DNA from: Escherichia coli | GTDB taxonomy: Bacteria; Pseudomonadota; Gammaproteobacteria; Enterobacterales; Enterobacteriaceae | Direction: 5' to 3' (one strand) | NCBI RefSeq assembly: GCF_046105845.1 | Contig: NZ_CP151004.1 | Length of the DNA stretch: 64,000 nt | Shown: positions 1-64,000 of the stretch, in pieces | Layout of the letters: each line of letters starts with the position of its first letter | Numbering within the stretch: position 1 is the stretch's first letter | Made by a program: the position numbers and the translations under genes | Notes under the pieces: model-generated | What the model saw: only the letters and a program-made list of their open reading frames with translations | Database searches by the model: none | Told to the model about the DNA's origin: nothing

Positions 1-538
1 GGCGCTGGAGATGGCCAATCGTGGTGAAGGAAAGCTGCTCGATCAGTTCAATAATCCTGATAATCCCTTCGCTCATTACACCACCACCGGGCCGGAAATC
101 TGGCAGCAAACTGGCGGGCGCATTACCCATTTTGTCTCCAGCATGGGAACAACCGGCACTATCACCGGCGTTTCACGCTTTATGCGCGAACAATCCAAAC
201 CGGTGACCATTGTTGGCCTGCAGCCGGAAGAGGGCAGTAGCATTCCCGGCATTCGCCGCTGGCCTGCGGAATATCTGCCGGGGATTTTCAACGCTTCGCT
301 GGTGGATGAGGTGCTGGATATTCATCAGCGAGAAGCGGAAAACACCATGCGCGAACTGGCAGTGCGGGAAGGAATATTCTGTGGCGTCAGCTCCGGCGGC
401 GCGGTTGCCGGAGCACTGCGCGTGGCAAAAGCTACCCCCGGCGCGGTGGTTGTGGCGATCATCTGCGATCGCGGCGATCGCTACCTTTCTACCGGGGTGT
501 TTGGGGAAGAGCATTTTAGTCAGGGGGCGGGGATTTAA
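1..538 (+). CDS. cysM: Cysteine synthase B (O-acetylserine sulfhydrylase B), C-terminal part; 5' end lies upstream of the window
   Basis: Open frame from window start; translation ...NPDNPFAHYTTTGPEIWQQTGGRITHFVSSMGTTGTITGV...GDRYLSTGVFGEEHFSQGAGI recognised as CysM C-terminus. Confidence 0.9.
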   Translation, partial: ALEMANRGEGKLLDQFNNPDNPFAHYTTTGPEIWQQTGGRITHFVSSMGTTGTITGVSRFMREQSKPVTIVGLQPEEGSSIPGIRRWPAEYLPGIFNASLVDEVLDIHQREAENTMRELAVREGIFCGVSSGGAVAGALRVAKATPGAVVVAIICDRGDRYLSTGVFGEEHFSQGAGI

Positions 539-540
539 GA

Positions 541-933
<393 letters not shown>

Positions 934-934
934 G

Positions 935-1000
<66 letters not shown>

Positions 1001-1013
1001 GAGAAAAAATTAA

Positions 1014-1865
1014 ATGAGTAGTTTGTTGTTGTTTAACGATAAGAGCAGGGCATTGCAGGCGGATATCGTCGCCGTGCAGTCGCAGGTAGTGTACGGCAGC
1101 GTAGGCAACAGCATTGCCGTGCCTGCTATCAAACAGAACGGCCTGAATGTCTTTGCCGTGCCGACGGTATTGCTGAGCAATACACCGCATTATGACACTT
1201 TCTACGGTGGTGCGATTCCGGACGAATGGTTTAGCGGCTATTTGCGTGCGCTTCAGGAGCGTGATGCGTTGCGCCAACTTCGTGCTGTAACCACGGGCTA
1301 TATGGGAACGGCATCGCAAATCAAAATCCTTGCCGAGTGGCTGACTGCGCTACGCAAAGACCATCCTGACCTATTGATCATGGTCGATCCGGTGATTGGC
1401 GATATTGATAGCGGAATTTATGTCAAACCTGACCTTCCCGAGGCGTATCGACAATATTTACTGCCGCTGGCGCAGGGAATTACCCCCAATATTTTTGAGC
1501 TGGAAATCCTGACCGGTAAAAATTGCCGCGATCTCGACAGTGCCATTGCTGCCGCAAAAAGTCTGCTTTCAGACACATTAAAATGGGTGGTGATTACCAG
1601 CGCCTCCGGTAATGAAGAAAATCAGGAGATGCAGGTGGTGGTGGTCAGTGCCGACAGCGTGAATGTCATTTCCCATTCACGGGTTAAAACTGACCTGAAA
1701 GGGACTGGCGACCTGTTTTGTGCTCAGCTTATCAGTGGCTTGTTGAAAGGTAAGGAATTAACTGACGCGGTACATAGCGCGGGATTACGTGTGCTGGAGG
1801 TGATGCGCTATACCCAGCAGCATGGTAGCGATGAATTGATTTTGCCGCCGCTGGCGGAAGCATAA
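1014..1865 (+). CDS. pdxK: Pyridoxal/pyridoxamine/pyridoxine kinase
   Basis: 283-aa ORF recognised as PdxK; synteny next to crr. Confidence 0.85.
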
Positions 1866-1893
1866 AAAATGGCGCCGATGGGCGCCATTTTTC
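1866..1893. terminator. Bidirectional rho-independent terminator between convergent pdxK and crr
   Basis: Hairpin atggcgcc-gatg-ggcgccat flanked by A-run and T-run. Confidence 0.7.
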
Positions 1894-1906
1894 ACTGCGG
1901 CAAGAA

Positions 1907-2416
1907 TTACTTCTTGATGCGGATAACCGGGGTTTCACCCACGGTTACGCTACCGGACAGTTTGATCAGTTCTTTGATTTCGTCCATGTTGGAGATAACA
2001 ACCGGAGTCAGGGTAGACTTGGCTTTCTCTTCCAGCAGCGGCAGATCAAATTCAATGACAGTATCGCCAACTTTCACGCGCTGACCTTCTTCAGCAATAC
2101 GCTTGAAGCCTTCGCCTTTCAGTTCAACGGTGTCGATACCGAAGTGGACGAACAGTTCAACGCCGCTATCAGATTCGATAGAGAACGCGTGGTTAGTTTC
2201 AAAGATTTTACCAATGGTGCCGTCTACAGGCGCGACCATTTTGTTTCCAGTTGGTTTGATAGCAATGCCATCACCAACGATTTTTTCCGCAAAAACGACA
2301 TCCGGCACGTCTTCGATATTGACGATCTCGCCAGAGAGCGGAGCAATGATCTCAATAGTTCCGGTATCCTTCTTGTCGTCGGAAACCAGAGATTTCAGTT
2401 TATCGAACAAACCCAT
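1907..2416 (-). CDS. crr: PTS glucose-specific enzyme IIA (EIIA-Glc)
   Basis: 169-aa [19 protein letters not shown]... recognised as Crr. Confidence 0.95.
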
Positions 2417-2456
2417 GATCTTCTCCTAAGCAGTAAATTGGGCCGCATCTCGTGGA

Positions 2457-4184
2457 TTAGCAGATTGTTTTTTCTTCAATGAACTTGTTAACCAGCGTCA
2501 TTAACTCGTCCGTTGTCGGTTGAGCAAGAGCCTGCTCTGCTAACACCTTCGCATCTTCGAAGTTCGTGTTACGGATAATCTTCTTAATGCGCGGGATAGA
2601 AATGGCGCTCATAGAGAATTCGTCCAGACCCATCCCCAGCAACAGAAGTGTAGCACGTTCATCGCCAGCAAGCTCACCACACATGCCAGTCCATTTGCCT
2701 TCAGCATGAGAAGCATCAATAACTTGCTTGATCAAGTTCAGCACGGACGGTGACATTGGCTGGTAAAGGTGTGAAATCATATCATTACCACGGTCAACTG
2801 CCAGAGTGTACTGCGTTAAATCATTGGTGCCGATACTAAAGAAATCAACTTCTTTGGCTAAATGACGTGCAATTGTTGCGGCAGCCGGTGTTTCCACCAT
2901 TACGCCGATTTCAATTGACTCGTCAAACGCTTTACCTTCGTCGCGCAGTTCCTGTTTGTAGATTTCGATCTCTTTGCGCAGTGCACGTACTTCTTCAACA
3001 GAGATGATCATCGGGAACATAATGCGCAATTTACCGAAAGCCGAGGCACGCAGGATAGCGCGGAGCTGATCGCGCAGGATCTCTTTACGATCCATCGCGA
3101 TACGGATAGCGCGCCAGCCGAGGAACGGGTTCTCTTCTTTCGGGAAGTTCATGTATGGCAGCTCTTTGTCGCCGCCGATGTCCATGGTACGAACGATAAC
3201 CGCCTGCGAGCCACACGCTTCAGCCACTGCTTTGTAAGCAGCAAACTGTTCTTCTTCAGTGGGCAGCGCGTCGCGGTCCATGAACAGGAACTCAGTACGA
3301 TACAGACCAACGCCTTCAGCGCCGTTACGCTCTGCACCTTCAACGTCACGAACCGTACCAATGTTAGCGCACACTTCTACCTGGTGACCGTCCAGCGTAA
3401 TAGCTGGCAGATCTTTCAGTTTAGCAAGCTCTGCTTTTTCAGAAGCCACTTGCTCCTGAACAGCGCGCATTTTATCAATAACTTCGTTGGTTGGATTGAC
3501 GTAAACCTGATTATTTACGGCATCCAGAATCAGATAGTCGTCATTTTTCACCTGAGAGGTGACGCTACCGGTACCCACGATAGCAGGCAGTTCCAGAGAA
3601 CGCGCCATGATAGAGGTGTGGGAAGTACGGCCACCCGCGTCGGTGATGAAACCCAGCACCTTCTTCAGGTTCAGCTGTGCGGTTTCGGACGGCGTCAGGT
3701 CAGCGGCAACCAGAATGACTTCATCCTGAATGGCGCTCAGGTCGATAATCTTCAGGCCCAGGATGTTGCGCAGCAGGCGCTTACCGATATCACGTACGTC
3801 AGCCGCACGTTCTTTCAGGTATTCATCATCCAGCTCTTCCAGGGCAGAAGCCTGACCTTCGATAACTTCATGAGCAGCTGCGTCAGCTGTCATGTGCTTA
3901 TCTTTAATCAGGGCTATGATTTCCTGCTCCAGCTCCTCATCTTCGAGCAGCATAATATGCCCTTCAAAGATGGCTTCTTTTTCTTCACCGAACGTTTCAC
4001 CAGCTTTCGTTTTGATCGTTTCCAGCTGGGCTGATGCCTTGGCACGACCGCTCAGAAAACGTTCAACTTCCTGATCAACCTGGTCGGCAGAAATTTTTTT
4101 CCGGTCAATGACAATTTCGTCTTCTTTCAGAAGCAGAGCTTTACCGAAAGCGATACCCGGGGATGCTAAAATGCCTGAAATCAT
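2457..4184 (-). CDS. ptsI: PTS enzyme I (phosphoenolpyruvate-protein phosphotransferase)
   Basis: 575-aa [22 protein letters not shown]... recognised as PtsI. Confidence 0.95.
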
Positions 4185-4228
4185 AACCCTACCTTACTTG
4201 TGACTGATTTTTAAAAGAACCCGGGAAA

Positions 4229-4486
4229 TTACTCGAGTTCCGCCATCAGTTTAACCAGATGTTCAACCGCTTTCTGCTCGTCTTCGCCTTCTGCGGAGAT
4301 AGTCACAACGGTACCTTGAGTCAGGCCCAGAGTCTGCAGTTTAAACAGGCTTTTCGCGCTGGCGCTTTTGCCGTTGGAAGTCACAGTAATTTCAGAAGTG
4401 AAGCCCTTAGCTTCTTTTACAAACTGGGCAGCAGGGCGGGTGTGCAGACCGTTCGGAGCGGTAATGGTAACTTCTTGCTGGAACAT
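4229..4486 (-). CDS. ptsH: Phosphocarrier protein HPr
   Basis: 85-aa [32 protein letters not shown]... recognised as HPr. Confidence 0.95.
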
Positions 4487-4818
4487 TGTATTTCCCCAAC
4501 TTATAGGTTTAGTGTTGTGGAACTAAAGTCTAGCCTGGCGGTTCGACTTTAGCCTGTATTGTTAGCGCCAGTTTTTAACAGACGCGATGCACGAAGAGCG
4601 CAATACAGTCCATTGCTGGCGGGTGTTGACCGCTGACGTTTCGTACGTCATTAAACATTATGCCGCTAAAGGAAGAATTGAACCAAATCATAAAATCGAT
4701 TCAGCTTTGGCTTTTCCTGTAACGATTAATTTCGCGCATCAAAATAATTAGTCTGGTTAAATACCAGTTCCGACAGGCTGAATCAATGCCAGGAGGGGCG
4801 AAAGTTTGAAGCAGGCCA

Positions 4819-4848
4819 CAAAAAAGCACCTGAAAAGGTGCTTTTTTA
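4819..4848. terminator. Rho-independent terminator downstream of cysK (minus strand)
   Basis: Hairpin agcacc-tgaaaa-ggtgct flanked by A-run and T-run. Confidence 0.6.
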
Positions 4849-4869
4849 CGCATTTTTAACAAGCTGGCA

Positions 4870-5841
4870 TTACTGTTGCAATTCTTTCTCAGTGAAGAGA
4901 TCGGCAAACAATGCGGTGCTTAAATAACGCTCACCCGATGACGGTAGAATAACCACAATATTCTTGTTGGTAAAGCTTTCATCTTCTTGTAGTTTCAACG
5001 CCGCAGCAACAGCTGCTCCAGAAGAGATACCTGCAAGAATACCTTCTTCTTCCATCAGACGACGCGCGGTAGAAATGGCTTCTTCATTGGTGATGCCAAT
5101 GACTTTATCGACCAGCTTGAGATCGAGGTTCGCCGGGATAAAACCAGCGCCAATACCCTGAATTTTATGCGGGCCAGGTTTAATCTCTTCACCTGCCAGC
5201 GCCTGGGCGATAACTGGAGAATCGGTTGGCTCAACGGCGACAGAGATAAGATCGGTCTTGCCTTTGGTGCCTTTAATGTAGCGGCTGACGCCGGTCAGCG
5301 TACCGCCAGTCCCAACGCCAGCAATAAATACATCAACCTGACCGTCGGTATCTTCCCAGATCTCCGGACCGGTGGTTTTTTCGTGAATTTCAGGGTTTGC
5401 CGGATTGCTGAATTGTTGCAGCAGCAGGTATTTCTCTGGATTGCTGGCGACAATTTCTTCTGCTTTTTGGATTGCGCCTTTCATGCCTTTAGCACCTTCG
5501 GTCAGCACCAGGTTTGCACCTAACGCTTTCAGCAGCTTGCGGCGTTCAATACTCATGGTTTCTGGCATGGTCAGGGTGAGTTTGTAACCGCGAGCGGCAG
5601 CGACATAGGCCAGTGCAATCCCGGTATTACCGCTGGTCGGTTCAACCAGTTCAACGCCTGGTTTCAGCACGCCGCGCTTTTCGGCATCCCAAATCATGTT
5701 GGCACCGATACGGCACTTAACGCTGAAGCTGGGGTTACGAGATTCCACCTTCGCCAGAATGCGTCCGTTACCGATGCGATTCAGGCGAACCAGCGGCGTG
5801 TGACCGATAGTCAGCGAGTTATCTTCAAAAATCTTACTCAT
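4870..5841 (-). CDS. cysK: Cysteine synthase A (O-acetylserine sulfhydrylase A)
   Basis: 323-aa [47 protein letters not shown]... recognised as CysK. Confidence 0.95.
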
Positions 5842-6025
5842 GGCCTGTCCTTAACTGTATGAAATTGGGATACAACAGGTAGCATACCCGCTCAGAGAAT
5901 ATGCGGAAGTAAGGATTTAGCATATCTATATGCAGAAGGGAAATAATGACATGCAAGATGGAATAAGGGGCGGCATAAGCCACCCCTGTTTCACACAAGC
6001 GGTTTACAAAATAACCGGTAGATTG

Positions 6026-6787
6026 TTACCGCCACATCGCGTGTTTATCGCGATAGCAATCGACCCACATCGCCGTCGCACCACAAACGGCAACGGGCAT
6101 GATGAACAGATTAAGCAGAGGGATCATCGTAAACAGGCTGGTTAAAGCACCAAACTGCATATTGGTGATTTTGCGTGTGCGCAGGGCGGTGCGCATCTCT
6201 TTAAACGGCACTTTGTGGTTATCGAAGGGGTAATCGCAATACTGGATGGCTAACATCCAGGCGCTAAACAGGAACCACAGTACCGGCGCGACGGTTTGCC
6301 CAATACCAGGGATGAAGTAAAGAATTAGCAATACAATTGCGCGCGGCAGATACCAGGCAAATTTTTGCCATTCGCGTTTCATGATTCGCGGCACATCTTT
6401 CATGATACCGAAAATCCCGGTATCTGGCGGTGTAGCGCCAGTCAATCGTGCTTCCAGTTGTTCAGCCAATAAACCATTGAACGGAGCGGCAATCCAGTTA
6501 GCAATCGTTGAGAAGAAATAGCCAAACACTAACAGCACAGAGATGACAGCCAGAGGCCACAACAGATAGCTCAGCCATTGTAACCAGTCCGGAACATAAC
6601 TCATGAGAGTCGGGATCCAGACATCGAGTTGCGTAAAGAGCCACCAGAATGCGCCCCCCATCAACAAAATATTGACCAGCAGCGGTAAAATAACGAAACG
6701 CCGAATCCCAGGTTGCGAGACGAGCTTCCAGCCTTGCGCAAAATAGTAAAAACCGCTGCGTGGGGCAGATGTGAATGATGAAACCAT
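6026..6787 (-). CDS. cysZ: Sulfate transporter CysZ
   Basis: 253-aa multi-pass membrane ORF recognised as CysZ; synteny next to cysK. Confidence 0.9.
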
Positions 6788-7016
6788 AATCAGGATGAGC
6801 TCCTTTTGACCAATCCCAGGAAAATTCTGCGTATTTTACCGGGTAATTGCGCAATGGACAGTTAGGATATGTTCGAAAAAACAGCAAAAAGCACGATTTC
6901 ATCTATCTTTGTGCTGTGAAAGTTAATAGTGCACTTGCACTTGAGGTAATCGGCAAATACTCTTAGTGAGTAAATGTTTGCCGTGGTGGCAAGGTGTTAG
7001 AACAACAGAGAATATA

Positions 7017-8015
7017 ATGATGCAGGATTTGCGTCTGATATTAATCATTGTTGGCGCGATCGCCATAATCGCTTTACTGGTACATGGTTTCTGGACCAGC
7101 CGTAAAGAACGATCTTCTATGTTCCGCGATCGGCCATTAAAACGAATGAAGTCAAAACGTGACGACGATTCTTATGACGAGGATGTCGAAGATGATGAGG
7201 GCGTTGGTGAGGTTCGTGTTCACCGCGTGAATCATGCCCCGGCTAACGCCCAGGAGCATGAGGCTGCTCGTCCGTCGCCGCAACACCAGTACCAACCGCC
7301 TTATGCGTCTGCGCAGCCGCGTCAACCGGTCCAGCAGCCGCCTGAAGCGCAAGTACCGCCGCAACATGCTCCGCGTCCAGCGCAGCCGGTGCAGCAACCC
7401 GTGCAGCAGCCTGCCTATCAGCCGCAGCCTGAACAGCCGTTGCAGCAGCCAGTTTCGCCACAGGTCGCATCAGCGCCACAGCCAGTGCATTCAGCACCGC
7501 AACCGGCACAACAGGCTTTCCAGCCTGCAGAGCCTGTAGCGGCACCACAGCCTGAGCCTGTAGCGGAACCGGCTCCAGTTATGGATAAACCGAAGCGCAA
7601 AGAAGCGGTGATTATCATGAACGTCGCGGCGCATCACGGTAGCGAGCTAAACGGTGAACTGCTTCTTAACAGCATTCAACAAGCGGGCTTCATTTTTGGC
7701 GATATGAATATTTACCATCGTCATCTTAGCCCGGATGGCAGCGGCCCGGCGTTATTCAGCCTGGCGAATATGGTGAAACCGGGAACCTTTGATCCTGAAA
7801 TGAAGGATTTCACTACTCCGGGTGTCACTATCTTTATGCAGGTACCGTCTTACGGTGACGAGCTGCAGAACTTCAAGCTGATGCTGCAATCTGCGCAGCA
7901 TATTGCCGATGAAGTGGGCGGTGTCGTGCTTGACGATCAGCGCCGTATGATGACTCCGCAGAAATTGCGCGAGTACCAGGACATCATCCGCGAAGTCAAA
8001 GACGCCAACGCCTGA
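7017..8015 (+). CDS. zipA: Cell division protein ZipA (start taken at ATG ATG CAG, 51 nt inside the track ORF)
   Basis: N-terminal TM helix [26 protein letters not shown], charged region, long P/Q-rich linker and C-terminal FtsZ-binding domain. Confidence 0.9.
7270..7590 (+). repeat. Low-complexity Pro/Gln-rich coding repeats (ZipA flexible linker)
   Basis: Repeated cag-ccg-gtg-cag-cag-cc motifs encoding PQPVQQP-type units. Confidence 0.5.
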
Positions 8016-8076
8016 TACACTTAAGGCAAATTAACTCCTCTTCGAACCCCCGCTTGTCGGGGGTTTTTAGCATTGA

Positions 8077-10101
<2,025 letters not shown>

Positions 10102-10102
10102 G

Positions 10103-10321
10103 ATGGAAAAAGAGCAGCTGATTGAAATAGCCAATACGATAATGCCGTTTGGCAAATACAAAGGGCGTCGCTTAATCGACCTGCCGGAGGAGTATCTTCT
10201 GTGGTTTGCCCGCAAAGATGAGTTCCCGGCAGGGAAGCTCGGTGAGCTAATGCAAATCACGCTGCTGATTAAAACTGAGGGGCTGACGCAACTGGTCCAG
10301 CCCCTGAAGCGTCCTCTTTAA
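10103..10321 (+). CDS. ypeB: Small protein YpeB (DUF3820); start taken at MEKEQLIEIANT, 2 nt after the ligA stop
   Basis: 72-aa ORF immediately downstream of ligA, as in K-12. Confidence 0.7.
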   Translation: MEKEQLIEIANTIMPFGKYKGRRLIDLPEEYLLWFARKDEFPAGKLGELMQITLLIKTEGLTQLVQPLKRPL

Positions 10322-11316
10322 GCTTTATTGGCGCGGCTTTCCTGCTGCGCCTGTAACTGTTCGGTCTGGTGTTTGTATCGACGCGCCAGCACCGCACAGA
10401 CCATCAATTGGATCTGATGGAAAATCATCAGAGGCAGCACCATCATACCGATCACCGATGTGGGGAAAAGAATGTTTGCCATCGGGATGCCATTTGCCAG
10501 ACTCTTTTTCGAACCACAAAAGACGATAGTAATTTCATCTGCCTTATTGAAGCCCAGTCGGCGTGCCATAAAGACGTTAACTACAATCACGATAGCCAGA
10601 AGAACGCAGCTGACCACCACGATAAACAGCAATGATCCCCAGCCAACTTTATGCCAGATACCATTAACAACGGCTTCGCTGAACGCTGTATAAACCACCA
10701 ATAGAATGGACGTCTGGTCAGTTTTCGCAATCCATTTTTTATTGCGCGACACCCAGTCACCAATCCACGGCCGGGAAAGATGCCCCAACACAAACGGCAG
10801 CAGCAGTTGCAGCATAATTTTACCGACCTGCTCAAGGCTGCCCCCTGCACCGTGAACATTCATCACCAGACCAACCAGCAATGGTGAAAGGAAAATCCCC
10901 AGCAGGCTGGATGCTGACGCAGAACAAACCGCCGCCGCGACGTTACCGCCCGCCATTGACGTGAAGGCGATTGCAGACTGCACGGTAGCGGGGAGAATGC
11001 ACAAGTAGAGAAAACCGGAGTAGAGCATCGGGTCGACATTTACCGGTTTCCACCAGGCAAACAGCACGCCCAGAATCGGAAACAGCACGAAGGTGCTGCA
11101 CATTACCCACAAATGCAGTCGCCAGTGCCCACCGCCAGCAATAATCGCCTCACGCGACAACTTCGCGCCGTGCATAAAAAACAGCAGGGCAATCGCTGCG
11201 GTGGTCAGATTTTCAAAGAAGGGGACGAAATCGCCTCTGGCCGGAAAGAAAGAGGCCAGCAACACCACCGTGATCAGGGTTAAGGTGAAAGGATCGAGGA
11301 TACGAAAAAGTTTCAT
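10318..11316 (-). CDS. yfeH: Bile acid:sodium symporter (BASS) family inner membrane transporter
   Basis: 332-aa polytopic membrane ORF recognised as YfeH; 3' end overlaps convergent ypeB by 4 nt. Confidence 0.8.
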   Translation of the reverse strand: MKLFRILDPFTLTLITVVLLASFFPARGDFVPFFENLTTAAIALLFFMHGAKLSREAIIAGGGHWRLHLWVMCSTFVLFPILGVLFAWWKPVNVDPMLYSGFLYLCILPATVQSAIAFTSMAGGNVAAAVCSASASSLLGIFLSPLLVGLVMNVHGAGGSLEQVGKIMLQLLLPFVLGHLSRPWIGDWVSRNKKWIAKTDQTSILLVVYTAFSEAVVNGIWHKVGWGSLLFIVVVSCVLLAIVIVVNVFMARRLGFNKADEITIVFCGSKKSLANGIPMANILFPTSVIGMMVLPLMIFHQIQLMVCAVLARRYKHQTEQLQAQQESRANKA

Positions 11317-11405
11317 AAAGACTCCAGATGATCGATGGTTCTATTGTGCTTCTTCCAGTTTGAGAAATAAAATTGATTTATTGCATCCATTCATGAAGAA
11401 AACAG

Positions 11406-12332
11406 ATGAATTATTCTTTAAAACAATTAAAGGTTTTCGTCACAGTAGCGCAGGAGAAAAGTTTTAGTCGTGCAGGAGAGCGTATCGGCCTGAGCCAGTC
11501 GGCAGTGAGTCACAGTGTGAAGGAGCTGGAAAATCATACTGGTGTTCGCCTGCTGGACAGAACCACGCGTGAAGTGGTGCTTACAGATGCAGGGCAGCAG
11601 TTGGCTTTGCGTCTTGAGCGACTGCTGGATGAACTTAACAGCACGTTGCGCGATACCGGGCGTATGGGGCAACAACTGAGCGGAAAAGTTCGGGTCGCTG
11701 CCAGCCAGACCATTTCCGCGCATCTTATTCCGCAATGCATTGCTGAAAGCCATCGCCGCTATCCAGATATTCAGTTTGTCCTGCACGATCGTCCGCAGCA
11801 GTGGGTGATGGAAAGTATTCGCCAGGGAGATGTCGATTTTGGCATCGTCATCGATCCAGGCCCAGTGAGCGATCTGCAATGTGAAGCGATTCTTTCCGAG
11901 CCTTTCTTCTTGCTTTGCCATCGCGATAGCGCTTTGGCCGAGGAAGATTATGTACCCTGGCAGGCATTACAGGGAGCGAAATTGGTGTTGCAGGATTACG
12001 CGTCAGGCAGCCGACCGCTGATTGACGCAGCTCTGGCGCGCAACGGTATTCAGGCGAATATTGTGCAGGAGATTGGTCATCCGGCGACGCTGTTCCCGAT
12101 GGTAGCCGCAGGCATCGGCATCAGTATTCTTCCCGCACTGGCGCTACCATTGCCTGAAGGTAGCCCACTGGTGATAAAGCGCATTACACCGGTGGTAGAA
12201 CGCCAGTTGATGCTGGTGCGCAGGAAGAACCGTTCACTTTCCACCGCCGCACAAGCGTTATGGGACGTGGTACGAGACCAGGGCCATGCGCTAATGGCTG
12301 GGCGGGAAGGGGATCCGTTGTATCAGATATAG
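11406..12332 (+). CDS. yfeR: LysR-family transcriptional regulator
   Basis: 308-aa ORF with N-terminal HTH ([38 protein letters not shown]) and LysR substrate-binding domain. Confidence 0.85.
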
Positions 12333-12664
12333 ATATCGATCTGAGTCGTTTTTTCAACAGGATTTGGAAGGGATGCATTCAGAGACAAACGCTGCTCTTT
12401 CTCCTGCGCTTTTTCTGCCTGCTGTCTTTGCAACTGCGCCAGTTGTGTTTCCAGTAGGGTGATTTGCTGCTGAATCAATTCGGCCTGTTTTTGCTTGTCT
12501 TCAGCACTGCCGCTAGTGTCTGCAATCTCTTTAATTTGTTGAGTGAGTTTGATGATTTGCTGACTTATCCGCGCAATTTGTGAAGCAACATCGCTACCTT
12601 CTGATGCCCTGTTACTACTCTGTGTTTGTATGGAAGGAATTGAAGTTGGAGAGATAGTGGCCAT
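12323..12664 (-). CDS. FlxA-like protein (Ser/Thr-rich N-terminus, Gln-rich coiled-coil); lies where K-12 carries xapABR-yfeN
   Basis: 113-aa [20 protein letters not shown]...[48 protein letters not shown]; GAGGA RBS 7 nt upstream; sigma-28-like promoter just upstream. Confidence 0.6.
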
Positions 12665-12692
12665 TGTTCAGTCCTCGTCACTGTACGAGGTA

Positions 12693-12719
12693 ATATCGGC
12701 AGAAGAACAAGGAACTTGA
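12693..12719 (-). promoter_or_regulatory. Putative sigma-28 (FliA) promoter for the FlxA-like gene
   Basis: Minus strand reads TCAAGTTC-N11-GCCGATAT versus consensus TAAAGTTT-N11-GCCGATAA, about 30 nt upstream of the start codon. Confidence 0.5.
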
Positions 12720-12751
12720 GAAGAAAAATCAATCTTACAAACCGCATATAG

Positions 12752-12778
12752 CAAAAAAGCGCCTTTAGGGCGCCTTTT
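12752..12778. terminator. Rho-independent terminator at the end of the valU-valX-valY-lysV tRNA operon
   Basis: Hairpin gcgcc-tttag-ggcgc flanked by A-run and T-run, immediately 3' of lysV on the minus strand. Confidence 0.7.
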
Positions 12779-12783
12779 TACAT

Positions 12784-12859
12784 TGGTGGGTCGTGCAGGA
12801 TTCGAACCTGCGACCAATTGATTAAAAGTCAACTGCTCTACCAACTGAGCTAACGACCC
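12784..12859 (-). tRNA. lysV: tRNA-Lys (anticodon UUU)
   Basis: Reverse complement matches canonical E. coli tRNA-Lys including CCA end. Confidence 0.95.
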
Positions 12860-12863
12860 GAAG

Positions 12864-12939
12864 TGGTGGGTGATGACGGGATCGAACCGCCGACCCCCTC
12901 CTTGTAAGGGAGGTGCTCTCCCAGCTGAGCTAATCACCC
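12864..12939 (-). tRNA. valY: tRNA-Val (anticodon UAC)
   Basis: Reverse complement matches canonical E. coli tRNA-Val(UAC) including CCA end. Confidence 0.95.
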
Positions 12940-12985
12940 ACTTCGGTACTTCACATTTTTACAAGAAATTTAGCTGGTGAGAAAG

Positions 12986-13061
12986 TGGTGGGTGATGACG
13001 GGATCGAACCGCCGACCCCCTCCTTGTAAGGGAGGTGCTCTCCCAGCTGAGCTAATCACCC
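12986..13061 (-). tRNA. valX: tRNA-Val (anticodon UAC)
   Basis: Second identical tRNA-Val copy, 46-bp spacer. Confidence 0.95.
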
Positions 13062-13105
13062 ACTTCTCAATTTCTTGCTACACGGCGGAGACTACATAAA
13101 GTAGT

Positions 13106-13181
13106 TGGTGGGTGATGACGGGATCGAACCGCCGACCCCCTCCTTGTAAGGGAGGTGCTCTCCCAGCTGAGCTAATCACCC
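13106..13181 (-). tRNA. valU: tRNA-Val (anticodon UAC)
   Basis: Third identical tRNA-Val copy; first gene of the operon. Confidence 0.95.
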
Positions 13182-13439
13182 CCGCTGTGTGGAGTCGCAT
13201 TATAGGGAGAGTTCAAAATGAGTCAACGCATTTTCTAAAGAAATTGTTCGTTCGTCGTAAATTTAAGCAAGATGATCGCAAAACAGACCGTGTTGCGCAA
13301 TTTGTCAACGAAAACAATAATGCGTAAGGTTGCAACCCGAACTACATTGAGGAATCAGGCGGGAGTGATAGAATATCGCCCACTCAATTTTTCCAGGATT
13401 TGCCGGTTGTCGGCATCTTTCTAAACGTAAGGCCATTTC

Positions 13440-14855
13440 ATGAAAATCAAAACTCGCTTCGCGCCAAGCCCAACAGGCTATCTGCACGTTGGCGGCGCGC
13501 GTACTGCTCTTTACTCCTGGCTTTTTGCACGTAACCACGGCGGTGAGTTCGTGCTGCGTATTGAAGACACCGATCTTGAGCGTTCCACGCCGGAAGCTAT
13601 CGAAGCCATTATGGATGGCATGAACTGGCTGAGCCTGGAGTGGGATGAAGGTCCGTACTACCAGACCAAACGTTTTGATCGCTACAACGCGGTGATCGAT
13701 CAGATGCTGGAAGAGGGCACAGCTTATAAATGCTATTGCTCTAAAGAGCGCCTGGAAGCGCTGCGCGAAGAGCAAATGGCGAAAGGTGAGAAACCGCGTT
13801 ATGACGGTCGCTGCCGCCACAGCCATGAGCATCATGCTGATGATGAACCGTGCGTTGTACGTTTTGCTAACCCGCAGGAAGGTTCTGTTGTTTTTGACGA
13901 TCAGATCCGTGGTCCGATCGAATTCAGCAACCAGGAGCTGGATGATCTGATTATCCGTCGTACCGATGGTTCTCCAACCTATAACTTCTGTGTGGTGGTT
14001 GACGACTGGGATATGGAAATCACCCACGTTATCCGTGGCGAAGACCATATCAACAACACGCCACGCCAGATCAACATTCTTAAAGCACTGAAAGCGCCGG
14101 TACCGGTTTACGCGCACGTTTCTATGATCAACGGCGATGACGGCAAAAAACTGTCCAAACGTCACGGGGCGGTCAGCGTAATGCAGTATCGTGATGACGG
14201 TTATCTGCCAGAAGCACTGCTGAACTATCTGGTGCGTCTGGGCTGGTCCCACGGCGATCAGGAAATCTTCACTCGTGAAGAGATGATCAAATACTTCACC
14301 CTGAATGCCGTCAGCAAATCTGCCAGTGCGTTCAACACCGACAAGCTGCTGTGGCTGAACCATCACTACATTAACGCGCTACCGCCGGAGTATGTTGCTA
14401 CTCACTTACAGTGGCACATTGAGCAGGAAAATATCGATACCCGTAACGGCCCGCAGCTGGCTGATCTGGTGAAACTGCTGGGCGAACGCTGCAAGACGCT
14501 GAAAGAGATGGCACAGAGCTGCCGTTATTTCTACGAAGATTTTGCTGAGTTCGATGCCGACGCCGCGAAAAAACATCTGCGTCCGGTAGCGCGTCAGCCG
14601 CTGGAAGTGGTTCGTGACAAACTGGCCGCGATTACTGACTGGACCGCTGAAAACGTTCATCACGCTATTCAGGCGACGGCGGATGAGCTGGAAGTGGGTA
14701 TGGGTAAAGTTGGTATGCCGCTGCGTGTCGCCGTAACTGGTGCGGGGCAGTCTCCGGCGCTGGATGTTACCGTTCACGCAATCGGTAAGACCCGCAGTAT
14801 CGAGCGTATCAACAAAGCGCTGGCTTTTATTGCTGAACGCGAAAATCAGCAGTAA
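13440..14855 (+). CDS. gltX: Glutamyl-tRNA synthetase
   Basis: 471-aa ORF with HVGG-type motif ([19 protein letters not shown]) and KLSKR motif; divergent from the tRNA operon. Confidence 0.95.
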
Positions 14856-14871
14856 TTAGCGCATAAAAGAT

Positions 14872-14905
14872 AAACGGCAGGAGAGATACCCCTGCCGTTT
14901 TTTAT
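14872..14905. terminator. Bidirectional rho-independent terminator between gltX and yfeD
   Basis: Hairpin aacggcagg-agagatacc-cctgccgtt followed by T-run. Confidence 0.7.
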
Positions 14906-15298
14906 TTATTCTGATTCATCTATGTCGAGACGAGCAAGGAAATTACGAATTCCTTCGCGTGACAAAAATTGCGCAACTTTTTCCTGCTCACTGTGAGTCA
15001 TGTTGTCTATTGCGCTGATGATTTGCCGATAAGCAGGAGTGCGAATCCCCGGTGCGTATTCGGCAAGGGGTTCTTCGGCTTCCAGAAGCATCGGCGTGTT
15101 ATGGAAGGCTGGCGTGTTCTGAATAAACTCGCAAACTTGCGTATCGACCAGAATAAGTCTGGCACGACCGCCTTTCACGCCAGGAAACTTTTCCGTTTTC
15201 CAGCCTTTTTCTCTGATCCAACGGTTAACAGTTTGTTTAGCCACACCGAGGCATTCAGCCAGTTCTTCGGTGGTCATTTTATTGCGTAATCTTTTCAT
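14906..15298 (-). CDS. yfeD: DUF1323 putative DNA-binding protein (HTH)
   Basis: 130-aa ORF with HTH-like segment TTEELAECLGVAKQTVNRWIREKGW; paralogous to adjacent yfeC. Confidence 0.75.
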   Translation of the reverse strand: MKRLRNKMTTEELAECLGVAKQTVNRWIREKGWKTEKFPGVKGGRARLILVDTQVCEFIQNTPAFHNTPMLLEAEEPLAEYAPGIRTPAYRQIISAIDNMTHSEQEKVAQFLSREGIRNFLARLDIDESE

Positions 15299-15299
15299 A

Positions 15300-15659
15300 T
15301 TATTTGCTATCGCGAATCCCTAAGCGTTGTAATAATCCGATAATCCCTTCCCGCAGAAGCAAGGATGTAAACTGTTTTTGTTCAACTGGCGTCATCTCTT
15401 TCGCCAGTGTCACCAGCAACACTTCAAGCGGCGCATCACCAGACAGGGCAGGCGCTTCTCCCTGACCTTCTGGACGTTCAGCATTGCGAATATATTCACG
15501 AACCTGTTCATTGACGTGAACCAGTCGGGCTTTGCCACCCTGGACGCCAGGTTTTGGTGACGTTGTCCAGCCTTCCTTGCGTACCCATTTATTAATGGTC
15601 TGGCGGCTATAGCCGGTCAGTCTGGCAAGTTCATCTGGCGTCATCCTCTCCTTGAACAT
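15300..15659 (-). CDS. yfeC: DUF1323 putative DNA-binding protein (HTH)
   Basis: 119-aa ORF with HTH-like segment TPDELARLTGYSRQTINKWVRKEGW. Confidence 0.75.
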   Translation of the reverse strand: MFKERMTPDELARLTGYSRQTINKWVRKEGWTTSPKPGVQGGKARLVHVNEQVREYIRNAERPEGQGEAPALSGDAPLEVLLVTLAKEMTPVEQKQFTSLLLREGIIGLLQRLGIRDSK

Positions 15660-15879
15660 AACAATTCCCTGAATGTATGTGGGTCTATTAGTCGTTCATT
15701 TTATAACACCACTTTACAGGAAACCGTGACATGAATAACTACTGAATGCGAGCGGTTTTCCAAAATTGTTCATTTGCCTGATTTTTCAGCGATTGAAACT
15801 ACACGTTGCAATTTGCCGTTGACACATTCGGGCGGAATTCATATGATGCCGCCCGTCAACTCGACAAGCTTTACGTGAC

Positions 15880-15955
<76 letters not shown>

Positions 15956-15994
15956 AATTTTGCACCCAGCAAATTTGGTACGTAAACGCATCGT

Positions 15995-16070
<76 letters not shown>

Positions 16071-16078
16071 AATTTCCA

Positions 16079-16105
16079 ACCCTCGCTGCAAAGCGGGGGT
16101 TTTTT
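16079..16105 (+). terminator. Rho-independent terminator after the alaX-alaW operon
   Basis: Imperfect GC hairpin ccctcgc-tgcaa-agcgggg followed by T-run. Confidence 0.6.
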
Positions 16106-16277
16106 GTCTCTGCTTTTTGCCGCTTTTGTAATACAGTCTACGTCCGGGTTAGCGCCGCCTGGTGAAAGCATCATTGGATGAAAAATCGGCAACAGGCTGG
16201 CCCCTGTTTGCTTCGCGATGCGAATAAACTTATTATTTGTGTGCCTGAAAACCCCGATCAGTGAGAGTAGTGTACTC

Positions 16278-18467
16278 ATGTTTGTGGAGCATAACCTGAT
16301 AAAAAATATCAAGATATTCACACTAGCGTTTACGCTCACCGTGGTACTTATTCAGCTATCCCGTTTTATTTCGCCACTTGCCATTATCCATTCCAGTTAT
16401 ATCTTTCTGGCGTGGATGCCACTGTGCGTAATGCTGTCAATCTTGTTTATCTTTGGCTGGCGCGGTGTCGTTCCCGTTTTATGCGGGATGTTTTGCACCA
16501 ATCTGTGGAACTTTCATCTCTCTTTTTTACAGACCGCGGTCATGCTCGGCAGCCAGACGTTTGTGGTGTTGTGTGCCTGCGCAATATTACGCTGGCAGCT
16601 GGGGACGCGTTGGCGTTATGGATTGACCAGCCGATATGTCTGGCAACGTCTTTTCTGGCTTGGTTTGGTGACGCCGATCGGCATCAAATGCAGCATGTAT
16701 CTTGTGGGGAGCTTTTTTGATTTCCCGCTAAAGATATCCACCTTTTTCGGCGATGCGGATGCCATTTTCACAGTCGTTGATTTACTAAGCCTTTTCACCG
16801 CTGTGCTGATTTACAACATGCTTTTCTACTATCTCACTCGCATGATTGTAAGTCCCCACTTTGCGCAGATATTGTGGTGCAGGGATATCGCTCCGTCGTT
16901 GGGCAAAGAGAAACGCGCATTTACCTTAAGCTGGCTGGCAGCGTTAAGCGTGCTGCTACTTCTGCTGTGCACACCGTATGAAAATGACTTTATTGCCGGT
17001 TACCTGGTGCCCGTTTTCTTCATTATCTTTACCCTCGGGGTCGGTAAGCTCCGCTATCCGTTTTTAAATCTCACCTGGGCTGTTTCAACGCTTTGCCTTC
17101 TGAATTACAACCAGAACTTTTTGCAAGGGGTGGAAACCGAATATTCGCTGGCATTTATTCTCGCGGTGCTGATTTCCTTTAGCGTTTGCCTGCTCTATAT
17201 GGTGCGCATTTATCATCGCAGTGAATGGCTTAATCGCCGCTGGCATTTGCAGGCGCTGACCGATCCGTTAACGCTCCTACCCAACTTTCGTGCGTTAGAA
17301 CAAGCGCCGGAGCAAGAGGCGGGCAAGAGTTTTTGCTGCCTGCGCATTGATAATCTTGAGTTTATGAGTCGTCATTACGGCTTAATGATGCGCGTTCACT
17401 GTATCCGATCAATTTACCGTACGCTGCTGCCGTTGATGCAGGAAAACGAAAAGTTGTATCAATTGCCGGGTAGTGAACTGCTGTTAGTGCTGAGCGGGCC
17501 GGAAACGGAAGGGCGACTCCAGCATATGGTTAACATCCTGAATAGTCGGCAAATTCACTGGAACAATACCGGGCTGGATATGGGCTATGGTGCTGCCTGG
17601 GGGCGTTTTGATGGAAATCAGGAAACCCTGCAACCCTTGTTGGGGCAGTTAAGCTGGCTGGCGGAGCAATCCTGCGCACATCATCATGTGCTGGCGCTGG
17701 ATAGCAGAGAGGAGATGGTTTCCGGGCAGACCACTAAACAGGTGCTATTGCTGAATACCATTCGTACGGCGTTAGATCAGGGTGATTTGCTGCTCTACGC
17801 CCAGCCAATTCGCAACAAAGAGGGTGAAGGTTATGATGAGATCCTCGCGCGACTGAAATATGACGGCGGCATTATGACCCCGGATAAGTTTCTGCCCCTT
17901 ATTGCTCAGTTTAACCTTAGCGCGCGTTTTGATTTGCAAGTGCTGGAATCCTTGTTGAAGTGGCTGGCAACACACCCTTGCGACAAAAAAGGTCCGCGCT
18001 TTTCAGTCAATTTAATGCCGCTCACGCTGCTGCAAAAGAATATTGCCGGGCGGATTATTCGTCTGTTTAAGCGTTATCACATCTCCCCGCAGGCGGTCAT
18101 TCTTGAGATCACCGAGGAGCAGGCGTTTTCTAACGCAGAAAGCAGCATGTACAACATCGAGCAACTGCATAAGTTTGGCTTCCGGATTGCGATTGATGAC
18201 TTTGGCACCGGCTATGCCAACTACGAACGGTTAAAGCGTTTGCAGGCTGATATCATCAAAATTGATGGTGTCTTTGTGAAAGATATCGTCACGAATACGC
18301 TGGATGCGATGATTGTGAGATCAATTACCGATCTGGCGAAAGCGAAGTCATTGAGTGTGGTCGCGGAGTTTGTCGAGACGCAACAGCAGCAGGCGCTATT
18401 GCATAAGCTCGGGGTGCAATATCTGCAAGGGTATTTGATTGGTCGCCCGCAGCCATTAGCTGATTAA
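16278..18467 (+). CDS. pdeA: Membrane-anchored c-di-GMP phosphodiesterase (MASE1 membrane domain, degenerate GGDEF, EAL); start taken at MFVEHNL
   Basis: N-terminal polytopic membrane region; C-terminal EAL-domain motifs (EITE..., DDFGTGYAN); position as K-12 yfeA. Confidence 0.8.
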   Translation: MFVEHNLIKNIKIFTLAFTLTVVLIQLSRFISPLAIIHSSYIFLAWMPLCVMLSILFIFGWRGVVPVLCGMFCTNLWNFHLSFLQTAVMLGSQTFVVLCACAILRWQLGTRWRYGLTSRYVWQRLFWLGLVTPIGIKCSMYLVGSFFDFPLKISTFFGDADAIFTVVDLLSLFTAVLIYNMLFYYLTRMIVSPHFAQILWCRDIAPSLGKEKRAFTLSWLAALSVLLLLLCTPYENDFIAGYLVPVFFIIFTLGVGKLRYPFLNLTWAVSTLCLLNYNQNFLQGVETEYSLAFILAVLISFSVCLLYMVRIYHRSEWLNRRWHLQALTDPLTLLPNFRALEQAPEQEAGKSFCCLRIDNLEFMSRHYGLMMRVHCIRSIYRTLLPLMQENEKLYQLPGSELLLVLSGPETEGRLQHMVNILNSRQIHWNNTGLDMGYGAAWGRFDGNQETLQPLLGQLSWLAEQSCAHHHVLALDSREEMVSGQTTKQVLLLNTIRTALDQGDLLLYAQPIRNKEGEGYDEILARLKYDGGIMTPDKFLPLIAQFNLSARFDLQVLESLLKWLATHPCDKKGPRFSVNLMPLTLLQKNIAGRIIRLFKRYHISPQAVILEITEEQAFSNAESSMYNIEQLHKFGFRIAIDDFGTGYANYERLKRLQADIIKIDGVFVKDIVTNTLDAMIVRSITDLAKAKSLSVVAEFVETQQQQALLHKLGVQYLQGYLIGRPQPLAD

Positions 18468-18474
18468 CAGGCGT

Positions 18475-18506
18475 AAAAAAGCCGGGGAATGATCCCCGGC
18501 TTTTTT
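18475..18506. terminator. Bidirectional rho-independent terminator between yfeA/pdeA and nupC
   Basis: Hairpin gccgggg-aatgat-ccccggc flanked by A-run and T-run. Confidence 0.75.
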
Positions 18507-18516
18507 ATGTATGGTT

Positions 18517-19719
18517 TTACAGCACCAGTGCTGCGATTGACGCAGACAGCACACTCACCAGGGTAGAGCCGTAAACCAGTTTCAGACCGAAGCGAGAAAC
18601 CACGTTACCTTGCTCTTCATTCAGGCCTTTAACCGCACCAGCGATAATCCCGATAGAAGAGAAGTTAGCGAAGGAAACCAGGAACACAGAGATGATGCCT
18701 TCAGCACGCGGAGAGAGCGTGGAAGCAATTTTCTGCAGATCCATCATCGCAACGAACTCGTTGGAAACCAGTTTGGTCGCCATGATACTGCCCACTTGCA
18801 GTGCTTCACTGGAAGGAACACCCATCACCCATGCAATCGGATAGAAGATGTAGCCCAGGATGCCCTGGAAGGAGATGCTGTAGCCAAACCAGCCAGTCAC
18901 GGTGGCAAACAGTGCGTTCAGCGCGGCGATCAGGGCGATAAAGCCGATCAGCATCGCGGCAACGATAATGGCAACTTTGAAACCTGCCAGAATGTATTCA
19001 CCCAGCATTTCGAAGAAGCTCTGACCTTCGTGCAGGTTGGACATCTGGATGTTTTCTTCACTGGCATCAACACGGTAAGGGTTGATCAGCGACAGCACGA
19101 TAAAGGTGCTGAACATGTTCAGTACCAGCGCCGCAACGACGTATTTCGGTTCCAGCATGGTCATGTATGCACCAACGATGGACATCGACACGGTGGACAT
19201 CGCCGTGGCAGCCATGGTGTACATGCGATTGCGGGAGATTTTGCCGAGGATATCTTTATAGGCAATAAAGTTTTCAGACTGACCCAGAATCAGGGAGCTG
19301 ACGGCGTTAAAGGATTCCAGTTTGCCCATACCGTTGACTTTGGAGAGCAGGAAACCAATTGCGCGGATAATTACCGGCAACACGCGAATGTGCTGGAGAA
19401 TACCGATCAGTGCAGAGATAAAGACGATTGGGCACAGCACTTTCAGGAAGAAGAATGCCAGGCCTTGATCATTCATGCTACCAAAGACGAAGTTAGTCCC
19501 TTCGTTGGCAAATCCGAGCAGTTTTTCGAACATTTCGGAGAAGCCTTTCACGAAGCCTAAACCAACGTCGGAGTTCAGGAAGAACCACGCCAGTAACACT
19601 TCGATAACAAGCAGTTGAATAACATAACGGATACGAATTTTTTTGCGGTCGCTGCTTACCAGCAGTGCGAGAATCGCAACAACGGCAAGTGCCAGTACAA
19701 AATGAAGGACGCGGTCCAT
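18517..19719 (-). CDS. nupC: Nucleoside:H+ symporter NupC (start taken at [14 protein letters not shown])
   Basis: Polytopic membrane ORF recognised as concentrative nucleoside transporter. Confidence 0.9.
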
Positions 19720-19984
19720 ATTTGCTCCAAATATGAGGCAGGTTAAATTTCCGTGCACATTCTATGTAACATGGTTAAGGAAAACGAGATCTGACACACA
19801 CTATAATGACGTCCTGTGACCAGCTTCAAAAATAGTGAGCTGTCATACATTTCTGCTATGTTGTGTATGGAAGCTGAAAGTTATGTAAATGTGCTAACAT
19901 TAAACATAACCATAACATTCAAGTCATCAATCTTTTCGTAGTCATAATCCTGGTCTATCAGAGAAATCACCACAACCCATTTAA

Positions 19985-20005
19985 ATGAATTTGATAATCA
20001 TTCTC
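19985..20005 (+). promoter_or_regulatory. Fur box-like site in the mntH promoter
   Basis: tgaatttgataatcattctcg resembles the GATAATGATAATCATTATC Fur consensus. Confidence 0.55.
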
Positions 20006-20020
20006 GTTTGGCATAGCATG

Positions 20021-20042
20021 AAACATAGCAAAGGCTATGTTT
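20021..20042 (+). promoter_or_regulatory. MntR operator palindrome in the mntH promoter
   Basis: Perfect inverted repeat AAACATAGC-AAAG-GCTATGTTT 13 nt upstream of the mntH start. Confidence 0.7.
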
Positions 20043-20045
20043 TAG

Positions 20046-21293
<1,248 letters not shown>

Positions 21294-21318
21294 TTCAACT
21301 GGCGTCGTACCAGGCATC

Positions 21319-21412
21319 ACTGGCGGATGCGGCGTAAAACGCCTTATCCGCCCTATGCGTTAAAGAGACGGTTTGTAGGTCTGATAAGACGCGCTAGCGT
21401 CGCATCAGGCAT
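21319..21412. repeat. REP/BIME element (two inverted REP units) downstream of mntH
   Basis: ggcggatgcggcgtaaaacgccttatccgccctat and tgtaggtctgataagacgcgctagcgtcgcatcaggc match the E. coli REP palindrome family. Confidence 0.8.
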
Positions 21413-21434
21413 TGTGCTCCATTGGCGAATGTGT

Positions 21435-21761
21435 TTAATGGCGGTGTCCATGTCCGCGGCCTTTTCCACGATGATCGTCACGATCGCGCCAGCCTTCACG
21501 ATAGCCACGCTCATACGCTTTACGCTTATCCCAGCCACGATGGTAGCCATTATCATGACGCCACCAGCGGTTCTTACGCCATTCATAATTGCGATGCCAG
21601 TAGTCACGGTCGCGCCAGTGACCACCGTCCCAGTAATTACCGTAATGATCGCGATCGCCAATTTGTAATTTGATTGATGGCAGTAGGGTGATTTCACCTG
21701 CGTTTGCCGCAAGCGGGGTAAATGCCATCAGGGCGGCCGCCAGAAACAGTGACCTGAACAT
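21435..21761 (-). CDS. ypeC: Secreted His/Arg/Trp/Asp-rich protein YpeC (DUF2502)
   Basis: 108-aa ORF with signal peptide and repetitive charged/aromatic composition. Confidence 0.75.
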
Positions 21762-21875
21762 TGTTATTCTCCTTCACGATCGAAGCCGTCAGCGGCCTGT
21801 TAACGCAATATTACGGGGAGGTAAAGCCCCGTATCATCGCCATAACTCTTAAATCATAAAGGAGAGCATTTTTTG

Positions 21876-23132
21876 CTAAACGTTATCGTGGGGGGGCTGT
21901 TGCTTCGGACGATTGACCATCATCATCGGCTTACCTGCTAATAACAGCCATGCCGGAAGCATGACGATACAGAGCAGCGGTAGCAATGTGGTATTGGGTA
22001 CAACGACTGCCGCCATAAAAAGACTTAACCAGCCATCGCGTGTTACCACCAGCACGATGCCGAGAATAGCGCAGGAAACGGTTATTGCCGCTGGAACGGC
22101 GGGAACGTGCTCATGCAGCATCAACCCTAATGCCACCCCGACAAACACTGCCGGGAAGATTCGCCCACCGCGAAAGCCACTGGCGGCAGCAACGACCAGG
22201 GCGGCAAGTTTAATTACCGCCAGCAAAAAGTAATCGCTGGTGCTGAAAGCCTGATTTGCCACCATCTGCTGCATCTCATCCAGCCCTTTAAACAGCGAAA
22301 CTGGTCCACCCATAACCCCCAGAATACCGAGAATAAATCCGCCAATACCCAGCACGAGCACCGGATTTTTCATTTGATGCATCATCGCGTGCAACCGTGG
22401 TAAGCACCATACGGCGACCATCCCTGCTGCGATGGCAATCGCCGCGACAATTGCACCGCTGAGAATATCGGTCATTTCCATTTTTCCGTAATGCGCAATG
22501 GGCAGTGAAAAATGGGGATGGAAAAATAATCCGGTAGTAAGTGCACCAGCTGCTGCCGCCATTAACGGCGCAAAAAGACGATCCCATAGCGGAACTTCAC
22601 TACTACCATTTAAGGTTTGCGAAAATATCAACGCCGCCGCAACAGGTGTGCCAAACAGTGCGCCGATGGTGCCGGCAGAGGCTAAAATAGTCCACTCCAT
22701 TCGGTTGACGCGCGGTAACAGACGAGCGCCAATGGCAACCGCAAGGGCGATATTGACGGTCATGATCGGATGTTCCGGCCCCAGGCTGACGCCGCCAGCA
22801 AGACCGAGAATTAATGCTACGATAAGTCCAGGTAGCGCAGAGGGCGGAACCGGTGCGCCGATCAGCGGTTCACAGGCGGGGTCTGGTCCAGCATGCCCCT
22901 GGCTGAAACGGATAACCAACCCCACCGCAATACCTGTTAGCGTTAATATGGCGATGATCCAGAAAGGTGAATCCTGAGCTATCCCCAGAGTTCCCGGCAG
23001 TCGTTGCCAGAGCAAATTCTGTAATACCGAGGCGATTTTCATCACCACAATCAGAATAAGACTGGACGCAATCCCAATTGCCACGGCGGGGAGCGATAAT
23101 AACAACATGGTTCTGGCTCGCGGATGGAGCAT
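21876..23132 (-). CDS. yfeO: ClC-like voltage-gated chloride channel family membrane protein
   Basis: 418-aa polytopic membrane ORF; synteny between ypeC and glk. Confidence 0.75.
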
Positions 23133-23335
23133 GTTCTATTCCTTATGCGGGGTCAGATACTTAGTTTGCCCAGCTTGCAAAAAGGCATCGCTGCAATTGG
23201 TGCTGAAACGATAAAGTAATTGTGTGACCCAGATCGATATTTACAGGGAGCCTGCCTTTCCGGCGTTGTTGTTATGCCCCCAGGTATTTACAGTGTGAGA
23301 AAGAATTATTTTGACTTTAGCGGAGCAGTTGAAGA

Positions 23336-24301
23336 ATGACAAAGTATGCATTAGTCGGTGATGTGGGCGGCACCAACGCACGTCTTGCTCTGTGTGATAT
23401 TGCCAGTGGTGAAATCTCGCAGGCTAAGACCTATTCAGGGCTTGATTACCCCAGCCTCGAAGCGGTCATTCGCGTTTATCTTGAAGAACATAAGGTCGAG
23501 GTGAAAGACGGCTGTATTGCCATCGCTTGCCCAATTACCGGTGACTGGGTGGCAATGACCAACCATACCTGGGCGTTCTCAATTGCCGAAATGAAAAAGA
23601 ATCTCGGTTTTAGCCATCTGGAAATTATTAACGATTTTACCGCTGTATCGATGGCGATCCCGATGCTGAAAAAAGAGCATCTGATTCAGTTTGGTGGCGC
23701 AGAACCGGTCGAAGGTAAGCCTATTGCGGTTTACGGTGCCGGAACGGGGCTTGGGGTTGCGCATCTGGTCCATGTCGATAAGCGTTGGGTAAGCTTGCCA
23801 GGCGAAGGCGGTCACGTTGATTTTGCGCCGAATAGTGAAGAAGAGGCCATTATCCTCGAAATACTGCGTGCAGAAATTGGTCATGTTTCGGCGGAACGCG
23901 TGCTTTCTGGCCCAGGACTGGTGAATTTGTATCGCGCAATTGTTAAAGCCGACAACCGCCTGCCAGAAAATCTCAAGCCAAAAGATATTACCGAACGCGC
24001 GCTGGCTGACAGCTGCACCGATTGCCGCCGTGCGTTGTCGCTGTTTTGCGTCATTATGGGCCGTTTTGGCGGCAATCTGGCGCTCAATCTCGGGACATTT
24101 GGCGGCGTGTTTATTGCGGGTGGTATCGTGCCGCGCTTCCTTGAGTTCTTCAAAGCCTCTGGTTTCCGTGCCGCATTTGAAGATAAAGGGCGCTTTAAAG
24201 AATATGTCCATGATATTCCGGTGTATCTCATCGTCCATGACAATCCGGGTCTTCTCGGTTCCGGTGCACATTTACGCCAGACCTTAGGCCACATTCTGTA
24301 A
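23336..24301 (+). CDS. glk: Glucokinase
   Basis: 321-aa [24 protein letters not shown]... recognised as Glk. Confidence 0.95.
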
Positions 24302-24519
24302 CTCCTTCCTGTTATATCGGGAGGTAACTCTCCCGATAATCTTTTAAATCATACAGTTAATTCAATTTTCCTTTGTGTCCCCTCACAAGGCCGACCTGCG
24401 TCACACTTCCGTACAGCGGGATTAATTCTCCAGTAAATGCATTATTTGTCTGGTAACGGCGATTTGTTTTGCACGTTCATAATTTCACTCGTCAACTATC
24501 ACTGAACGAGGAATTAACG

Positions 24520-24846
24520 ATGAGTAAGAAACTGATTGCCTTATGTGCCTGCCCGATGGGCCTGGCTCACACCTTTATGGCCGCTCAGGCGCTGGAAGAA
24601 GCGGCGGTAGAAGCCGGTTATGAAGTGAAAATTGAAACCCAGGGTGCGGACGGCATCCAGAACCGCCTGACGGCGCAGGATATCGCCGAAGCGACCATCA
24701 TCATCCACTCCGTGGCGGTTACCCCGGAAGATAACGAACGTTTCGAATCACGCGACGTTTATGAAATCACTTTGCAGGACGCAATTAAAAATGCTGCGGG
24801 CATCATCAAAGAAATCGAAGAGATGATTGCCTCTGAACAACAGTAA
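24520..24846 (+). CDS. fryB: PTS fructose-like enzyme IIB component (start taken at MSKKLIALCACPMG)
   Basis: Small ORF with Cys phosphorylation-site motif (LCACPMGLAHT) typical of fructose-family EIIB. Confidence 0.85.
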   Translation: MSKKLIALCACPMGLAHTFMAAQALEEAAVEAGYEVKIETQGADGIQNRLTAQDIAEATIIIHSVAVTPEDNERFESRDVYEITLQDAIKNAAGIIKEIEEMIASEQQ

Positions 24847-24867
24847 TATTCGACAGGGATAATTGTT

Positions 24868-26115
24868 ATGGCCATTAAAAAACGCAGTGCAACCGTTGTG
24901 CCTGGCGCATCCGGTGCGGCAGCGGCAGTTAAGAATCCGCAGGCCTCTAAAACCAGCTTCTGGGGTGAACTCCCGCAGCATGTGATGTCAGGGATTTCAC
25001 GCATGGTGCCGACCTTAATTATGGGCGGTGTGATCCTCGCTTTCAGCCAGCTGATTGCTTATAGCTGGCTTAAAATTCCTGCTGAGATCGGCATCATGGA
25101 TGCTCTTAATAGCGGGAAATTCTCCGGTTTCGACCTCTCCTTACTTAAATTTGCCTGGCTGTCGCAGTCCTTCGGCGGCGTGTTGTTTGGTTTCGCCATT
25201 CCGATGTTTGCTGCATTTGTGGCGAACTCTATAGGTGGCAAACTGGCGTTTCCGGCTGGTTTTATCGGCGGCTTGATGTCTACCCAGCCGACGCAACTGC
25301 TGAACTTCGATCCCAGCACTATGCAATGGGCGACCTCTTCGCCGGTGCCGTCCACCTTCATTGGTGCGCTGATTATTTCTATCGTTGCCGGTTACCTTGT
25401 GAAATGGATGAACCAGAAAATCCAGTTACCGGATTTCCTGTTAGCGTTCAAAACCACATTTTTGCTACCGATTCTTTCCGCCATTTTTGTCATGCTGGCG
25501 ATGTACTACGTCATCACCCCCTTTGGCGGCTGGATCAACGGCGGTATTCGTACCGTGCTGACTGCCGCAGGTGAGAAGGGCGCGCTGATGTACGCGATGG
25601 GGATCGCCGCGGCGACAGCAATCGACCTTGGTGGCCCGATCAACAAAGCCGCAGGTTTCGTTGCCTTCAGCTTTACCACGGACCACGTATTACCGGTCAC
25701 CGCACGTTCTATCGCTATCGTTATTCCGCCGATTGGTCTGGGTCTGGCGACCATTATTGACCGTCGTTTAACCGGCAAACGCCTGTTCAGTGCTCAGCTT
25801 TATCCGCAGGGTAAAACCGCCATGTTCCTGGCCTTTATGGGGATCAGTGAAGGTGCGATTCCGTTTGCACTGGAAAGCCCCATCACCGCCATTCCGTCGT
25901 ATATGGTCGGCGCGATTGTCGGCTCAACCGCCGCTGTCTGGCTGGGCGCAGTGCAATGGTTCCCGGAATCCGCTATCTGGGCATGGCCACTGGTCACTAA
26001 CCTCGGCGTCTACATGGCGGGGATCGCGCTGGGGGCAGTCATAACTGCGCTGATGGTGGTGTTCCTGCGTCTGATGATGTTCCACAAAGGTAAATTGTTA
26101 ATCGATAGCCTGTAA
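24868..26115 (+). CDS. fryC: PTS fructose-like enzyme IIC permease component
   Basis: 415-aa polytopic membrane ORF downstream of fryB. Confidence 0.85.
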
Positions 26116-26129
26116 GAAGGACAATCCTG

Positions 26130-27215
26130 ATGACATTACTCGCTTCGCTGCGCGACTGGCTTAAGGAGCAACAACTGGATGCGGTGCTTCTCTCCTCACG
26201 GCAGAACAAACAGCCGCATCTGGGGATCTCCACCGGATCAGGCTATGTGGTGATTAGCCGTGTAAGTGCGCACATTCTGGTGGATTCGCGCTACTACGCG
26301 GATGTCGAAGCCCGCACGCAAGGCTACCAGCTGCATTTGCTTGACGCGACGAACACGCTTACCACTATCGTCAATCAAATCATTGCCGATGAGCAGTTGC
26401 AAGCGCTCGGTTTTGAAGGCCAGCAGGTATGTTGGGAAACCGCGCACCGCTGGCAGTCTGAACTCAATGCGAAACTGGTTAGCGCCACGCCGGATGTGCT
26501 GCGGCAAATCAAAACGCCAGAGGAGGTGGAGAAAATCCGCCTCGCCTGTGGGATTGCCGATCGCGGTGCTGAGCATATTCGCCGCTTTATTCAGGCGGGG
26601 ATGAGCGAGCGCGAGATAGCCGCTGAACTGGAGTGGTTTATGCGCCAGCAGGGCGCAGAAAAAGCCTCTTTCGATACCATTGTCGCCAGCGGCTGGCGTG
26701 GGGCGCTGCCGCACGGCAAAGCCAGCGACAAGATTGTTACAGCGGGCGAGTTTGTCACTCTCGATTTCGGTGCGCTGTATCAGGGCTACTGCTCTGATAT
26801 GACGCGCACCTTGCTGGTGAATGGCGAAGGGGTGAGCGCCGAATCTCACCCGCTGTTTAACGTCTATCAAATTGTCCTGCAGGCACAGCTCGCAGCAATC
26901 TCCGCGATTCGCCCCGGCGTGCGCTGCCAGCAGGTTGACGACGCCGCGCGCCGGGTCATTACAGAAGCAGGTTATGGCGACTATTTCGGTCATAACACCG
27001 GTCATGCTATCGGCATTGAAGTCCATGAAGAGCCGCGTTTTTCACCGCGGGATACCACGACGCTACAGCCAGGCATGTTACTGACCGTGGAGCCGGGGAT
27101 TTATTTGCCAGGGCAAGGGGGCGTGCGCATCGAAGATGTTGTGCTGGTCACCCCGCAAGGCGCAGAAGTGCTCTACGCCATGCCGAAAACAGTGTTGCTC
27201 ACGGGAGAGGCATAA
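26130..27215 (+). CDS. ypdF: Xaa-Pro aminopeptidase (M24 family)
   Basis: 361-aa ORF with pita-bread-fold metal-binding motifs ([20 protein letters not shown]). Confidence 0.85.
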
Positions 27216-28252
27216 TGGATTTATCGTTATTAAAAGCGTTGAGCGAGGCAGATGCGATAGCCTCCTCGGAACAGGAAGTACGGCAGATCCTGCTGGAAGA
27301 AGCGGATCGCCTGCAAAAAGAAGTGCGATTTGATGGGCTGGGATCGGTGCTGATCCGCCTCAATGAATCGACAGGTCCGAAGGTGATGATCTGTGCGCAT
27401 ATGGACGAAGTGGGATTTATGGTGCGCAGCATCTCCCGCGAAGGGGCGATCGATGTGTTGCCGGTTGGCAATGTACGCATGGCTGCCCGCCAGCTTCAGT
27501 CGGTGCGTATCACTACCCGTGAAGAGTGCAAAATTCCAGGCCTACTTGACGGCGACCGGCAGGGGAATGATGTCAGCGCCATGCGCGTGGACATTGGTGC
27601 GCGCTCGTATGACGAAGTGATGCAGGCGGGAATTCGTCCAGGCGATCGCGTCACCTTTGATACAACTTTTCAGGTTCTCCCTCACCAGCGGGTGATGGGG
27701 AAAGCCTTTGATGATCGCCTCGGTTGCTATCTGCTGGTGACGTTACTACGTGAGCTGCACGACGCCGAACTGCCTGCGGAGGTGTGGCTGGTGGCAAGTT
27801 CCAGCGAAGAGGTGGGATTACGCGGCGGGCAAACTGCCACCCGCGCGGTGTCGCCGGACGTCGCCATTGTGCTTGATACCGCCTGCTGGGCGAAAAACTT
27901 TGATTATGGCGCGGCTAACCATCGTCAGATTGGTAACGGGCCGATGCTGGTGTTAAGCGATAAATCGCTGATTGCGCCGCCAAAACTTACCGCGTGGATT
28001 GAAACCGTGGCGGCAGAAATTGGCGTGCCGTTGCAGGCGGATATGTTCAGCAACGGTGGCACGGACGGTGGGGCGGTGCACTTAACCGGCACTGGCGTAC
28101 CCACAGTGGTGATGGGGCCTGCCACCCGCCACGGACATTGCGCGGCATCGATTGCCGATTGTCGCGACATTTTGCAGATGCAGCAACTTTTATCTGCCCT
28201 TATTCAACGTCTTACGCGTGAGACGGTTGTTCAACTGACGGATTTCAGATGA
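27215..28252 (+). CDS. ypdE: M42-family aminopeptidase
   Basis: 345-aa ORF; start overlaps the ypdF stop. Confidence 0.85.
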
Positions 28253-28276
28253 TCTCCTGATTAACCCGGAGCGGTT

Positions 28277-30772
28277 ATGCTAACGATTCAATTTCTCTGT
28301 CCTTTGCCTAACGGTCTGCATGCTCGTCCGGCGTGGGAACTTAAAGAACAGTGCAGCCAGTGGCAAAGCGAAATCACCTTCATCAACCATCGCCAGAACG
28401 CAAAGGCAGATGCCAAAAGCTCGCTGGCGCTGATTGGCACTGGCACTTTATTTAATGACAGTTGCAGCCTGAACATTAGCGGCAGCGATGAAGAGCAGGC
28501 GCGGCGCGTGCTGGAAGAGTACATCCAGGTGCGCTTTATCGACAGCGACAGCATTCAGCCGACGCAGGCAGAACTGACGGCGCATCCGCTGCCGCGTTCA
28601 TTAAGCCGTCTGAATCCTGATTTACTGTACGGCAATGTGCTGGCAAGCGGCGTCGGCGTGGGTACGCTGACCCTGTTACAGAGCGACAGCCTCGACAGTT
28701 ATCGGGCCATCCCGGCCAGTGCGCAAGACTCCACCCGGCTGGAGCACAGCCTGGCAACGCTTGCCGAGCAACTGAACCAGCAGCTGCGTGAGCGTGACGG
28801 CGAAAGCAAAACTATCCTCAGCGCCCATTTGTCGCTGATTCAGGATGATGAATTTGCAGGCAATATCCGTCGCCTTATGGCAGAACAGCATCAGGGGCTG
28901 GGGGCGGCGATCATCAGCAATATGGAGCAGGTTTGCGCCAAACTATCTGCTTCTGCCAGCGATTATCTGCGCGAGCGGGTCAGCGACATTCGCGATATCA
29001 GCGAACAGTTGCTGCATATCACCTGGCCGGAACTGAAGCCGCGCAACAATCTGGTGCTGGAAAAACCGACTATTCTGGTGGCCGAGGATTTAACCCCAAG
29101 CCAGTTTTTGAGCCTCGATTTAAAAAATCTTGCGGGCATGATTCTGGAGAAAACCGGGCGCACCTCGCATACCCTGATTCTGGCCCGTGCCTCGGCGATC
29201 CCGGTACTGAGTGGCTTGCCGCTGGATGCGATCGCGCGCTATGCCGGGCAACCGGCAGTGCTTGACGCCCAGTGCGGCGTGCTGGCGATTAACCCTGATG
29301 ACGCGGTGAGCGGTTATTATCAGGTCGCGCAGACGCTGGCGGATAAACGCCAAAAACAACAGGCGCAGGCCGCCGCGCAGCTGGCCTATTCCCGTGATAA
29401 CAAGCGTATTGATATTGCGGCGAATATCGGCACCGCTCTGGAAGCGCCAGGCGCGTTTGCCAACGGCGCGGAAGGTGTTGGGCTGTTCCGTACTGAAATG
29501 CTCTATATGGATCGCGACAGCGCGCCGGACGAGCAGGAGCAATTTGAAGCCTACCAGCAGGTGCTACTGGCGGCGGGCGACAAGCCGATTATCTTCCGCA
29601 CGATGGACATCGGCGGCGATAAAAGCATTCCTTATCTGAATATTCCCCAGGAAGAGAACCCGTTCCTCGGCTATCGCGCGGTACGTATTTACCCGGAATT
29701 TGCGGGCCTGTTCCGCACTCAACTGCGGGCCATTTTGCGCGCCGCCAGTTTCGGCAACGCCCAGTTGATGATCCCAATGGTTCACAGCCTCGATCAGATC
29801 TTATGGGTGAAGGGCGAGATCCAAAAAGCGATCGTTGAGCTTAAGCGCGATGGCCTGCGTCATGCAGAGACGATTACGCTGGGTATCATGGTGGAAGTGC
29901 CGTCGGTGTGCTACATCATCGATCACTTCTGCGATGAGGTAGATTTCTTCAGTATCGGCTCCAACGATATGACCCAGTATCTGTATGCGGTCGATCGTAA
30001 TAACCCGCGCGTATCGCCGCTGTATAACCCGATTACGCCATCGTTCCTGCGCATGTTGCAGCAGATTATTACCACTGCGCATCAGCGGGGTAAATGGGTA
30101 GGCATTTGCGGTGAACTGGGCGGTGAAAGCCGTTATCTGCCGCTACTGCTTGGGCTGGGCCTGGACGAGTTAAGTATGAGTAGCCCGCGCATTCCGGCGG
30201 TGAAAAGCCAGCTTCGTCAACTGGATAGCGAGGCGTGTCGGGAACTGGCGCGTCAGGCATGTGAATGCCGCAGCGCGCAGGAAATTGAAGCGTTACTCAC
30301 CGCCTTTACGCCGGAAGAAGACGTTCGCCCACTGCTGGCGCTGGAGAATATCTTTGTTGATCAGTCCTTTAGCAATAAAGAGCAGGCGATCCAGTTCCTG
30401 TGCGGTAACCTCGGCGTTAACGGGCGCACTGAACATCCGTTCGAGCTGGAAGAGGATGTCTGGCAGCGGGAAGAGATTGTTACCACCGGCGTTGGTTTTG
30501 GCGTAGCGATCCCGCACACCAAATCTCAGTGGATCCGTCATTCCAGTATCAGCATTGCCCGGCTGGTGAAACCGGTTGACTGGCAGTCAGAAATGGGCGA
30601 AGTCGAACTGGTGATCATGCTGACACTGGGCGCTAACGAAGGGATGAATCATGTGAAAGTCTTCTCGCAGCTGGCGCGTAAACTGGTGAATAAAAACTTC
30701 CGCCAGTCGCTGTTCGCCGCGCAAGATGCGCAAAGCATCCTGACGCTGCTGGAAACGGAATTAACCTTCTGA
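28277..30772 (+). CDS. fryA: Multiphosphoryl transfer protein (HPr-like, enzyme I-like and EIIA-like domains fused)
   Basis: 831 aa; N-terminal HPr-like segment (LPNGLHARPA), central EI-homology sharing motifs with ptsI in this window, C-terminal EIIA-Fru-like domain. Confidence 0.9.
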   Translation: MLTIQFLCPLPNGLHARPAWELKEQCSQWQSEITFINHRQNAKADAKSSLALIGTGTLFNDSCSLNISGSDEEQARRVLEEYIQVRFIDSDSIQPTQAELTAHPLPRSLSRLNPDLLYGNVLASGVGVGTLTLLQSDSLDSYRAIPASAQDSTRLEHSLATLAEQLNQQLRERDGESKTILSAHLSLIQDDEFAGNIRRLMAEQHQGLGAAIISNMEQVCAKLSASASDYLRERVSDIRDISEQLLHITWPELKPRNNLVLEKPTILVAEDLTPSQFLSLDLKNLAGMILEKTGRTSHTLILARASAIPVLSGLPLDAIARYAGQPAVLDAQCGVLAINPDDAVSGYYQVAQTLADKRQKQQAQAAAQLAYSRDNKRIDIAANIGTALEAPGAFANGAEGVGLFRTEMLYMDRDSAPDEQEQFEAYQQVLLAAGDKPIIFRTMDIGGDKSIPYLNIPQEENPFLGYRAVRIYPEFAGLFRTQLRAILRAASFGNAQLMIPMVHSLDQILWVKGEIQKAIVELKRDGLRHAETITLGIMVEVPSVCYIIDHFCDEVDFFSIGSNDMTQYLYAVDRNNPRVSPLYNPITPSFLRMLQQIITTAHQRGKWVGICGELGGESRYLPLLLGLGLDELSMSSPRIPAVKSQLRQLDSEACRELARQACECRSAQEIEALLTAFTPEEDVRPLLALENIFVDQSFSNKEQAIQFLCGNLGVNGRTEHPFELEEDVWQREEIVTTGVGFGVAIPHTKSQWIRHSSISIARLVKPVDWQSEMGEVELVIMLTLGANEGMNHVKVFSQLARKLVNKNFRQSLFAAQDAQSILTLLETELTF

Positions 30773-30774
30773 CG

Positions 30775-31632
30775 TTAGCCCTGAAAACGGGCGCTGTACT
30801 CTCCCGGCGTCAGGCCAAACTGACGCCGGAAAACGCGACAAAAATAGTCGCTGTCCGGAAAACCGCAACGCTGTGCCACTTCATGAATCGACAGATGATA
30901 TTTCTGCAAAATCATCCTCGCCTTCGCCATTCGCACCCAACGCACATATTCGATAAAACGCATTGTTCCATGCTGCGCAAACAGTTTTGACAGATGATTG
31001 GGCGTGATATTAAAAAACTGCGCCACGCTCTCACGGGTGAGCGGCTGGGCATAATTATCCTGAACCCAGTTACAAATGCTGTGATAGAGAAAATCGCCGC
31101 GCGGCTGCGAATTGCCCGGCGGCATATTCACCACGTTACGGCAAAGATGCAGCAAACTTAACACCAGCGGCTGAATGATATTCTGCTCCAGCGGCGAACG
31201 GCTAAGATGGGTGAGGGCAGTAAGCATTGCTTCACCTTCGCCGCGTTGCAGGCTGGGAAGTTGGATCTGGCGAGCAGGATGTAACAACGACGTGGTGCGG
31301 CTATCGTAAAATGATAAGCCAAGCCAGGTCGGTGCGAACACCAGGCTTAACAGCATCACCGGTTTGTTGTTGACCGGTAAATTAGCCGCGCGTGCCGGAA
31401 TAAACAGCATTTCTCCTTCCACCATACGTTGCTGCTTTGCTTCCAGCAGATTGCCGTATTCGCCGCGTAGCACGATATCCAGACGGGGAAAATCAATACA
31501 TAAACTGCCCACTGGCAATGAGGCAGGCTGGCTGGCAAACCAGACGCGCCCCAGTAGTTGCGGGTTAAGCACCAGGCCGCTGAACAGATCGGCGAAAAAT
31601 TGTTGATCGGCGGGCAAGCCTGGTGCTTTCAT
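30775..31632 (-). CDS. ypdC: AraC-family transcriptional regulator
   Basis: 285-aa ORF with C-terminal AraC-type HTH. Confidence 0.8.
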   Translation of the reverse strand: MKAPGLPADQQFFADLFSGLVLNPQLLGRVWFASQPASLPVGSLCIDFPRLDIVLRGEYGNLLEAKQQRMVEGEMLFIPARAANLPVNNKPVMLLSLVFAPTWLGLSFYDSRTTSLLHPARQIQLPSLQRGEGEAMLTALTHLSRSPLEQNIIQPLVLSLLHLCRNVVNMPPGNSQPRGDFLYHSICNWVQDNYAQPLTRESVAQFFNITPNHLSKLFAQHGTMRFIEYVRWVRMAKARMILQKYHLSIHEVAQRCGFPDSDYFCRVFRRQFGLTPGEYSARFQG

Positions 31633-31644
31633 GAAAGTTCCCGA

Positions 31645-32379
31645 TTAAAGATGCATTAACTGGCGGAATTCTTTAACTTTGCTGCGGCTGACCGGCACTT
31701 CAAAATCCAGATCTTTCAGCCGCAGAATATAGGTGTTATTAAACCACGGTTCGATCTCGCGGATTTTGTTCAGATTGACACAAAATGAGCGATGGCAGCG
31801 GAAAAAATGCGACGGCGGCAGCTTGCTGCAAAACTCGGTAATGTTCATCGGCATTACGTAGGATTCACGCCGCGTATAGACAAAGGTCATTTTCTCGTGC
31901 GCTTCGGCGTAATAGATATCGTTAATTGGCGTGACAATGATTCGCTCATCTTTCACCAGATTAATGGTGTCATTCTCACGCGTTACCGTCGCGGCAGGCG
32001 TACTGCTGGTCTGCTGTTGTTGCCAGGCTGCTTCCAGTTTTTGCAGCATCCCGGTAATGCGTGACTCCTGATACGGTTTGAGAATGTAGTCAAACGCTTC
32101 CAGTTCAAATGCTTCTACCGCATGTTCTTTCCACGCGGTGATGAACACAATAAACGGTTTATGGGCGAACTGGCTGATGTTTTGCGCCAGCAACACACCG
32201 TCCAGCGACGGAATATTGATATCCAGAAAAATGGCGTCGACGCGGTTATGCTGCAAAAACTTCAACACGTCCAGACCGTCGTCAAAGGTGCCGACAATCT
32301 CCATCTGGCTGTGCTCTTTAATTAGCCAGCTCAGTTCCTGTTGTGCCAGGAATTCGTCTTCAACAATGATGACTTTCAC
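31645..32379 (-). CDS. ypdB: LytTR-family response regulator of the YpdA/YpdB two-component system (start taken at GTG, VKVIIVEDEF)
   Basis: CheY-like receiver plus C-terminal LytTR domain. Confidence 0.85.
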   Translation of the reverse strand: MKVIIVEDEFLAQQELSWLIKEHSQMEIVGTFDDGLDVLKFLQHNRVDAIFLDINIPSLDGVLLAQNISQFAHKPFIVFITAWKEHAVEAFELEAFDYILKPYQESRITGMLQKLEAAWQQQQTSSTPAATVTRENDTINLVKDERIIVTPINDIYYAEAHEKMTFVYTRRESYVMPMNITEFCSKLPPSHFFRCHRSFCVNLNKIREIEPWFNNTYILRLKDLDFEVPVSRSKVKEFRQLMHL

Positions 32380-32393
32380 AATATCACTCCGGC

Positions 32394-34091
32394 TCAAAGC
32401 AATAACGTAGCCTGTGAGGCGACTGGGGTGCGTTGGTTAGGAATGTAAAACGCAATTTCCGTCCCCGGTTCCAGGCGGCGGATATGCAGCCCCTCGCCAT
32501 ACAATAACTTCACGCGATGATGGACATTCAGCAGGCCAATTTTATTGCCCGGCATTTCGTTCGCTTCGACCCGCTCAATCACCTTTGGATCGATGCCGTG
32601 CCCGGTATCCCGCACCGCAATGCGTACCCGATTACCGCACTCTGCAACGCTGATGGTGACAACGCCTTTACCTTTGCAAGGCTGAATACCGTGGACAATG
32701 GCGTTCTCCACCAGCGGCTGGATCAGCAGGCTGGGAATGCAGCAATTCACCTCTTCATCAATATCATAGATAACCGTCAGCTTGTCGCCAAAGCGGGCCT
32801 GCTCAATGGCAATATAGTCTTTAATTTGATACAGCTCTTTTTTGATATCGATTTGCTCATCATCTTTTAATTCAATGTTATAGCGCAGATAACGCGACAG
32901 ATTAAAGATCAGCTGGCGAGCGGTATCCGGATTCAGACGGATTGACGATGAAATAGCGTTCAAAGCGTTAAACAGGAAATGGGGATTAATTTTGCTTTGC
33001 AGGGCGCGAAGCTCTGCCTTATTTGCCATTTCACGTAGCTGCTCGGCGCGTGAAACCTCCAGTTGCGTGGAGATGATTTGCGACAGACCGACCGCCATTT
33101 CCTGTAATGATGACGTAATCTGATGCGCGTGGCAGTAGTAAATTTTCAGTGTTCCGGTCACAACGCCTTTCTCCCACAATGGGATCACCAGCATGGAATG
33201 AATCTCTGGTGTGCGGTGGGCTTCATCATTGTTTTTAATGATGATTTTTCCGTAATTCATCGCCTGTCGGGTAGTCGGGCTAATGAAGTCATCGCCATTC
33301 TGATAGTTGTGTTCACCCACGCCAACATAGGCCAGCACATGATCGGTATTGGTAATCGCCACCGCATCGGCGTGAATATCATCGCGGATAATTTCACAAA
33401 CTTTGCGTAATGACTCGCTATTGACATGGCGAAACAGCGGCAGCGTTTTGTTGGCGATATCCAGCGCCAGCTTGGCCTGCCGCGCGGCGCTGGCCTCTTT
33501 TTCGCCCTCAACGCTTTGTACCAGCAACACAATAAAGCCGATACAGACGCTGCCGAGGATCATTGGAATCCCGATTTTAGAGACGATATCGATCCCCAAC
33601 GCGGTAGTTGGTGCCCAGACAATCACCAGAATCATGGTCAACGTTTCACATAACATGCCGCCGAGAATACCGACGCGCCAGCGCTGTGCTTTAGGGATTT
33701 TCAGGTTGATCCAGCCCGATATACAACCCGCCAGAATGCTGGTGATAAAGCAGGGGATCGCCGTCACGCCGCCGATATCAATTAAATAACGGTGAATACC
33801 TGCGATCACGCCGGTAATAATGCCTACCCACGGGCCAAACAGAATTCCGCCTGACATCACCGCGATAATACGTACGTTCACCAGCGAGCCTTCTACGGGA
33901 ACGCCGGACCAGGTGCTGAACAGGGCGAACAGCGAGAAAATGGCGGTAACGGCGAGCAGCTCTTTCGGTGAGTGTGCCGACTTGTGCAACAGTTCGCGAA
34001 ACAGGCGGATACGGATGAGAAAGAACAGGCAGATAAGCATTAACGCTGCCCGATCGAAGACCGCCAGCAGCATGTTGAATATTTCGTGCAC
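32394..34091 (-). CDS. ypdA: LytS-type sensor histidine kinase of the YpdA/YpdB system
   Basis: 565-aa ORF with N-terminal multi-TM domain, GAF-like region and His-kinase region; operon with ypdB. Confidence 0.85.
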
Positions 34092-34467
34092 GGGTGACTC
34101 TGAATAAGGATTAAACCTCTATGATAGGTAACCTGAAGGCTGATGACCAGCAGGCCGTTTTTGAGGAAAAACCACAATTTTAAAAGGGGATTGAAAGATA
34201 AATGGTGTATTAGCAATGCATCTCTTGATAATGCACATCTGCTTGGTAAATTTATTGAAATTATAATGTTAATAAAATGAGTGGTAATTTTCTTGTTAGC
34301 GCAGATAAATTTCCTGTTTTTGAAGTGGAGTTCCTCATTTAAAGCCATTGATAAAAATGTTCTAAAACGCTGGACAGACAGAAATTAATCAGGCTATTTT
34401 CAAAACAGCCACCATCGTGGCAGCGTCGCTCGGACGGTCCGGGCGCTAACGTTAATCTGAGGAAATT

Positions 34468-35706
34468 ATGGCTGACACTCGCCCTGAACGTCGCTTTACG
34501 CGCATTGATCGTCTCCCGCCCTACGTTTTTAATATTACCGCTGAACTGAAAATGGCTGCGCGTCGGCGCGGCGAAGATATTATCGATTTCAGTATGGGTA
34601 ACCCGGACGGTGCGACTCCGCCGCACATCGTCGAAAAATTATGTACGGTGGCCCAGCGCCCGGACACGCATGGTTACTCCACTTCACGCGGCATTCCGCG
34701 GCTACGTCGCGCCATTTCACGCTGGTATCAGGATCGCTACGACGTTGAAATCGACCCGGAATCAGAAGCCATCGTCACTATTGGTTCGAAAGAGGGACTG
34801 GCACATCTGATGCTGGCGACGCTGGATCATGGTGACACGGTGCTGGTGCCGAATCCAAGCTACCCCATTCATATTTATGGCGCGGTGATTGCCGGGGCGC
34901 AGGTACGCTCAGTGCCGCTGGTGGAAGGTGTCGATTTCTTCAATGAACTGGAGCGCGCCATTCGCGAAAGTTATCCGAAACCGAAGATGATGATCCTCGG
35001 CTTCCCGTCGAATCCAACCGCGCAATGCGTGGAGCTGGAGTTCTTCGAAAAGGTTGTGGCGCTGGCGAAACGCTACGATGTGCTGGTGGTCCATGACCTG
35101 GCCTATGCCGATATCGTCTACGATGGCTGGAAAGCGCCGTCAATCATGCAGGTGCCGGGTGCACGCGATGTGGCGGTCGAGTTCTTTACGCTGTCGAAAA
35201 GCTACAACATGGCGGGCTGGCGTATCGGCTTTATGGTTGGCAACAAAACGCTGGTCAGCGCGCTGGCACGTATTAAAAGCTATCACGATTACGGCACCTT
35301 TACGCCGTTGCAGGTGGCAGCGATTGCGGCGCTGGAGGGCGATCAACAGTGCGTGCGCGACATTGCTGAACAGTACAAACGCCGCCGTGATGTACTGGTA
35401 AAAGGGCTGCATGAAGCGGGCTGGATGGTCGAAATGCCGAAGGCTTCGATGTATGTCTGGGCGAAAATCCCGGAACCGTATGCTGCCATGGGCTCGCTGG
35501 AATTTGCCAAGAAGCTGCTGAACGAAGCGAAGGTCTGTGTCTCTCCGGGGATTGGCTTTGGCGACTACGGCGACACGCATGTTCGCTTTGCACTGATTGA
35601 AAACCGCGACCGTATTCGTCAGGCGATTCGTGGAATTAAAGCGATGTTCCGTGCCGATGGTTTACTACCCGCCAGCAGCAAACATATTCACGAAAATGCG
35701 GAATAA
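34468..35706 (+). CDS. alaC: Glutamate-pyruvate aminotransferase (PLP-dependent)
   Basis: 412-aa ORF with aminotransferase class I features ([12 protein letters not shown]). Confidence 0.9.
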
Positions 35707-35770
35707 ACACCGACCTCAAAAATGCAAACAGGAGCCTGATGGCTCCTGTTTTTCATTGCACAGTTTGCTT

Positions 35771-35842
35771 TTAGATCATCAGGGCAAAAGTACCGGCCCA
35801 AACGATGACCATAAAAGAAATGCCCATAAAGAAATATTTCAC
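35771..35842 (-). CDS. ypdK: Small membrane protein YpdK (23 aa, GTG start)
   Basis: Minus-strand translation GTG AAA TAT TTC... gives (M)KYFFMGISFMVIVWAGTFALMI; below the ORF-track size cutoff. Confidence 0.7.
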   Translation of the reverse strand: MKYFFMGISFMVIVWAGTFALMI

Positions 35843-36197
35843 TTTACATCTCTCCGCGTAATTACTGTTACGCCTGAATGACTTCATTACACCTGATACA
35901 GTGAGTTGACACCGGGCAAAACGACCTTAAAAGTCCTGTATTTTACCGTGGGCATCACCCCAGAATTCTGAGCTAAACTGCTCCAGACGGCGCTAATGTA
36001 CGCCTAAAACTGAAACGAGACAAGAGGCATTTTCTTATTTACTTTTAGTAACTTACAGGTGTCTCATATCGGCGACAGTTTAATTTCTGGCGGTAATAAT
36101 TAGAGATTCAGCGAAGGAAAAAACCTTAAGAAAAAAGCCATAAAAACCATGAGGTTATTATGGCTGATTTGAGGAGGGAAAGAGTAAGAGCAGTTTG

Positions 36198-37118
36198 TTA
36201 AATGTATAGCGACGATTCTCCCACCGGGCGCGTTTTAAAGCGACGGTGGATCCAGAGGTACTGCTCCGGTGCGCGCATGATCTCTTTTTCGATAATCTTG
36301 TTCATATAGGCAGCGGCTTGATTTTCATCTGCCGGGTAGCCTTCCATCTCTGGGGTGATGTACAAACGATATCCGCTGTAATCCGCTTTTCTTACCATCG
36401 TTACGGTTAACATGGCTGCGCCAGAGAGACGTGAAAGGACATACGTACCATTGGTTGTGGCAACATTTTCCACCGCAAAGAACGGCGCGAAGGAGCTGCC
36501 TTTACGACCATAATCCTGATCGGGAGCAAACCATACCGCTTCACCTTTCTTCAGTGCACCGACAATGCCGCGCAGATTATTTCTGCCGATCATCGCTTTG
36601 TTAGAGCGCATGCGCCCACGGGTCTGCACCCATTCCATCAGCTGATTATTATGTGGACGATAGGTAGCCATCATTGGTTGGCACAGTCCCATCACGCGGC
36701 CGCCCAGTTCCAGCGACATAAAATGGACGCCGACAACCATTACGCCGCGATTTTGCATTTGTGCGCGTTTAAGGTTATCCAACCCTTCAACATCAAACCA
36801 TTTACGTACGCGACTGTCGGGCCAGAACCACGCCATGCCGGTTTCTACCAGCGCCATGCCGAGTGAACGAAAGTTTTCGGCAATCATCTTCTCGCGTTCT
36901 TCCGCAGAATGCTGTGGGAAACAAAGTTCCAGGTTTTTACGGGCGATAGATTCACGCCGTTTCAGGAATGGTCGCGCTATTGCGCCAATACGCGTGCCGA
37001 GAAAGCAGAGAACAGGATAAGGAAGCTGTACCCAAAGCCAGAGTACACCAAGCCCAAACCATGTGAGCCAGTAGCGAGGATGTAGAAACTCGCGGGAAAA
37101 TTTGCATTGTGGAAACAT
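36198..37118 (-). CDS. lpxP: Lipid A biosynthesis palmitoleoyl acyltransferase (start taken at MFPQCKFSREF)
   Basis: Recognised as LpxP/LpxL-family late acyltransferase. Confidence 0.9.
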   Translation of the reverse strand: MFPQCKFSREFLHPRYWLTWFGLGVLWLWVQLPYPVLCFLGTRIGAIARPFLKRRESIARKNLELCFPQHSAEEREKMIAENFRSLGMALVETGMAWFWPDSRVRKWFDVEGLDNLKRAQMQNRGVMVVGVHFMSLELGGRVMGLCQPMMATYRPHNNQLMEWVQTRGRMRSNKAMIGRNNLRGIVGALKKGEAVWFAPDQDYGRKGSSFAPFFAVENVATTNGTYVLSRLSGAAMLTVTMVRKADYSGYRLYITPEMEGYPADENQAAAYMNKIIEKEIMRAPEQYLWIHRRFKTRPVGESSLYI

Positions 37119-37470
37119 AGTTACCTTCTGTAGATACGAATTGTTGTATCGCAGAAGATTCCATGTCGACAGCGGTACACTCAATTGGTTGGGCCATCAT
37201 GTACGACAATGGTTCCTGTAAAGAGTGTAAAGACTAGTCAGGACATAACCACGAGGAGCATGAATGCGGTGGCTCTACTTTATCACTGGCTGACTGCTTT
37301 CAGCTACTGATTATTAATCGTGCAAAGTAAAAAGTTTTCCCCACGCAATAGTGTTGCATTTAAGGTGCTGTTTTCATTGATGCTTAGCAAAAATTGCCAG
37401 AGGTTAAGGATTGTCTTACTATTAAAGTGACTGAAGTTACAGGTTTTTTAGCGCGGCAGGAGGTTGAGCT

Positions 37471-37713
37471 ATGATTTATTTATGGATGTTTCTCGCCCTG
37501 TGTATTGTCTGCGTAAGCGGCTACATTGGTCAGGTCCTGAACGTGGTATCGGCGGTCTCTTCTTTCTTCGGCATGGTGATCCTCGCTGCACTCATTTATT
37601 ACTTCACCATGTGGTTAACTGGCGGTAATGAACTGGTGACGGGGATATTTATGTTTCTTGCCCCTGCTTGTGGCTTGATGATTCGCTTTATGGTGGGGTA
37701 TGGCAGGCGGTAG
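37471..37713 (+). CDS. yfdY: DUF2545 small inner-membrane protein
   Basis: 80-aa hydrophobic ORF at the K-12 yfdY position. Confidence 0.7.
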   Translation: MIYLWMFLALCIVCVSGYIGQVLNVVSAVSSFFGMVILAALIYYFTMWLTGGNELVTGIFMFLAPACGLMIRFMVGYGRR

Positions 37714-37789
37714 TGGGTCAGGATGGTTCATTTGGGCAGGTGTTCACATCAGCATCAGACATGATTGTTCACCTGCCATGTGACAGACG

Positions 37790-38065
37790 CTATCGCACAG
37801 GATGAATAAGATAATTCGCCTTTGTCGAAAAAGGGGGCGTAATGTCTTCTGTGAGATTTAATGGTGGCGCATCTTCTCTCATCTTAAACAAAATCGCCTG
37901 TGATGGCTGAAGTTTTGTAGAGTGTGTGGTCGTCATCGCTGACGTTTTTTCCGTCTCTTTATAGCTCGCCTCACTACCACCACCAGAAATAGAAAATGCA
38001 AAAACATTGCATGCCATAATAGAGACCAATAAAAATAAGCTAAAAAGCATTAAGTTTACTTTCAT
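37790..38065 (-). CDS. ypdI: Putative small secreted/lipoprotein YpdI
   Basis: 91-aa ORF with signal peptide and lipobox-like MAC motif. Confidence 0.7.
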   Translation of the reverse strand: MKVNLMLFSLFLLVSIMACNVFAFSISGGGSEASYKETEKTSAMTTTHSTKLQPSQAILFKMREDAPPLNLTEDITPPFSTKANYLIHPVR

Positions 38066-38207
38066 AGAAAGTTATCCTGAAAATGGTTCACTGAAAACCT
38101 ACGACGTTATTGCTGTATTTACATATAATTAATCAGTATTTACATCGATATAATAAATGACATCTCTTTTTGGTATATAAGAATAGTTCTCTGTGACAGG
38201 AAGCATA

Positions 38208-38225
38208 TTCCTACAATTGTAAGAC
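38208..38225. promoter_or_regulatory. EvgA box-like 18-bp inverted repeat upstream of yfdX
   Basis: TTCCTACAATTGTAAGAC; half-sites match TTCPyTACA 9/9 and 8/9. Confidence 0.55.
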
Positions 38226-38360
38226 TAAAATACTTCTTGCGATAATAACTACAACTGTAAGATAACCCTTTCAAAATGACCGTTGCTCTCTGATTTCTCA
38301 TTTCATACTCACCCAATATGATGGCGGCGTTTTCTAAAACTGTTAAAGAATGAGGTAAGT

Positions 38361-38993
38361 ATGAAACGTTTAATTATGGCTACGATGGTCACAGCAATTC
38401 TGGCATCTTCAACTGTATGGGCGGCTGATAATGCACCGGTAGCGGCACAACAGCAAACTCAGCAAGTTCAGCAAACCCAGAAAACGGCAGCAGCAGAGCG
38501 TATCTCTGAACAAGGTTTATATGCGATGCGTGACGTGCAGGTAGCGCGCCTGGCTCTGTTTCATGGCGATCCGGAAAAGGCAAAAGAACTGACCAATGAA
38601 GCTTCAGCTTTGTTGTCAGATGACAGTACCGAATGGGCAAAGTTCGCTAAGCCAGGTAAAAAAACCAATGTCAATGATGACCAATATATTGTCATTAATG
38701 CATCTATCGGAATTTCTGAGAGTTATGTAGCGACACCCGAAAAAGAAGCCGCGATAAAAATTGCCAACGAAAAAATGGCGAAAGGGGATAAAAAGGGCGC
38801 AATGGAAGAGCTTCGCCTGGCCGGTGTTGGCGTAATGGAAAACCAATATCTGATGCCGCTCAAACAGACTCGTAATGCACTTGCTGATGCGCAGAAACTG
38901 CTTGATAAAAAGCAATACTACGAGGCAAACCTGGCGCTTAAAGGTGCGGAAGATGGAATCATCGTCGATAGCGAAGCACTGTTTGTGAACTAA
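38361..38993 (+). CDS. yfdX: YfdX family periplasmic protein
   Basis: 210-aa ORF with signal peptide [21 protein letters not shown]. Confidence 0.85.
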
Positions 38994-39045
38994 TGCTGAC
39001 AGGCAGTATATTGAGGTAAAGGATTTAACTCCCTCCAGCCGACAA

Positions 39046-39086
39046 TTTTTTATGACCACAATACGACAGATTGTGGTCATAAAATT
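39046..39086. terminator. Bidirectional rho-independent terminator downstream of yfdX
   Basis: Perfect 11-bp stem atgaccacaat-acgacag-attgtggtcat flanked by T-run and A-run. Confidence 0.7.
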
Positions 39087-39236
39087 ATTTGGCGCTCGCG
39101 GTTCTATAAACTCGCATTTTATCTTCCTCAAAGTAAACCGCAATAATCCCGTGTCATCACAAATCATTTATTATGTTATGTTTTATGGTACGCTTTAAAA
39201 AGCGTAATCATACCCTTACTTGTAAATCACCGGCGC

Positions 39237-39254
39237 TTCTTACAGTTGTAAGAA
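39237..39254. promoter_or_regulatory. Near-perfect EvgA box upstream of frc
   Basis: TTCTTACAGTTGTAAGAA; 18-bp inverted repeat of two TTCPyTACA half-sites (8/9 and 9/9). Confidence 0.6.
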
Positions 39255-39505
39255 TAACATCACAAATGTCGCGGCTCTCTCTGATTACCGCGAACCAATA
39301 TTTATCATATTCTTCTTTTCGTCCTCACTACTTACCATGCAGAAAGGAATTGGAAGTGGCGATGAAATGATTTTCAGCACTTGATACAGGAATTTAAAAA
39401 TATCGAGTGCAGCTACGACGATATTTTGCGGATTATTTATAGAGGGCGTTATGCCTTAAATAAACGCTAAATTAACATATATTTAATTAACTAATAGGTA
39501 TTGCT

Positions 39506-40756
39506 ATGTCAACTCCACTTCAAGGAATTAAAGTTCTCGATTTCACCGGTGTGCAATCTGGCCCATCTTGTACTCAAATGCTGGCCTGGTTTGGCGCTGA
39601 CGTCATTAAAATTGAACGTCCCGGCGTTGGTGACGTAACGCGTCACCAGCTGCGAGATATTCCTGATATCGATGCGCTTTACTTCACCATGCTTAACAGT
39701 AACAAACGTTCTATTGAATTAAATACCAAAACAGCGGAAGGCAAAGAGGTAATGGAAAAGCTGATCCGCGAAGCTGATATCTTAGTCGAGAACTTTCATC
39801 CTGGGGCCATTGATCACATGGGCTTCACCTGGGAGCATATTCAAGAAATCAATCCACGTCTGATTTTTGGTTCGATCAAAGGGTTTGATGAGTGTTCGCC
39901 TTATGTGAATGTAAAAGCCTATGAAAACGTTGCTCAGGCAGCGGGTGGCGCGGCATCCACTACGGGTTTTTGGGACGGTCCGCCGCTGGTAAGCGCTGCA
40001 GCGTTGGGTGACAGCAACACCGGAATGCATTTACTGATCGGTTTACTTGCTGCTTTGCTGCATCGCGAAAAAACGGGGCGTGGGCAACGAGTCACCATGT
40101 CAATGCAGGATGCCGTATTGAACCTTTGCCGCGTGAAATTACGCGACCAGCAGCGTCTCGATAAATTGGGTTATCTGGAAGAATACCCGCAGTATCCGAA
40201 TGGCACATTTGGTGATGCAGTTCCCCGCGGAGGTAATGCGGGTGGTGGCGGTCAGCCTGGCTGGATCCTGAAATGTAAAGGCTGGGAAACCGATCCTAAC
40301 GCCTATATTTATTTCACTATTCAGGAGCAAAACTGGGAAAACACCTGTAAAGCCATCGGCAAACCAGATTGGATTACCGATCCGGCATACAGTACAGCCC
40401 ATGCCCGACAGCCACATATTTTCGATATTTTTGCTGAAATCGAAAAATACACTGTCACTATTGATAAACATGAAGCGGTGGCCTATTTGACTCAGTTTGA
40501 TATTCCTTGTGCACCGGTTTTAAGTATGAAAGAAATTTCACTTGATCCCTCTTTGCGCCAAAGTGGCAGTGTTGTTGAAGTGGAACAACCGTTGCGTGGA
40601 AAATATCTGACAGTTGGTTGTCCAATGAAATTCTCTGCCTTTACGCCGGATATTAAAGCTGCGCCGCTATTAGGTGAACATACCGCTGCTGTATTGCAGG
40701 AGCTGGGTTATAGCGACGATGAAATTGCTGCAATGAAGCAAAACCACGCCATCTGA
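39506..40756 (+). CDS. frc: Formyl-CoA:oxalate CoA-transferase (class III CoA transferase)
   Basis: 416-aa [49 protein letters not shown]... recognised as Frc. Confidence 0.9.
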
Positions 40757-40809
40757 TATTAACGGGGGCTTCTGGCTCCCAATTTATAAAAATTTCGAGG
40801 TTATTAATC

Positions 40810-42504
40810 ATGTCAGATCAACTTCAAATGACAGATGGTATGCATATCATCGTTGAAGCATTAAAACAGAATGATATTGACACTATTTATGGTGTTGTAG
40901 GTATTCCTGTGACGGATATGGCACGCCATGCCCAGGCGGAAGGCATTCGTTATATTGGTTTTCGTCATGAGCAGTCGGCAGGCTATGCCGCTGCGGCAAG
41001 CGGTTTTCTTACCCAAAAACCGGGGATCTGCCTGACAGTTTCTGCGCCAGGATTCCTCAATGGTTTGACCGCATTGGCCAATGCAACGGTAAATGGTTTT
41101 CCGATGATCATGATTAGCGGCTCCAGCGACCGCGCGATCGTCGACCTACAGCAAGGTGATTATGAAGAGCTGGACCAAATGAATGCGGCAAAACCGTATG
41201 CCAAAGCAGCATTCCGCGTTAATCAGCCGCAGGATCTTGGCATTGCATTGGCACGCGCTATCCGGGTCTCAGTATCGGGTCGCCCTGGCGGAGTTTATCT
41301 TGATTTACCAGCAAATGTCCTGGCCGCGACGATGGAAAAAGACGAAGCGTTAACCACGATTGTAAAAGTTGAAAATCCGTCGCCAGCATTATTGCCATGC
41401 CCGAAGTCAGTCACTAGCGCAATTTCGCTTTTAGCAAAAGCTGAACGTCCATTAGTTATCCTTGGCAAAGGCGCGGCGTATTCACAAGCGGATGAACAGC
41501 TTCGTGAATTTATTGAAAGTGCCCAGATTCCATTCCTGCCAATGTCTATGGCGAAAGGGATCCTCGAAGATACACATCCACTTTCTGCGGCAACTGCGCG
41601 TTCGTTTGCCCTGGCAAATGCTGACGTTGTCATGCTTGTTGGTGCACGACTGAATTGGTTACTGGCACACGGTAAAAAAGGATGGGCGGCAGATACACAG
41701 TTTATTCAACTGGATATTGAACCGCAGGAAATTGACAGCAACCGCCCCATTGCTGTGCCAGTCGTTGGCGATATTGCATCCAGTATGCAAGATATGCTGG
41801 CAGAACTGAAAAAAAACACATTTACGACTCCACTGGTATGGCGCGATATTTTAAATATCCACAAGCAGCAAAATGCACAAAAAATGCATGAAAAATTAAG
41901 TACAGATACTCAACCATTAAATTACTTTAATGCATTAAGTGCTGTGCGCGATGTATTGCGCGAGAACCAGGATATTTATTTAGTTAATGAAGGTGCAAAT
42001 ACCCTGGATAATGCACGAAATATTATTGATATGTATAAACCACGTCGCCGTCTGGATTGTGGTACCTGGGGTGTCATGGGCATCGGTATGGGCTATGCCA
42101 TCGGTGCTAGCGTGACCTCTGGTTCTCCGGTTGTCGCCATTGAAGGTGATAGTGCTTTTGGTTTCAGTGGGATGGAGATTGAAACGATTTGTCGATATAA
42201 CCTGCCGGTGACGGTCGTTATTTTTAATAATGGCGGCATCTACAGAGGAGACGGTGTTGATCTCAGTGGCGCTGGTGCACCATCACCAACAGATCTATTG
42301 CACCATGCAAGGTATGACAAATTAATGGATGCGTTTCGTGGCGTTGGCTATAACGTCACTACGACAGATGAACTTCGTCATGCTTTAACCACCGGTATTC
42401 AGTCGCGCAAACCGACCATTATTAATGTGGTCATCGACCCTGCAGCAGGAACTGAAAGTGGCCATATTACCAAACTTAACCCAAAACAAGTCGCTGGTAA
42501 TTAA
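40810..42504 (+). CDS. oxc: Oxalyl-CoA decarboxylase (ThDP-dependent)
   Basis: 564-aa ORF with ThDP-binding [14 protein letters not shown]...NNGG region. Confidence 0.9.
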
Positions 42505-42572
42505 ATACTGACATCGTCTCCTCTTGCCAACTCATTATCGATGGTGAGGGGACCCTTATCGGAAATACTATT

Positions 42573-43517
42573 ATGCTAACATTTTTTATTGGCGATTTAT
42601 TGCCTATTATCGTAATCATGCTGTTGGGTTATTTTAGCGGCAGACGAGAAACTTTTTCAGAAGATCAAGCCCGGGCATTTAATAAACTGGTATTAAACTA
42701 CGCTCTTCCTGCGGCCCTATTTGTTTCTATTACCCGGGCAAATAGGGAAATGATTTTTGCGGACACTCGCCTGACCCTTGTATCACTTGTGGTTATTGTC
42801 GGATGTTTCTTTTTCTCCTGGTTTGGTTGCTACAAATTTTTTAAACGTACTCATGCAGAAGCAGCAGTATGTGCATTAATTGCAGGTTCACCTACCATCG
42901 GATTCCTGGGATTTGCAGTTCTCGATCCTATTTATGGTGATTCCGTATCAACAGGTTTAGTTGTAGCAATTATTTCTATTATTGTTAACGCAATTACTAT
43001 TCCTATTGGTCTGTATTTGCTGAATCCTTCCTCAGGAGCAGATGGTAAGAAGAATAGTAATCTGAGCGCATTAATTTCTGCGGCAAAGGAGCCAGTAGTA
43101 TGGGCACCTGTTCTGGCAACGATCCTGGTGTTGGTTGGGGTAAAAATTCCGGCAGCATGGGACCCAACCTTTAATCTGATTGCGAAGGCTAACTCAGGGG
43201 TAGCGGTATTCGCTGCGGGGTTGACTCTGGCTGCACATAAATTCGAGTTCAGTGCTGAAATTGCTTATAACACCTTCCTGAAGCTGATTCTGATGCCACT
43301 GGTGCTGCTTCTCGTGGGTATGGCATGTCATTTGAACAGCGAACATTTGCAGATGATGGTACTGGCAGGCGCCTTACCGCCGGCATTCTCCGGAATCATT
43401 ATTGCCAGCCGGTTTAATGTCTACACCCGCACTGGTACAGCATCATTGGCTGTGAGCGTACTGGGCTTTGTCGTCACGGCTCCTTTGTGGATTTATGTCA
43501 GTCGACTGGTTTCATAA
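42573..43517 (+). CDS. yfdV: AEC (auxin efflux carrier) family membrane transporter
   Basis: 314-aa polytopic membrane ORF in the frc-oxc cluster. Confidence 0.8.
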
Positions 43518-43590
43518 TTAATCATGTTATTGATTTTACATAAATGCCGAAGTGTCTTTTCACCTTCGGCTTTTTTCAAGGCATAAGCAA

Positions 43591-44736
43591 ATGACAAATA
43601 ATGAATGCAAAGGGCCGTTTGAAGGCTTATTAGTTATCGATATGACACATGTCCTTAATGGACCTTTCGGAACTCAACTTCTTTGTAATATGGGCGCAAG
43701 GGTAATTAAAGTTGAGCCGCCGGGCCATGGTGATGATACCCGCACATTTGGTCCCTATGTGGATGGACAGTCACTCTATTACAGTTTTATTAATCATGGC
43801 AAAGAGAGTGTGGTTCTTGATTTAAAGAATGATCACGATAAAAGTATATTTATAAATATGCTTAAACAAGCTGATGTATTAGCTGAGAATTTTCGCCCTG
43901 GTACAATGGAAAAACTGGGGTTTTCATGGGAAACGCTACAAGAAATCAACCCGCGTCTCATATATGCTTCATCGTCAGGTTTTGGGCATACCGGCCCGCT
44001 AAAAGATGCTCCTGCCTACGATACCATCATTCAGGCAATGAGCGGGATAATGATGGAAACGGGATACCCTGATGCTCCGCCAGTTCGCGTGGGTACCTCT
44101 CTTGCGGATTTATGTGGCGGTGTCTATTTATTCAGTGGAATAGTGAGTGCACTTTATGGCCGCGAAAAGAGCCAACGAGGGGCGCATGTCGATATAGCGA
44201 TGTTTGATGCCACTCTGAGTTTTCTGGAGCACGGACTGATGGCATATATCGCGACTGGGAAGTCACCACAACGTCTGGGAAATCGTCACCCCTACATGGC
44301 ACCTTTTGATGTTTTCGATACTCAGGATAAGCCGATTACGATTTGTTGTGGTAATGACAAGCTTTTTTCTGCGTTATGTCAGGCACTGGATCTGACGGAG
44401 CTGGTTGATGATCCCCGATTTATCAGCAATATTTTACGCGTACAAAACCAGGCTATTCTTAAACAATATATTGAGCGGACGTTAAAAACACAGGCAGCTG
44501 AAGTTTGGTTAGCCAGAATACATGAAGTTGGTGTACCCGTAGCGCCGTTATTAAGTGTGGCTGAGGCCATTAATTTGCCACAAACTCAGGCGAGAAATAT
44601 GTTGATTGAAGCCGGGGGAATAATGATGCCGGGTAATCCGATAAAAATCAGCGGCTGCGCGGACCCGCATGTTATGCCGGGAGCGGCAACGCTCGACCAG
44701 CATGGGGAACAAATTCGCCAGGAATTCTCATCGTAA
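43591..44736 (+). CDS. yfdE: Acetyl-CoA:oxalate CoA-transferase (class III CoA transferase, Frc paralog); start taken at MTNNECKG
   Basis: Paralogous to frc in this window (LVIDMTHVLNGPFGTQLL...). Confidence 0.85.
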   Translation: MTNNECKGPFEGLLVIDMTHVLNGPFGTQLLCNMGARVIKVEPPGHGDDTRTFGPYVDGQSLYYSFINHGKESVVLDLKNDHDKSIFINMLKQADVLAENFRPGTMEKLGFSWETLQEINPRLIYASSSGFGHTGPLKDAPAYDTIIQAMSGIMMETGYPDAPPVRVGTSLADLCGGVYLFSGIVSALYGREKSQRGAHVDIAMFDATLSFLEHGLMAYIATGKSPQRLGNRHPYMAPFDVFDTQDKPITICCGNDKLFSALCQALDLTELVDDPRFISNILRVQNQAILKQYIERTLKTQAAEVWLARIHEVGVPVAPLLSVAEAINLPQTQARNMLIEAGGIMMPGNPIKISGCADPHVMPGAATLDQHGEQIRQEFSS

Positions 44737-44790
44737 ATTAAGATGTGCTGGTAAATAGCTCCCACATTTGAACATTGTGGGAGCCGCTAT

Positions 44791-47700
44791 TTAGTCATTT
44801 TGTTGACAGAAAACAGCAATCTCCTGGTCTAACTCTGCAATGTGTTCTTTAACAGAGTTCAGCAACTTAAGAATTTCAGGCTTGCTGTCATCTGAAACGG
44901 GCGTTATTTCTAACTGATGGCTAAGATTAATCAACTTTTGCAAATTCAGGATGTTAGCCGCACCGTGGATGCGATGAATACACTGATGGAAAATTCTGTT
45001 GTCGCCAGCTTCTAGTGCATGAAACGCAGCGGGTAGATCTTTATGCGTTTCATGCTGGAAAGTCATGAGAATCTCCTGCATCAGTTGTAGATCGTTCGCC
45101 GTATTATTTTTCAGGGCCTCGATATCAAGGTGGCGATACTGAGGTGCAATATGCGCAACCTGGTGTAACTGACTTAAATGTGTTTTCAGTACATCCAGGG
45201 TCAACGGTTTGAACAAACATAAGTTCATGCCGCAATTTAACCCTTTTTCACGTTCGTTAGCCTGTGCGTTGGCTGTAAGCCCCCAGATAGGTAAGGAAGA
45301 ATTTTGCTCACGGAGTTTGCGAGTCAACTCAAAACCATCCATATTCGGCATATTAACGTCAGTAATAAGCAGATCATAATGTTGCATACTGACTTTGTGT
45401 AGCGCTTGCACACCATCAGTGGCTTCATCAACATCATATCCTAATAGGTTTAGCTGGCGTTTGAGTAATAGCCTGTTGGTCGGATGATCATCCGCGATTA
45501 ATATACTCAACTTTTCAGGGAGTGTCATAGGTTGTTCTGCTTTTGCCTCGACAGTCGCCACTTGTTGGGTAATTTCTACCGGGATTGTGATCGTAAATGT
45601 CGTTCCTATGCCTGGATGACTTTCTAATGACAAATCGCCCTGCATGTTTTTAATTAATTCTTTGCAGATCATTAAGCCTAAACCAGAACCTGTTTGCTGA
45701 CGACCTGCACTTGTTTGGCTATAGCGTTTAAACAGTTGTTGTTGTTCTTCCTGCGATAATCCACTTCCAGAATCCATAATCGTCATTTTGATAACAGCGT
45801 GGTTGTCATCAATGTCACCCAGGGAGGTCGTAATTTTTACTGCCCCCTCGGTGGTAAATTTGAGAGCATTGCTCAGTAAATTAGATAAGACCTGCTTAAA
45901 CGCCTGAGGGTCGATCTTAACCTGGTAATGTTCAGGAAACGTACTGCTGCAACTTAATGCGATGGATTTGCTTGCAGCAATCGCACCGAAAGAGTGACAA
46001 GTGTTCTGGACTAAAGTAGGGATATCGACCCATTGTGGTTGAAGTTGATAGTTACCCGACTCAATTTTGTCGACATCAAGGATTTCACCAATTAAGCCGA
46101 GGAGTGATTGTCCGGTGGCGTAGGCAAGTGAAATCGCCTCCACCCGTTGCTCCTTGCTAAGACCAGAACCCGACAAAAGTTCCAGGAAGCCCATAATGGA
46201 GCTTATTGGTGTTCTTATTTCGTGACTCATTGTTGCCAGAAACTGGCTTTTTGCGACAGTTGCATTGATCGCTTTATTTCTCTCTACTTCGAGTGCATGA
46301 ATTAAATCACGCGTCTCGGTAATATCTTGCCAACCACAAATATAAACAGCATGATCGCTGGCTGGCAGATTGCATAATGTATGCCAGTGATTAATGCATC
46401 TTTTCTCGATGCCATTATCAATTTCAAATACCTGTGTGTATATTGTTCGATTTTCTTTCGTTTCTGCTGTGACTTCATGCGCATTAGAAAAAACATCTTT
46501 AAAGGGTGAGTCACTGTTTTCTAATGGTAACATTGCATTTTTGTAGTAATCCGCAGTGAAATAATGTTCAAAAGCACTATTATGACTAATGACATTACCT
46601 TGCCAGTTTACAACATAAGTTGGATTCGGTAAGGAATCCGAGAGTGCTTTTCGGAATGATATTTGGTTTTCTAAATCACCCTGAATGACTTTACGACGAC
46701 GAACTGAGCGTAACAGGTAGAATCCCCATAAAAGGCTACTGCCAACTAATAAAACGGATAATGTCGTGACAATATAAAATTGCTCGCTATAGAGGTCCCA
46801 TGTGTCAATGGTCACATTGGGCATTTTAATCCATTTTTCCGTCAGGCGCAGAACTTCGCTTGGGGGAATTGCATTCAGTGCTTTATTAATAATATCCTTA
46901 AGTTCCGGTTCTCCGCGAGGAAAAGCGAACGAAAGCGATGCATTCTGAACGCCGGGAATAAGAAAATGATAAAGTTCATTAGGATAGTAATGGTCGATCA
47001 TGTAACGCGAATTTAGCTGTGTCGCGACCAGAGCATCAAGTTCACCTTCTTTAACCTTGTGAAATGCAGCGCTGGCATTATCGACTTTTATCCACTCTAC
47101 CTCCGGATACATCTCTTTTAATTGCGAATGAAGCTCATAATAATATGGAATGGCAACTTTCATTCCTTTTTTTAATGTTTGTTCACTGTCAGGCGCTTTT
47201 TGCATGACAAAAACGTAAGGCGTTGTTATGAAGGCTTCAGCAAATGAAACATTATTTTCTCGATCTTCACTATAAATAGCGGCGGGCAATATATCCCATC
47301 CACCGGGATTAAGCTGTGTCCCCGCATGAATATTGTGTGAAACGGTGATCGGAGAAAAATTTAAACCTGTTTGCAAGGTAATAATATTAAGAATATCACC
47401 CATCACGCCCCGAACTGAGCCAGTTTCATCTGTCATAGAATAGGGTGGCGAGTAAGGATTTTCCAGCACCTTTAAATCGGGATGCTGCTTAATCCACTGT
47501 TTTTCATGTTCAGTGAGTTCTAATGGTTTGTTCAGAAAGGCCAGGTTTCCTGTATCAAGCCAATTTTGTGATACTTCATAGCGAACTTCATTTGTTAAAG
47601 CATCAACAAATCGATTGAGTACTTCATTAAGAACGACTGAATCTTTTCTGGTTAAGAAAAAGTTATATTGACGCGGCGAGTTATAATATTTCACTACATT

Positions 47701-48384
47701 TAAGGAGTGAGTGAAATAGCGGGAAATCATACTGCTGGTAATAATGTTACTACCAATAAAGTAATCATTCTGTCCGGCTGAGACGGATGCTAATGCCTGA
47801 TATAAATTTGTAAAAGAGATAATTGTTGCTTTTGGAAATGATTGATGAATTACCTCATCTGGAGGGTAATTTGCTACCCGAGCAATATTTACTGGTTTTG
47901 ATGAGGTAAGCGGTCTCATTGAATCGTGAAGGGTGGTGACCAGCGCCGGAAAGGTAATTATCAGCGGTTTGGTTGCAGCAATGTCATCATTAAGAGGCGG
48001 CGAAGCAACTAAATGTGATAACACTATATCGACTTCCCCTTCTGTAAGCGCGTCCATTGCTTTTTGATGATCTGCGTATTCCCGGAGTGTTAATTTGATA
48101 TTTAACGCTCTTTTTAAAAGATTTAAATAATCAGCATTAATACCACGAACCCGTTGCTGCGAATCGGTATGCAACAAAGTAGCCGTTTGGGACTTGTGTA
48201 CTGCAATCACAAGATTTTTTTTGCTCGCTAACCAACGTAATTCCTTGTTGCTCAGACGTAGTGGATCAAGCGTGACACGGTTGTTACTACTGATGCCACG
48301 ATATTCGATGTAATCTTCGTCTGCGAAAATTATGGTCGACCAAAGACCACAACAGAGAAGAATAATATAGGGTAAAAACTTCAT
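44791..48384 (-). CDS. evgS: Hybrid sensor histidine kinase EvgS (two periplasmic solute-binding-like domains, HisKA/ATPase, receiver, HPt)
   Basis: 1197-aa ORF with H-box (ATMSHEIRTPISSIMGFLELL), receiver (LIADDHPTNR) and C-terminal HPt. Confidence 0.95.
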   Translation of the reverse strand: MKFLPYIILLCCGLWSTIIFADEDYIEYRGISSNNRVTLDPLRLSNKELRWLASKKNLVIAVHKSQTATLLHTDSQQRVRGINADYLNLLKRALNIKLTLREYADHQKAMDALTEGEVDIVLSHLVASPPLNDDIAATKPLIITFPALVTTLHDSMRPLTSSKPVNIARVANYPPDEVIHQSFPKATIISFTNLYQALASVSAGQNDYFIGSNIITSSMISRYFTHSLNVVKYYNSPRQYNFFLTRKDSVVLNEVLNRFVDALTNEVRYEVSQNWLDTGNLAFLNKPLELTEHEKQWIKQHPDLKVLENPYSPPYSMTDETGSVRGVMGDILNIITLQTGLNFSPITVSHNIHAGTQLNPGGWDILPAAIYSEDRENNVSFAEAFITTPYVFVMQKAPDSEQTLKKGMKVAIPYYYELHSQLKEMYPEVEWIKVDNASAAFHKVKEGELDALVATQLNSRYMIDHYYPNELYHFLIPGVQNASLSFAFPRGEPELKDIINKALNAIPPSEVLRLTEKWIKMPNVTIDTWDLYSEQFYIVTTLSVLLVGSSLLWGFYLLRSVRRRKVIQGDLENQISFRKALSDSLPNPTYVVNWQGNVISHNSAFEHYFTADYYKNAMLPLENSDSPFKDVFSNAHEVTAETKENRTIYTQVFEIDNGIEKRCINHWHTLCNLPASDHAVYICGWQDITETRDLIHALEVERNKAINATVAKSQFLATMSHEIRTPISSIMGFLELLSGSGLSKEQRVEAISLAYATGQSLLGLIGEILDVDKIESGNYQLQPQWVDIPTLVQNTCHSFGAIAASKSIALSCSSTFPEHYQVKIDPQAFKQVLSNLLSNALKFTTEGAVKITTSLGDIDDNHAVIKMTIMDSGSGLSQEEQQQLFKRYSQTSAGRQQTGSGLGLMICKELIKNMQGDLSLESHPGIGTTFTITIPVEITQQVATVEAKAEQPMTLPEKLSILIADDHPTNRLLLKRQLNLLGYDVDEATDGVQALHKVSMQHYDLLITDVNMPNMDGFELTRKLREQNSSLPIWGLTANAQANEREKGLNCGMNLCLFKPLTLDVLKTHLSQLHQVAHIAPQYRHLDIEALKNNTANDLQLMQEILMTFQHETHKDLPAAFHALEAGDNRIFHQCIHRIHGAANILNLQKLINLSHQLEITPVSDDSKPEILKLLNSVKEHIAELDQEIAVFCQQND

Positions 48385-48388
48385 GTGG

Positions 48389-49003
48389 TTAGCCGATTTT
48401 GTTACGTTGTGCGAATGTGTAAAGATCCATCAGTGATTTACATTCTAATTTTTCCATCAGGCGACTTTTATAAGTGCTGACAGTTTTGTTGCTGATGAAC
48501 ATTTTTTCCGCAATATCATTATTATCCTTGCCATCAAGAATATATCGCATGACACTAATTTCTTGTTTCGATAAGGAGTCGAGTTTTTGCTGGTCGGACG
48601 TTAAACTTCCAACAAACCGGTTGAGAGAGAAGGGGAAATAGCAGTAGCCATTTTTTGCAGCTTCAATAGCCGCAATGATATTGTTCATGCCTTCTTTTTT
48701 ACTCACGAATCCATTAGCGCCAGCATCAGCACAATGTTTCCCGTAAAAATGGTCATTTTTAGCGGAGACGATAATAATAATTCCGCTATATTGGCGCTTC
48801 CTCAGCGTTTCTAACACCTGGATACCGTTAACTCCGGGGATATCGACATCAATGATGACGATATCAGGTTTAAGTGTTTCCACCCGCTGAACGGCACTTC
48901 CCCCTTCAGTCAACTCCGCTAAGATTTCAATATCGTTTTTGATCAATAAATTACGAATTGCTGCGATAGCAAGAGGATGGTCATCAATAATTATTGCGTT
49001 CAT
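48389..49003 (-). CDS. evgA: Response regulator EvgA (receiver + LuxR-type HTH)
   Basis: 204-aa ORF MNAIIIDDHPLAIAAIRNLL...; operon with evgS. Confidence 0.95.
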   Translation of the reverse strand: MNAIIIDDHPLAIAAIRNLLIKNDIEILAELTEGGSAVQRVETLKPDIVIIDVDIPGVNGIQVLETLRKRQYSGIIIIVSAKNDHFYGKHCADAGANGFVSKKEGMNNIIAAIEAAKNGYCYFPFSLNRFVGSLTSDQQKLDSLSKQEISVMRYILDGKDNNDIAEKMFISNKTVSTYKSRLMEKLECKSLMDLYTFAQRNKIG

Positions 49004-49227
49004 AGATTATTCCCTTTGCAATGAAGCATCTCCCTTCTCCCTGTAGTAATACAGACATAAGGCATCATCTCATTTTCTCAATAAAAATAAGAAAATTTGA
49101 GCTTCCTTTAAGATAATTCGACAAGTATACCATATAAATAGTCGGCATATATGAAATGTCAACAATAAAATCAGGGATTGTACCGATTATTTATAGTTTC
49201 ACATTAGTACTATAAGTCTTCTCACTA

Positions 49228-49245
49228 ATCCTACATGCGTAAGAA
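49228..49245. promoter_or_regulatory. EvgA box-like inverted repeat in the evgA-emrK divergent promoter region
   Basis: ATCCTACATGCGTAAGAA; half-sites match TTCPyTACA 7/9 each. Confidence 0.45.
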
Positions 49246-49418
49246 TTGTATTGCAAAAGCCACGGTTTAGTCCTCTGTTGTTTTTTTTGCACCTCATTTA
49301 AATTAGGCCTCCAACGTTCCTGGGATAATGTGCAACACATGCACTGTGTTTGATATGAAGAATGAATAATCATTTCATTCAATTCATAAATTTCATCTAT
49401 GCGAAATGAGAGATAATA

Positions 49419-50582
49419 GTGGAACAGATTAATTCAAATAAAAAACAATCTAACAGAAGAAAATACTTTTCTTTATTGGCGGTAGTTTTATTTATTGCGT
49501 TTTCAGGTGCCTATGCCTATTGGTCAATGGAATTAGAAGACATGATTAGTACAGATGACGCCTATGTCACGGGGAATGCAGATCCAATTTCTGCACAAGT
49601 CTCAGGTAGTGTCACTGTCGTTAATCATAAAGATACGAACTACGTTCGACAAGGTGACATTTTAGTCTCACTGGATAAGACTGATGCCACTATCGCACTC
49701 AATAAAGCTAAAAATAATCTGGCCAATATTGTTCGGCAAACGAATAAACTGTACTTACAGGATAAACAATACAGTGCCGAAGTCGCTTCAGCTCGTATTC
49801 AGTATCAACAATCTTTAGAAGATTATAACCGTCGTGTACCTTTAGCGAAGCAGGGGGTTATTTCAAAAGAAACGCTGGAGCATACCAAAGATACGTTAAT
49901 AAGTAGCAAAGCGGCATTGAATGCTGCTATTCAGGCTTATAAAGCGAATAAAGCTTTAGTAATGAACACACCATTAAACCGTCAGCCACAAGTCGTTGAA
50001 GCGGCGGATGCAACCAAAGAAGCCTGGTTAGCGCTTAAACGTACGGATATTAAGAGTCCGGTTACCGGCTATATTGCCCAGCGAAGTGTTCAGGTCGGCG
50101 AAACAGTGAGTCCCGGACAATCGTTAATGGCTGTCGTACCGGCACGTCAAATGTGGGTTAATGCCAACTTTAAAGAAACACAACTCACGGATGTACGGAT
50201 TGGTCAATCGGTCAATATTATCAGCGATCTTTATGGTGAAAATGTTGTGTTTCATGGTCGGGTGACAGGGATCAATATGGGAACCGGCAATGCGTTCTCC
50301 TTATTACCTGCACAAAATGCGACAGGGAACTGGATCAAAATCGTTCAGCGTGTACCGGTTGAAGTTTCTCTTGATCCAAAAGAACTCATGGAACATCCCT
50401 TACGTATTGGTTTATCGATGACAGCAACTATTGATACGAAGAACGAAGACATTGCCGAGATGCCTGAGCTGGCTTCAACCGTGACGTCCATGCCTGCTTA
50501 TACCAGTAAGGCTTTAGTTATCGATACCAGCCCGATAGAAAAAGAAATTAGCAACATTATTTCGCATAATGGACAACTTTAA
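49419..50582 (+). CDS. emrK: Multidrug efflux membrane fusion protein (EmrA paralog)
   Basis: 387-aa ORF with single N-terminal TM and HlyD-family periplasmic adaptor features. Confidence 0.9.
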   Translation: MEQINSNKKQSNRRKYFSLLAVVLFIAFSGAYAYWSMELEDMISTDDAYVTGNADPISAQVSGSVTVVNHKDTNYVRQGDILVSLDKTDATIALNKAKNNLANIVRQTNKLYLQDKQYSAEVASARIQYQQSLEDYNRRVPLAKQGVISKETLEHTKDTLISSKAALNAAIQAYKANKALVMNTPLNRQPQVVEAADATKEAWLALKRTDIKSPVTGYIAQRSVQVGETVSPGQSLMAVVPARQMWVNANFKETQLTDVRIGQSVNIISDLYGENVVFHGRVTGINMGTGNAFSLLPAQNATGNWIKIVQRVPVEVSLDPKELMEHPLRIGLSMTATIDTKNEDIAEMPELASTVTSMPAYTSKALVIDTSPIEKEISNIISHNGQL

Positions 50583-52120
50583 TGGCAATCACTAAATCAA
50601 CTCCGGCACCATTAACCGGTGGGACGTTATGGTGCGTCACTATTGCATTGTCATTAGCGACGTTTATGCAAATGTTGGATTCCACTATTTCTAACGTCGC
50701 AATACCGACAATATCTGGCTTTCTGGGAGCATCAACAGACGAAGGCACCTGGGTTATCACTTCGTTTGGCGTAGCAAATGCCATTGCGATCCCTGTTACC
50801 GGCAGGCTGGCACAAAGAATAGGCGAATTAAGATTATTTTTACTTTCAGTCACTTTTTTTTCGCTGTCTTCATTAATGTGTAGCCTATCGACCAATCTTG
50901 ATGTGCTGATATTTTTTAGAGTCGTTCAGGGGTTAATGGCGGGGCCGTTAATTCCACTGTCACAGAGTTTATTATTAAGGAATTATCCGCCAGAAAAAAG
51001 AACATTTGCTTTGGCATTATGGTCAATGACCGTAATTATCGCTCCGATATGTGGGCCGATATTGGGCGGCTATATTTGCGATAACTTTAGCTGGGGTTGG
51101 ATATTTTTAATCAATGTCCCTATGGGGATTATCGTTCTGACATTATGCTTAACCTTACTTAAAGGAAGAGAAACTGAGACTTCACCGGTCAAAATGAATC
51201 TACCAGGACTAACCCTGTTAGTGCTCGGTGTTGGTGGCTTGCAGATAATGCTTGATAAAGGGCGCGACCTGGATTGGTTCAACTCGAGTACAATAATAAT
51301 ACTAACAGTAGTGTCAGTTATTTCTCTGATTTCTTTAGTCATTTGGGAGTCGACCTCAGAGAACCCGATTCTTGATCTCAGTTTGTTTAAGTCCCGTAAT
51401 TTCACCATTGGTATTGTGAGTATCACATGCGCGTATTTATTTTACTCTGGAGCGATCGTCCTTATGCCGCAGTTACTCCAGGAAACTTTGGGGTATAATG
51501 CGATATGGGCCGGACTTGCTTATGCGCCCATCGGCATCATGCCACTATTAATTTCACCTTTGATAGGACGTTATGGCAACAAAATAGACATGCGGGTGTT
51601 AGTGACATTTAGTTTTTTGATGTATGCGGTTTGCTATTACTGGCGTTCTGTGACATTTATGCCAACGATTGATTTTACAGGCATTATTTTGCCACAGTTT
51701 TTCCAGGGATTCGCCGTTGCCTGTTTCTTTTTACCCTTAACAACGATTTCGTTTTCAGGGTTGCCAGATAATAAATTTGCCAATGCCTCGAGTATGAGTA
51801 ATTTTTTTCGTACCTTGTCAGGATCAGTTGGTACGTCGTTGACAATGACGCTGTGGGGACGACGCGAATCGTTACACCATAGTCAGTTGACAGCAACCAT
51901 CGATCAATTTAACCCCGTGTTTAATTCATCGTCACAAATTATGGATAAATACTATGGTTCGCTTTCAGGAGTTCTTAATGAGATTAATAATGAAATAACC
52001 CAGCAGTCACTTTCTATTTCTGCAAATGAGATTTTCCGTATGGCGGCTATTGCTTTTATCTTACTTACGGTTTTGGTTTGGTTTGCGAAACCGCCCTTTA
52101 CAGCGAAAGGCGTTGGGTGA
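50582..52120 (+). CDS. emrY: MFS multidrug efflux pump (EmrB paralog, 14-TM type)
   Basis: 512-aa polytopic ORF; start overlaps the emrK stop. Confidence 0.9.
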   Translation: MAITKSTPAPLTGGTLWCVTIALSLATFMQMLDSTISNVAIPTISGFLGASTDEGTWVITSFGVANAIAIPVTGRLAQRIGELRLFLLSVTFFSLSSLMCSLSTNLDVLIFFRVVQGLMAGPLIPLSQSLLLRNYPPEKRTFALALWSMTVIIAPICGPILGGYICDNFSWGWIFLINVPMGIIVLTLCLTLLKGRETETSPVKMNLPGLTLLVLGVGGLQIMLDKGRDLDWFNSSTIIILTVVSVISLISLVIWESTSENPILDLSLFKSRNFTIGIVSITCAYLFYSGAIVLMPQLLQETLGYNAIWAGLAYAPIGIMPLLISPLIGRYGNKIDMRVLVTFSFLMYAVCYYWRSVTFMPTIDFTGIILPQFFQGFAVACFFLPLTTISFSGLPDNKFANASSMSNFFRTLSGSVGTSLTMTLWGRRESLHHSQLTATIDQFNPVFNSSSQIMDKYYGSLSGVLNEINNEITQQSLSISANEIFRMAAIAFILLTVLVWFAKPPFTAKGVG

Positions 52121-52227
52121 TGGTAAAAGCAAGGGGTTATAGCGGGTAAGACCGGGGATCTTAAGTCTGCGCCATCGGCAGCATCGCTCACCCAGGGAAA
52201 GGATGGCGATGCTGCATTGAAAATTAA

Positions 52228-53556
52228 TTAGCGGCCTTTTGCCAGATATTGCTCCATCTCTTCTTCCGGCACCATTCCACCTCCCGTCGCCCACACCAGA
52301 TGAGTGGCATTACGCAGTTGTTCTGCGCTGAAACCGTGCATCTGTTGGTAACTTACTGATGCACACACGCGCTGAGGTCCGGCCATACCCGCCAGTGCCG
52401 AAGGTTCAAGACGAATACCTTCTTCCTGCGCCAGCCAGCCAAGCATGTCATACATGGATTGATCGCTAAGGGTATAGAAGCCATCCAGTAGACGCTCCAT
52501 TGCCCGCCCGACAAAGCCTGATGCGCGACCAACTGCAAGGCCATCCGCTGCGGTAAGGTTGTCGATACCAATATCCTGAACAGAAATCTGATCGTGTAAT
52601 CCTGTATGGACGCCTAACAGCATACAAGGGGAGTGCGTTGGTTCGGCAAAAAAGCAGTGAACATGATCGCCAAATGCCAGTTTAAGCCCGAATGCGACGC
52701 CACCAGGACCACCGCCAACACCACACGGCAGATAGACAAACAGAGGGTTATCAGCATCGACAATACGACCTTGCTCGGCAAATTGCGCTTTAAGACGCTG
52801 GCCTGCGACGGAATACCCAAGGAACAACGTGCGGGAATTTTCGTCATCAATAAAGAAACAGTTCGGGTCAGACTGCGCTGCTTTACGTCCTTCCTCGACG
52901 GCAACACCATAATCTTGCTCATATTCCACGACCGTAACGCCATGGCTGCGCAGTTTCGCTTTTTTCCATGCCCGGGCATCAGCAGACATATGCACTGTCA
53001 CCTTAAAGCCAATGCGGGCGCTCATTATGCCGATTGATAACCCCAGATTTCCGGTTGAGCCCACAGCAATGCTGTATTGACTAAAGAACTGTTTAAACTC
53101 CGGAGACAGTAGTTTGCTGTAGTCATCTTCAGGCGTCAGCAACCCCGCTTCCAGAGCCAGTTTTTCTGCGTGTGCCAGGACTTCATAAATCCCGCCGCGT
53201 GCTTTTATGGAGCCGGAAATGGGCAAATGGCTATCTTTTTTCAGTAACAGTTGTCCGCTGATCGGTTGTTGATATTCCTTTTCCAGCCGTTTTTGCATAG
53301 CCGGAATGGCAACCAGTTCTGATTCAATAATCCCCCCAGTGGCAGCAGTTTCAGGAAATGCTTTTGCCAGATAGGGTGCAAAACGAGATAAGCGCGCATG
53401 GGCGTCCTGAACATCCTGTTCGGTCAGGCCAACATAAGGTAAACCTTCAGCCAATGAGGTCGTGCCAGGATTAAACCAGGTGGTTTCTTTAAGAGCAACC
53501 AGATCCTTTACCAACGGATACTGGGCGATGAGCGAGTTCATTTTAGCGTTTTCCAT
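52228..53556 (-). CDS. dsdA: D-serine dehydratase (D-serine ammonia-lyase, PLP-dependent)
   Basis: 442-aa [34 protein letters not shown]... with PLP-lysine region (SGSIKARGG). Confidence 0.95.
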
Positions 53557-53573
53557 AGTACGTCTCTTTGCGC

Positions 53574-53792
53574 TTAGATGATAAATGACAGCAGGAATGT
53601 GCCCGCCAGAGCGACGACTGAAGCGATAAATGTCGCTGTCGTATAGTATTTAAATGTTTCATTGAGCGTAGCGCCGCAATATTGCTTCACCAGCCAGAAA
53701 AGCGAGTCTGTAACGATCGTGCAGCCAATCGCACCTGAACCGATAGCAATCGCAATAATTTCCGGGCTGATGTCGGGATACAGCGGCAGCAC
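53574..53792 (-). pseudogene. dsdX: 3'-terminal remnant of the D-serine permease gene dsdX (GntP family); 5' portion and dsdC replaced by the csc island
   Basis: 72-aa ORF of purely membrane-like sequence 18 bp upstream of dsdA, where intact dsdX sits in K-12; far too short for a GntP permease. Confidence 0.7.
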
Positions 53793-54034
53793 AATGATCC
53801 ATATTTATATTTTCTTCTCCAGGTTGGCGATGCCAGTTGGCATGTTTTACCTACTTGCCTATATGGTTACTCGTTGGCGAGAACAGAGGCGGAATTGGGC
53901 ACAATTGTCCGGGAATTATTGTTATTTTTTATTGTATTGCCGTGTCGGGTGATAGGGCGTTGAGAATATCGTTGGATCTCGCCAGTGACGTCTGTTTCTG
54001 CTACAGTGCCCGTTTTACGGCAAACGGCTTGGGT

Positions 54035-55030
54035 ATGGCTTCATTAAAGGATGTCGCACGCCTGGCGGGAGTGTCGATGATGACAGTCTCCCGGGTGATG
54101 CATAATGCAGAATCTGTGCGTCCTGCAACGCGTGACCGCGTATTGCAGGCAATCCAGACCCTGAATTATGTTCCTGATCTTTCCGCCCGTAAGATGCGCG
54201 CTCAAGGACGTAAGCCGTCGACTCTCGCCGTGCTGGCGCAGGACACTGCTACCACTCCTTTCTCTGTTGATATTCTGCTTGCCATTGAGCAAACCGCCAG
54301 CGAGTTCGGCTGGAATAGTTTTTTAATCAATATTTTTTCTGAAGATGACGCTGCCCGCGCGGCACGTCAGCTGCTTGCCCACCGTCCGGATGGCATTATC
54401 TATACTACAATGGGGCTGCGACATATCACGCTGCCTGAGTCTCTGTATGGTGAAAATATTGTATTGGCGAACTGTGTGGCGGATGACCCAGCGTTACCCA
54501 GTTATATCCCTGATGATTACACTGCACAATATGAATCAACACAGCATTTGCTCGCGGCGGGCTATCGTCAACCGTTATGCTTCTGGCTACCGGAAAGTGC
54601 GTTGGCAACAGGGTATCGTCGGCAGGGATTTGAGCAGGCCTGGCGTGATGCTGGACGAGATCTGGCTGAGGTGAAACAATTTCACATGGCAACAGGTGAT
54701 GATCACTACACCGATCTCGCAAGTTTACTCAATGACCACTTCAAATCTGGCAAACCAGATTTTGATGTTCTGATATGTGGTAACGATCGCGCAGCCTTTG
54801 TCGCTTATCAGGTTCTCCTGGCGAAGGGGGTACGTATCCCGCAGGATGTCGCCGTAATGGGCTTTGATAATCTGGTTGGCGTCGGGCATCTGTTTTTACC
54901 GCCGCTGACCACAATTCAGCTTCCACATGACATTATCGGGCGGGAAGCTGCATTGCATATTATTGAAGGTCGTGAAGGGGGAAGAGTGACGCGGATCCCT
55001 TGCCCGCTGTTGATCCGTTGTTCCACCTGA
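54035..55030 (+). CDS. cscR: LacI-family sucrose operon repressor (start taken at MASLKDVARLAGVS)
   Basis: N-terminal LacI-type HTH (LKDVARLAGVSMMTVSRVMHN) plus periplasmic-binding-like sugar domain; convergent with cscA. Confidence 0.85.
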   Translation: MASLKDVARLAGVSMMTVSRVMHNAESVRPATRDRVLQAIQTLNYVPDLSARKMRAQGRKPSTLAVLAQDTATTPFSVDILLAIEQTASEFGWNSFLINIFSEDDAARAARQLLAHRPDGIIYTTMGLRHITLPESLYGENIVLANCVADDPALPSYIPDDYTAQYESTQHLLAAGYRQPLCFWLPESALATGYRRQGFEQAWRDAGRDLAEVKQFHMATGDDHYTDLASLLNDHFKSGKPDFDVLICGNDRAAFVAYQVLLAKGVRIPQDVAVMGFDNLVGVGHLFLPPLTTIQLPHDIIGREAALHIIEGREGGRVTRIPCPLLIRCST

Positions 55031-55037
55031 TATTATG

Positions 55038-56471
55038 TTAACCCAGTTGCCAGAGTGCTCCATGTTGCAGCACAGCCACTCCGTGGGAGGCATAGAGCGA
55101 CAGTTCCCGTTCTTCTGGCTGCGGATAGATTCGGCTACTCATCACCGTTTCCCCGTCGTTAATAAATACTTCCACGGATGATGTATCGATAAATATCCTT
55201 AGGGCGAGCGTGTCACCCTGCGGGAGGGGAATACTACGGTAGCCGTCTAAATTCTCGTGTGGGTAATATCGCCACAAAACAAGTCGCTCAGATTGGTTAT
55301 CAATATACAGCCGCATTCCAGTGCCGAGCTGTAATCCGTAATGTTCGGCATCACTGTTCTTCAGCGCCCACTGCAACTGAATCTCAACTGCTTGCGCGTT
55401 TTCCTGCAAAACATATTTATTGCTGATTGTGCGGGGAGAGATAGATTGATGCTGCTGGCGTAACGACTCAGCTTCGTGTACCGGGCGTTGTAGGAGTTTG
55501 CCATTGCTCTCTGATAGCTCGCGCGCCAGCGTCATGCAGCCTGCCCAGCCTTCACGTTTTGAGGGCATTGGCGATTCCCACATATCCATCCAGCCGATAA
55601 CAATACGCCGACCATCCTTCGCTACAAAGCTTTGTGGTGCATAAAAGTCATGCCCGTTATCAAGTTCAGTAAAATGCCCGGATTGTGCAAAAAGTCGTCC
55701 AGGCGACCAAATTCCGGGTATTACGCCACTTTGAAAGCGATTTCGATAACTGTATCCCTCGGCATTCATTCCCTGCGGGGAAAACATCAGATAATGCTGA
55801 TCGCCAAGGCTGAAAAAGTCCGGACATTCCCACATATAGCTTTCACCCGCATCAGCGTGGGCCAGTACGCGATCGAAAGTCCATTCACGCAATGAACTGC
55901 CGCGATAAAGCAGGATCTGCCCCGTGTTGCCTGGGTCTTTCGCCCCGACTACCATCCACCATGTGTCGGCTTCACGCCACACTTTAGGATCGCGGAAGTG
56001 CATGATGCCTTCTGGTGGAGTGAGGATCACACCCTGTTTCTCGAAATGAATACCATCCCGACTGGTAGCCAGACATTGTACTTCGCGAATTGCATCGTCA
56101 TTACCTGCACCATCGAGCCAGACGTGTCCGGTGTAGATAAGTGAGAGGACACCATTGTCATCGACAGCACTACCTGAAAAACACCCGTCTTTGTCATTCT
56201 CGTCTCCTGGCGCTAGCGCAATAGGCTCATGCTGCCAGTGGATCATATCGTCGCTGGTGGCATGTCCCCAGTGCATTGGCCCCCAGTGTTCGCTCATCGG
56301 GTGATGTTGATAAAACGCGTGATAACGATCGTTAAACCAGATCAGGCCGTTTGGATCGTTCATCCACCCGGCAGGAGGCGCGAGGTGAAAATGGGGATAG
56401 AAAGTGTTACCTCGGCGCTCGTGAAGTTTTGCTAGTGCGTTTTGCGCCGCATGTAATCGAGATTGCGTCAT
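55038..56471 (-). CDS. cscA: Sucrose-6-phosphate hydrolase / invertase (glycoside hydrolase family 32)
   Basis: GH32 motifs WMNDPNGL, FRDP and WECPD in the translation. Confidence 0.9.
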   Translation of the reverse strand: MTQSRLHAAQNALAKLHERRGNTFYPHFHLAPPAGWMNDPNGLIWFNDRYHAFYQHHPMSEHWGPMHWGHATSDDMIHWQHEPIALAPGDENDKDGCFSGSAVDDNGVLSLIYTGHVWLDGAGNDDAIREVQCLATSRDGIHFEKQGVILTPPEGIMHFRDPKVWREADTWWMVVGAKDPGNTGQILLYRGSSLREWTFDRVLAHADAGESYMWECPDFFSLGDQHYLMFSPQGMNAEGYSYRNRFQSGVIPGIWSPGRLFAQSGHFTELDNGHDFYAPQSFVAKDGRRIVIGWMDMWESPMPSKREGWAGCMTLARELSESNGKLLQRPVHEAESLRQQHQSISPRTISNKYVLQENAQAVEIQLQWALKNSDAEHYGLQLGTGMRLYIDNQSERLVLWRYYPHENLDGYRSIPLPQGDTLALRIFIDTSSVEVFINDGETVMSSRIYPQPEERELSLYASHGVAVLQHGALWQLG

Positions 56472-56504
56472 TTTTATCATCCTGGTTAAGCAAACTTGGT
56501 GAAT

Positions 56505-56517
56505 TGTTAACGTTAAC
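56505..56517. promoter_or_regulatory. Candidate CscR operator O1 (palindrome TGTTAACGTTAAC) upstream of cscA
   Basis: Self-complementary GTTAACGTTAAC core with central CG, typical of LacI-family operators. Confidence 0.5.
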
Positions 56518-56568
56518 CTTTATAAAAATAAAGTCCCTTGCTTTCATAAATGCGATGAATATCACAAA

Positions 56569-56581
56569 TGTTAACGTTAAC
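56569..56581. promoter_or_regulatory. Candidate CscR operator O2 (second exact copy of TGTTAACGTTAAC) upstream of cscK
   Basis: Identical 13-mer 64 bp from O1 within the divergent cscA/cscK control region. Confidence 0.5.
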
Positions 56582-56686
56582 TATGACGTTTTGTGATCGA
56601 ATATGCATGTTTTAGTAAATCCATGACGATTTTGCGAAAAAGAGGTTTATCACTATGCGTAAGTCAGATGAATTTAAGGGAAAAAA

Positions 56687-57610
56687 ATGTCAGCCAAAGT
56701 ATGGGTTTTAGGGGATGCGGTCGTAGATCTCTTGCCAGAATCAGACGGGCGGCTACTGCCTTGTCCTGGCGGTGCGCCAGCTAACGTTGCGGTGGGAATC
56801 GCCAGATTAGGCGGAATAAGTGGGTTTATAGGTCGGGTGGGGGATGATCCTTTTGGTGCGTTAATGCAAAGAACGCTGCTAACTGAGGGTGTCGATATCA
56901 CGTATCTGAAGCAAGATGAATGGCACCGGACATCCACGGTGCTTGTCGATCTGAACGATCAAGGAGAACGTTCATTTACGTTTATGGTCCGCCCCAGTGC
57001 CGATCTTTTTTTAGAGACGACAGACTTGCCCTGCTGGCGACATGGCGAATGGTTACATCTCTGTTCAATTGCGTTGTCTGCCGAGCCTTCGCGTACCAGC
57101 GCATTTACAGCGATGACGGCGATCCGGCATGCCGGAGGTTTTGTCAGCTTCGATCCCAATATTCGTGAAGATCTATGGCAAGACGAGCATTTGCTCCGCT
57201 TGTGTTTGCGGCAGGCGCTACAACTGGCGGATGTCGTCAAGCTCTCGGAAGAAGAATGGCGACTTATCAGTGGAAAAACACAGAACGATCGGGATATATG
57301 CGCCCTGGCAAAAGAGTATGAGATCGCCATGCTGTTGGTGACTAAAGGTGCAGAAGGGGTGGTGGTCTGTTATCGAGGACAAGTTCACCATTTTGCTGGA
57401 ATGTCTGTGAATTGTGTCGATAGCACGGGGGCGGGAGATGCGTTCGTTGCCGGGTTACTCACAGGTCTGTCCTCTACGGGATTATCTACAGATGAAAGAG
57501 AAATGCGACAAATTATCGATCTCGCTCAACGTTGCGGAGCGCTTGCAGTAACAGCGAAAGGGGCAATGACAGCGCTGCCATGTCGACAAGAACTGGAAAG
57601 TGAGAAGTAA
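56687..57610 (+). CDS. cscK: Fructokinase (PfkB/ribokinase family)
   Basis: 307-aa ORF with PfkB signatures (GGAPANVAVGIARLGG and DSTGAGDAFVAGLL). Confidence 0.9.
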   Translation: MSAKVWVLGDAVVDLLPESDGRLLPCPGGAPANVAVGIARLGGISGFIGRVGDDPFGALMQRTLLTEGVDITYLKQDEWHRTSTVLVDLNDQGERSFTFMVRPSADLFLETTDLPCWRHGEWLHLCSIALSAEPSRTSAFTAMTAIRHAGGFVSFDPNIREDLWQDEHLLRLCLRQALQLADVVKLSEEEWRLISGKTQNDRDICALAKEYEIAMLLVTKGAEGVVVCYRGQVHHFAGMSVNCVDSTGAGDAFVAGLLTGLSSTGLSTDEREMRQIIDLAQRCGALAVTAKGAMTALPCRQELESEK

Positions 57611-57671
57611 ACGGCGAGGCCGCTCTTATCTCTAAATAGGACATGAATTTTTTAACGACAGGCAGGTAATT

Positions 57672-58919
57672 ATGGCACTGAATATTCCATTCAGAAATGC
57701 GTACTATCGTTTTGCATCCAGTTACTCATTTCTCTTTTTTATTTCCTGGTCGCTGTGGTGGTCGTTATACGCTATTTGGCTGAAAGGACATCTAGGATTA
57801 ACAGGGACTGAATTAGGTACACTTTATTCGGTCAACCAGTTTACCAGCATTCTATTTATGATGTTCTACGGCATCGTTCAGGATAAACTCGGTCTGAAGA
57901 AACCGCTCATCTGGTGTATGAGTTTCATTCTGGTCTTGACCGGACCGTTTATGATTTACGTTTATGAACCGTTACTGCAAAGCAATTTTTCTGTAGGTCT
58001 AATTCTGGGGGCGCTCTTTTTTGGCCTGGGGTATCTGGCGGGATGCGGTTTGCTTGACAGCTTCACTGAAAAAATGGCGCGAAATTTTCATTTCGAATAT
58101 GGAACAGCGCGCGCCTGGGGATCTTTTGGCTATGCTATTGGCGCGTTCTTTGCCGGTATATTTTTTAGTATCAGTCCCCATATCAACTTCTGGTTGGTCT
58201 CGCTATTTGGCGCTGTATTTATGATGATCAACATGCGTTTTAAAGATAAGGATCACCAGTGCATAGCGGCGGATGCGGGAGGGGTAAAAAAAGAGGATTT
58301 TATCGCAGTTTTCAAGGATCGAAACTTCTGGGTTTTTGTCATATTTATTGTGGGGACGTGGTCTTTCTATAACATTTTTGATCAACAACTCTTTCCTGTC
58401 TTTTATGCAGGTTTATTCGAATCACACGATGTAGGAACGCGCCTGTATGGTTATCTCAACTCATTCCAGGTGGTACTCGAAGCGCTGTGCATGGCGATTA
58501 TTCCTTTCTTTGTGAATCGGGTAGGGCCAAAAAATGCATTACTTATCGGTGTTGTGATTATGGCGTTGCGTATCCTTTCCTGCGCGCTGTTCGTTAACCC
58601 CTGGATTATTTCATTAGTGAAGCTGTTACATGCCATTGAGGTTCCACTTTGTGTCATATCCGTCTTCAAATACAGCGTGGCAAACTTTGATAAGCGCCTG
58701 TCGTCGACGATCTTTCTGATTGGTTTTCAAATTGCCAGTTCGCTTGGGATTGTGCTGCTTTCAACGCCGACTGGGATACTCTTTGACCACGCAGGCTACC
58801 AGACAGTTTTCTTCGCAATTTCGGGTATTGTCTGCCTGATGTTGCTATTTGGCATTTTCTTCTTGAGTAAAAAACGCGAGCAAATAGTTATGGAAACGCC
58901 TGTACCTTCAGCAATATAG
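57672..58919 (+). CDS. cscB: Sucrose:H+ symporter (LacY-like oligosaccharide:H+ symporter, MFS)
   Basis: 415-aa 12-TM MFS ORF downstream of cscK. Confidence 0.85.
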   Translation: MALNIPFRNAYYRFASSYSFLFFISWSLWWSLYAIWLKGHLGLTGTELGTLYSVNQFTSILFMMFYGIVQDKLGLKKPLIWCMSFILVLTGPFMIYVYEPLLQSNFSVGLILGALFFGLGYLAGCGLLDSFTEKMARNFHFEYGTARAWGSFGYAIGAFFAGIFFSISPHINFWLVSLFGAVFMMINMRFKDKDHQCIAADAGGVKKEDFIAVFKDRNFWVFVIFIVGTWSFYNIFDQQLFPVFYAGLFESHDVGTRLYGYLNSFQVVLEALCMAIIPFFVNRVGPKNALLIGVVIMALRILSCALFVNPWIISLVKLLHAIEVPLCVISVFKYSVANFDKRLSSTIFLIGFQIASSLGIVLLSTPTGILFDHAGYQTVFFAISGIVCLMLLFGIFFLSKKREQIVMETPVPSAI

Positions 58920-59360
58920 ACGTAAACTTTTTCCGGTTGTTGTCGATATCTCCATATCCCTCAACCGGAAAATAGTAATACAAAAATGCTTAGCCCAACT
59001 AATAATCACCTAATCCAAACGCCTCATTCATGTTCTGGTACAGTCGCTCAAATGTACTCCGGATACGCGGTTCGCTGATTTCCAGGACATTGTCGTCATT
59101 CAGCGACCTGTCCCGAGTATCACGGGCCTGCGAATTCATCAAGGAATGCATTGCAGAGTGAAGTATCGAGTCACGCCATATTTCGCTATCAGGATTCTGT
59201 ATGATGGTTACATCGCCCGGCCCAGGGCTGTTTAGTCATCAGCGCTTTCTGACAGTGCTGAGATTTCAACCTGTTGCAGTAAAAATGAGTAGATATAGGG
59301 CAAGTGTGCTGCCAAACCCATCTTTTACGGGGTGAAGGTAGATATTGTTAGAAGGGTATC

Positions 59361-59375
59361 TGGTGTCCCCTGCAG
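59361..59375 (-). other. Prophage attachment-site core (attR): 15-nt copy of the 3' end of tRNA-Arg argW
   Basis: Minus strand reads CTGCAGGGGACACCA, identical to the 3' terminus of argW as I recall it; directly flanks torI as at the K-12 KplE1 attR. Confidence 0.6.
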
Positions 59376-59448
59376 ACATCTACTTGACGCGGCAGGGGAT
59401 TGATTGGAATGGTGTTTTTTGGATGTGAGAAATATTTTACCCGCTATT

Positions 59449-59649
59449 TTACCCATTGGCGCGGCTTAAGAGCTTATTTTTGAATTCACAATGGTCACGA
59501 TATAACCATCTTGCTCGCCCGTGGATAACTTTAGCTTTTGGCAGGTCGCCGGACTTAATCCGGTCATAGATGAAGGTTTTACCGAAGCCAGTATCGGCCA
59601 TGATGAATTTCAAATCAACCAGTGAATCAGGTTGTAGTTCGTGTTGCAT
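59449..59649 (-). CDS. torI: Excisionase / recombination directionality factor TorI (start taken at MQHELQPDSL)
   Basis: 66-aa translation MQHELQPDSLVDLKFIMADTGFGKTFIYDRIKSGDLPKAKVIHGRARWLYRDHCEFKNKLLSRANG recognised as TorI; winged-helix Xis-like. Confidence 0.8.
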   Translation of the reverse strand: MQHELQPDSLVDLKFIMADTGFGKTFIYDRIKSGDLPKAKVIHGRARWLYRDHCEFKNKLLSRANG

Positions 59650-59668
59650 GAGTGCTATCTCCAAATAG

Positions 59669-59684
59669 GGAATCGAACCTGCAA
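59669..59684 (-). other. 16-nt sequence identical to the argW T-arm segment immediately preceding the att core, separated from the core by torI
   Basis: Minus strand TTGCAGGTTCGATTCC; with the 59361-59375 core it reconstitutes the last 30 nt of argW. Confidence 0.45.
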
Positions 59685-59706
59685 ATCAGGCAATAAAAAA
59701 CCGCCA

Positions 59707-59874
59707 TCAGGCGGCTTGATGTTCTTTCAGTTCTTCAATTCGAATATTGGTTACGTCTGCATGTGCTATCTGCGCCCATATCATCCAGTGGTCATAGCAG
59801 TCGTTGATGTTCTCTGCTTCGATAACTCTGTTGAATGGTTCTCCATTCCATTCACCTGTGACTCGGAAGTGCAT
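59707..59874 (-). CDS. Small prophage ORF (55 aa), hypothetical
   Basis: ATG-initiated ORF MHFRVTGEWNGEPFNRVIEAENINDCYDHWMIWAQIAHADVTNIRIEELKEHQAA followed on the minus strand by a GC hairpin and T-run. Confidence 0.35.
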   Translation of the reverse strand: MHFRVTGEWNGEPFNRVIEAENINDCYDHWMIWAQIAHADVTNIRIEELKEHQAA

Positions 59875-59962
59875 TTATCATCTCCATAAAACAAAACCCT
59901 CCGTAGCGAGTTCAGATAAAAGAAATCCCCGCGAATGCGAGGATTGTTATGTAATATTTGGT

Positions 59963-60244
59963 TTAATCATCTATATGTTTTGTACAGAGAGGGCAAGTAT
60001 CGTTTCCACCGTACTCGTGATAATAATTTTGCACGGTAGCAGTCATTTCTCGCACATTGCAGAATGGGGATTTGTCTTCATTAGACTTATAAACCTTCAT
60101 GGAATATTTGTATGCCGACTCTATATCTATACCTTCATCTACATAAACACCTTCGTGATGTCTGCATGGAGACAAGACACCGGATCTGCACAACATTGAT
60201 AACGCCCAATCTTTTTGCTCAGACTCTAACTCATTGATACTCAT
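59963..60244 (-). CDS. Cys/His-rich hypothetical prophage protein (93 aa)
   Basis: ORF containing CRSGVLSPCRHH and CPLCTKH motifs; ea-region position. Confidence 0.45.
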   Translation of the reverse strand: MSINELESEQKDWALSMLCRSGVLSPCRHHEGVYVDEGIDIESAYKYSMKVYKSNEDKSPFCNVREMTATVQNYYHEYGGNDTCPLCTKHIDD

Positions 60245-60446
60245 TTATAAACTCCTTGCAATGTATGTCGTTTCAGCTAAACGGTATCAGCAATGTTTAT
60301 GTAAAGAAACAGTAAGATAATACTCAACCCGATGTTTGAGTACGGTCATCATCTGACACTACAGACTCTGGCATCGCTGTGAAGACGACGCGAAATTCAG
60401 CATTTTCACAAGCGTTATTTTTTACAAACCCGTATTCCTGCTCATA

Positions 60447-61070
60447 TCACTCTCCTTTGATGCGAATACCAGCAGTGCGCTCGGCTTCACTTTGTTCCCA
60501 AAACCACTTGTGAAGCTCCATAAGCTTTTCGTCAATCGGTGCATATTTGCGATTAAAGTAGGCCTGAGCATCTTTCTCAGATTCGTCCGGCAATTCGCCT
60601 GGGCCAAACAGTGTGTTATAAATCCATGCCAGTCCGCTTTTAGCGTCGCCAGTTGCCTGCCATTCGATAATCGCAGCCTGCATGACCAGAATGTTTTTCC
60701 CGATTAACAGGTCCAGTTCTTTGAACCGGTTGCGGATGTATGCATTCTCGCTTTGTAATTTTGCGTTGCGCTTCTCTGCGGCTTCCAGCTCAACACGCAG
60801 TTTCCCTACCGCTAGCGCAATTTCCTCGTTCTCCTGGTCGCGGCGTTTGATGTATTGCTGGTTTCTTTCCCGTTCATCCAGTAGTGCCAGCACGGTTTCT
60901 GGTCCGGCCAGAAATTTGAAGGCGTTGAGCGCATCAATATCCACACCGTAATCTTTAAGTTCCTGTTCACTTAACAAATCATCATCAGCTGGCAACATTA
61001 ACAGGCGTTCCATTGCTGGAATTGCACGTTCCGCCACCTCACGCAGTGCCTGGTAATTAATTTCGCTCAC
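60447..61070 (-). CDS. Lambdoid prophage ea-region protein, possibly Ea22-like (coiled-coil)
   Basis: 207-aa [27 protein letters not shown]... with central heptad-rich segment; start overlaps the upstream ORF stop (ATGA). Confidence 0.5.
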   Translation of the reverse strand: MSEINYQALREVAERAIPAMERLLMLPADDDLLSEQELKDYGVDIDALNAFKFLAGPETVLALLDERERNQQYIKRRDQENEEIALAVGKLRVELEAAEKRNAKLQSENAYIRNRFKELDLLIGKNILVMQAAIIEWQATGDAKSGLAWIYNTLFGPGELPDESEKDAQAYFNRKYAPIDEKLMELHKWFWEQSEAERTAGIRIKGE

Positions 61071-61516
61071 TGGTTGCCTCCTTTGCGAAGCTGGGCAGCA
61101 AAGTCACGGATAGTGTCATCAAGGTCTGGGCACAACAGATGGTCAGCAAACATCTCTACCCCCTGCGCCCGTACTTCAGCCAGGAAAGCATCGGTGGTTG
61201 GGGTTTCAGTAACATCATCTTCCCATTCGCCAAACTCCTCACGACAAAAGTCATTAAATTCCTTCTCAGATTGCTTAAGCGAGGTATTTTCTGCAGCCAT
61301 CTTCGCGCATTTAGCCTCAAGGTTATCAATCGTGATTCCAGCAGAACGACACTCCCGCAACGCCGTTTCCAGTTTTGATTCAAGCTCACCGAACTTACGC
61401 ACCAGATATTCAGCGTTTGTTTCGTTAACCTTTAAATCTCGTGGAAAGCATTTACCTTTCAGAAAACCATCCATCTCAATTAGTGACATTAGTTTCATTT
61501 CTTCCCACTCCGCCAC
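61067..61516 (-). CDS. Lambdoid prophage ea-region protein (coiled-coil, acidic), hypothetical
   Basis: 149-aa ORF translationally coupled to the downstream 207-aa ORF. Confidence 0.45.
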
Positions 61517-61655
61517 ATAGCATTCAGATATTTGTTGTCATTAACAGAACCGAAACTATTTCTCTTAAGTAATTCCTCTCTCGATGGCATTGGCTTTACG
61601 CGTTGGCGAATAATCATTTCTGCCGGAAGAATGCCGGGATTGTATGCAAGTCCTC

Positions 61656-61946
61656 TCATGATTTACTCTCCACGAACTGGTCAACAGCCATGCTAAGTGA
61701 CACACCTAAAGTCTCGATATGTTGCTGAATATCCTGTAGCGTCTGCGCCTGAGATAACAGGATTTCACGGTTGCATAACTCTTTAGCCAGATGCTCAAAC
61801 TTGCTGTAATAACCGATACGACTTAGTGTTTCTTTGCCTGCATTCTCGCCTTCTTTGATAATTCCTCTTTCGCTAAGAATCAGATCGTGTTTGGTTCCGG
61901 TAATAACGTATTTTCCGAGGTCGATGTTTAGCTTCATTGTTTTCAT
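61656..61946 (-). CDS. Hypothetical prophage protein (96 aa; start moved to [13 protein letters not shown], which has a GAGGA RBS)
   Basis: The track ORF N-terminus overlaps the upstream gene and looks out-of-frame; internal ATG has a strong RBS. Confidence 0.4.
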
Positions 61947-61956
61947 TGTTAATTCC

Positions 61957-62253
61957 TCAGTCATTACTGATAGCGCCATAGCGTGAGCGGTAATTACGCA
62001 GGCGCGGGTCGATATATTCAGGGAAGTGGGTATATGTGGCTTTGCGGAATGGTCGGATTGATGTCTGGTAAATTCGCTCGCGTTCTTCTTTCTCTGCAAG
62101 CCATATACAATGGCGAAATTCCTTTTCCTCTTTCGTTTCCTGCGGTAGCGACATTATCCGGTCGTAGTTTTTCCTGAATTTATCCAGCACCTCCGATACG
62201 GAATTGCCGGAACAGCGGCGCGGGTCATCCGCACCATACAGAGGCGCTGGCAT
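61957..62253 (-). CDS. Hypothetical prophage protein (98 aa) just downstream of the Erf/SSB-like pair; Abc-like anti-RecBCD role is speculative
   Basis: Charged 98-aa ORF MPAPLYGADDPRRCSGNSVSEVLDKFRKNYDRIM...; occupies the position where P22-type operons carry abc genes. Confidence 0.35.
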   Translation of the reverse strand: MPAPLYGADDPRRCSGNSVSEVLDKFRKNYDRIMSLPQETKEEKEFRHCIWLAEKEERERIYQTSIRPFRKATYTHFPEYIDPRLRNYRSRYGAISND

Positions 62254-62276
62254 AATGGAATCCTTATGTTGCTAAT

Positions 62277-62660
62277 TTAGAAGGGAATTGAATCGTCGTA
62301 TTCAGGATGATTTTGATGATTGCTACTTTGTTGCTGTTGGCTGTTTCCTGAAGTTGCAAATCCAATCTTTGCATTCAGTAATTCAAGAGTGATTGATTGA
62401 CCATTTTGCCCCTGATAAACATCAACCCTGATGTTTTCTCCGGTAATTTCTACAATGCCACCTTCAACAAGAACACTACGGTAGTAATCCGCTTGCGCTC
62501 CCGGCTTGGCAAATACAACGGCGCTGTAGTTTGTCCATTCTTTCTTTTTTGTCTGGCGATCGTAATACTGAACGCCAGCACGGATGTTGAATCCGATATT
62601 TTCCCCGGCCTGAAACTCTCTTGCGGGCTTGTTTAGTCTTACAGTAATCGAATGTGCCAT
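62277..62660 (-). CDS. SSB-like single-strand DNA-binding protein with SSB-type acidic C-terminal tip (start taken at MAHSITVRLNK)
   Basis: 127-aa ORF ending ...QQQQSSNHQNHPEYDDSIPF (compare SSB C-terminus DDDIPF); ATG overlaps the erf stop (TAATG). Confidence 0.55.
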   Translation of the reverse strand: MAHSITVRLNKPAREFQAGENIGFNIRAGVQYYDRQTKKKEWTNYSAVVFAKPGAQADYYRSVLVEGGIVEITGENIRVDVYQGQNGQSITLELLNAKIGFATSGNSQQQQSSNHQNHPEYDDSIPF

Positions 62661-63265
62661 TAAGCAGCCGCTCCTTCTAATTCGTCTCGTCTGATGTTGT
62701 AAACGTCCTGCGCTTTGTGCTGCTCCGGTGTGCCTTCGAGCATCTTCCACGCTTTGGCGAACGCCTGTTTAAGCTCTTCTACGGTGTTTTTCTGCAATGC
62801 TGCGTCAGTGAATGCTTTTAGAACCTGTTCAGATGTAGGTGATGGTTTTGATTGCTTTGCTGCTGCGTTCTGCTGATGTTTATGCTCGTCGGTATCTGCA
62901 TCTTTCGCATCATCAATGCCGAACAAACCATTGAGGCAATACTTGCGTGCATAAGAGCTTGTAGCTCCAGTAACTTGTGCAGAATCCATTCCTTTCTTGC
63001 TTTCTTCCTCTCGTGCAAGGGCGGTTGCTGTATGACTGTTTTCGCCATCAGTAATAGTTGCTGTTGCTTTCACGTAATACCGATCACCAATCAACACAAC
63101 TTCATCGCTGATTGATAAAAACAGGCCATTCAGTAACGGCTTAACGCCTTCAAGAATGTCTTCGCAGCTTCTGTATTTATATTTACCGAATGAGTTGTAC
63201 TGATTCTTTGGCGCGTTCAGATTCTCCTGAATGGCTGCCAGTCTTGCGTAAAATTCTTTGCTCAT
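62660..63265 (-). CDS. erf: Erf-family single-strand annealing recombinase (start taken at MSKEFYARLAAIQ)
   Basis: Translation MSKEFYARLAAIQENLNAPKNQYNSFGKYKYRSCEDILEGVKPLL... recognised as phage P22 Erf-like. Confidence 0.8.
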   Translation of the reverse strand: MSKEFYARLAAIQENLNAPKNQYNSFGKYKYRSCEDILEGVKPLLNGLFLSISDEVVLIGDRYYVKATATITDGENSHTATALAREEESKKGMDSAQVTGATSSYARKYCLNGLFGIDDAKDADTDEHKHQQNAAAKQSKPSPTSEQVLKAFTDAALQKNTVEELKQAFAKAWKMLEGTPEQHKAQDVYNIRRDELEGAAA

Positions 63266-63275
63266 ATGTTTGTTC

Positions 63276-63446
63276 TCAGAATGGACACGGCCCAAGGAAA
63301 TAACGCTGATTTAATACTTCGACTCGGGACAAATTAAGGCATACCCGCATTCCTTCGCGGTCACCATTATGGCGATACCAGAGAGCTTTCTGCGTGTACA
63401 TGCGTCTCTGTAACTTGCTCTCCTTCACTGTGGTTGCAAGTGACAT
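63276..63446 (-). CDS. Small prophage ORF (56 aa) immediately upstream of erf (Arf-position), hypothetical
   Basis: ATG with AGGAG RBS 6 nt upstream; MSLATTVKESKLQRRMYTQKALWYRHNGDREGMRVCLNLSRVEVLNQRYFLGPCPF; stop 10 nt before the erf start. Confidence 0.4.
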   Translation of the reverse strand: MSLATTVKESKLQRRMYTQKALWYRHNGDREGMRVCLNLSRVEVLNQRYFLGPCPF

Positions 63447-63525
63447 GAATATCTCCTTCGTTACCGATTAAATCTTTCATCTGACGAATGAATTCTTCGT
63501 CTGACCAGTTATCTGTAAAACTCAT
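63367..63525 (-). CDS. Small prophage ORF (52 aa, acidic; kil-position), overlaps the 56-aa ORF in another frame
   Basis: MSFTDNWSDEEFIRQMKDLIGNEGDIHVTCNHSEGEQVTETHVHAESSLVSP; weak RBS spacing; at most one of the two overlapping frames is likely expressed. Confidence 0.25.
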   Translation of the reverse strand: MSFTDNWSDEEFIRQMKDLIGNEGDIHVTCNHSEGEQVTETHVHAESSLVSP

Positions 63526-63658
63526 TTCCTGCGATACCACGGAAGGTTGATAGCTGATTTCATCGCTTTATTTGCTTCAAGCCACATTTTGGAATCACCA
63601 ATAAATCTGGCTATTACTGCTTTGTTTTGTGCCGCACGAAGCATCTGGTGATTAATGG

Positions 63659-63793
63659 CTATTTCATTTCGCATAACGCCTCCAGTTGTTTCTTTGCTGC
63701 TCTGATTAATTGTTTAACTCGGCGTGATAATTCAGATTCGTGCGGGTAGAAAGCGGACATGACGCCGCTACCCGCGAGCTGAAAGTGCATCAT
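63659..63793 (-). CDS. Small cIII-like protein (43 aa; candidate FtsH-inhibitor type)
   Basis: ATG ATG with AAGGAG RBS; MMHFQLAGSGVMSAFYPHESELSRRVKQLIRAAKKQLEALCEMK, with an amphipathic helix resembling the lambda CIII core. Confidence 0.4.
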   Translation of the reverse strand: MMHFQLAGSGVMSAFYPHESELSRRVKQLIRAAKKQLEALCEMK

Positions 63794-63857
63794 GGGTAAC
63801 TCCTTATATTTGATTGCATAACGAAAACGCCTCAAGTGAAGCGTTATTGGTATGCAT

Positions 63858-63883
63858 ATAAAAAAGCCCTCACACTGGAGGGC
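63858..63883 (-). terminator. Rho-independent terminator in the prophage leftward operon (tL1-like position upstream of the cIII-like gene)
   Basis: Hairpin gccctc-acactg-gagggc followed on the minus strand by a T-run. Confidence 0.5.
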
Positions 63884-64000
63884 AAAGAAGATTTCCAATA
63901 ATCAGAACAAGTCGTCTCCTGTTTAGTTACGAGCGACATTGCTCCGTGTATTCACTCGTTGTAATGAATACACAGTGCAGTGTTTATTCTGTTGTTTATG

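Follow-up and report, generated by a model that had tools for sequence, protein, structure and literature searches.

The zipA gene in the analyzed stretch of Escherichia coli DNA (64,000 nucleotides; referred to as the window) encodes a protein of 332 residues. Its proline- and glutamine-rich (P/Q) region is very probably a disordered tether whose length varies among strains by in-frame insertions and deletions bounded by short repeats, and the 332-residue form is probably the ancestral one. Across 5,426 complete genomes of E. coli, 11 ZipA lengths from 295 to 340 residues were found, corresponding to linkers of 66 to 111 residues. The original prediction, made from the letters of the window, held that the linker is prone to slippage and that its length may differ between strains. 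A comparison of zipA alleles across strains bore this out: the length and sequence of the linker are not identical in all strains, and the length changes coincide with short direct repeats, which is the pattern expected of slippage. The linker was also proposed to be a hotspot of expansion and contraction. Changes in both directions do occur, but the difference between 332 and 328 residues is an old and stable polymorphism, and the other lengths are found in <1% of genomes.

Identification of zipA and its domain organization

zipA is located at 7017–8015 on the plus strand and comprises 332 codons and a stop codon (8013–8015). The first ATG is at 7017, and the N-terminal sequence is MMQDLRL. 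The mechanically generated list of open reading frames (ORFs) extends the gene in the 5' direction to a GTG at 6966, and the RefSeq start in related strains is the ATG equivalent to 7017. The product matched the TIGR02205 equivalog over model positions 1–284 of 284 (E=8e-125; score 416.5 bits, cut-off 119.65), and Pfam ZipA_C (PF04354) was found at residues 198–321 (E=3e-46). The neighboring genes are cysZ (6026–6787, minus strand) and ligA (8086–10101, plus strand). This order is seen in the ORFs of the window and in the RefSeq annotation of all E. coli loci fetched.

The domain map of K-12 ZipA consists of an anchor (residues 7–28), a charged region (29–85), a 'PQ' domain (86–185), and a globular FtsZ-binding domain (186–328) (PMC6904479). 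The domain limits of the window protein agree with this map. The N-terminal membrane anchor (residues 7–28; 7035–7100, plus strand) is a hydrophobic run in the translation and a putative helix, with limits taken from PMC6904479. It is followed by an acidic and basic charged region (residues 29–85; 7101–7271, plus strand; limits from the same source), the P/Q-rich linker (residues 86–188; 7272–7580, plus strand), which was delimited by composition and repeats, and the C-terminal globular FtsZ-binding domain (residues 189–332; 7581–8012, plus strand), which was delimited by ZipA_C and by coverage in the Protein Data Bank (PDB). The PDB chains 1f46, 1f47, 1f7w, and 1y2f align to residues 189–332. 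All of the ZipA chains in the PDB begin at K-12 residue 185 or later, except for 9iue, whose deposited sequence is the full 328 residues. The C-terminal domain was invariant in the first four E. coli alleles aligned. The linker is described as an unstructured, extended, and flexible tether in the statement of PMC6904479 that refers to Ohashi et al. 2002.

Composition and repeat structure of the linker

The original prediction placed a long, low-complexity, Pro/Gln-rich linker at 7270–7590, and measurement gave nearly the same segment, 7272–7580. It contains 31 Pro and 26 Gln residues among 103 (55%), as compared with 9% in the remaining protein, and its GC content is 65%, versus 51% in the remainder of zipA. 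The segment was said to be encoded by reiterated CAG/CCG-rich units. CAG (18) and CCG (15) are indeed its most frequent codons, but they do not form a tandem array. Tandem Repeats Finder reported no array in 7000–8020 at a minimum score of 30, and the picture of the linker as a microsatellite was rejected on this basis. The repeats are instead 5–13 nt long, imperfect, and largely dispersed. When maximal direct repeats were counted (length ≥6 nt, no more than 150 nt apart), the linker had 63, whereas equal-sized control segments of zipA had 8 and 4. The spacing was a multiple of three, and thus in frame, in 59 of the 63.

Only one adjacent imperfect pair of 12-nt units (10/12 identical) and one 24-nt-spaced pair exist in the linker. 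The former, located at 7386–7409 on the plus strand, consists of CCGGTGCAGCAA and CCCGTGCAGCAG, encodes PVQQ-PVQQ, and was established by alignments and junction counts. In 11 genomes, the second PVQQ unit ends in CAA rather than CAG, which brings the two 12-nt units closer in sequence; this codon could raise slippage at the site. The latter pair is a direct repeat of GAGCCTGTAGCGG at 7530–7570 on the plus strand, exact over 13 nt in the window and 94% identical over 17 nt. G at 7532 together with T at 7535 is found in the window, N54, GMM076, EC28, and S87, and most strains have A and C at these positions. With G and T, the first copy of the 24-nt-spaced repeat matches the second exactly over the 13 nt, and the G/T pair could have arisen by copying between the two repeats.

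The PVQQ indel and the two major alleles

ZipA of K-12 MG1655 has 328 residues, in agreement with the original prediction, which had compared this length with the 332 residues of the window. The difference of four residues is a 12-nt indel at 7389–7400 of the window, where the sequence reads CAG CCG GTG CAG CAA CCC GTG CAG CAG CCT; that of K-12 reads CAG CCG GTG CAG CAG CCT. The window therefore encodes PVQQ-PVQQ and K-12 a single PVQQ. The 12-nt segment is bounded by an 8-nt direct repeat, GTGCAGCA, with copies at 7389 and 7401. Dropping 7389–7400 yields a 328-residue allele of the K-12 type, and an extra copy yields 336 residues. Within the linker, the window also has Arg120 and Ser152 in place of His and Pro in K-12, and the two proteins are identical beyond the linker.

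To count the alleles, we used junction probes of 44–52 nt with fewer than 28 consecutive bases in common with other alleles, so that megablast cannot seed there. A 70-nt query spanning the indel was set aside because its alignments were merged or shortened at the ends by BLAST, and its counts were not clean. The one-unit junction was found in 3,065 of the 5,426 complete genomes (~56%) and the two-unit junction in 2,333 (2,067 plus 266 with a CCT variant). Hence, >99% of the genomes have one of these two junction types. The three-unit junction occurred in one genome, and 27 genomes with zipA fitted neither of the major probes.

The window protein is identical to the UniProt sequence ZIPA_ECO45 and was found on at least 1,000 contigs by exact look-up, and the K-12 form is ZIPA_ECOLI. 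Both entries are reviewed, and both lengths were therefore already on record. At the DNA level, no complete E. coli genome has a zipA identical to that of the window; the top match, at 99.8%, is VCSW7, a strain isolated from soil that has an identical ZipA protein. Among the aligned alleles, only that of the window has A at 7352 and at 7478.

Rare in-frame length alleles

Rare alleles were sought by sampling BLAST rankings and then probing the junctions predicted from the repeat map, and at least one locus was fetched for each allele. The alleles other than the two major ones are carried by about 45 genomes (0.8%), which is a lower bound. Every verified natural allele is in frame.

Expansions gave the two longest forms. 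The 340-residue form has a 24-nt tandem duplication of 7530–7553 at the 13-nt GAGCCTGTAGCGG and is present in six genomes, which originate from three or more countries; the loci fetched from EC28 and S87 are 1,023 nt. It is carried on the 7532 G/7535 T haplotype. The 336-residue form has a third PVQQ unit at the 8-nt GTGCAGCA (one genome).

Deletions gave the shorter forms. In one genome (GMM076), 328 residues were reached by a loss of 12 nt in a different register, with a microhomology of 3 nt. The 324-residue form has a 24-nt deletion at the 7-nt GTAGCGG (one genome), and the 321-residue form has a 21-nt deletion at the 6-nt GCAGCC on a one-unit allele (one genome). A length of 315 residues was reached in two ways, by a 51-nt deletion at the 6-nt CAGCCG in two genomes with different SNP backgrounds (N54 and TUM13936) and by a 39-nt deletion at the 10-nt TGCAGCAGCC on a one-unit allele in seven genomes. 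The 314-residue form (GF43, one genome) has a 54-nt deletion with 2 nt of exact homology. The most frequent rare form has 309 residues and a 69-nt deletion at the 8-nt CGCAGCCG. It was found in 22 genomes, whose strains include O25:H4 and known ST131 references, and is fixed in the O25:H4/ST131-like group. Two pig strains with another SNP background have 305 residues owing to losses of 69 and 12 nt at the same repeats as the respective single deletions. The shortest form, with 295 residues, has a 111-nt deletion at the 8-nt CAGCAGCC (one genome). The core of the linker that takes the rare in-frame deletions (69, 54, 51, 39, 21, 111, and 69 + 12 nt) extends from 7312 to 7444 on the plus strand. 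By exact look-up in a large collection of contigs, the 309-residue protein was found on 827 contigs and the 295-residue protein on 23.

Exact look-up of synthetic three-unit and zero-unit proteins in four backgrounds gave no match, and this negative is uninformative because the junction probe later found the three-unit allele on another background. A multi-probe search for deletions, in which predicted junctions from three haplotype backgrounds were concatenated and the first 10 kb of 17 kb served as the query, gave a noisy listing of 350 genomes, which consisted mostly of spurious gapped alignments seeded by unsampled SNP haplotypes; 2013C-4282, for example, has the plain 332-residue form. 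Three of the four leads that were followed were real. In the search for duplications, random 30-nt spacers were placed between the probes.

Two records are out of frame. The annotation of FCI23 gives zipA as a pseudogene (994 nt, frameshifted), in which an odd GGCGCCC replaces sequence at the equivalent of 7389–7400, and FCI5 has lost 2 nt at the PVQQ units. These are the sole out-of-frame records, and both belong to one Colombian project. Because zipA is an essential gene, the frameshifts are most simply explained as assembly errors.

Breakpoints and a proposed mechanism of length change

An exact microhomology of 6–13 nt was present at 9 of the 11 measured breakpoint types, and the two exceptions (GF43 and GMM076) have 2–3 nt. 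Only 4.3% of the possible codon-multiple deletions in the linker have a microhomology of at least 6 nt; the association of breakpoints with short direct repeats thus exceeds chance. Moreover, three junctions (those of the 24-nt deletion and duplication and of the 39-nt deletion) were forecast from the repeat map alone and were then found in genomes.

A plausible course of events starts from the coding of the tether, which draws on a few codon types (CAG, CCG, CCT, GCG, and GTG) in one frame. Because this small set of codons recurs in one frame, the DNA of the linker is dense in short repeats with in-frame spacing. Replication slippage, or deletion and duplication by short homology between such repeats, would then add or drop whole codons. 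The function of the tether probably requires length, flexibility, and Pro/Gln richness rather than an exact sequence, and the length variants would stay functional and persist for this reason. Slippage is our proposed molecular mechanism, and the length changes are presumably near-neutral in function. This is not the slippage of a classical microsatellite, because there is no tandem array.

Polarity of the major alleles

The linker was masked, and a neighbor-joining tree was constructed on 4,768 columns of the flanks that were free of gaps. In this local tree, all of the deep E. coli branches carry two-unit alleles, and the one-unit alleles fall in one clade, alongside the two-unit alleles of O157:H7 and C11. 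The substitution A>T at 7484 is present in all five plain one-unit alleles sequenced and in two deletion alleles derived from them, and it is present in no two-unit allele. Because of the two-unit alleles on the deep branches and this linkage, the 332-residue form looks ancestral within E. coli, and the 328-residue form looks like a derived contraction that has been mainly inherited. The 12-nt contraction of K-12 would have risen to ~56% of the sequenced genomes chiefly by descent and partly by recombination. The allele frequency alone is no proof of a high mutation rate, because one old event followed by inheritance mostly explains the 332/328 difference. The split is an old and essentially biallelic polymorphism rather than an ongoing flicker.

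The PVQQ site is length-variable throughout the genus Escherichia. In E. albertii and two more non-coli Escherichia genomes, an 18-nt unit encoding QPVQQP is present two or three times at this spot, and one further Escherichia lineage has a single copy. One non-coli Escherichia genome is labeled E. coli in GenBank, and its ZipA is 93% identical to that of the window. The QPVQQP unit of the non-coli genomes is located at the site matching 7383–7412, and more linker indels were seen downstream of it.

Recurrence and recombination

The contraction from two units to one had at least three origins, one of which used a different register, and the 69-nt deletion is found in the O25:H4/ST131-like group and separately in the pig strains. 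The presence of the same indels on different haplotypes argues for recurrence, and short recombination tracts could account for some of these cases. An alternative explanation is that all of the apparent recurrences are single mutations shuttled between backgrounds by homologous recombination. In its favor, recombination clearly acts at this locus in C11, which has two units and 7484A in a segment surrounded by B1-like one-unit flanks; its flanking informative SNPs and LigA protein are identical to those of one-unit B1-like strains (7250–7829 equivalent). The local tree conflicts with single sites here, and this violation of the four-gamete rule implies recombination. C11 may thus have received a short tract by recombination, or its haplotype may be an ancestral intermediate. 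The allele of HCP5S3_I2 is harder to reconcile with shuttling. An upstream SNP at a distance of 48 nt separates it from the ST131-like 69-nt-deletion allele, and a downstream SNP at a distance of 84 nt separates it from the main one-unit allele; it would require two very short conversion tracts. The contraction in GMM076 cannot be the same mutation as the main one because its register differs, and the copy number of a related unit ranges from one to three across the genus. We therefore consider it unlikely that recombination accounts for the recurrences as a whole, and prefer repeated, repeat-bounded indels.

The linker in Enterobacteriaceae and possible selection on its length

In 78 loci from other species of Enterobacteriaceae, the linker has 74–120 residues (sd of the whole set, 8.8), and its Pro plus Gln fraction is 0.41–0.65, with a mean of 0.55. 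The C-terminal part has 144–151 residues in these loci. The anchor and the charged part together have 85–89 residues in 81 enterobacterial ZipA sequences besides that of the window (the 78 species loci and three E. coli alleles). The composition is maintained as the length and sequence drift, as expected for a flexible tether.

The confinement of the linker to 74–120 residues with a conserved composition implies some constraint, and it might be supposed that particular lengths are adaptive because they tune the distance or dynamics between the membrane and the Z ring. Selection of this kind would explain the spread of the derived 328-residue allele to ~56% of genomes and that of the allele shorter by 23 residues, which is fixed in the O25:H4/ST131-like group and present on 827 contigs. 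However, the length changes in E. coli are small next to the variation between species. Databases sample successful clones, and their frequencies mirror this sampling; hitch-hiking is therefore sufficient to account for the allele frequencies. In the searchable literature, no phenotype data for any allele were found, and the literature search yielded no relevant work on natural zipA length variants, on zipA deletions in ST131, or on experiments with ZipA linker length. An adaptive origin of these lengths appears rather improbable. It is likewise improbable that some of the natural tether lengths (linkers of 66 to 111 residues), such as the tether shorter by 23 residues or the K-12-type contraction, measurably affect fitness, cell size, or the anchoring of the Z ring and owe their spread to this effect. 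Near-neutral drift of tether length by repeat-bounded indels remains our preferred explanation.

Artifacts and phase variation

The length differences might be sequencing or assembly artifacts in a GC-rich and repetitive stretch. FCI23 and FCI5, which are out of frame exactly at PVQQ in an essential gene, are simplest to understand as errors, and the forms with 295, 314, 321, 324, and 336 residues are singletons in the complete genomes. As a general explanation, this is very improbable: each major allele is present in thousands of independent assemblies, all of the rare alleles examined are in frame, both major forms are reviewed in UniProt, and three of the rare forms recur: that with 309 residues is on 827 contigs, that with 295 residues is on 23, and that with 340 residues is in six genomes sampled in three or more countries.

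The linker might also be regarded as a contingency locus, in which a hypermutable tract switches the state of ZipA at high frequency in the manner of phase variation. This idea is effectively refuted, despite the CAG/CCG-rich coding DNA and the identical indels that recur on different backgrounds, since Tandem Repeats Finder found no perfect tandem tract, the real variants are all in frame so that nothing is switched off, >99% of the genomes have one of two lengths, the length tracks the local phylogeny, the main deletion is always linked to the SNP 84 nt away in the sampled alleles, and on/off switching of an essential gene such as zipA would be lethal.

Comparison with known systems and implications

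The closest relative is the P/Q domain of K-12 ZipA (residues 86–185), which shares the gene, the domain order, and the composition with the window; the window differs by one extra PVQQ unit and the two linker substitutions. ZipA is a known protein with a disordered domain whose 328- and 332-residue forms are on record, and the variation described here is an ordinary property of disordered linkers rather than a new system.

The disordered C-terminal linker of FtsZ varies widely in length and sequence between species and functions mainly through its length and flexibility. Like the ZipA linker, it is a low-complexity tether of the same machinery with conserved composition and variable length. 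It belongs to another protein, however, and experimental data on length tolerance exist for the FtsZ linker, whereas none were found for ZipA in the literature search. The contingency loci of Haemophilus and Neisseria contain perfect tandem tracts in which slipped-strand mispairing shifts the reading frame and switches expression at a high rate. The ZipA linker resembles them in the repeat-mediated gain and loss of DNA within a coding region, but it has no tandem array, its changes are in frame, and >99% of genomes have two lengths. Proline-rich envelope spacers of the TonB type are extended segments that separate a functional domain from the membrane anchor and are generally considered to be length-tolerant. 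The proteins and motifs are different, and the likeness to ZipA is an analogy only.

For annotation, differences of 4 to 37 residues in ZipA between E. coli strains should be treated as real alleles and not as truncations, and a call that breaks the frame at the PVQQ spot should raise the suspicion of an assembly error. Some of the alleles are convenient lineage markers, such as the 69-nt deletion in the O25:H4/ST131-like group. The natural series from 295 to 340 residues could also be used to test the effect of tether length on the membrane anchoring of the Z ring.

Other features of the locus

Among the complete genomes, two zipA matches are on plasmid-typed records, a single genome carries two copies, and 1 of the 5,426 is without a match. 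In the gap between zipA and ligA, a hairpin followed by a U-run was found at 8044–8066 on the plus strand, with an RNA folding energy of −15.5 kcal/mol (z = −3.2 versus shuffles). It looks like an intrinsic terminator. A simple promoter and terminator scan found no promoter-like site 5' of zipA and did not flag the hairpin. Four ORFs of 66–101 residues within 7152–7618 overlap the linker in other frames: 7234–7539 on the plus strand, and 7243–7548, 7152–7397, and 7418–7618 on the minus strand. Their Arg/Ala/Leu-rich translations are mirror images of the CAG/CCG codons, and they are most likely stop-free through composition rather than genes.

Follow-up and report, generated by a model that had tools for sequence, protein, structure and literature searches.

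The question raised by this locus is what a single short reading frame is doing where Escherichia coli K-12 has the genes yfeN-xapA-xapB-xapR, what drives its transcription and how it came to be there. A sequence-only reading of the same DNA had taken it for a FlxA-like gene with a sigma-28 (FliA) promoter, occupying the position of the xap genes. We analysed the locus within a stretch of 64,000 nucleotides, called the window below. The reading frame is very probably a real protein-coding gene, which would belong to a yfeR-linked, chromosomal orthologue group of the Pfam family PF14282 and carry a sigma-28 class-3 promoter.

The reading frame between lysV and yfeR

The interval between yfeR, which ends at 12332, and the tRNA gene lysV, which starts at 12784, measures 451 bp. 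The list of open reading frames of the window has one sizeable entry here, a minus-strand frame of 113 amino acids at 12323-12664 (stop codon included; ORF call, Pfam and RefSeq). Both the interval of about 450 bp and its single frame were thus described correctly in the sequence-only reading. On one side lies yfeR (11406-12332, plus strand), which codes for a LysR-family regulator and is convergent with the FlxA-like gene; the 3' ends of the two genes share 10 nt (12323-12332). The other edge is formed by lysV, a tRNA-Lys(UUU) on the minus strand (12784-12859; ARAGORN and Rfam), and the Rfam scan of the window returned tRNAs and no other RNA family. Terminator search and sequence reading also show a GC-rich hairpin with T and A runs on both sides at 12759-12773. 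This hairpin terminates the valU-valX-valY-lysV tRNA operon; the sigma-28 promoter, which begins 40 nt beyond, is insulated by it.

The translated frame matches the Pfam FlxA model with E=7.1e-15 (residues 15-92 against model positions 4-82 of 101), and RefSeq lists it as WP_000201400.1, "FlxA-like family protein", so that the proposed kinship holds. The composition that had been noticed, a Ser/Thr-rich N-terminus followed by a Gln-rich coiled coil, is found as well: ten of the first 25 residues are Ser or Thr, there are 20 Gln in total, and the AF2 model is helical (mean pLDDT 68, with 82-88 in the helices). In this model, residues 1-21 are disordered, helices span residues 22-49 and 54-97, and the C-terminus, which closes with the family motif QIDIYI, is again disordered. 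The protein is therefore predicted to fold as a two-helix coiled-coil hairpin after a disordered, Ser/Thr-rich N-terminus.

The set of homologues was collected by an exhaustive search of representatives and a genome scan; a word-indexed search gave 8 matches, the sequence being of low complexity. PF14282 was matched by 71 out of 71 aligned relatives at E<=0.001. Secondary Pfam matches to Flagellin_C, FapA and Effector_1, each in one of the 71 members at the same threshold, were set aside as coiled-coil noise. The NCBIfam scan gave sub-threshold coiled-coil noise and no curated family, the sequence-profile search of the PDB gave designed or generic coiled coils and nothing else, and Foldseek found no PDB match at E<=0.001. 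The FliJ-like protein CdsO, which ranked first in Foldseek (E=0.2), was discounted, as such a match is expected of any helical hairpin.

Orthologous frames are intact in all 80 species loci, with lengths of 106-123 amino acids, a start of the type MTTI... and the ending ...QIDIYI; the protein keeps its length, its N-terminal start, its heptad core and the motif at its C-terminus across the 80 species. The version found in E. coli and Pseudocitrobacter lacks the motif GVNxPS that the family has ahead of the C-terminus, and can for this reason be regarded as a somewhat divergent member.

One close known relative is FlxA of K-12 (b1566), the founder of PF14282, which is 45% identical to the FlxA-like protein over the helical core. 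Both proteins are alike in architecture and length (110 amino acids for K-12 FlxA, 113 here), but K-12 flxA resides in the Qin prophage, whereas the FlxA-like gene is chromosomal and holds a conserved core position, converging on yfeR. The two also differ in their match to the phage family phrog_11044 (E=1.8e-71 for K-12 FlxA, 1.4e-9 for the FlxA-like protein), which marks them as distinct subfamilies. In the O157:H7 strain Sakai the same gene at the same locus is named flxA (ECs_3279); its DNA is 96% identical, and the -35 element, spacer, -10 element and ribosome-binding site are the same. The gene of strain 118UI and similar strains is 100% identical. Literature searches by locus tag (ECs3279), by "FlxA-like" and by PF14282 found no study of this gene.

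The upstream motif and the expected transcript

The start codon of the FlxA-like gene lies at 12662-12664 and is preceded, at a distance of 7 nt, by the Shine-Dalgarno sequence GAGGA at 12672-12676 (minus strand, both read from the sequence). Further upstream on the same strand we find the putative -10 element GCCGATAT at 12693-12700 and, across a spacer of 11 nt, the putative -35 element TCAAGTTC at 12712-12719, both by weight matrix (PWM) and by consensus match. Compared with the FliA consensus, the -35 element matches TAAAGTTT in 6 of 8 positions and the -10 element matches GCCGATAA in 7 of 8, and the spacer has the consensus length. With a PWM built from 52 FliA ChIP-seq motifs (PMC4183435 Table 2), the whole motif (12693-12719) scores 18.8 bits. 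This is comparable to the leave-one-out scores of flxA (19.5), flgKL (18.9) and fliDST (18.5), and scores of at least 18 occur at a rate of 2.8e-6 per position in 1.07 Mb of control DNA.

We wanted to know whether the motif is shared by the orthologues. A motif of the type TCAAG-N-GCCGATA is present in each of the 81 orthologous upstream regions. It reaches at least 10 bits in 78 of 80 loci at a fixed distance from the ATG, compared with an expectation of 0.017 per upstream window. From the start of the -10 element to the ATG the distance is 27-44 nt, mostly 34-40. Over the 80 unique upstream regions, the -10 sequence GCCGATA shows little or no variation (1.7-2.0 bits per position). The -35 element is conserved at 0.7-2.0 bits per position; its pentamer T-N-A-A-G/C, in most cases TCAAG, starts 19 nt (62 loci) or 20 nt (18 loci) 5' of the -10 element.

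Score, geometry and deep conservation support the view that the motif would act as a true sigma-28 promoter, as had been proposed together with the GAGGA site. The case is convincing because the motif ends 27 nt ahead of the start codon of a FlxA-family gene and because it recurs in 81 of 81 orthologous regions. The promoter thus appears to be a family-wide feature that is inherited together with the FlxA genes.

The K-12 flxA promoter has the same layout, TAAAGATT-N11-GCCGATAG with 22 nt to the ATG, as compared to TCAAGTTC-N11-GCCGATAT with 27 nt here. In K-12, expression of flxA drops from 280 to 2 in a delta-fliA strain and the gene has a FliA ChIP peak (PMC4183435); a second dataset gives a 28-fold decrease in delta-fliA. 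K-12 FlxA is described as FliA-dependent, with motility intact without it (Ide & Kutsukake 1997, as cited in PMC4183435). By analogy the FlxA-like gene is probably dispensable for motility, too; it is missing from about three quarters of E. coli genomes, motile K-12 derivatives among them. Other genes with a sigma-28 promoter outside the flagellar clusters and a similar range of PWM scores are ycgR, pdeH (yhjH), ynjH, yjcZ and modA (PMC4183435); these have known or suspected intracellular roles and, unlike them, the FlxA-like gene is absent from K-12.

All genome-wide maps of the FliA regulon that we found are from K-12, and since K-12 lacks the gene, it is missing from every one of them. For annotation very little is gained here: RefSeq has a name for the gene, and a K-12 "K-island" is known that corresponds to the xap polymorphism. 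What is added is rather that a class-3 gene predicted from sequence, conserved at a core position in Enterobacteriaceae, is missing from the reference FliA regulon.

In the flagellar cascade, FlhDC switches on fliA, and the cell exports the anti-sigma factor FlgM after the hook-basal body has been finished. Applied to the FlxA-like gene, the first step would be activation of fliA by FlhDC; completion of the hook-basal body and export of FlgM would then set the FliA-RNA polymerase free, which should initiate about 7 nt 3' of GCCGATAT, that is, at 12684-12688 on the minus strand as expected from the geometry of sigma-28 promoters. A leader of about 21 nt with the GAGGA ribosome-binding site would lead to translation of the 113-residue protein. 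The transcript would very probably continue antisense into the 3' end of yfeR, given the tail-to-tail overlap of the two genes and the fact that no terminator was seen between them (the search for a terminator-like site on the minus strand 3' of the reading frame found none).

A leader hairpin CCTCGT-N6-ACGAGG (12673-12690), which might hide the Shine-Dalgarno sequence, was considered and rejected as a feature of the family. E. coli and Pseudocitrobacter do have this hairpin in stable form (z about -2.4, assuming a start of transcription directly after the -10 element), but the 5' arm of the hairpin falls upstream of the expected transcription start, and across the 81 orthologues the leaders fold no better than their shuffles (mean z -0.19 and +0.16).

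Role of the protein and of read-through into yfeR

The main alternatives concern what the protein does. One account, to which we give not much less than an even chance, is that the FlxA-like protein is controlled by sigma-28 and stays inside the cell, where it might, for instance, serve the motor, chemoreceptor arrays or c-di-GMP signalling as a coiled-coil adaptor or regulator. Class-3 genes without a structural role (ycgR, pdeH/yhjH, che, tar) mostly act inside the cell, and a helical hairpin, as modelled here, is a generic module for protein-protein interaction. The account has to deal with observations made on K-12 FlxA. In an exoproteome study this protein rose together with FlgK, FliD, FliC, FlgL, FlgM and FlgE, all six of which are substrates of flagellar export; however, the cytoplasmic CheY was found in the same exoproteome, so that lysis could account for the presence of FlxA. 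At 42 C, where the export apparatus fails and class-3 transcription is at about 2%, the protein and the mRNA of K-12 FlxA change in opposite directions, which also speaks against a purely intracellular protein, as does the disordered N-terminus of about 21 residues in the AF2 model, which would suit an export signal.

The guess that we favour, tentatively and at rather less than an even chance, is that the flagellar type III apparatus exports the FlxA-like protein as one of its late substrates. The hint for this comes from the two observations just described, both of them made on a paralogue that is 45% identical. Wherever a member of the FlxA family is found, the sigma-28 promoter accompanies it in whatever context, which we count as fitting the export reading, as we do the disordered N-terminus and the helical hairpin of the model. 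More broadly, and more doubtfully, the FlxA-family proteins may form a so far unnoticed class of small late substrates, made only once the hook is finished and then secreted; in the yfeR-linked orthologues, interference with yfeR through the conserved overlap of 4-10 nt would be an additional effect. If the export reading is true, these proteins would be flagellum-dependent secreted factors; if the overlap acts as well, FliA-driven transcription would interfere with yfeR and link the motile state with a LysR regulon. The two published hints of secretion make the role of FlxA, a question of 25 years' standing, directly testable. The chromosomal copy, for its part, is bound to yfeR by the tail-to-tail overlap.

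A different possibility, which we consider unlikely, is that the main output of the sigma-28 promoter is an antisense RNA into yfeR and that the protein is secondary. The YfeR regulon, including the divergent transporter gene yfeH, would in this case be tied to the motile state. The FlxA-like gene adjoins yfeR in 72 of the 80 species, and in 67 of these 72 loci the 3' ends of both genes share 4 or 10 nt (22 nt in one more), which leaves no space for a terminator, in agreement with the lack of a terminator-like site on the minus strand 3' of the reading frame. On the other hand, the protein is itself conserved in 80 species, in length, start, heptad core and C-terminal motif, and both gene and promoter are kept without yfeR at six loci (L016, L021, L032, L065, L071 and L090) and in unrelated contexts at two more (L087, L088). 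Antisense read-through may well occur as an added effect of a promoter that serves a protein-coding gene.

The xap alleles and the origin of the segment

Next, we asked how the FlxA-like gene relates to the xap genes. In a comparison of the window with the K-12 locus by blastn, homology stops at 12333 and restarts at 12743, and the allele-specific segment in between (12334-12742, 409 bp, no K-12 counterpart) contains the FlxA-like frame with its promoter and nothing else. Its GC content is 45-49%, that of the surroundings 51-55%. Between the same breakpoints, K-12 carries 4.56 kb with yfeN-xapA-xapB-xapR along with a duplicate of the lysV 3' end and terminator. The locus beside lysV is thus polymorphic, and the description of it as tRNA-adjacent and variable was apt.

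The two alleles exclude each other. Among 5426 complete E. coli genomes, 1316 have the flxA-like allele and 4074 have xapA; the union is 5390 and not a single genome has both. The flxA-like allele is found in about 24% of E. coli genomes, including O157:H7, BL21 and 042, and the xapR-xapB-xapA-yfeN allele in the other three quarters or so, including K-12 and S88. In tblastn searches of the 64-kb window, XapA, XapB and YfeN were not found, and XapR as a query matched only its paralogue YfeR (26% identity). Since xapA never co-occurs with the flxA-like allele in the complete genomes, the source strain likely lacks XapAB, in line with what the sequence-only reading had considered probable.

The polymorphism as such has been reported. 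The xapAB island was catalogued by comparative genomic hybridisation as KI#103 / K-loop#178, a difference between K-12 and O157:H7, and the xap genes have been described as accessory, with a prevalence of about 60-65% in one collection. This is the same presence/absence polymorphism at lysV-yfeR that we see here; however, the reports cover xap only and mention neither the alternative flxA-like allele nor its mutual exclusivity with xapA. From the strict either-or of the flxA-like gene and xapABR, the use of xanthosine by an E. coli strain could be predicted simply from its genotype.

As for the direction of the change, Enterobacter, Citrobacter amalonaticus and Atlantibacter have the gene order lysV-xapRBA-flxA-like-yfeR. 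The distribution over species suggests that the lysV-yfeR interval of Enterobacteriaceae and Erwiniaceae originally held the FlxA-like gene and that the xap module is an insertion; K-12-type E. coli would additionally have lost the flxA-like gene. The statement that the gene occupies the xap position is therefore right in that xap is absent here, but the roles are reversed: the FlxA-like gene would be the conserved resident and xap the newcomer.

The opposite view, that the gene is recent island or prophage cargo which displaced xapABR-yfeN at a tRNA-Lys hot spot, has K-12 flxA in the Qin prophage as its model and appears very unlikely to us. The interval does border on a tRNA gene and varies among E. 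coli genomes, K-12 FlxA belongs to the phage family phrog_11044 (E=1.8e-71), and the flxA-like/yfeR segment has an unusual similarity to that of Pseudocitrobacter. Yet the same gene with the same convergent overlap with yfeR is present in 68 of 72 species from two families, the 409-bp segment has no integrase, flanking repeats or anomalous GC (45-49%), and the match of the FlxA-like protein to phrog_11044 is weak (1.4e-9). Furthermore, a duplicated tRNA 3' end is the usual scar of an insertion at a tRNA, and the duplicated lysV 3' end sits on the K-12 allele, next to xapR. With conserved synteny and neither mobility genes nor repeats in the segment, we rejected an island origin of the flxA-like allele.

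The nucleotide identity to Pseudocitrobacter amounts to 94% and 85-89% in the flxA-like and yfeR segment, as compared to 80-82% in the flanking yfeH and ligA. This pattern shows some inter-genus exchange.

Finally, the upstream motif may be compared with chance. Matches to the bare consensus with three mismatches occur twice in the 64-kb window, compared with 0.53 expected, and 11 of 100 shuffles reach two; within one window, such a match could be chance. A second sigma-28 motif, at 58923, scores even higher and has no obvious gene behind it. That the motif upstream of the FlxA-like gene is itself a coincidence, with the gene driven by another promoter or silent, is an account for which these two observations could be cited, but it is extremely improbable and close to refuted, as no sigma-70-like site was found between the lysV terminator and the ATG, all 81 orthologous regions keep the motif at a set distance from the ATG, with unconserved spacer and flanks (about 0.1 bit), and three distant members of the family (29-38% identity), of which two lie outside the gltX-ligA region, share it 24-37 nt 5' of their ATG.

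The gene between yfeR and lysV

In the window, the gene order is ligA-ypeB-yfeH-yfeR, an interval of 451 bp, lysV-valY-valX-valU and gltX; at the yfeR-lysV interval, K-12 carries yfeN-xapA-xapB-xapR. The interval holds a single credible ORF of 113 aa (12323-12664, minus strand), which shares its last 10 nt with the 3' end of yfeR, the gene converging on it. On the minus strand, the lysV terminator is followed by about 40 nt, the -35 element TCAAGTTC (12719-12712), 11 nt, the -10 element GCCGATAT (12700-12693), 16 nt, GAGGA (12676-12672), 7 nt and the ATG, both promoter elements being read from the sequence. The interval, ORF, promoter elements and GAGGA described in the sequence-only reading are all present at the locus. 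An inverted repeat, CCTCGT-N6-ACGAGG (12673-12690, minus strand), spans the Shine-Dalgarno sequence; transcription probably starts downstream of the repeat's 5' arm. The repeat also occurs in Pseudocitrobacter, with G-U-compatible changes; we rejected it as a feature of the whole family.

The ORF had been called FlxA-like, and the assignment holds: it matches Pfam FlxA (PF14282) with E=7.1e-15, an identical protein is found in RefSeq as "FlxA-like family protein" (WP_000201400.1), and the gene is named flxA (ECs_3279) in O157:H7 Sakai. Neither the gene nor the polymorphism is new to the databases. What our analysis adds is strong comparative proof of the predicted sigma-28 promoter, the conserved overlap with yfeR and strict exclusivity with xapA, and an export hypothesis that can be tested. 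Overall, the analysis confirms the original observation and supports its interpretation, except that the event ran the opposite way.

The helical core is 45% identical to that of FlxA from the K-12 Qin prophage. Since the protein matches the phage family phrog_11044 only weakly (1.4e-9, versus 1.8e-71 for K-12 FlxA), it is a member of a separate chromosomal subfamily; a scan of NCBIfam gave no curated model. Orthologues are intact in 80/80 of the best loci (106-123 aa) and share an MTTI... start, a heptad core and a ...QIDIYI/V end. The AlphaFold model (alignment of 71 sequences, mean pLDDT 68) has helices at residues 22-49 and 54-97 (pLDDT 82-88), while residues 1-21 and the C-terminus are disordered. 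Sequence and fold searches of solved structures returned generic coiled coils only, and no function could be read from homology.

A predicted sigma-28 promoter

Consensus matches with at most three mismatches occur twice in the window against 0.53 expected, and two or more were seen in 11 of 100 shuffles; taken alone, the consensus match is weak evidence for a promoter. We therefore built a position weight matrix (PWM) from 52 FliA ChIP-seq motifs (Fitzgerald et al. 2014, PMC4183435 Table 2). The flxA-like promoter scores 18.8 bits, rank 2 in the 128 kb scanned and level with the leave-one-out scores of flxA (19.5), flgKL (18.9) and fliDST (18.5). No sigma-70-like promoter was found between the tRNA terminator and the ATG.

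We consider the comparative evidence the decisive part of the case for the putative promoter. We scanned one genome per bacterial species and analysed the best 80 loci encoding relatives. In 78 of these, the best PWM match in the 200 nt upstream reached at least 10 bits and ended 24-35 nt before the ATG; the expectation is 0.017 per 200-nt upstream window, a rate obtained at 1.07 Mb of control positions within these loci. When all 81 upstream regions are aligned on the -10, each position of GCCGATA has 1.7-2.0 bits, and the spacer and flanks have about 0.1 bit; 62 loci have the start of the -35, T-N-A-A-G/C (mostly TCAAG), 19 nt upstream, and 18 have it 20 nt upstream. Three much more distant members (29-38% identity), two of them in unrelated neighbourhoods, carry TCAAGTTT-N11-GCCGATAT, TCAAGTTT-N11-GACGATAA or TAAAGGTA-N11-GCCGATAG 24-37 nt before the ATG. 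The motif is conserved in orthologues and distant members, and thus the promoter appears to be a co-inherited attribute of the FlxA family. At the sequence level, both score and conservation bear out the sigma-28 promoter first proposed. In K-12, flxA drops from 280 to 2 in delta-fliA and has a FliA ChIP peak (PMC4183435), and a published expression change in delta-fliA is -28-fold; the flxA-like gene would be expected to depend on FliA as well.

No terminator was detected between the ORF and yfeR or downstream of the ORF in that direction. Given the conserved tail-to-tail overlap, the transcript is likely to read through, antisense to yfeR.

FlgK, FliD, FliC, FlgL, FlgM and FlgE are flagellar export substrates. 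K-12 FlxA goes up together with these proteins in a culture-supernatant proteome, which also contains CheY, so lysis could also be the source (PMC6391000). When the export apparatus fails at 42 C, class-3 promoter activity falls to about 2%, and flxA was singled out as a gene whose protein and mRNA are regulated oppositely (PMC6551532); we infer that the mRNA goes down and the protein up. These two K-12 datasets and the disordered N-terminus together make flagellar type III export a reasonable hypothesis, and we regard it as possible, if somewhat unlikely, that the flxA-like protein is exported in this way.

Alleles and history of the locus

The flxA-like segment is found in 1316 and xapA in 4074 of 5426 complete E. 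coli genomes. A chimeric query holding both matches 5390 genomes, which is exactly the sum; therefore no genome carries both alleles, and 36 carry neither. Carriers of the flxA-like segment include O157:H7, O145, BL21(DE3)/B and 042, and the B2 strain S88 has the xap-yfeN layout of K-12, with xapA 92% identical. The xapABR genes had been reported missing from the interval; we found no XapA, XapB or YfeN in the window, and this, along with the exclusivity of the alleles, makes it likely that XapAB is absent from the strain altogether. The xap region is already on record as an island that K-12 has and O157 lacks, and it is elsewhere listed as accessory.

The sequence-only reading was right that this is a site of polymorphic alleles, but had the polarity the wrong way round. 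Among the best 80 loci, nearly all lie within the gltX-tRNA-...-yfeH-ligA region; yfeR adjoins the flxA-like gene in 72, and in 68 of these 72 the two are convergent and overlap (39 overlaps of 10 nt, 28 of 4 nt and one of 22 nt). In several species of Enterobacter, as well as in Citrobacter amalonaticus and Atlantibacter subterranea, the order is lysV-xapR-xapB-xapA-flxA-like-yfeR, and in Silvania confinis the xap genes are on the opposite side of the flxA-like gene. Because the pairing with yfeR is widespread and xapRBA is placed beside the flxA-like gene in other genera, we conclude that xapRBA is the insertion and the flxA-like gene the ancestral resident. Homology between the window and K-12 runs precisely up to the yfeR stop (12333) and restarts in the lysV terminator (12743); between these breakpoints K-12 has 4.56 kb, in which the lysV 3' end and terminator occur once more, as is typical of the scar left by an insertion.

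Compared with window 11406-12783, DNA of an uncultured Pseudocitrobacter (L006/L007) is 94% identical in the flxA-like gene, 92% in its upstream region and 85-89% in yfeR, but just 80-82% in the flanking yfeH and ligA. The flanks are better conserved than yfeR and the flxA-like gene in Kluyvera, Citrobacter and Enterobacter. These identities suggest horizontal exchange of the segment between Escherichia and Pseudocitrobacter, in either direction. The absence of Escherichia species representatives from the best 80 loci suggests that, within the genus, only some E. coli have the flxA-like allele. A 35%-identical member (L090, GCA_902168455.1, 441-5670) lies between gltX and ypeB-ligA without yfeR or yfeH; therefore the gene was in the gltX-ligA position before it became paired with yfeR.

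In E. coli, xapA falls into two classes, one at least 99% identical to K-12 (2416 genomes) and one 90-95% identical (1642 genomes, including S88 and ATCC 25922, about 92%), and the xap allele is therefore itself dimorphic; the divergence is far above that typical of core genes. S88 has an extra DUF1427 ORF between xapR and xapB (L086, its locus, 2973-3131). A third allele is seen in E. coli HH97 (L004, 4644-5860), where yfeR is followed by about 1.2 kb without xap genes. All that this stretch contains is an unrelated hypothetical ORF and what is left of the flxA-like 5' end and promoter, 84% identical to window 12569-12720; this locus has just two tRNA-Val copies. In Sakai (L003, 1584-2510), yfeR is annotated as a pseudogene, and the flxA-like gene and promoter are intact. 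Between lysV and xapR, K-12 carries the lysV 3' end and terminator twice in tandem, and the window has one copy. From the yfeR 3' end up to where lysV starts (548 bp), strain VCSW7 and the window are 100% identical; VCSW7 also has a block of about 156 bp that is missing from the window, part of which is a 126-bp unit with the annotation "RtT sRNA". Downstream of lysV, the number of repeats therefore varies (window 12743-12783; L002, 3330-3539; L001, 6532-6657).

Other FliA-type motifs and accessory genes

The best FliA-type motif of the window, TAAACTTT-N11-GTCGATAT (58923-58950, plus strand; 23.1 bits on the ChIP-seq PWM), begins 4 nt past the cscB stop (58919), at the junction with the end of a KplE1-like prophage (torI). 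The sole ORF close behind it has 30 aa (58986-59078). Orphan or intragenic-type FliA sites are common in K-12, and the motif could be such a site, a chance match or the promoter of an unannotated small gene or RNA. Inside evgS, TCAACTTCAACCACAATGGGTCGATATC (46021-46048, minus strand) is identical to a weak intragenic FliA ChIP-seq site of K-12 evgS (PMC4183435 Table 2), so this site is conserved in the strain. The sucrose-utilisation genes cscK (fructokinase, 307 aa) and cscB (sucrose permease, 415 aa), at 56687-58919 (plus strand), form a further non-K-12 accessory module.

Follow-up and report, generated by a model that had tools for sequence, protein, structure and literature searches.

By sequence, the closest solved relatives of the N-terminal domain of the Escherichia coli proteins YfeC and YfeD come from phage Mu, namely the transposase I-alpha domain (1tns) and the DNA-binding domain of the Mu c repressor (1g4d, 1qpm), all of which have the same strand-helix-helix-wing-helix topology. 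The fold is further found in pSK1 Par, BldC and RacA, in a small terminase subunit, and in the TorI and AlpA-type excisionases. Among these relatives, BldC (6amk), the DNA-binding domain of RacA (5i41) and pSK1 Par (8csh) are small, effector-less DNA binders of the MerR superfamily, and their oligomerisation modes differ. Here, we analysed yfeC and yfeD in a 64,000-nucleotide stretch of E. coli DNA (contig NZ_CP151004.1), referred to below as the window. A previous reading of this DNA from the letters alone had guessed that the two proteins are winged-helix proteins of the excisionase or MerR kind, and both the structure models and the profile matches bore this out at the level of the fold.

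The two ORFs that the sequence-only reading had pointed out were recovered with exactly the same boundaries (Table 1). They are annotated as yfeD and yfeC in K-12 and in the RefSeq entry of E. coli 118UI, to which the window is 99.8% identical over 14856-15879. The window pair is thus the same as K-12 YfeC (b2398) and YfeD (b2399), and the two are already known genes that encode paralogous small DNA-binding regulators. The amino acid sequence of the window YfeC equals that of K-12 YfeC if the latter is read from a conserved upstream ATG, and the YfeD proteins differ at 12 of 130 residues. In the K-12 annotation, YfeC is a protein of 114 amino acids with a start 15 nt downstream (window 15645-15675). 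The start ATG of the 119-residue form and its AGGAAA-type ribosome-binding site are, on the other hand, conserved in an alignment of 15 genera, which favours the longer form over the 114-residue one. The genes, their Pfam family, the DNA binding and the deletion transcriptome have all been published, so the discovery value of the pair as such is small.

Table 1. Features of the yfeC-yfeD region and its flanks, in window coordinates.
Feature	Position	Strand	Evidence and remarks
valU-lysV tRNA operon	13181-12784	-	Transcribed away from the gltX-yfeD-yfeC block
gltX	13440-14855	+	Convergent with yfeD
Hyper-divergent haplotype block	14800-15170		3' half of yfeD, terminator, last ~55 nt of gltX
Hairpin terminator between gltX and yfeD	14872-14900		Terminator scan, minus strand, 12 bp; inverted repeat I2, T-runs on both sides
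yfeD CDS	14906-15298	-	130 aa; ORF; RefSeq annotation; PF07037, E 2e-61
TAATATG junction	15296-15302	-	yfeC stop, one base, yfeD start; sequence
yfeC CDS	15300-15659	-	119 aa; ORF; PF07037, E 3.6e-51
Putative extended -10 promoter element of yfeC (TGTTATAAA)	15699-15707	-	~40 nt upstream of ATG
alaW-alaX promoter: TTGACA, 17-nt spacer, TATGAT	15819-15847	+	Divergent from yfeC; 11/12 consensus positions
alaW, alaX, tRNA-Ala(GGC) genes	15880-15955, 15995-16070	+	ARAGORN, Rfam, K-12 annotation; transcribed away from yfeCD; context only

YfeD and YfeC align over their whole length (BLASTP, 36% identity, E 5e-27). Their identity drops from 52% in the winged helix to 12% in the linker and rises again to 35% in the C-terminal helical hairpin. 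The shared N-terminal segment that had been noticed in the two adjacent ORFs is real, and the motif quoted for it is present exactly at residues 9-33 of YfeD and at most positions in residues 7-31 of YfeC. The likeness is, however, not confined to the N-terminus but reaches a C-terminal motif conserved in both paralogs, MTxxEQxxLxxLLxREGIxGFLxRLGI. Both proteins belong to the Pfam family PF07037 (YfeC-like, formerly DUF1323; gathering score 22.9 bits), with 206.1 bits for YfeD over profile positions 1-122 of 122 and 173 bits for YfeC over positions 1-122, and the family profile was matched by all 84 of the 84 aligned relatives.

To describe the architecture of the proteins, AlphaFold2 models were built from the 84-sequence family alignment. 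The YfeD model (pLDDT 79) consists of a winged helix (residues 7-61), a disordered low-confidence linker (62-87) and a helical hairpin (88-123), and the YfeC model (pLDDT 80) of a winged helix (5-60), a low-confidence linker (61-77) and a hairpin (78-112); the two-helix hairpin has a pLDDT of >90 in both. In both models the N-terminal domain is a winged helix-turn-helix of beta-alpha-alpha-beta-beta-alpha topology, with ...QT(V/I)N(R/K)W(I/V)R... in the recognition helix and GV(K/Q)GG(R/K)A in the wing. Within each orthologous group, conservation tracks this three-part plan, with a variable linker between a conserved winged helix and a conserved hairpin: the median identities for winged helix, linker and hairpin are 89%, 29% and 76% among YfeC orthologs and 74%, 27% and 51% among YfeD orthologs. 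Foldseek searches of the PDB and BFVD at E<=1e-3 returned no solved or viral predicted structure that matches the full two-domain protein, and single-sequence searches of the PDB sequences found no solved homolog of either protein.

Of 5426 complete E. coli genomes, 5425 contain the yfeCD locus. Outside the genus, the gene order nupC, pdeA, tRNA-Ala, yfeC, yfeD, gltX, tRNA-Val, tRNA-Lys was found in almost every one of 76 Enterobacteriaceae species other than Escherichia, a set that spans >25 genera, with pdeA missing from that order in ~9 of the 76. An exception is Kosakonia (locus 6799-12357), in which genes for an AraC-like, a metallo-beta-lactamase-fold and a TetR-like protein follow yfeD in place of gltX. 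Enterobacter sp. BIGb0383 (locus 6001-7141) carries three tandem YfeC-like genes. When 1.84 billion representative proteins were searched with a YfeC-like profile, only 269 matches were obtained, and the ten full-length matches whose names were looked up were all from Enterobacteriaceae except Chimaeribacter and one other.

The most distant relatives are single-copy and still convergent with gltX. In Chimaeribacter (locus 8001-8378) the neighbouring GltX is 86% identical to that of E. coli, and in the second single-copy relative (SRR26825337, locus 413-763) only 74%. As such single-copy genes lie convergent with gltX outside the Enterobacteriaceae, the adjacency to gltX is older than the duplication. 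In a neighbour-joining tree there is one duplication after the single-copy outgroups, and the branches of copy 1 (YfeC) are short while those of copy 2 (YfeD) are long. In coherence, the median identity to the E. coli protein is 74% for YfeC and 52% for YfeD, compared with 94% for GltX. Both genes are under purifying selection, with a dN/dS of 0.09 for yfeD and zero amino acid changes in yfeC relative to K-12. The distribution outside the Enterobacteriaceae is patchy, which calls for numerous losses or some transfer. The pair neatly illustrates a lineage-restricted family with a dated tandem duplication and unequal divergence rates of the two copies.

The function of the proteins has been addressed by ChIP-exo, which located 50 sites for YfeC and no fewer than 36 for YfeD, with one site common to both. 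The YfeC motif consists of inverted repeats separated by a 6-nt spacer (Gao et al. 2021, PMC8464067). Deletion of yfeC affected 205 genes; among the 20 direct targets, YfeC repressed 16 (PMC8464067). The DNA-binding assays and deletion transcriptome that the sequence-only reading had recommended as checks are thus largely available in published work (PMC8464067). RNA-seq of cultures of the yfeC deletion strain showed yfeD to be up by a log2 of 4.3 (~20-fold; PMC8464067). This rise could reflect autorepression or equally read-through from the deletion scar. ChIP-exo site 33 is assigned to yfeC; when the peak coordinates are converted with what we take to be the offset between the two K-12 sequence versions, it falls at the 3' end/terminator of alaX, ~400 bp from the yfeC start. 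Site 33 was rejected as a sign of autoregulation, as this position is away from the yfeC promoter and strongly transcribed tRNA genes readily give rise to ChIP artefacts. The published TTC-rich motif, sought as TTC-N6-GAA or GAA-N6-TTC, was absent from 15641-16120. As to phenotypes, a yfeC mutant of E. coli K1 colonised the small intestine of neonatal rats poorly (PMC5847654). In E. coli BHD6 (locus 3946-5371) an IS903B splits yfeC and leaves yfeD intact, so yfeC is dispensable in at least one natural isolate.

Several transcription signals could be assigned around the pair. The TAATATG junction implies co-transcription and makes translational coupling probable. Among the 17 genera in which the gap between the genes was measured, 9 have a gap of 1-3 nt, and the longest gap is 47 nt (Cedecea). 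The hairpin at 14872-14900 is probably a terminator common to the convergent gltX and yfeD, acting in both directions. Upstream of yfeC, the block GGTGCTATAAC (TGnTATAA) is conserved ~40 nt before the ATG in the 15-genus alignment and would constitute an extended -10 promoter; a strict sigma-70 scan did not detect this element at 15699-15707. The alaW-alaX promoter, which sits in the 220-bp region upstream of yfeC, is near-invariant in the 15 genera. The same region holds a palindrome, TGCGAG-N4-CTCGCA, in Leclercia, Enterobacter, Yokenella, Phytobacter and Superficieibacter, and a less perfect form of it in Klebsiella. In Escherichia, Salmonella and Citrobacter the palindrome is degenerate (alignment A3, columns 125-140; window ~15738-15755). 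It may be an operator. Rfam reported the tRNAs and nothing else over the locus. The GC3 is 44% for yfeD and 47.5% for yfeC and 55-62% for the neighbouring genes, a mild lowering that is also expected for weakly expressed genes.

Taken together, yfeC and yfeD very probably form an operon for two small paralogous transcription factors that is restricted to one lineage and has been inherited vertically, and are not the remnant of a mobile element. A single ancestral gene, already convergent with gltX, would have been duplicated in tandem before the radiation of the Enterobacteriaceae, after which copy 1 (YfeC) would have evolved slowly and copy 2 (YfeD) fast. The operon would be transcribed from a promoter divergent from that of alaWX, translated in a coupled manner, and would end at the terminator common with gltX. 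YfeC and YfeD, whose fold and DNA binding are shown, would then act as co-expressed regulators, each binding DNA through its Mu-type winged helix, while the C-terminal hairpin may pair them as homodimers or YfeC-YfeD heterodimers, by which inverted repeats would be read. YfeC may in addition autorepress the operon.

Relative to K-12, the block 14800-15170 is 75-89% identical, as opposed to 98-100% in the flanks, and the dS is 0.45 for yfeD and 0.05-0.09 for the neighbouring genes. Over 5426 E. coli genomes the distribution is bimodal: 2240 reach >=95% identity to the window type, 3153 are at 80-90%, and only 33 lie between. The yfeD haplotype of the window is the minority one, with ~41% of the complete E. 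coli genomes, and K-12 has the other type. The window type is ~13% divergent both from the K-12/cryptic-clade allele and from E. albertii, and no close donor was found among the Escherichia species sampled (best, E. albertii with 86.7%). The pattern points to allele import from an unsampled lineage or to an old maintained polymorphism, and may be of interest to population geneticists. Elsewhere, a 113-aa FlxA-like ORF lies at window 12323-12664 (minus strand) between lysV and yfeR, near the tRNA-Lys 3' end at 12784, and K-12 has xapR-xapB-xapA at this place. Being on the 3' side of a tRNA operon, the site of the FlxA-like ORF is a likelier past insertion site than yfeCD. K-12 also carries IS186C between nupC and pdeA (K-12 locus 2274-3618), with no counterpart near window 18467-18517. 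The strain-variable DNA sits beyond tRNA 3' ends, namely 3' of lysV and, in K-12, beyond pdeA. The number of tRNA-Val and tRNA-Lys genes in the valU-lysV operon differs between strains.

The sequence-only reading had suggested that the pair may be a domesticated remnant of an ancient mobile element, and had taken the adjacent tRNA genes for an integration hotspot. In the form of a recent or recurrent event, yfeCD would be a degraded island integrated at the alaWX or the valU-lysV tRNA genes. Six tRNA genes do adjoin the pair, its fold is excisionase-like, its GC3 is slightly low, and the DNA content varies elsewhere nearby (xapRBA versus the FlxA-like ORF; IS186 in K-12). Integrating elements, however, target the 3' ends of tRNA genes. 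The tRNA genes flank the pair just as had been said, but both tRNA operons point outward and yfeCD lies upstream of their 5' ends, on the promoter side, so the geometry of the locus is wrong for tRNA integration; for genes in such a position, proximity to tRNA genes is no evidence of integration. Between 12000 and 19000 there is no integrase-like ORF, the neighbours being gltX, the tRNA genes and pdeA, and a search for att-like repeats at the locus found none and no partial tRNA repeat, the sole tRNA-derived repeat being the second tRNA gene itself. When both proteins were compared by tblastn with 50,697 phage genomes, there was no match at E<=1e-3, and at E<=10 helix-turn-helix fragments alone appeared, the best with an insignificant E of 0.07. 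Scanning IMG/VR with the family alignment gave 10 weak matches that cover residues 1-37 only, and no full-length homolog. Of the 13 records returned by a plasmid search, 4 were chromosome-sized, and the two records inspected carry the chromosomal gene order and are mislabelled chromosome pieces. Together with the near-universal presence in E. coli and the synteny in >25 genera, these results leave a recent or recurrent mobile origin extremely unlikely. A tRNA-associated island or prophage remnant was accordingly rejected as a candidate, given the position away from a tRNA 3' end, the lack of a flanking repeat and of strain variability, and the lack of mobile homologs. Homologs are uniformly present in core genomes with no mobile-element association, which the sequence-only reading had named as speaking against its proposal; the absence of DNA binding, which it had named along with this, is not what was found, as binding has been published (PMC8464067). 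An ancient domestication at the level of the domain alone, in which the winged helix was captured before the Enterobacteriaceae radiation from a Mu-like phage repressor or transposase I-alpha or from an excisionase, and all other traces of the element were erased, is unlikely. The likeness to such proteins is limited to ~45 residues of a fold shared with BldC, RacA and the MerR family, and because these cellular regulators use it too, the fold is by itself no sign of mobile origin. Moreover, the window proteins score below the cut-offs of the Mu and MerR models in Pfam, the locus holds no element remnant and has the wrong geometry for integration at a tRNA gene, and the evidence does not tell in which direction any transfer went. 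A more elaborate scenario is rather improbable: a Mu-like repressor or transposase DNA-binding domain would have been captured beside gltX by an early ancestor of the enterobacteria, joined there to a new dimerisation hairpin and then duplicated, with the fast-evolving YfeD still under unusual selection or recombination, as its two ~13% divergent C-terminal-half haplotypes with almost no intermediates might suggest.

A different view of the pair goes back to 2007, when RASTA-Bacteria listed yfeD/yfeC as a high-confidence new type II toxin-antitoxin pair (PMC2374986), a label that later papers have repeated, including the K1 TraDIS paper (PMC5847654). Two small, adjacent and translationally coupled genes, of which one or both encode a helix-turn-helix, do fit such a pair in outline, but the partners are paralogs with the same DNA-binding architecture. 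Pfam, NCBIfam and PADLOC found no toxin-like domain in them, bar weak matches to the helix-turn-helix only; with PADLOC, this was a generic helix-turn-helix match to mad1 and nothing else. The strict vertical inheritance is also unlike that of typical toxin-antitoxin loci. Furthermore, an intact yfeD is tolerated when yfeC has been deleted or carries an IS903B insertion, and the yfeC deletion strain grew despite the ~20-fold rise of yfeD. A toxin-antitoxin function is thus unlikely from these features, and we give the original prediction hardly any weight; the recurring label for yfeC/yfeD is unsupported and should be corrected.

The family profile had one significant match among the PDB sequences, the Mu transposase I-alpha domain (1tns, E 6.7e-5), followed in rank by the Mu c repressor (E 0.029), and the wing signature GW...GVKGGKA is common to the YfeC-like family, 1tns and the Mu c repressor. 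Against the Pfam model PF02316 (HTH_Tnp_Mu_1; cut-off 23.3 bits), YfeC reached 14.6 bits and YfeD gave no match, and 17 of the 84 relatives matched at E<=0.01. Some source names carry the PROSITE label 'HTH Mu-type'. For HTH_17 (cut-off 27 bits) the scores were 31.3 bits for YfeD and 20.9 for YfeC, and for the TIGR01764 excisionase domain (cut-off 28.8 bits) 27.5 and 18.7 bits, respectively. MerR_1 (cut-off 21.6 bits) gave 12.3 and 12.6 bits for the two proteins, and only 2 of the 84 relatives matched it at E<=0.01. The membership in the MerR family that the RefSeq name of YfeD implies was therefore rejected, as the score is below the cut-off and the winged helix is followed in the models by a disordered linker and a short helical hairpin; they lack the long antiparallel coiled-coil with an effector site, so the 'MerR family' label is unsupported and needs correction. 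To the small MerR-superfamily binders there was sequence likeness in weak RacA matches alone (PDB-sequence profile, E 0.09; NCBIfam RacA model, E 0.094).

'Mu-type' is thus a more precise label for the fold than 'excisionase/MerR-like'. Compared with the Mu proteins, YfeC and YfeD are without all other domains of the transposase and the repressor, have a C-terminal hairpin of their own, and are encoded by chromosomal core genes. Compared with the excisionases and AlpA-type recombination directionality factors, such as Pukovnik Xis (4j2n) and TorI (1z4h), they come without a partner integrase or an att site, are roughly twice as large as an excisionase and have the extra hairpin that may serve in dimerisation; and unlike excisionases, they bind ~50 chromosomal sites as regulators (PMC8464067).

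Follow-up and report, generated by a model that had tools for sequence, protein, structure and literature searches.

The short region upstream of mntH in Escherichia coli raises the question of what its sequence is there for: binding of metal-sensing repressors to DNA, formation of a structure in the mRNA, or coding for a small protein. We analysed a 64,000-nt stretch of the E. coli contig NZ_CP151004.1 (assembly GCF_046105845.1), hereafter the window, in which the 58-bp interval in question occupies positions 19985-20042. The original prediction, made from the letters alone, had placed a Fur box-like AT-rich site and a perfect MntR palindrome within 70 bp of the mntH start, had considered them consistent with dual Fe/Mn metalloregulation and had called the finding not novel. 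The interval is very probably the core mntH promoter, in which the Fur and MntR operators are interleaved with RNA-polymerase contact elements. The earlier description was correct but incomplete, as it omitted the putative OxyR element, the interleaving with the -35 and -10 hexamers, the annotated small ORF YpeD, the upstream transcription start sites (TSSs) and the published claim of an RNA terminator. What is reported below on sequence, position, conservation and family resemblance was observed in the present analysis.

The mntH locus

The regulated gene is mntH (20055-21293, plus strand), which codes for an NRAMP-type Mn2+/H+ importer according to the RefSeq annotation and NCBIfam NF001923, the product of the ORF scoring 622.6 bits against a family cut-off of 430. 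The gene nupC is divergent from it (nupC <- -> mntH), with pdeA located further out past nupC, and ypeC and yfeO past mntH. The Shine-Dalgarno sequence AGAGG (20044-20048, plus strand) lies 6 nt 5' of the mntH ATG, and its GAGG is nearly invariant across species. The 501 bp around the operators were found, at an identity of at least 95%, in 5424 of 5426 complete E. coli genomes, with the annotation nupC / mntH; strain 13E0767 showed 100% identity to the window over 19700-20200.

E. coli K-12 has the identical order of nupC, intergenic region, mntH and ypeC, and its mntH promoter is the same over 19925-20074 apart from one base, 19976, which falls outside the boxes. Comparison with the characterised mntH promoter, proposed earlier as a check, hence concerns one and the same locus, for which the same regulators are named in the literature. 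K-12 differs in having IS186 beyond nupC (IS186C, inserted at the pdeA/nupC junction beside nupC), an element missing from the window, which represents a non-K-12 strain; at the promoter, nothing of substance differs.

Several features of the surroundings may be recorded in their own right. The genes pdeA (stop at 18467) and nupC (stop at 18517) are convergent, and their junction (18468-18516) contains a perfect hairpin AAAGCCGGGGAATGATCCCCGGCTTT at 18478-18503, which is likely a bidirectional terminator. Two tRNA clusters were located, one on the minus strand at 12784-13181, with Lys(ttt)-Val(tac) x3, and one on the plus strand at 15880-16070, with two copies of Ala(ggc). The nupC-mntH intergenic segment 19815-19905 is moderately conserved and contains CRP-like half-site pairs, TGTGACCAGCTTCAAA at 19815-19830 (9/10) and TGTAAATGTGCTAACA at 19884-19899 (8/10); close to them, a promoter-like site was seen on the nupC strand (TTGAAG, 19829-19824; TATAGT, 19805-19800). 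Together, the CRP-like matches and this promoter-like site probably reflect CRP/CytR control of nupC.

Two repressor operators upstream of mntH

The MntR operator, assigned to neither strand, was identified at 20021-20042 by its sequence, its conservation and the motif of the MntR regulon. It is an inverted repeat AAACATAGC-AAAG-GCTATGTTT, the arms of which (20021-20029 and 20034-20042, on both sides of AAAG at 20030-20033) are exact reverse complements in a 9-4-9 arrangement, so that the palindrome is indeed perfect; it ends 12 nt upstream of the mntH ATG (20055). The core ATAGC-N4-GCTAT (ATAGC at 20025-20029, GCTAT at 20034-20038) is continued by A/T-rich outer arms. With up to 3 mismatches allowed, the pattern matched this single place in the 64-kb window, where 0.03 matches were expected. 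Perfect inverted repeats with 9-nt arms were present at 8 loci of the window, the MntR palindrome being the only AT-rich one at a promoter, and the others mostly G+C-rich, terminator-like hairpins, e.g. that at 18478-18503. A full-text search of the literature for the operator arm AAACATAGC returned unrelated primer matches only.

Similar sites were found at other promoters of the regulon in K-12. The rybA/mntS start has an MntR-like AGATATAGCACAGGCTATATTA matching at 14 of 18 positions, and the region upstream of mntP has two such sequences, AGACATAGCTTAGGCTATATTA and GAATTTAGCCAAAGCTATGTTT, with 15/18 each, the background maximum being 13/18 per 600 nt. All of them contain ATAGC-N4-GCTAT or a close variant, and the E. 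coli operators at rybA/mntS and mntP (Waters et al. 2011) share with mntH this core and the A/T-rich flanking arms; the mntH site is, however, the only perfect 9+9 palindrome (18/18), as compared with 14-15/18 at the other two promoters. A further difference is that the mntP sites are placed far upstream and, according to the literature, serve activation rather than repression. The occurrence of the common core at the mntS and mntP promoters independently supports the assignment of the putative MntR operator of mntH. In the K-12 sequences used, the site at the rybA/mntS transcription start has coordinates 1555-1576 (locus L084), and the mntP pair 966-987 and 1006-1027 (locus L085), 40 bp apart and some 380-420 nt upstream of mntP.

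The Fur box, also assigned to neither strand, is the 19-mer GAATTTGATAATCATTCTC at 19987-20005, supported by its match to the consensus, by conservation and by a published Fur cluster. It starts at -68 from the mntH ATG, which places both sites, as had been stated, no more than 70 bp from the gene. Fifteen of its 19 positions agree with the consensus GATAATGATAATCATTATC, and in the 7-1-7 representation the core TGATAATCATTCTCG at 19992-20006 (TGATAATCATTCTC over 19992-20005) matches at 12 of 14; the sequence proposed for Fe2+ repression within the site is TGATAATCATT. When the consensus was searched with up to 3 mismatches, the window gave no match, the 19-mer having 4. Matches of 15/19 occur twice in the window, as compared with a shuffle mean of 0.26 and at least one such match in 19 of 100 shuffles, and matches of 12/14 to the 7-1-7 pattern also occur twice, with 0.25 expected. 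By itself, the Fur pattern is only about 4-8 times over chance, which is moderate, and we take the box as real because of its position, its conservation and the literature. Chen et al. (2007) described a two-site Fur cluster of 19.9 bits at -56 from mntH, which corresponds to about 19999 of the window. The Fur-like site named in the original prediction can accordingly be retained, with a weaker pattern than that of its MntR neighbour.

Overlap of the operators with the predicted core promoter elements

A sigma-70 scan of the mntH strand predicted a -35 hexamer TTGATA (19991-19996, plus strand) and a -10 hexamer TAGCAT (20014-20019, plus strand), separated by a 17-nt spacer and matching at 9 of 12 positions, with a predicted +1 at about 20025-20027, which corresponds to about 2512734-2512736 in K-12 (NC_000913.3). 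The predicted -35 is situated wholly inside the Fur box, and the MntR repeat begins 1 nt past the predicted -10 and spans the predicted +1 to about +17. TTGATA is invariant in all 80 aligned sequences (see below). The -10 appears in these 80 sequences as TAGCAT, TAACAT, TAATAT, TAGCTT or TAGTTT, and since T1, A2 and T6 are invariant while the middle three positions vary, it bears the signature of a -10 element. The exact positions of -35, -10 and +1 are, nonetheless, to be read as predicted ones.

The genome-wide TSS table of Kim et al. (2012) lists only starts at -147 and -186 for mntH, and no proximal start near 20026; the promoter may have been repressed in the cultures concerned. The supplements of Ettwiller (2016) contain no coordinates in this region, and a search of the literature on the E. 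coli mntH promoter yielded no +1. The two upstream starts, both weak and on the mntH (plus) strand, were placed on the window via the 51-nt sequences in the supplement of Kim et al. (2012). They map to 19869 (-186; U00096.2 position 2510914, 11 reads, 186-nt UTR) and 19908 (-147; U00096.2 position 2510875, 5 reads, 147-nt UTR), and an extended -10-like TGcTAACAT at 19892-19900 precedes the latter. Because of these starts, some transcripts carry both operators as RNA within long 5' UTRs. It should be noted that a TSS assigned to nupC in the same supplement (13 reads, 348-nt UTR) maps to window position 20067 on the minus strand, in mntH codon 5, and runs in the direction of nupC, crossing the MntR and Fur boxes in antisense orientation.

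A candidate OxyR site (19944-19980, no strand) can be inferred immediately upstream of the predicted -35. Four ATAG/CTAT elements with 10-bp spacing, located next to the -35, are what an OxyR site is expected to show. The motif ATAGnTnnnAnCTAT-N7-ATAGnTnnnAnCTAT scored 13/20 at this place, the best in the intergenic region, though tied with 10 other places in the window. Inside the candidate lies a conserved block CTATCAGAGAAATCA (about 19955-19970), and alignment columns 19954-19969 reach an identity of 0.9-1.0 in 81 species. An OxyR site in the mntH promoter is mentioned in the literature, where repression of mntH by Fur and MntR and its induction by OxyR, through separate sites, are together cited to Patzer & Hantke (2001), Kehres et al. 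(2000/2002) and Anjem et al. (2009). The conserved block within 19944-19980 is probably this OxyR site, with a score that is not distinctive.

Cross-species and intraspecific footprint

For the alignment, the mntH upstream regions from 80 other Enterobacteriaceae species were combined with that of the window (81 sequences). The Fur core had a mean column identity of 0.978 (0.949 for the 19-mer), the MntR box one of 0.976 and the -10 one of 0.926; for comparison, the value was 0.69-0.72 in the sequence farther upstream, 0.83 for the spacer and the Shine-Dalgarno region, and 0.88 over the initial 30 nt of the mntH coding sequence. No other upstream sequence is as conserved in these 81 species as the Fur and MntR boxes. 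TTGATAA and ATT of the Fur box were invariant in 80 sequences, and the 18-nt MntR core AAACATAGCAAAGGCTAT in 79 of the 80 aligned sequences. The perfect palindrome was found in only 21 of the 81 sequences, from Escherichia, Salmonella, Citrobacter and Kluyvera; sequences from outside those four genera have GCTATATTT or GCTATATCT as their right arm.

Within E. coli, 3334 genomes were identical over the 58-bp interval and 853 genomes belonged to the class with 90-95% identity. Two strains sampled from this class, G749 and AH21E028, have changes at 20006, 20010, 20011 and 20013. In the sampled alleles both boxes and both hexamers are unchanged and polymorphism is confined to the spacer 20006-20013; in one strain ATTATC replaces ATTCTC, toward the Fur consensus. 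As a separate observation, E. coli populations have GTTTGGCA or ATTTAACG in the 8 bp that separate the Fur core from the -10 (20006-20013), and this spacer is 1 nt shorter in most other genera, which results in a -35/-10 spacing of 16 nt rather than 17.

Possible action of the palindrome in RNA

The palindrome could be selected as RNA instead of as DNA. Shi, Zhao & Kong (JBC 2014, PMID 24596096) are cited as having proposed that the palindrome in the Salmonella mntH 5' UTR is a Mn2+-responsive Rho-independent terminator, and reviews cite the residual Mn repression in an mntR mutant alongside this Mn2+-sensing riboswitch. Transferred to the window, the proposal would be that transcripts started upstream fold into a AAACAUAGC-AAAG-GCUAUGUUUU hairpin followed by a U-run, which acts as a Mn2+-responsive intrinsic terminator or riboswitch. 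We regard this as unlikely, and it could form an extra layer beside the binding of MntR, not a replacement for it. In the Salmonella element, GCUAUG reportedly pairs alternately with duplicated CAUAGC. The same nucleotides, GCUAUG and duplicated CAUAGC with a U-run after them, are what the RNA-level interpretation of PMID 24596096 and the operator in the window have in common.

Three observations in the window speak for such a structure: the TSSs at -147 and -186, from which the palindrome is transcribed in some mRNAs, the presence of CATAGC in two copies (20012-20017 and 20024-20029), and a predicted 11-bp hairpin with a minimum free energy of -17.5 kcal/mol (z = -2.3). The first CATAGC copy, however, is conserved because it coincides with the -10 hexamer, and a transcript begun at the predicted proximal +1 (about 20026) would contain only part of the left arm. 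Across 76 distinct sequences, none of the 9 pairs covaries; on the contrary, 57 of the 76 have an uncompensated C.A mismatch in place of the C-G pair 20024/20039, and another two of the outer pairs are lost in 13 and 4 sequences, which leaves only a 5-bp AUAGC/GCUAU stem in most genera. The terminator search made no call within 19600-20200, and the search of Rfam gave no family match, the best E-value being 0.88, for a snoRNA. In view of these three results (no terminator call, no covariation, no Rfam match), the palindrome was not assigned to terminators or riboswitches. The terminator proposed for Salmonella mntH is itself unrelated to the yybP-ykoY class of Mn riboswitches, and has neither an Rfam match nor covariation in the present data. 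Taken together, the comparative data favour selection on the DNA sequence, i.e. on half-sites contacted by protein, over RNA pairing, and a lineage-specific RNA effect of the palindrome may exist.

An elaboration of the same idea, which we rate as distinctly improbable, links several layers in the minority of long transcripts, those that start at -147 or -186: Fur and MntR would act as roadblocks instead of occluding the promoter, the palindrome hairpin would abut the mntH Shine-Dalgarno sequence, and translation of YpeD as an upstream ORF could open the hairpin and couple to mntH translation. If true, a second layer of Mn/Fe control would operate after initiation, confined to the genera in which the palindrome is perfect (Escherichia, Salmonella, Citrobacter and Kluyvera).

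Small ORF overlapping the operators

Selection on a protein was the next possibility. YpeD, a 29-aa protein annotated in RefSeq (19985-20074, plus strand; b4819 in K-12), is encoded by an ORF that spans the Fur box, the -35, the -10, the MntR box, the Shine-Dalgarno sequence and 20 nt of mntH, and one may suppose that the interval is conserved for the sake of a functional YpeD, the operator boxes being secondary. Apart from the annotation in K-12 and in many RefSeq genomes, this would agree with Ribo-RET/Ribo-Api signals that supported both initiation and termination, and with homologues in Salmonella and Citrobacter that the authors took as hinting at a function (Stringer et al., bioRxiv 10.1101/2021.07.02.450978), as well as with the presence of the ATG at 19985 in 72 of 81 species. 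The ORF behind this start codon, however, is 29 aa long in only 12 of the 81 species, 11 aa in 40 and 23-25 aa in 22; it is reduced to 8 aa in three Escherichia lineages, and all three values of its frame relative to mntH occur among the 81 species. In the E. coli variant allele (G749 and AH21E028, sampled from the 853-genome class) codon 9 is a stop (TAA). Invariance is restricted to the stretches LIII and KHSKGY, which are simply what the Fur core and the MntR box give when translated, and variation is located in the spacer and not at third codon positions. Moreover, as the ATG is about 40 nt upstream of the predicted +1, only the weak upstream transcripts can encode YpeD. Because the ORF itself is conserved neither in length nor in frame, YpeD was rejected as a conserved protein, its apparent conservation is read as a by-product of the operators, and we consider it highly unlikely that the protein is what maintains the interval. 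It can be added that identical RefSeq sequences are annotated variously, with YpeD, with an 18-aa 'hypothetical protein' from the ATG at 20018, or with nothing.

Finally, that a palindrome and an AT-rich match stand side by side merely by chance and without function deserves almost no credence, for although a 15/19 Fur match arises in about 19% of shuffled 64-kb windows, the palindrome is expected only 0.03 times in the window, the motif recurs at other MntR-regulon promoters, the genetics has been published, and the near-invariance of both elements over 81 species, amid variable flanks, effectively refutes a palindrome devoid of function.

Control of mntH and likeness to known systems

With the interval read as the core mntH promoter under Fur and MntR, we return to its regulation. 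Repression of mntH by these two proteins is taken from the literature, where independent action of Fe-Fur and Mn-MntR at separate sites is attributed to Patzer & Hantke (2001, J Bacteriol 183:4806, PMID 11466284). An mntH-lacZ fusion was published as de-repressed in fur mutants, and a PmntH-egfp reporter as silent in iron-replete LB at any Mn level. This silence is as expected if Fur alone shuts the promoter. To judge from secondary citations, the operator coordinates given here are presumably those of the sites footprinted or mutated in the 2001 work of Patzer and Hantke.

The steric mechanism that we infer from the arrangement of the sites is the following. When iron is sufficient, Fe2+-Fur on the Fur box (19987-20006), over the -35 TTGATA, would exclude RNA polymerase. 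When manganese is sufficient, Mn2+-MntR, a dimer of the DtxR family, bound to 20021-20042, would block open-complex formation or promoter escape. Because either repressor alone suffices, synthesis of MntH would be limited to a shortage of both metals or to activation by OxyR. Under H2O2 stress, oxidised OxyR would activate the promoter, probably from 19944-19980 just upstream of the -35.

The same logic of three regulators, OxyR, Fur and MntR, is ascribed to the mntH and sitABCD promoters of Salmonella Typhimurium (Kehres et al. 2002; Ikeda et al. 2005). Salmonella arizonae and diarizonae have both TTGATAATCATTATC and an MntR palindrome identical to that of the window, with unchanged spacing, whereas the Salmonella Fur half-site is the perfect ATTATC in place of ATTCTC and the spacer sequence is different.

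The dual Fe/Mn metalloregulation suggested by the original prediction is borne out by the published repression, by the footprint in 81 species and by the motif at mntS and mntP. Its remark that nothing here was novel was justified too, given the attribution of dual Fe-Fur/Mn-MntR repression to Patzer & Hantke (2001): an mntH promoter with Fur and MntR operators is already known, ordinary and strongly conserved. The mntH region represents a textbook case of a single promoter that integrates two metal sensors. Both ypeD and the proposed Salmonella riboswitch draw on these very nucleotides, and the Fur and MntR operators together with the core promoter account in full for the apparent conservation of ypeD and of the RNA hairpin, which calls for caution when claims of function for either are derived from conservation.

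Follow-up and report, generated by a model that had tools for sequence, protein, structure and literature searches.

A fructose-family PTS operon with two embedded aminopeptidase genes in Escherichia coli: a possible import system for sugar-amino acid conjugates

The fry locus of Escherichia coli lies at positions 24520-34091 of the window, the stretch of 64,000 nucleotides that was analysed here. Five genes are found on the + strand: fryB (24520-24846), encoding a PTS EIIB of 108 amino acids (PF02302, 71 bits); fryC (24868-26115), a fructose-family EIIC of 415 amino acids (PF02378, PTS_EIIC); ypdF (26130-27215), an M24B aminopeptidase of 361 amino acids with Creatinase_N and Peptidase_M24 domains; ypdE (27215-28252), an M42 aminopeptidase of 345 amino acids (PF05343, Peptidase_M42, 287.7 bits); and fryA (28277-30772), a fused HPr-Enzyme I-EIIA(Fru) phosphoryl-transfer protein of 831 amino acids. 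These are followed on the - strand by ypdC (30775-31632), which encodes an AraC-family regulator of 285 amino acids with a C-terminal HTH_18/HTH_AraC domain, ypdB (31645-32379), a LytTR response regulator (Response_reg and LytTR), and ypdA (32394-34091), a LytS-type histidine kinase (5TMR-LYT, GAF, His_kinase and HATPase_c). An earlier note on this DNA had named these eight genes and their roles; each gene matches the open reading frames and the RefSeq annotation of the best-matching E. coli genome, and the Pfam domains agree with the role given in all eight cases.

The note had also described tight packing on one strand, and the junctions read from the sequence bear this out, with gaps of 21 nt between fryB and fryC, 14 nt between fryC and ypdF and 24 nt between ypdE and fryA. 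The ypdF and ypdE genes overlap by one base (gap -1; gcaTAATGg, with base 27215 common to both). Likewise, the three regulatory genes are convergent directly downstream, with 2 nt separating the fryA stop (30770-30772) from the ypdC stop (30775-30777, - strand). Promoter- or terminator-like sites inside fryB-fryA were not above chance frequency in a sequence scan and, because of this and the tight spacing, fryB-fryC-ypdF-ypdE-fryA looks like a single operon. The locus was found in 5424 of 5426 complete E. coli genomes, 5413 of which hold a place covering at least 80% of the query. The gene arrangement is thus real and conserved rather than a chance pattern, and the fry locus is ordinary E. coli core genome. 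The genes are already catalogued, and the operon has long been annotated; in agreement with the note, the searchable literature gives no defined Fry substrate.

With regard to the PTS proteins, FryB carries the active-site motif CACPMGLAHT, with Cys11, and shares 74-76% identity with its IIB counterpart in the clostridial cassettes described below. All top NCBIfam matches of FryC are fructose-family IIC models, so that the earlier label of 'fructose-family' holds at the family level but does not imply the sugar, whose identity is not told by the FryC score against TIGR01427 (157.2, cut-off 157.55). Along its whole length, FryC shares 62% identity with the IIC from a Caproiciproducens faecalis cassette, and it showed no meaningful sequence similarity to a Lac-type IIC. 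FryA comprises five Pfam domains in the order PTS-HPr, three EI domains and PTS_EIIA_2, with the phosphorylation motifs GLHARP (His15), TSH (His298) and GVAIPH (His747). This private HPr-EI-IIA fusion, which is an addition of the Enterobacterales, might instead suggest a regulatory phosphorelay comparable to PTS-Ntr or DhaM, the state of which would control the peptidases or YpdC, with FryC as a sensor and not a transporter. The lack of catabolic genes, and decades without a growth substrate being found (PMC5364489), would fit such a relay. It is nevertheless very unlikely in our view, since Enterobacterales and Clostridia have kept a full-length IIC permease that is 56-63% identical between them, and since the Bacillota cassettes, which have no private EI/HPr and begin with a PRD-type regulator, present the usual layout of a catabolic PTS operon.

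Both peptidases appear well preserved. YpdF is an equivalog match to NF007310 (810.9 bits) with a solved structure (5CNX), and its metal ligands D212, D223, H292, E321 and E335 are wholly or almost wholly conserved across 33 cassette M24 proteins. YpdE is an equivalog match to NF007421 (680.9 bits), also with a solved structure (1YLO), and its residues H62, D64, D166/D167, E198/E199, D221 and H308 are invariant in the M42 alignment. Zheng et al. are said to have found in 2005 that both enzymes cut ordinary peptides, and a general peptidase role for the two is possible. An earlier characterisation showed YpdE to be an active aminopeptidase (PMC3511314), and a ypdE deletion mutant of strain UTI89 was outcompeted in the mouse bladder, with a competitive index of 0.297 (PMC8767336).

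The region upstream of fryB was aligned across 10 Enterobacterales loci with three different upstream neighbours, and promoter positions are given relative to an assumed transcription start near 24490. A predicted CRP-like site (24390..24405, + strand; GA-N6-TCACA, with a perfect right half) is centred at 24397.5, about -92.5, and its GA and TCACA columns are invariant in all 10 loci. The most conserved part of the alignment is a 39-bp block (24419..24457, + strand; about -71 to -33) that occurs only once in the window and contains the direct repeat CCAGTAA (24430)/CTGGTAA (24450), offset by 20 bp. This block, which is kept in Hafnia, Enterobacter and Superficieibacter despite other flanking genes, is a predicted AraC-family activator site, for which YpdC is the proposed protein. 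A predicted -10 hexamer, CATAAT (24478..24483, + strand), is conserved as cATAAT in nine of the ten regions and reads CATACT in Hafnia, with no conserved -35. A simple sigma-70 scan returned no full promoter upstream of fryB, as expected for an activator-dependent promoter.

These upstream blocks are maintained across the three chromosomal sites of the operon (glk/ypdAB, dcuC-rna and sbcDC), and ypdC accompanies the operon at all of them. A ypdC homologue (49-98% identity) is convergent to fryA in 9/9 Enterobacterales loci that extend that far, including three without ypdAB. Conversely, ypdAB and alaC do not travel with the operon between sites. The earlier note had placed an AraC regulator and a two-component system side by side with fry; the former is always present, whereas ypdAB adjoins fry solely in Escherichia, Citrobacter and Pseudocitrobacter and is missing beside it in Superficieibacter, Enterobacter sp. 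ENT03 and Hafnia. Such genus-restricted adjacency provides no evidence of a functional link, and ypdB and ypdA are probably neighbours outside the fry system. YpdB has been described as pyruvate-responsive, with yhjX as its target (PMC5552118), and YpdA has the sequence of the widespread YPDA_ECOLI allele. As a point against assigning YpdC to fry, the E. coli ypdC gene follows ypdB after 12 nt and appears to be co-transcribed with ypdAB. The Pfam search did not assign the N-terminal domain of YpdC to the AraC sugar-binding family. Judging from gene neighbourhoods, YpdC is proposed as the cognate regulator of the fry operon, with which it would form a six-gene module.

Counting against such a role, no ChIP-exo peaks were reported for YpdC under the conditions tested (PMC8464067); in addition, an in-frame fryA deletion was advantageous in prolonged LB culture (PMC5364489), and E. 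coli fry has no gene for the PatB-family C-S lyase present in clostridial cassettes of the same gene order. Together, these observations could point to a cryptic remnant of a horizontally acquired module that lost its PatB part and is now functionless. This is quite unlikely, however, in view of the near-universal retention of the locus among complete genomes, the intact reading frames, in which all phosphotransfer and metal-ligand residues are kept, the conservation of the regulatory blocks between genera and the bladder-colonisation defect of the ypdE mutant (PMC8767336).

To compare gene contexts, 80 genomic loci were ordered by YpdE similarity and scored for PTS, M24 and PatB-type genes; the gene maps of the cassettes were drawn from ORFs that we called ourselves and from BLAST comparison with a small set of reference sequences. 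PTS genes were present in nine of the loci at ranks 1-10, the tenth ending at a contig edge. At ranks 11-36, 23/26 had PTS genes, 20/26 an M24 gene and 18/26 a PatB-type gene; at ranks 37-80, these numbers fell to just 5/44 for PTS genes and 1/44 for M24. In a simple neighbour-joining tree, all PTS + M24 cassettes belong to one M42 clade, with FrvX adjoining. M42 genes of this YpdE clade are found in PTS operons of Enterobacterales, Vibrio, Bacillota and Coriobacteriia, nearly always beside an M24 homologue of YpdF, and outside Proteobacteria usually with a PatB-family gene. The gene order is IIA(Fru)-IIB-IIC(Fru)-M24-M42-PatB in the clostridial cassettes, M42-IIA(Lac)-IIB-IIC(Lac)-M24-PatB in other Bacillota and Coriobacteriia, and IIB-IIC(Lac)-M24-M42 in Vibrio; the permease thus varies between the fructose and the lactose/cellobiose families and the enzymes remain constant. 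The remaining two E. coli M42 genes, frvX and sgcX, likewise lie in PTS operons. The PTS + M42 + M24 + PatB cassettes of Bacillota and Coriobacteriia are newly delineated here and were uncharacterised before; the single dedicated YpdE clade, the permease swap, the linkage of ypdC to the operon across sites and the layout of the conserved promoter are also new from this comparison.

The coupling of peptidases to a PTS, which the note had emphasised, therefore extends to three phyla. Since M42 and M24 sit in PTS operons despite the change of permease family, the peptidases do not seem to be hitch-hikers. FryBC could still serve simply as a reserve PTS for some free, fructose-like sugar, with ypdF and ypdE as general peptidases that are merely co-transcribed: FryC and the FryA IIA domain score highest against fructose-family models, YpdE has characterised aminopeptidase activity (PMC3511314) and a common hexose requires no sugar-processing gene. 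We consider this unlikely, given the persistence of both peptidases with PTS genes across phyla and two unrelated permease families, for which co-transcription by chance is no explanation, and given that less YpdE-like M42 genes are mostly unlinked to PTS genes (39/44 at ranks 37-80).

The pairing suggests instead that these systems probably import sugars bearing an amino acid or short peptide. Genes for a glycosidase, deglycase or sugar kinase are lacking from all surveyed PTS + M42 + M24 cassettes, one of which has an added mannose-6-P isomerase gene. A sister cassette combines a Lac-type PTS and two M42 genes with Asparaginase_2 (glycosylasparaginase-family), M20 and MupG-family 6-phospho-glycosidase genes, a content that fits a glycosylated peptide or amino-sugar conjugate. 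The absence of glycosidases and sugar-phosphate enzymes from almost all cassettes, the nearly constant Xaa-Pro type peptidase and the service of the same enzymes by two unrelated IIC families would also be compatible with a non-sugar substrate, namely a hydroxyl-bearing peptide or amino-acid derivative (e.g. of Hyp, Ser or Thr) phosphorylated directly by the PTS. This appears highly improbable, as peptide phosphorylation is known for no PTS, and the isomerase and MupG-type genes indicate sugars. The permease swap could signal different substrates for different cassettes, and E. coli fry, having no PatB-type gene where most non-proteobacterial cassettes keep one, may encode only part of the pathway or a different one.

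The conjugate idea of the earlier note is thus supported in outline by these gene contexts, and we give an even chance to a scheme in which the Fry PTS, its expression controlled by YpdC, imports a conjugate of a sugar with an amino acid or a peptide for cytoplasmic trimming by the two aminopeptidases. What the sequences show directly is the gene order, the intact catalytic residues, the recurrence of the PTS + M42 + M24 cassette across phyla, the constant company of ypdC and the conserved upstream blocks; we infer what kind of substrate is taken up, in which order the reactions run and what YpdC and CRP do. PEP would phosphorylate FryA at EI His298, from which the phosphoryl group would pass to HPr His15, EIIA His747 and FryB Cys11. 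FryC would then import a substrate with a sugar-like hydroxyl and an amino acid or short peptide, phosphorylated upon entry, and cytoplasmic YpdE (broad M42) and YpdF (M24B, Xaa-Pro type) would strip the amino-acid part. The product would be a common sugar phosphate, making a dedicated catabolic enzyme unnecessary. YpdC, bound at the direct-repeat block and aided by CRP, would turn the operon on with inducer.

Among known systems, the frv operon (frvA-frvB-frvX-frvR) likewise has an M42 gene embedded among fructose-family PTS genes, and FrvX, around 35% identical to YpdE, branches beside its clade. Unlike fry, it has neither an M24 partner nor a private EI/HPr, and FrvR, annotated as a PTS IIA subunit, groups by BLAST with the PRD-type regulators of the reference set and does not belong to the AraC proteins. 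The sgc operon (sgcX-sgcB-sgcC-sgcQ-sgcA-sgcE-sgcR) is another PTS operon, with its M42 gene first and a galactitol-family permease; SgcX is a distant M42 outside the YpdE clade, and the operon differs from fry in lacking an M24 gene and in having sugar-phosphate enzymes (an epimerase homologue, SgcQ). Slow-growth carbon sources that contain nitrogen induce it (PMC13343008). The Bacillota and Coriobacteriia cassettes (e.g. Enterococcus gilvus pCR1A, Clostridium cavendishii, Olsenella, Collinsella) share the M42 clade of fry and an M24 partner 36-47% identical to YpdF, and the order IIB-IIC(Fru)-M24-M42 is common to fry and five clostridial species. In contrast to fry, their regulator is of the PRD and not the AraC type, IIA is a separate protein where fry has the HPr-EI-IIA fusion, and a PatB-family C-S lyase is encoded (TIGR04350; 347.8 bits at locus L020 and 359.9 at L007, cut-off 340); in most of them, the permease is of the lactose/cellobiose family. 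A PTS-lyase link is also seen in E. coli malXY, outside the window, where a glucose-family permease gene is co-transcribed with that of a MalY/PatB-type PLP-dependent beta C-S lyase, without peptidases. With regard to regulation, in an araBAD-type promoter CRP binds near -92.5, the activator site is a direct repeat and the -10 stands without a -35; the predicted fryB layout matches this architecture. FryC scores 101.7 against the MngA model, far under the cut-off of 763. In MngA/MngB, a fructose-family PTS imports 2-O-alpha-mannosyl-D-glycerate, a sugar joined to a non-sugar acid, and a cytoplasmic hydrolase cleaves the phosphorylated conjugate, the enzyme being a glycosidase (alpha-mannosidase) and not a peptidase; by analogy, this would be the nearest characterised logic to the proposed Fry scheme.

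The fry operon comprises five genes on the plus strand, fryB (24520-24846), fryC (24868-26115), ypdF (26130-27215), ypdE (27215-28252) and fryA (28277-30772), which are followed on the minus strand by ypdC (30775-31632), ypdB (31645-32379) and ypdA (32394-34091), with glk before fryB and alaC beyond ypdA. These coordinates and gene calls had been proposed in the earlier note, and the ORF listing, megablast and the RefSeq annotation of the best-matching genome all agree with them; the fry genes are already catalogued. The tight packing on one strand described there was also seen on base-by-base reading, with gaps of 21 nt between fryB and fryC, 14 nt between fryC and ypdF and 24 nt between ypdE and fryA, while ypdF and ypdE do share their boundary nucleotide, in a one-base overlap (TAATG). 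The minus-strand genes are indeed convergent right after fryA, the stop codons of fryA and ypdC being separated by 2 nt (window 30770-30777). As the stops leave no space for a terminator, the two transcripts would have to overlap, with possible mutual interference. Stops that lie 2-3 nt apart or overlap by 4 nt are also found in Pseudocitrobacter, Superficieibacter, Enterobacter and Hafnia, the exception being three Citrobacter loci, where the gap is 368 nt or an extra gene lies in between. Within the five-gene block, promoter-like and terminator-like sites were no commoner than expected by chance in a consensus scan, and fryBC-ypdF-ypdE-fryA has been given as a single unit in a microarray study (PMC2731931).

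Fry is a core E. coli locus, present in 5424 of 5426 complete genomes searched by megablast. The GC content of the operon (window 25000-30500) is 54-58%, and the genes on either side have 47-52%; an origin by recent transfer from a donor of low GC was considered and set aside, since a composition that is mildly raised and not AT-rich is uninformative. The proteins of the window have exact matches among E. coli records; among their alleles, those of FryC and YpdF are rare, known from 4-5 contigs, and those of YpdE, YpdC and YpdA are the common ones. Window 21000-38000 is only 98.6% identical to its best match among the 5,426 complete E. coli genomes, with patchy mismatches (0-17 per 500 nt) and no indels over 17 kb, a pattern suggestive of mosaic recombination in a lineage that has been poorly sampled. 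The modest identity had raised the idea of Shigella or of an Escherichia other than E. coli, which was rejected on account of the exact protein matches and the patchy, indel-free mismatches. Two tRNA clusters, 12784-13181 on the minus strand (Lys(ttt) and three Val(tac)) and 15880-16070 on the plus strand (two Ala(ggc)), are ordinary for this region in E. coli.

The PTS proteins carry the expected catalytic residues. FryB contains an EIIB domain (PF02302, 71.2 bits against a cut-off of 23.6) with Cys11 in the active-site motif CACPMGLAHT. FryC matches PF02378 and scores 157.2 bits against the fructose-type IIC model TIGR01427, a fraction under the cut-off of 157.55; its other best matches are fructose-family models as well, all far under their cut-offs. 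In FryA, the Pfam domain order is HPr, EI (three domains) and EIIA, with PF00381, PF05524, PF00391, PF02896 and PF00359 all exceeding their cut-offs, TIGR01417 reaching 505.5 bits (cut-off 341.7), and phosphorylatable histidines in the canonical motifs at His15 (GLHARP), His298 (TSH) and His747 (GVAIPH).

The diagnostic residues of both peptidases are present as well. YpdF combines a Creatinase_N domain (PF01321, 65.1 bits) with an M24 catalytic domain (PF00557, 248.2 bits), scores 810.9 bits with NF007310 (cut-off 393) and has a solved structure (PDB 5CNX). Its metal ligands D212, D223, H292, E321 and E335 are kept in 33 cassette homologues with at most one exception per column, and by domain and ligands it belongs to peptidase family M24B, of the Xaa-Pro aminopeptidase/prolidase type. 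YpdF reportedly removes Met and cleaves Xaa-Pro, a specificity ascribed to the work of Zheng et al. in 2005. YpdE, for which a structure is also available (PDB 1YLO), contains an M42 domain (PF05343, 287.7 bits) and scores 680.9 bits with NF007421 (cut-off 412); the co-catalytic ligands H62, D64, D166/D167, E198/E199, D221 and H308 are invariant across the aligned proteins, which places it, on the same grounds, in family M42 as a probable TET-type aminopeptidase. A dodecameric state of YpdE has been reported as unpublished data by M42 specialists, who also describe the reason why E. coli keeps three M42 enzymes as unstudied (PMC3511314).

The main new result is comparative. Plasmid and megaplasmid records, searched by tblastn, yielded the initial examples of a PTS with both peptidases, in Enterococcus gilvus and E. 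raffinosus, where the genes run PRD regulator, IIA(Lac), IIB, IIC(Lac), M24, M42 and a gene for an aminotransferase. The M24 protein of these cassettes is 36% identical to YpdF, and no meaningful similarity was found between their IIC and FryC. When 1.84 billion representative proteins were searched exhaustively with HMMER, the nearest non-enterobacterial relatives of YpdE were 42-45% identical to it; the contigs of two of these relatives carry PRD regulator, M42, IIA(Lac), IIB and IIC, and longer contigs run on into M24, aminotransferase and alanine dehydrogenase genes. An alignment of YpdE-like proteins was then used to query one genome per GTDB species, and the neighbours were mapped for the best 80 of more than 600 matches, with crude ORF calls of our own and BLAST against a small reference set.

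Among these best 80 of more than 600 loci, a PTS accompanies nine of the ten top-ranked M42 genes (the tenth being cut by a contig end), and M24 all ten, with no PatB-type gene; at ranks 11-36, 23 of the 26 loci have a PTS, 20 have M24 and 18 a PatB-type gene; at ranks 37-80 these numbers fall to five, one and four of 44. In a neighbour-joining tree without support values, every cassette that has both PTS and M24 genes falls into a single M42 clade, and FrvX branches next to it. E. coli fry is itself such a cassette, with a YpdE-clade M42 and an M24B peptidase inside a PTS IIB/IIC operon. Four layouts recur in this clade. In the Enterobacterales, IIB-IIC(Fru)-M24-M42-FryA is followed by an AraC gene in convergent orientation. 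In Clostridia (Caproiciproducens, Hungatella, Enterocloster, Lachnospiraceae) the order is PRD regulator-IIA(Fru)-IIB-IIC(Fru)-M24-M42-PatB, with IIB 74-76% identical to FryB and IIC 56-63% identical to FryC. Many Bacillota and Coriobacteriia have PRD regulator-M42-IIA(Lac)-IIB-IIC(Lac)-M24-PatB, and Vibrio and Photobacterium have IIB-IIC(Lac)-M24-M42. The proposed functional coupling between the PTS and the peptidases, which the earlier note had read from the E. coli sequence, now has good support from comparative genomics. The rival view, of a PTS for a plain sugar in which the peptidases are passengers, explains less of this pattern.

The cassette "aminotransferase" belongs to the PatB family of C-S lyases, as two of three tested proteins exceed the TIGR04350 cut-off; a gene of this family was found in none of the 10 Enterobacterales and three Vibrionaceae loci. 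AlaC was considered as its E. coli counterpart and rejected, being only 19% identical to the cassette enzyme. No glycosidase, deglycase or sugar kinase was found in the YpdE-clade cassettes of the best 80 of more than 600 loci. The only sugar-phosphate enzyme in that set is a class I mannose-6-phosphate isomerase, encoded 44 nt after PatB at the end of a fry-like cassette in Caproiciproducens faecalis (survey locus L020, 12278-13243), a hint that the cassette sugar could be mannose.

A second kind of PTS cassette is found in a neighbouring M42 clade (loci L054, L078 and L081 in Lachnospiraceae, L044 and L052). L054 encodes, in order, a PRD regulator, an RDD protein, IIA/IIB/IIC(Lac), a GRDB-like protein of 183 aa, two M42 peptidases, Asparaginase_2, M20, a MupG-family 6-phospho-glycosidase, CutC and YitT, a set of enzymes that would plausibly suit a glycopeptide or muropeptide pathway. 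A small RDD-family membrane protein (190-230 aa) recurs in lactose-family cassettes (L029, L033, L035, L036, L040 and L054), its gene closely spaced with peptidase or PTS genes.

Other M42 contexts were noted along the way. A PatB-like gene lies directly 5' of M42 in Jeotgalicoccus, Macrococcoides and Salinicoccus (L046, L050, L051), and since these loci have no nearby PTS, the pairing of PatB with M42 also occurs outside the PTS context. Two or three tandem M42 genes are present in many Anaerolineae and Clostridiales (L065, L071, L073, L074, L089). Long M42 matches of about 700-790 aa had been considered as possible M24-M42 fusions, which Pfam excluded: tandem M42-M42 fusions of 700-790 aa occur among proteins P0228, P0236, P0243, P0247, P0250, P0251, P0264 and P0291. 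Just 5' of the Lac-type cassette of L007, a separate operon (1-5862) encodes PfkB, a FruA-type IIABC, HAD, SIS, PfkB and a class II aldolase, and resembles unusual-ketose or glycated-amino-acid pathways.

The survey also separates what travels with fry from what merely adjoins it. In Escherichia, Citrobacter and Pseudocitrobacter, fry is flanked by glk and ypdCBA-alaC; it comes after dcuC-rna in Enterobacter and Superficieibacter, and after sbcDC in Hafnia. At the dcuC-rna and sbcDC sites ypdAB and alaC are missing, and the YpdC homologue is kept, convergent and a few bases from fryA, so that the heritable unit is fryBC-ypdFE-fryA together with ypdC. YpdA (5TMR-LYT, GAF and a HisKA_3-type kinase by Pfam, identical in the window to the common YPDA_ECOLI allele) and YpdB (receiver and LytTR) are described as a pyruvate-responsive pair with the target yhjX (PMC5552118). 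The earlier note had pointed out that this pair adjoins fry; a functional link between them is not supported, as co-inheritance fails: Superficieibacter (L017), Enterobacter sp. ENT03 (L018) and Hafnia (L019) have no ypdAB next to fry. YpdAB is a lineage-specific neighbour, and an alanine/pyruvate theme joining fry, YpdAB and alaC was dropped, neither ypdAB nor alaC being co-inherited with fry. In E. coli, ypdC starts 12 nt after ypdB, and its expression may possibly depend on the ypdA promoter.

YpdC, a regulator of the AraC/XylS family, carries a C-terminal double helix-turn-helix (PF12833, 74.3 bits; PF00165, 49.1 bits). Residues 1-200 received no Pfam assignment, and on this N-terminal side RhaR models align from residue 47, far below their cut-offs. 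No ChIP-exo peaks were obtained for YpdC (PMC8464067). Alignment of the 260 nt before fryB from ten loci with differing upstream genes revealed, on the plus strand, a conserved GA-N6-TCACA block (24393-24405; predicted CRP-like, about -92.5), a conserved 39-bp block with CCAGTAA and CTGGTAA 20 bp apart (24419-24457; predicted operator, about -71 to -33) and CATAAT as the predicted -10 (24478-24483; about -12 to -7), with no conserved -35; the positions relative to the start assume transcription from near 24490. This layout is predicted to be that of an AraC-type, CRP-assisted promoter. Neither a sigma-54 promoter, whose GG/GC element spacing was off by one by eye, nor a full sigma-70 promoter, absent there in the consensus scan, was retained before fryB. 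A regulatory phosphorelay, which would give the PTS proteins a signalling role, explains less of the comparative pattern.

The interpretation in the earlier note is supported in part. We give an about even chance to a mechanism in which the fry PTS would import and phosphorylate a compound made of a sugar-like group attached to an amino acid or a short peptide; the amino-acid portion would be taken off by YpdE and YpdF, trimming would leave a common sugar phosphate, and the operon would be controlled by YpdC plus CRP. Three observations point to it: the same enzymes are retained where the permease comes from another family, no sugar-cleaving enzyme was found in the YpdE-clade cassettes surveyed, and the composition of the sister cassette suits a glycopeptide. 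A PTS acting on hydroxylated peptides explains less of the comparative pattern.

An improbable but specific variant is deglycosylation without a glycosidase. The PTS would take up an amino acid bearing an O- or S-linked sugar, or a short glycopeptide of that type, such as mannosyl-Ser/Thr or glycosyl-Cys, phosphorylating the sugar; YpdE and YpdF would remove the residues on either side, cleaving Xaa-Pro bonds as well; and a PatB/MalY-type PLP enzyme would free the sugar phosphate from the glycosylated Ser or Cys by beta-elimination, with pyruvate and ammonia as the other products. The lyase would be operon-encoded outside Proteobacteria, and E. coli would provide it in trans. The lack of glycosidases in the cassettes, the conservation of PatB and the single mannose-6-phosphate isomerase after PatB would fit such a scheme.

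In the literature searched, no paper was found that defines the substrate of the fry PTS, stated to be unknown in 2017 (PMC5364489), or that ties M42 or M24 peptidases functionally to a PTS. Deleting fryA in frame is advantageous when LB culture is prolonged (PMC5364489), and a ypdE deletion mutant of UTI89 was outcompeted in the mouse bladder (PMC8767336). A cryptic remnant, in which the operon would have lost its role, explains less of the comparative pattern than conjugate import does. If the module of PTS, M42 and M24, with or without PatB, imports sugar-amino acid or glycopeptide conjugates, these would be a new class of PTS substrate, and could help to explain the use of host and dietary glycopeptides by gut and urinary-tract bacteria; the bladder fitness defect of the ypdE mutant points in this direction. 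The comparative evidence makes the puzzle concretely testable, the handles gained being a predicted regulator, YpdC, with its operator, tractable Gram-positive PRD versions and few candidate bond types. Fry, for which unusual PTS operon variant is the best description, is one of several PTS systems of E. coli K-12 without a known substrate, and all three E. coli M42 peptidases are encoded in PTS operons of this kind: the other two genes, frvX and sgcX, lie in PTS operons just as ypdE does.

Follow-up and report, generated by a model that had tools for sequence, protein, structure and literature searches.

INTRODUCTION

Escherichia coli has several small single-pass inner-membrane proteins that serve as accessories to larger transporters and enzymes. 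They include AcrZ, MgtS, CydX, and KdpF, which are accessories of AcrB, MgtA, CydAB, and KdpABC, respectively. Type I toxins are another group of small peptides, with IbsA to IbsE, TisB, DinQ, and ShoB as members. Here, we describe a comparative analysis of a very small E. coli gene whose predicted product has features in common with both groups.

The gene lies in a 64,000-nucleotide stretch of E. coli DNA (RefSeq assembly GCF_046105845.1, contig NZ_CP151004.1), referred to below as the window. An initial annotation, made from the sequence of the window, proposed that a GTG-initiated 23-residue membrane microprotein is encoded on the minus strand between alaC and lpxP, and it recognized the product as YpdK.

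RESULTS

The flagged reading frame is ypdK

The minus strand of the window holds a 72-nt coding sequence at positions 35771 to 35842. It has a GTG start (35842 to 35840), 23 sense codons, and a TAA stop (35773 to 35771). The codons read GTG AAA TAT TTC ... ATC TAA (GTG-KYFFMGISFMVIVWAGTFALMI-stop), translation gives VKYFFMGISFMVIVWAGTFALMI followed by a stop, and the product is (f)MKYFFMGISFMVIVWAGTFALMI. On one side is the AlaC ORF (412 amino acids, 34468 to 35706, plus strand), which is tail to tail with ypdK with 68 nt between the two stops. On the other is LpxP, also on the minus strand, which ends at 36198. Translation and the flanking ORFs therefore bear out the frame that was proposed. 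(The mechanical lpxP ORF at 36198 to 37184 on the minus strand has a TTG start and 328 codons, whereas the annotated LpxP has 306 amino acids and begins MFPQCKF.)

The name given to the peptide was also right. It is 100% identical to its K-12 MG1655 counterpart, b4680 (YP_002791250.1, "putative membrane protein YpdK," 2496921 to 2496992, plus strand). It scored 57.5 bits against the NCBIfam equivalog model for YpdK, NF033437.1 (cutoff, 30), with residues 1 to 23 on positions 1 to 23 of the 23-position profile. A megablast search with window region 35650 to 36250 matched 5,422 of 5,426 complete E. coli genomes at 95 to 100% identity, and every record among the matches listed had the RefSeq label "membrane protein YpdK" at this locus. 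A 100%-identical record has a 72-nt CDS (WP_010723117.1) between lpxP and alaC. The exact peptide is in public protein collections (NCBI and UniRef) as "Uncharacterized membrane protein YpdK," on at least 1,000 contigs. The 491-position spacer between lpxP and alaC has 10 differences between the window and K-12, all of which lie outside the CDS. A Pfam search assigned the peptide to no family, and a PDB search returned no relative and no solved structure.

The flagged ORF is therefore ypdK (b4680), an E. coli gene that was already catalogued. Because it has been in the K-12 annotation and the NCBI naming models for years, it is nothing new as a discovery. PMC3009722 counts ypdK among the 18 small ORFs that Hemm et al. 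reported, calling the product a putative single-transmembrane peptide, and its tiling arrays detected a transcript overlapping ypdK that changed after UV. Further papers naming ypdK use it only as a landmark or a machine-learning feature, and the main text of the Weaver preprint does not mention it. None of the literature that we found naming the gene reports a phenotype, partner, or interaction.

The initial annotation described ypdK as invisible to the ORF track. This is fair, because even when its frame is extended mechanically to 38 amino acids (see below), it is still below the 60-amino-acid filter. The only ORF of at least 60 amino acids over the ypdK site is at 35597 to 35881 on the plus strand. 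It is a mechanical, TTG-started ORF of 94 amino acids that runs from the 3' end of alaC through the terminator, antisense to ypdK, and a track of ORFs of at least 60 amino acids would display this spurious ORF in place of ypdK. The broader lesson drawn at the time, that length-filtered ORF calling misses small genes with non-ATG starts, is valid but well known.

The YpdK peptide is conserved at the codon level

To avoid circularity, we anchored the ortholog sample on AlaC rather than on the peptide. Loci were fetched via AlaC from 80 species of Enterobacterales, with one genome each. A YpdK-like ORF convergent to alaC was present in 75 of the 80 species. One of the remaining five loci was cut by a contig end, and the other four AlaC-anchored loci did not have ypdK (Erwinia endophytica, a Symbiopectobacterium, Lonsdalea, and a record labeled Pseudomonas resinovorans). 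The last of these (locus L079, NZ_AUIE01000007.1, titled Pseudomonas resinovorans DSM 21078) encodes an AlaC that is 91% identical to that of E. coli, and it looks like contamination, mislabeling, or a recent transfer.

Together with the window, the sample comprised 76 ypdK loci. YpdK has 23 amino acids in 56 of them and 24 in 20, the longer forms having an extra E, K, or A at the C terminus. In 69 distinct coding sequences, the mean column entropies at codon positions 1, 2, and 3 were 0.61, 0.20, and 1.18. The Nei-Gojobori pN/pS ratio was 0.28 in frame, compared with 1.14 and 2.22 in the other two frames. Seven residues are invariant (Y3, M6, G7, S9, G17, T18, and F19), and W15 is present in 74 of 76 loci. 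At each of the invariant residues G7, S9, G17, and T18, all four synonymous codons are used. The entropy pattern, the in-frame pN/pS ratio, and this synonymous codon turnover argue that selection acts on the peptide itself. By these comparative measures, ypdK is clearly under protein-level purifying selection in enteric bacteria and is not a chance ORF. Conservation of the frame had been suggested as a check on the gene, and a lack of codon-level conservation as the result that would count against it. The frame was kept in a sample drawn independently of ypdK, and the codon-level test clearly came out in favor of the gene.

The position of ypdK relative to alaC is stable, with a stop-to-stop gap of no more than 230 nt in 72 of 76 loci. 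Its other side is not. An upstream lpxP gene was found only in Escherichia, Salmonella, Citrobacter, and Enterobacter, and elsewhere the gene on this side, which may point either way, comes from one of more than 25 unrelated families. Across the surveyed loci, ypdK has no membrane-protein gene as a conserved, co-oriented neighbor, and no partner is encoded next door. We also observed that in 16 Erwiniaceae loci (within L057 to L081; Pantoea, Erwinia, and Mixta), a co-oriented gene for an HlyD-family membrane-fusion/efflux adaptor is located approximately 200 nt 5' of ypdK (Pfam HlyD_D23, 73 bits). The Erwiniaceae are the only lineage in which ypdK is beside a membrane-transport component.

The start codon is GTG and is invariant

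All 76 loci (75 species and the window) have a GTG start. The second codon is AAA in 74 of them and AGA in 2, and it is never AAG. A Shine-Dalgarno sequence, GGAGAG, can be read on the minus strand of the window at 35850 to 35855, 7 nt 5' of the GTG, or 9 nt if counted from the GGAG core. The same core or a close variant of it precedes the GTG by 7 to 9 nt in 76 of 76 loci.

In the mechanical ORF list, the frame begins instead at an in-frame upstream ATG (35885 to 35887, minus strand), which makes it 38 amino acids long. If translation began there, then the E. coli product would be an isoform, MKSFRRNSNYAERCK-VKYFF..., with a basic cytoplasmic tail added to the helix. ATG is normally a stronger start than GTG, and both the window and the E. 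coli representative of the sample (L002) have an open frame from this ATG. However, the extension is limited to these two E. coli loci, and in most other genera a TGA or TAA interrupts the frame one or two codons 5' of the GTG. The only Shine-Dalgarno-like sequence available to the ATG, AGGTG, ends 2 nt before it and is therefore too near, whereas the GTG is preceded by one of the GGAG type. Furthermore, the NCBIfam profile spans only residues 17 to 38 of the longer form, and both RefSeq and the K-12 curators annotate the 23-amino-acid form. We consider the 38-amino-acid product highly improbable and rejected the upstream ATG. On this comparative evidence, the start of ypdK is the GTG.

The GTG has remained invariant while synonymous change elsewhere in the gene is saturated (pS, 0.61). 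This suggests that a weak start combined with a favorable AAA codon is itself selected.

The spacer between the Shine-Dalgarno sequence and the GTG (35840 to 35849, minus strand) has a feature of its own. In E. coli it contains an out-of-frame ATG followed directly by TAA, a start-stop. Most other genera have GATGA at the same place, which combines an out-of-frame ATG with a TGA that is in frame and two codons ahead of the GTG. This stretch has been kept although it codes for nothing under selection. We rejected its ATG as an alternative start, given that it forms ATG-TAA in E. coli and that the off-frame pN/pS ratios exceed 1.

ypdK appears to be an autonomous transcription unit

A motif, cTTGt-N17-TAnATTAGCGcc (also given as cTTGt-N17-TAcATTAGCGcc), precedes the GTG in 74 of 76 loci, regardless of which gene is upstream. 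Its distance to the GTG has a median of 157 nt and a range of 48 to 195 nt. In the window, it is at 35995 to 36023 on the minus strand, where a −35 element, TTGTCT (36023 to 36018), is followed by a 17-nt spacer, a −10 element, TACATT (36000 to 35995), and then a GC-rich AGCGCC. The −10 element varies among 70 distinct regions (TACATT in 52, TAAATT in 12, TAGATT in 5, and TATATT in 1). We propose, from phylogenetic footprinting only, that this motif is a candidate ypdK promoter. A σ70 consensus scan found no minus-strand promoter at ypdK. The simple scan missed the candidate because it matches the consensus at only 8 of 12 positions in E. coli (5 to 9 of 12 overall). Conservation of the 10-nt block TAcATTAGCG goes well beyond what a σ70 −10 element requires, and the block may also bind a regulator or act as a discriminator.

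In loci L013 to L054, which include many Enterobacteriaceae, there is a σS-like/TATAAT box (TCTATACT or TCTATAAT) inside the leader, approximately 55 nt 5' of the GTG. It could be a second, proximal promoter in those species. The box is degenerate in E. coli (CACTGTATCAG, window positions 35896 to 35906) and in Citrobacter (CTCTCTGTCAG), and we dropped it as an E. coli promoter for that reason.

Downstream, a terminator scan identified a predicted intrinsic terminator at 35716 to 35751, between the convergent ypdK and alaC genes. Its hairpin (35751 to 35726), AAACAGGAGCC-atca-GGCTCCTGTTT, can be read on both strands and has an A-tract on one side and a T-tract on the other. The RNAs of the two strands fold with ΔG values of −21.3 (z, −4.25) and −20.9 (z, −4.55). 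A global RNAalifold analysis of the terminator over all taxa returned 0 pairs. Because the cross-taxa alignment was too divergent for that approach, we scored conservation hairpin by hairpin in each sequence. A strong hairpin lies 0 to 26 nt past the ypdK stop in 76 of 76 loci, with a median ΔG of −20.8 kcal/mol. The stems represent at least six unrelated sequences (CAGGAGCC, AGGCGCC, AAGCGCC, GGGGCGAC, GGGTCAGG, and AAGGGACGC). The hairpin is probably a bidirectional terminator that serves both convergent genes.

Another hairpin, AGCCATAATAACC-tcat-GGTTTTTATGGCT (about 36165 to 36136), is followed by a T-run, and the whole element is located at 36130 to 36165 on the minus strand, approximately 35 nt past the lpxP stop. 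Its fold has a ΔG of −16.6 kcal/mol (z, −5.34), and 0 of 200 shuffles were as good. From this folding analysis, it is probably the lpxP terminator, separating lpxP from the ypdK unit. The terminator scan overlooked this hairpin, probably through its internal mismatch.

More than 25 types of upstream neighbor precede ypdK, yet the same promoter-like motif is present in 74 of 76 loci and a terminator hairpin in all 76, and lpxP appears to have a separate terminator. Therefore, ypdK looks like an autonomous miniunit with its own promoter-like motif, leader, and terminator.

The predicted leader contains two covarying helices

The predicted ypdK 5' leader is approximately 146 nt long (35843 to 35988, minus strand). 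RNAalifold analysis of 35 Enterobacteriaceae gave a weak consensus (−4.7 kcal/mol) with two helices on the minus strand, P2 (35961 to 35951 with 35913 to 35903) and P4 (35873 to 35868 with 35861 to 35856, abutting the Shine-Dalgarno sequence). In counts that use the same alignment from which the structure was derived, 90.3% of the P2 and P4 cells were paired, compared with 32 to 50% in slid controls. Double-change cells numbered 58 versus 8 to 20 in the controls, and the covariation score was 0.386 versus no more than 0.137. Two single-stranded blocks, AGAATTCTGAGGTGATGC and CTCTCTATAmTCAG, are also conserved. A 5'-terminal leader hairpin that seemed to covary by eye folded no better than shuffles (median z, −0.5), and we make no claim for it.

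These features raise the idea that the transcript acts mainly as an RNA, either a small regulatory or a dual-function one, with the ORF secondary or incidental. It is predicted to be short (approximately 265 nt) and autonomous, with an intrinsic terminator, and its leader has covarying helices and blocks conserved beyond what is expected of a spacer. However, purifying selection acts on the peptide, which excludes a purely noncoding version and leaves only a dual-function one. Also, the MFE z-score of the whole E. coli leader is only −1.58, and an Rfam search of the ypdK region yielded no family, just two subthreshold chance matches (a plastid psbJ 3' UTR and a snoRNA). A mainly RNA-acting transcript is therefore very unlikely.

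Another proposal sees in the leader a cis-regulatory or dual-function RNA, not described before, that either controls the microprotein or acts independently of it. Its parts would be the promoter-proximal TAcATTAGCGcc, P2, the single-stranded CTCTCTATAmTCAG, and P4 abutting the Shine-Dalgarno sequence. If this were true, then the absolute retention of GTG and AAA would reflect tuned, signal-dependent translation. We regard this as rather unlikely.

The leader also bears on whether YpdK is a type I toxin-like peptide of the Ibs, TisB, or DinQ class, with a long structured leader that blocks translation until processing or stress. A tiny, very hydrophobic peptide, a leader of this length with conserved helices, a weak GTG start, and the UV-responsive transcript noted above (PMC3009722) would all suit a toxin. 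However, the conserved helices leave the Shine-Dalgarno sequence free, because P4 stops directly 5' of GGAG, and our reading of the leader found no LexA-box-like sequence. Consensus scans found no antisense promoter or terminator over ypdK, which is weak evidence of absence, and there was no credible Rfam match. Type I toxin-antitoxin loci have an antisense RNA gene and are often multicopy and patchy, whereas ypdK is present as a single copy in the window, is syntenic in 75 of 80 species, and has been conserved vertically over three families. A toxin-like role is extremely improbable.

YpdK is predicted to be a single transmembrane helix

The GRAVY score of YpdK is 1.73 overall and 2.15 for residues 4 to 23. 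Position 2 is K or R in all orthologs. Among 40 distinct orthologous peptides, none has a charge, a strongly polar side chain, or a proline at any position from 4 to 22. We infer that YpdK is one transmembrane helix, its 20 apolar residues being just enough for one bilayer span. By the positive-inside rule, a single N-terminal positive charge places the N terminus inside and the C terminus outside. An N-in/C-out topology is therefore predicted for YpdK from its lone N-terminal charge.

Conservation is clustered at the two ends of the peptide, as KYxxMGxS and WxGTFxxM, and the middle is variable. We considered a model in which one face of the helix packs against another protein. It was rejected because conservation spans more than one helical face and its helical moment was not significant (moment ratio, 0.07; 3,461 of 5,000 permutations were as high).

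DISCUSSION

Taken as a whole, the analysis makes it very probable that ypdK is a bona fide gene that specifies a GTG-started, 23-residue, single-helix inner-membrane peptide from its own small transcription unit. In the model that we favor, the unit would consist of the promoter-like element, a partly structured leader of approximately 146 nt, a strong Shine-Dalgarno sequence, a deliberately weak GTG with AAA, and a terminator shared with alaC. The product, with one N-terminal lysine and then an unbroken run of 20 hydrophobic or small residues, would be inserted in the inner membrane. There, it might bind a larger membrane protein or complex and serve as its accessory or regulatory subunit. 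Contacts with the partner would be made through K-Y-x-x-M-G-x-S near the cytoplasmic face and W-x-G-T-F-x-x-M near the periplasmic face. We consider such a role, like that of AcrZ, MgtS, CydX, or KdpF, the most likely one for YpdK, but only tentatively and with less than even confidence. It is suggested by the analogy to those proteins and by small and aromatic residues that do not vary at either interface.

The gene itself was known, and the only mildly new material is comparative. It comprises the GTG/AAA invariance, the footprinted candidate promoter, the two covarying leader helices, and the putative shared terminator. The weak GTG, AAA, Shine-Dalgarno sequence, promoter-like motif, and structured leader are retained in the Enterobacteriaceae, the Erwiniaceae, and Serratia. 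Retention of all of these argues that the level of ypdK expression is under selection. For those who seek a partner or function, the alignment provides a residue map, with invariant Y3, M6, G7, S9, G17, T18, and F19 and a variable mid-bilayer core. The locus is also a clean positive control. A reader with only the sequence recognized a genuine gene of 23 codons with a GTG start, and comparative tests at the codon level recover that gene decisively.

How does YpdK compare with the small peptides that have been described? The gene in the window has no substantive difference from ypdK of K-12, with the same peptide, CDS boundaries, GTG start, and position between lpxP and alaC. It shares with the type I toxins IbsA to IbsE, TisB, DinQ, and ShoB a tiny hydrophobic peptide and an mRNA with a long 5' leader. 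However, it differs from them in that no antisense RNA was found, it is single copy, its synteny is stable, and its Shine-Dalgarno sequence is accessible. The cydX and kdpF genes sit in operons with their membrane complexes, whereas ypdK has variable upstream neighbors and was not co-operonic with a partner complex at the surveyed loci. By sequence alone, YpdK is a small single-pass protein of no more than 50 amino acids with one bilayer-length hydrophobic segment. AcrZ, MgtS, CydX, and KdpF are of the same type, with fewer than 50 amino acids, one hydrophobic helix, and one or two flanking charges. Like YpdK, they were missed by classical annotation and were found by conservation and ribosome-binding-site models.
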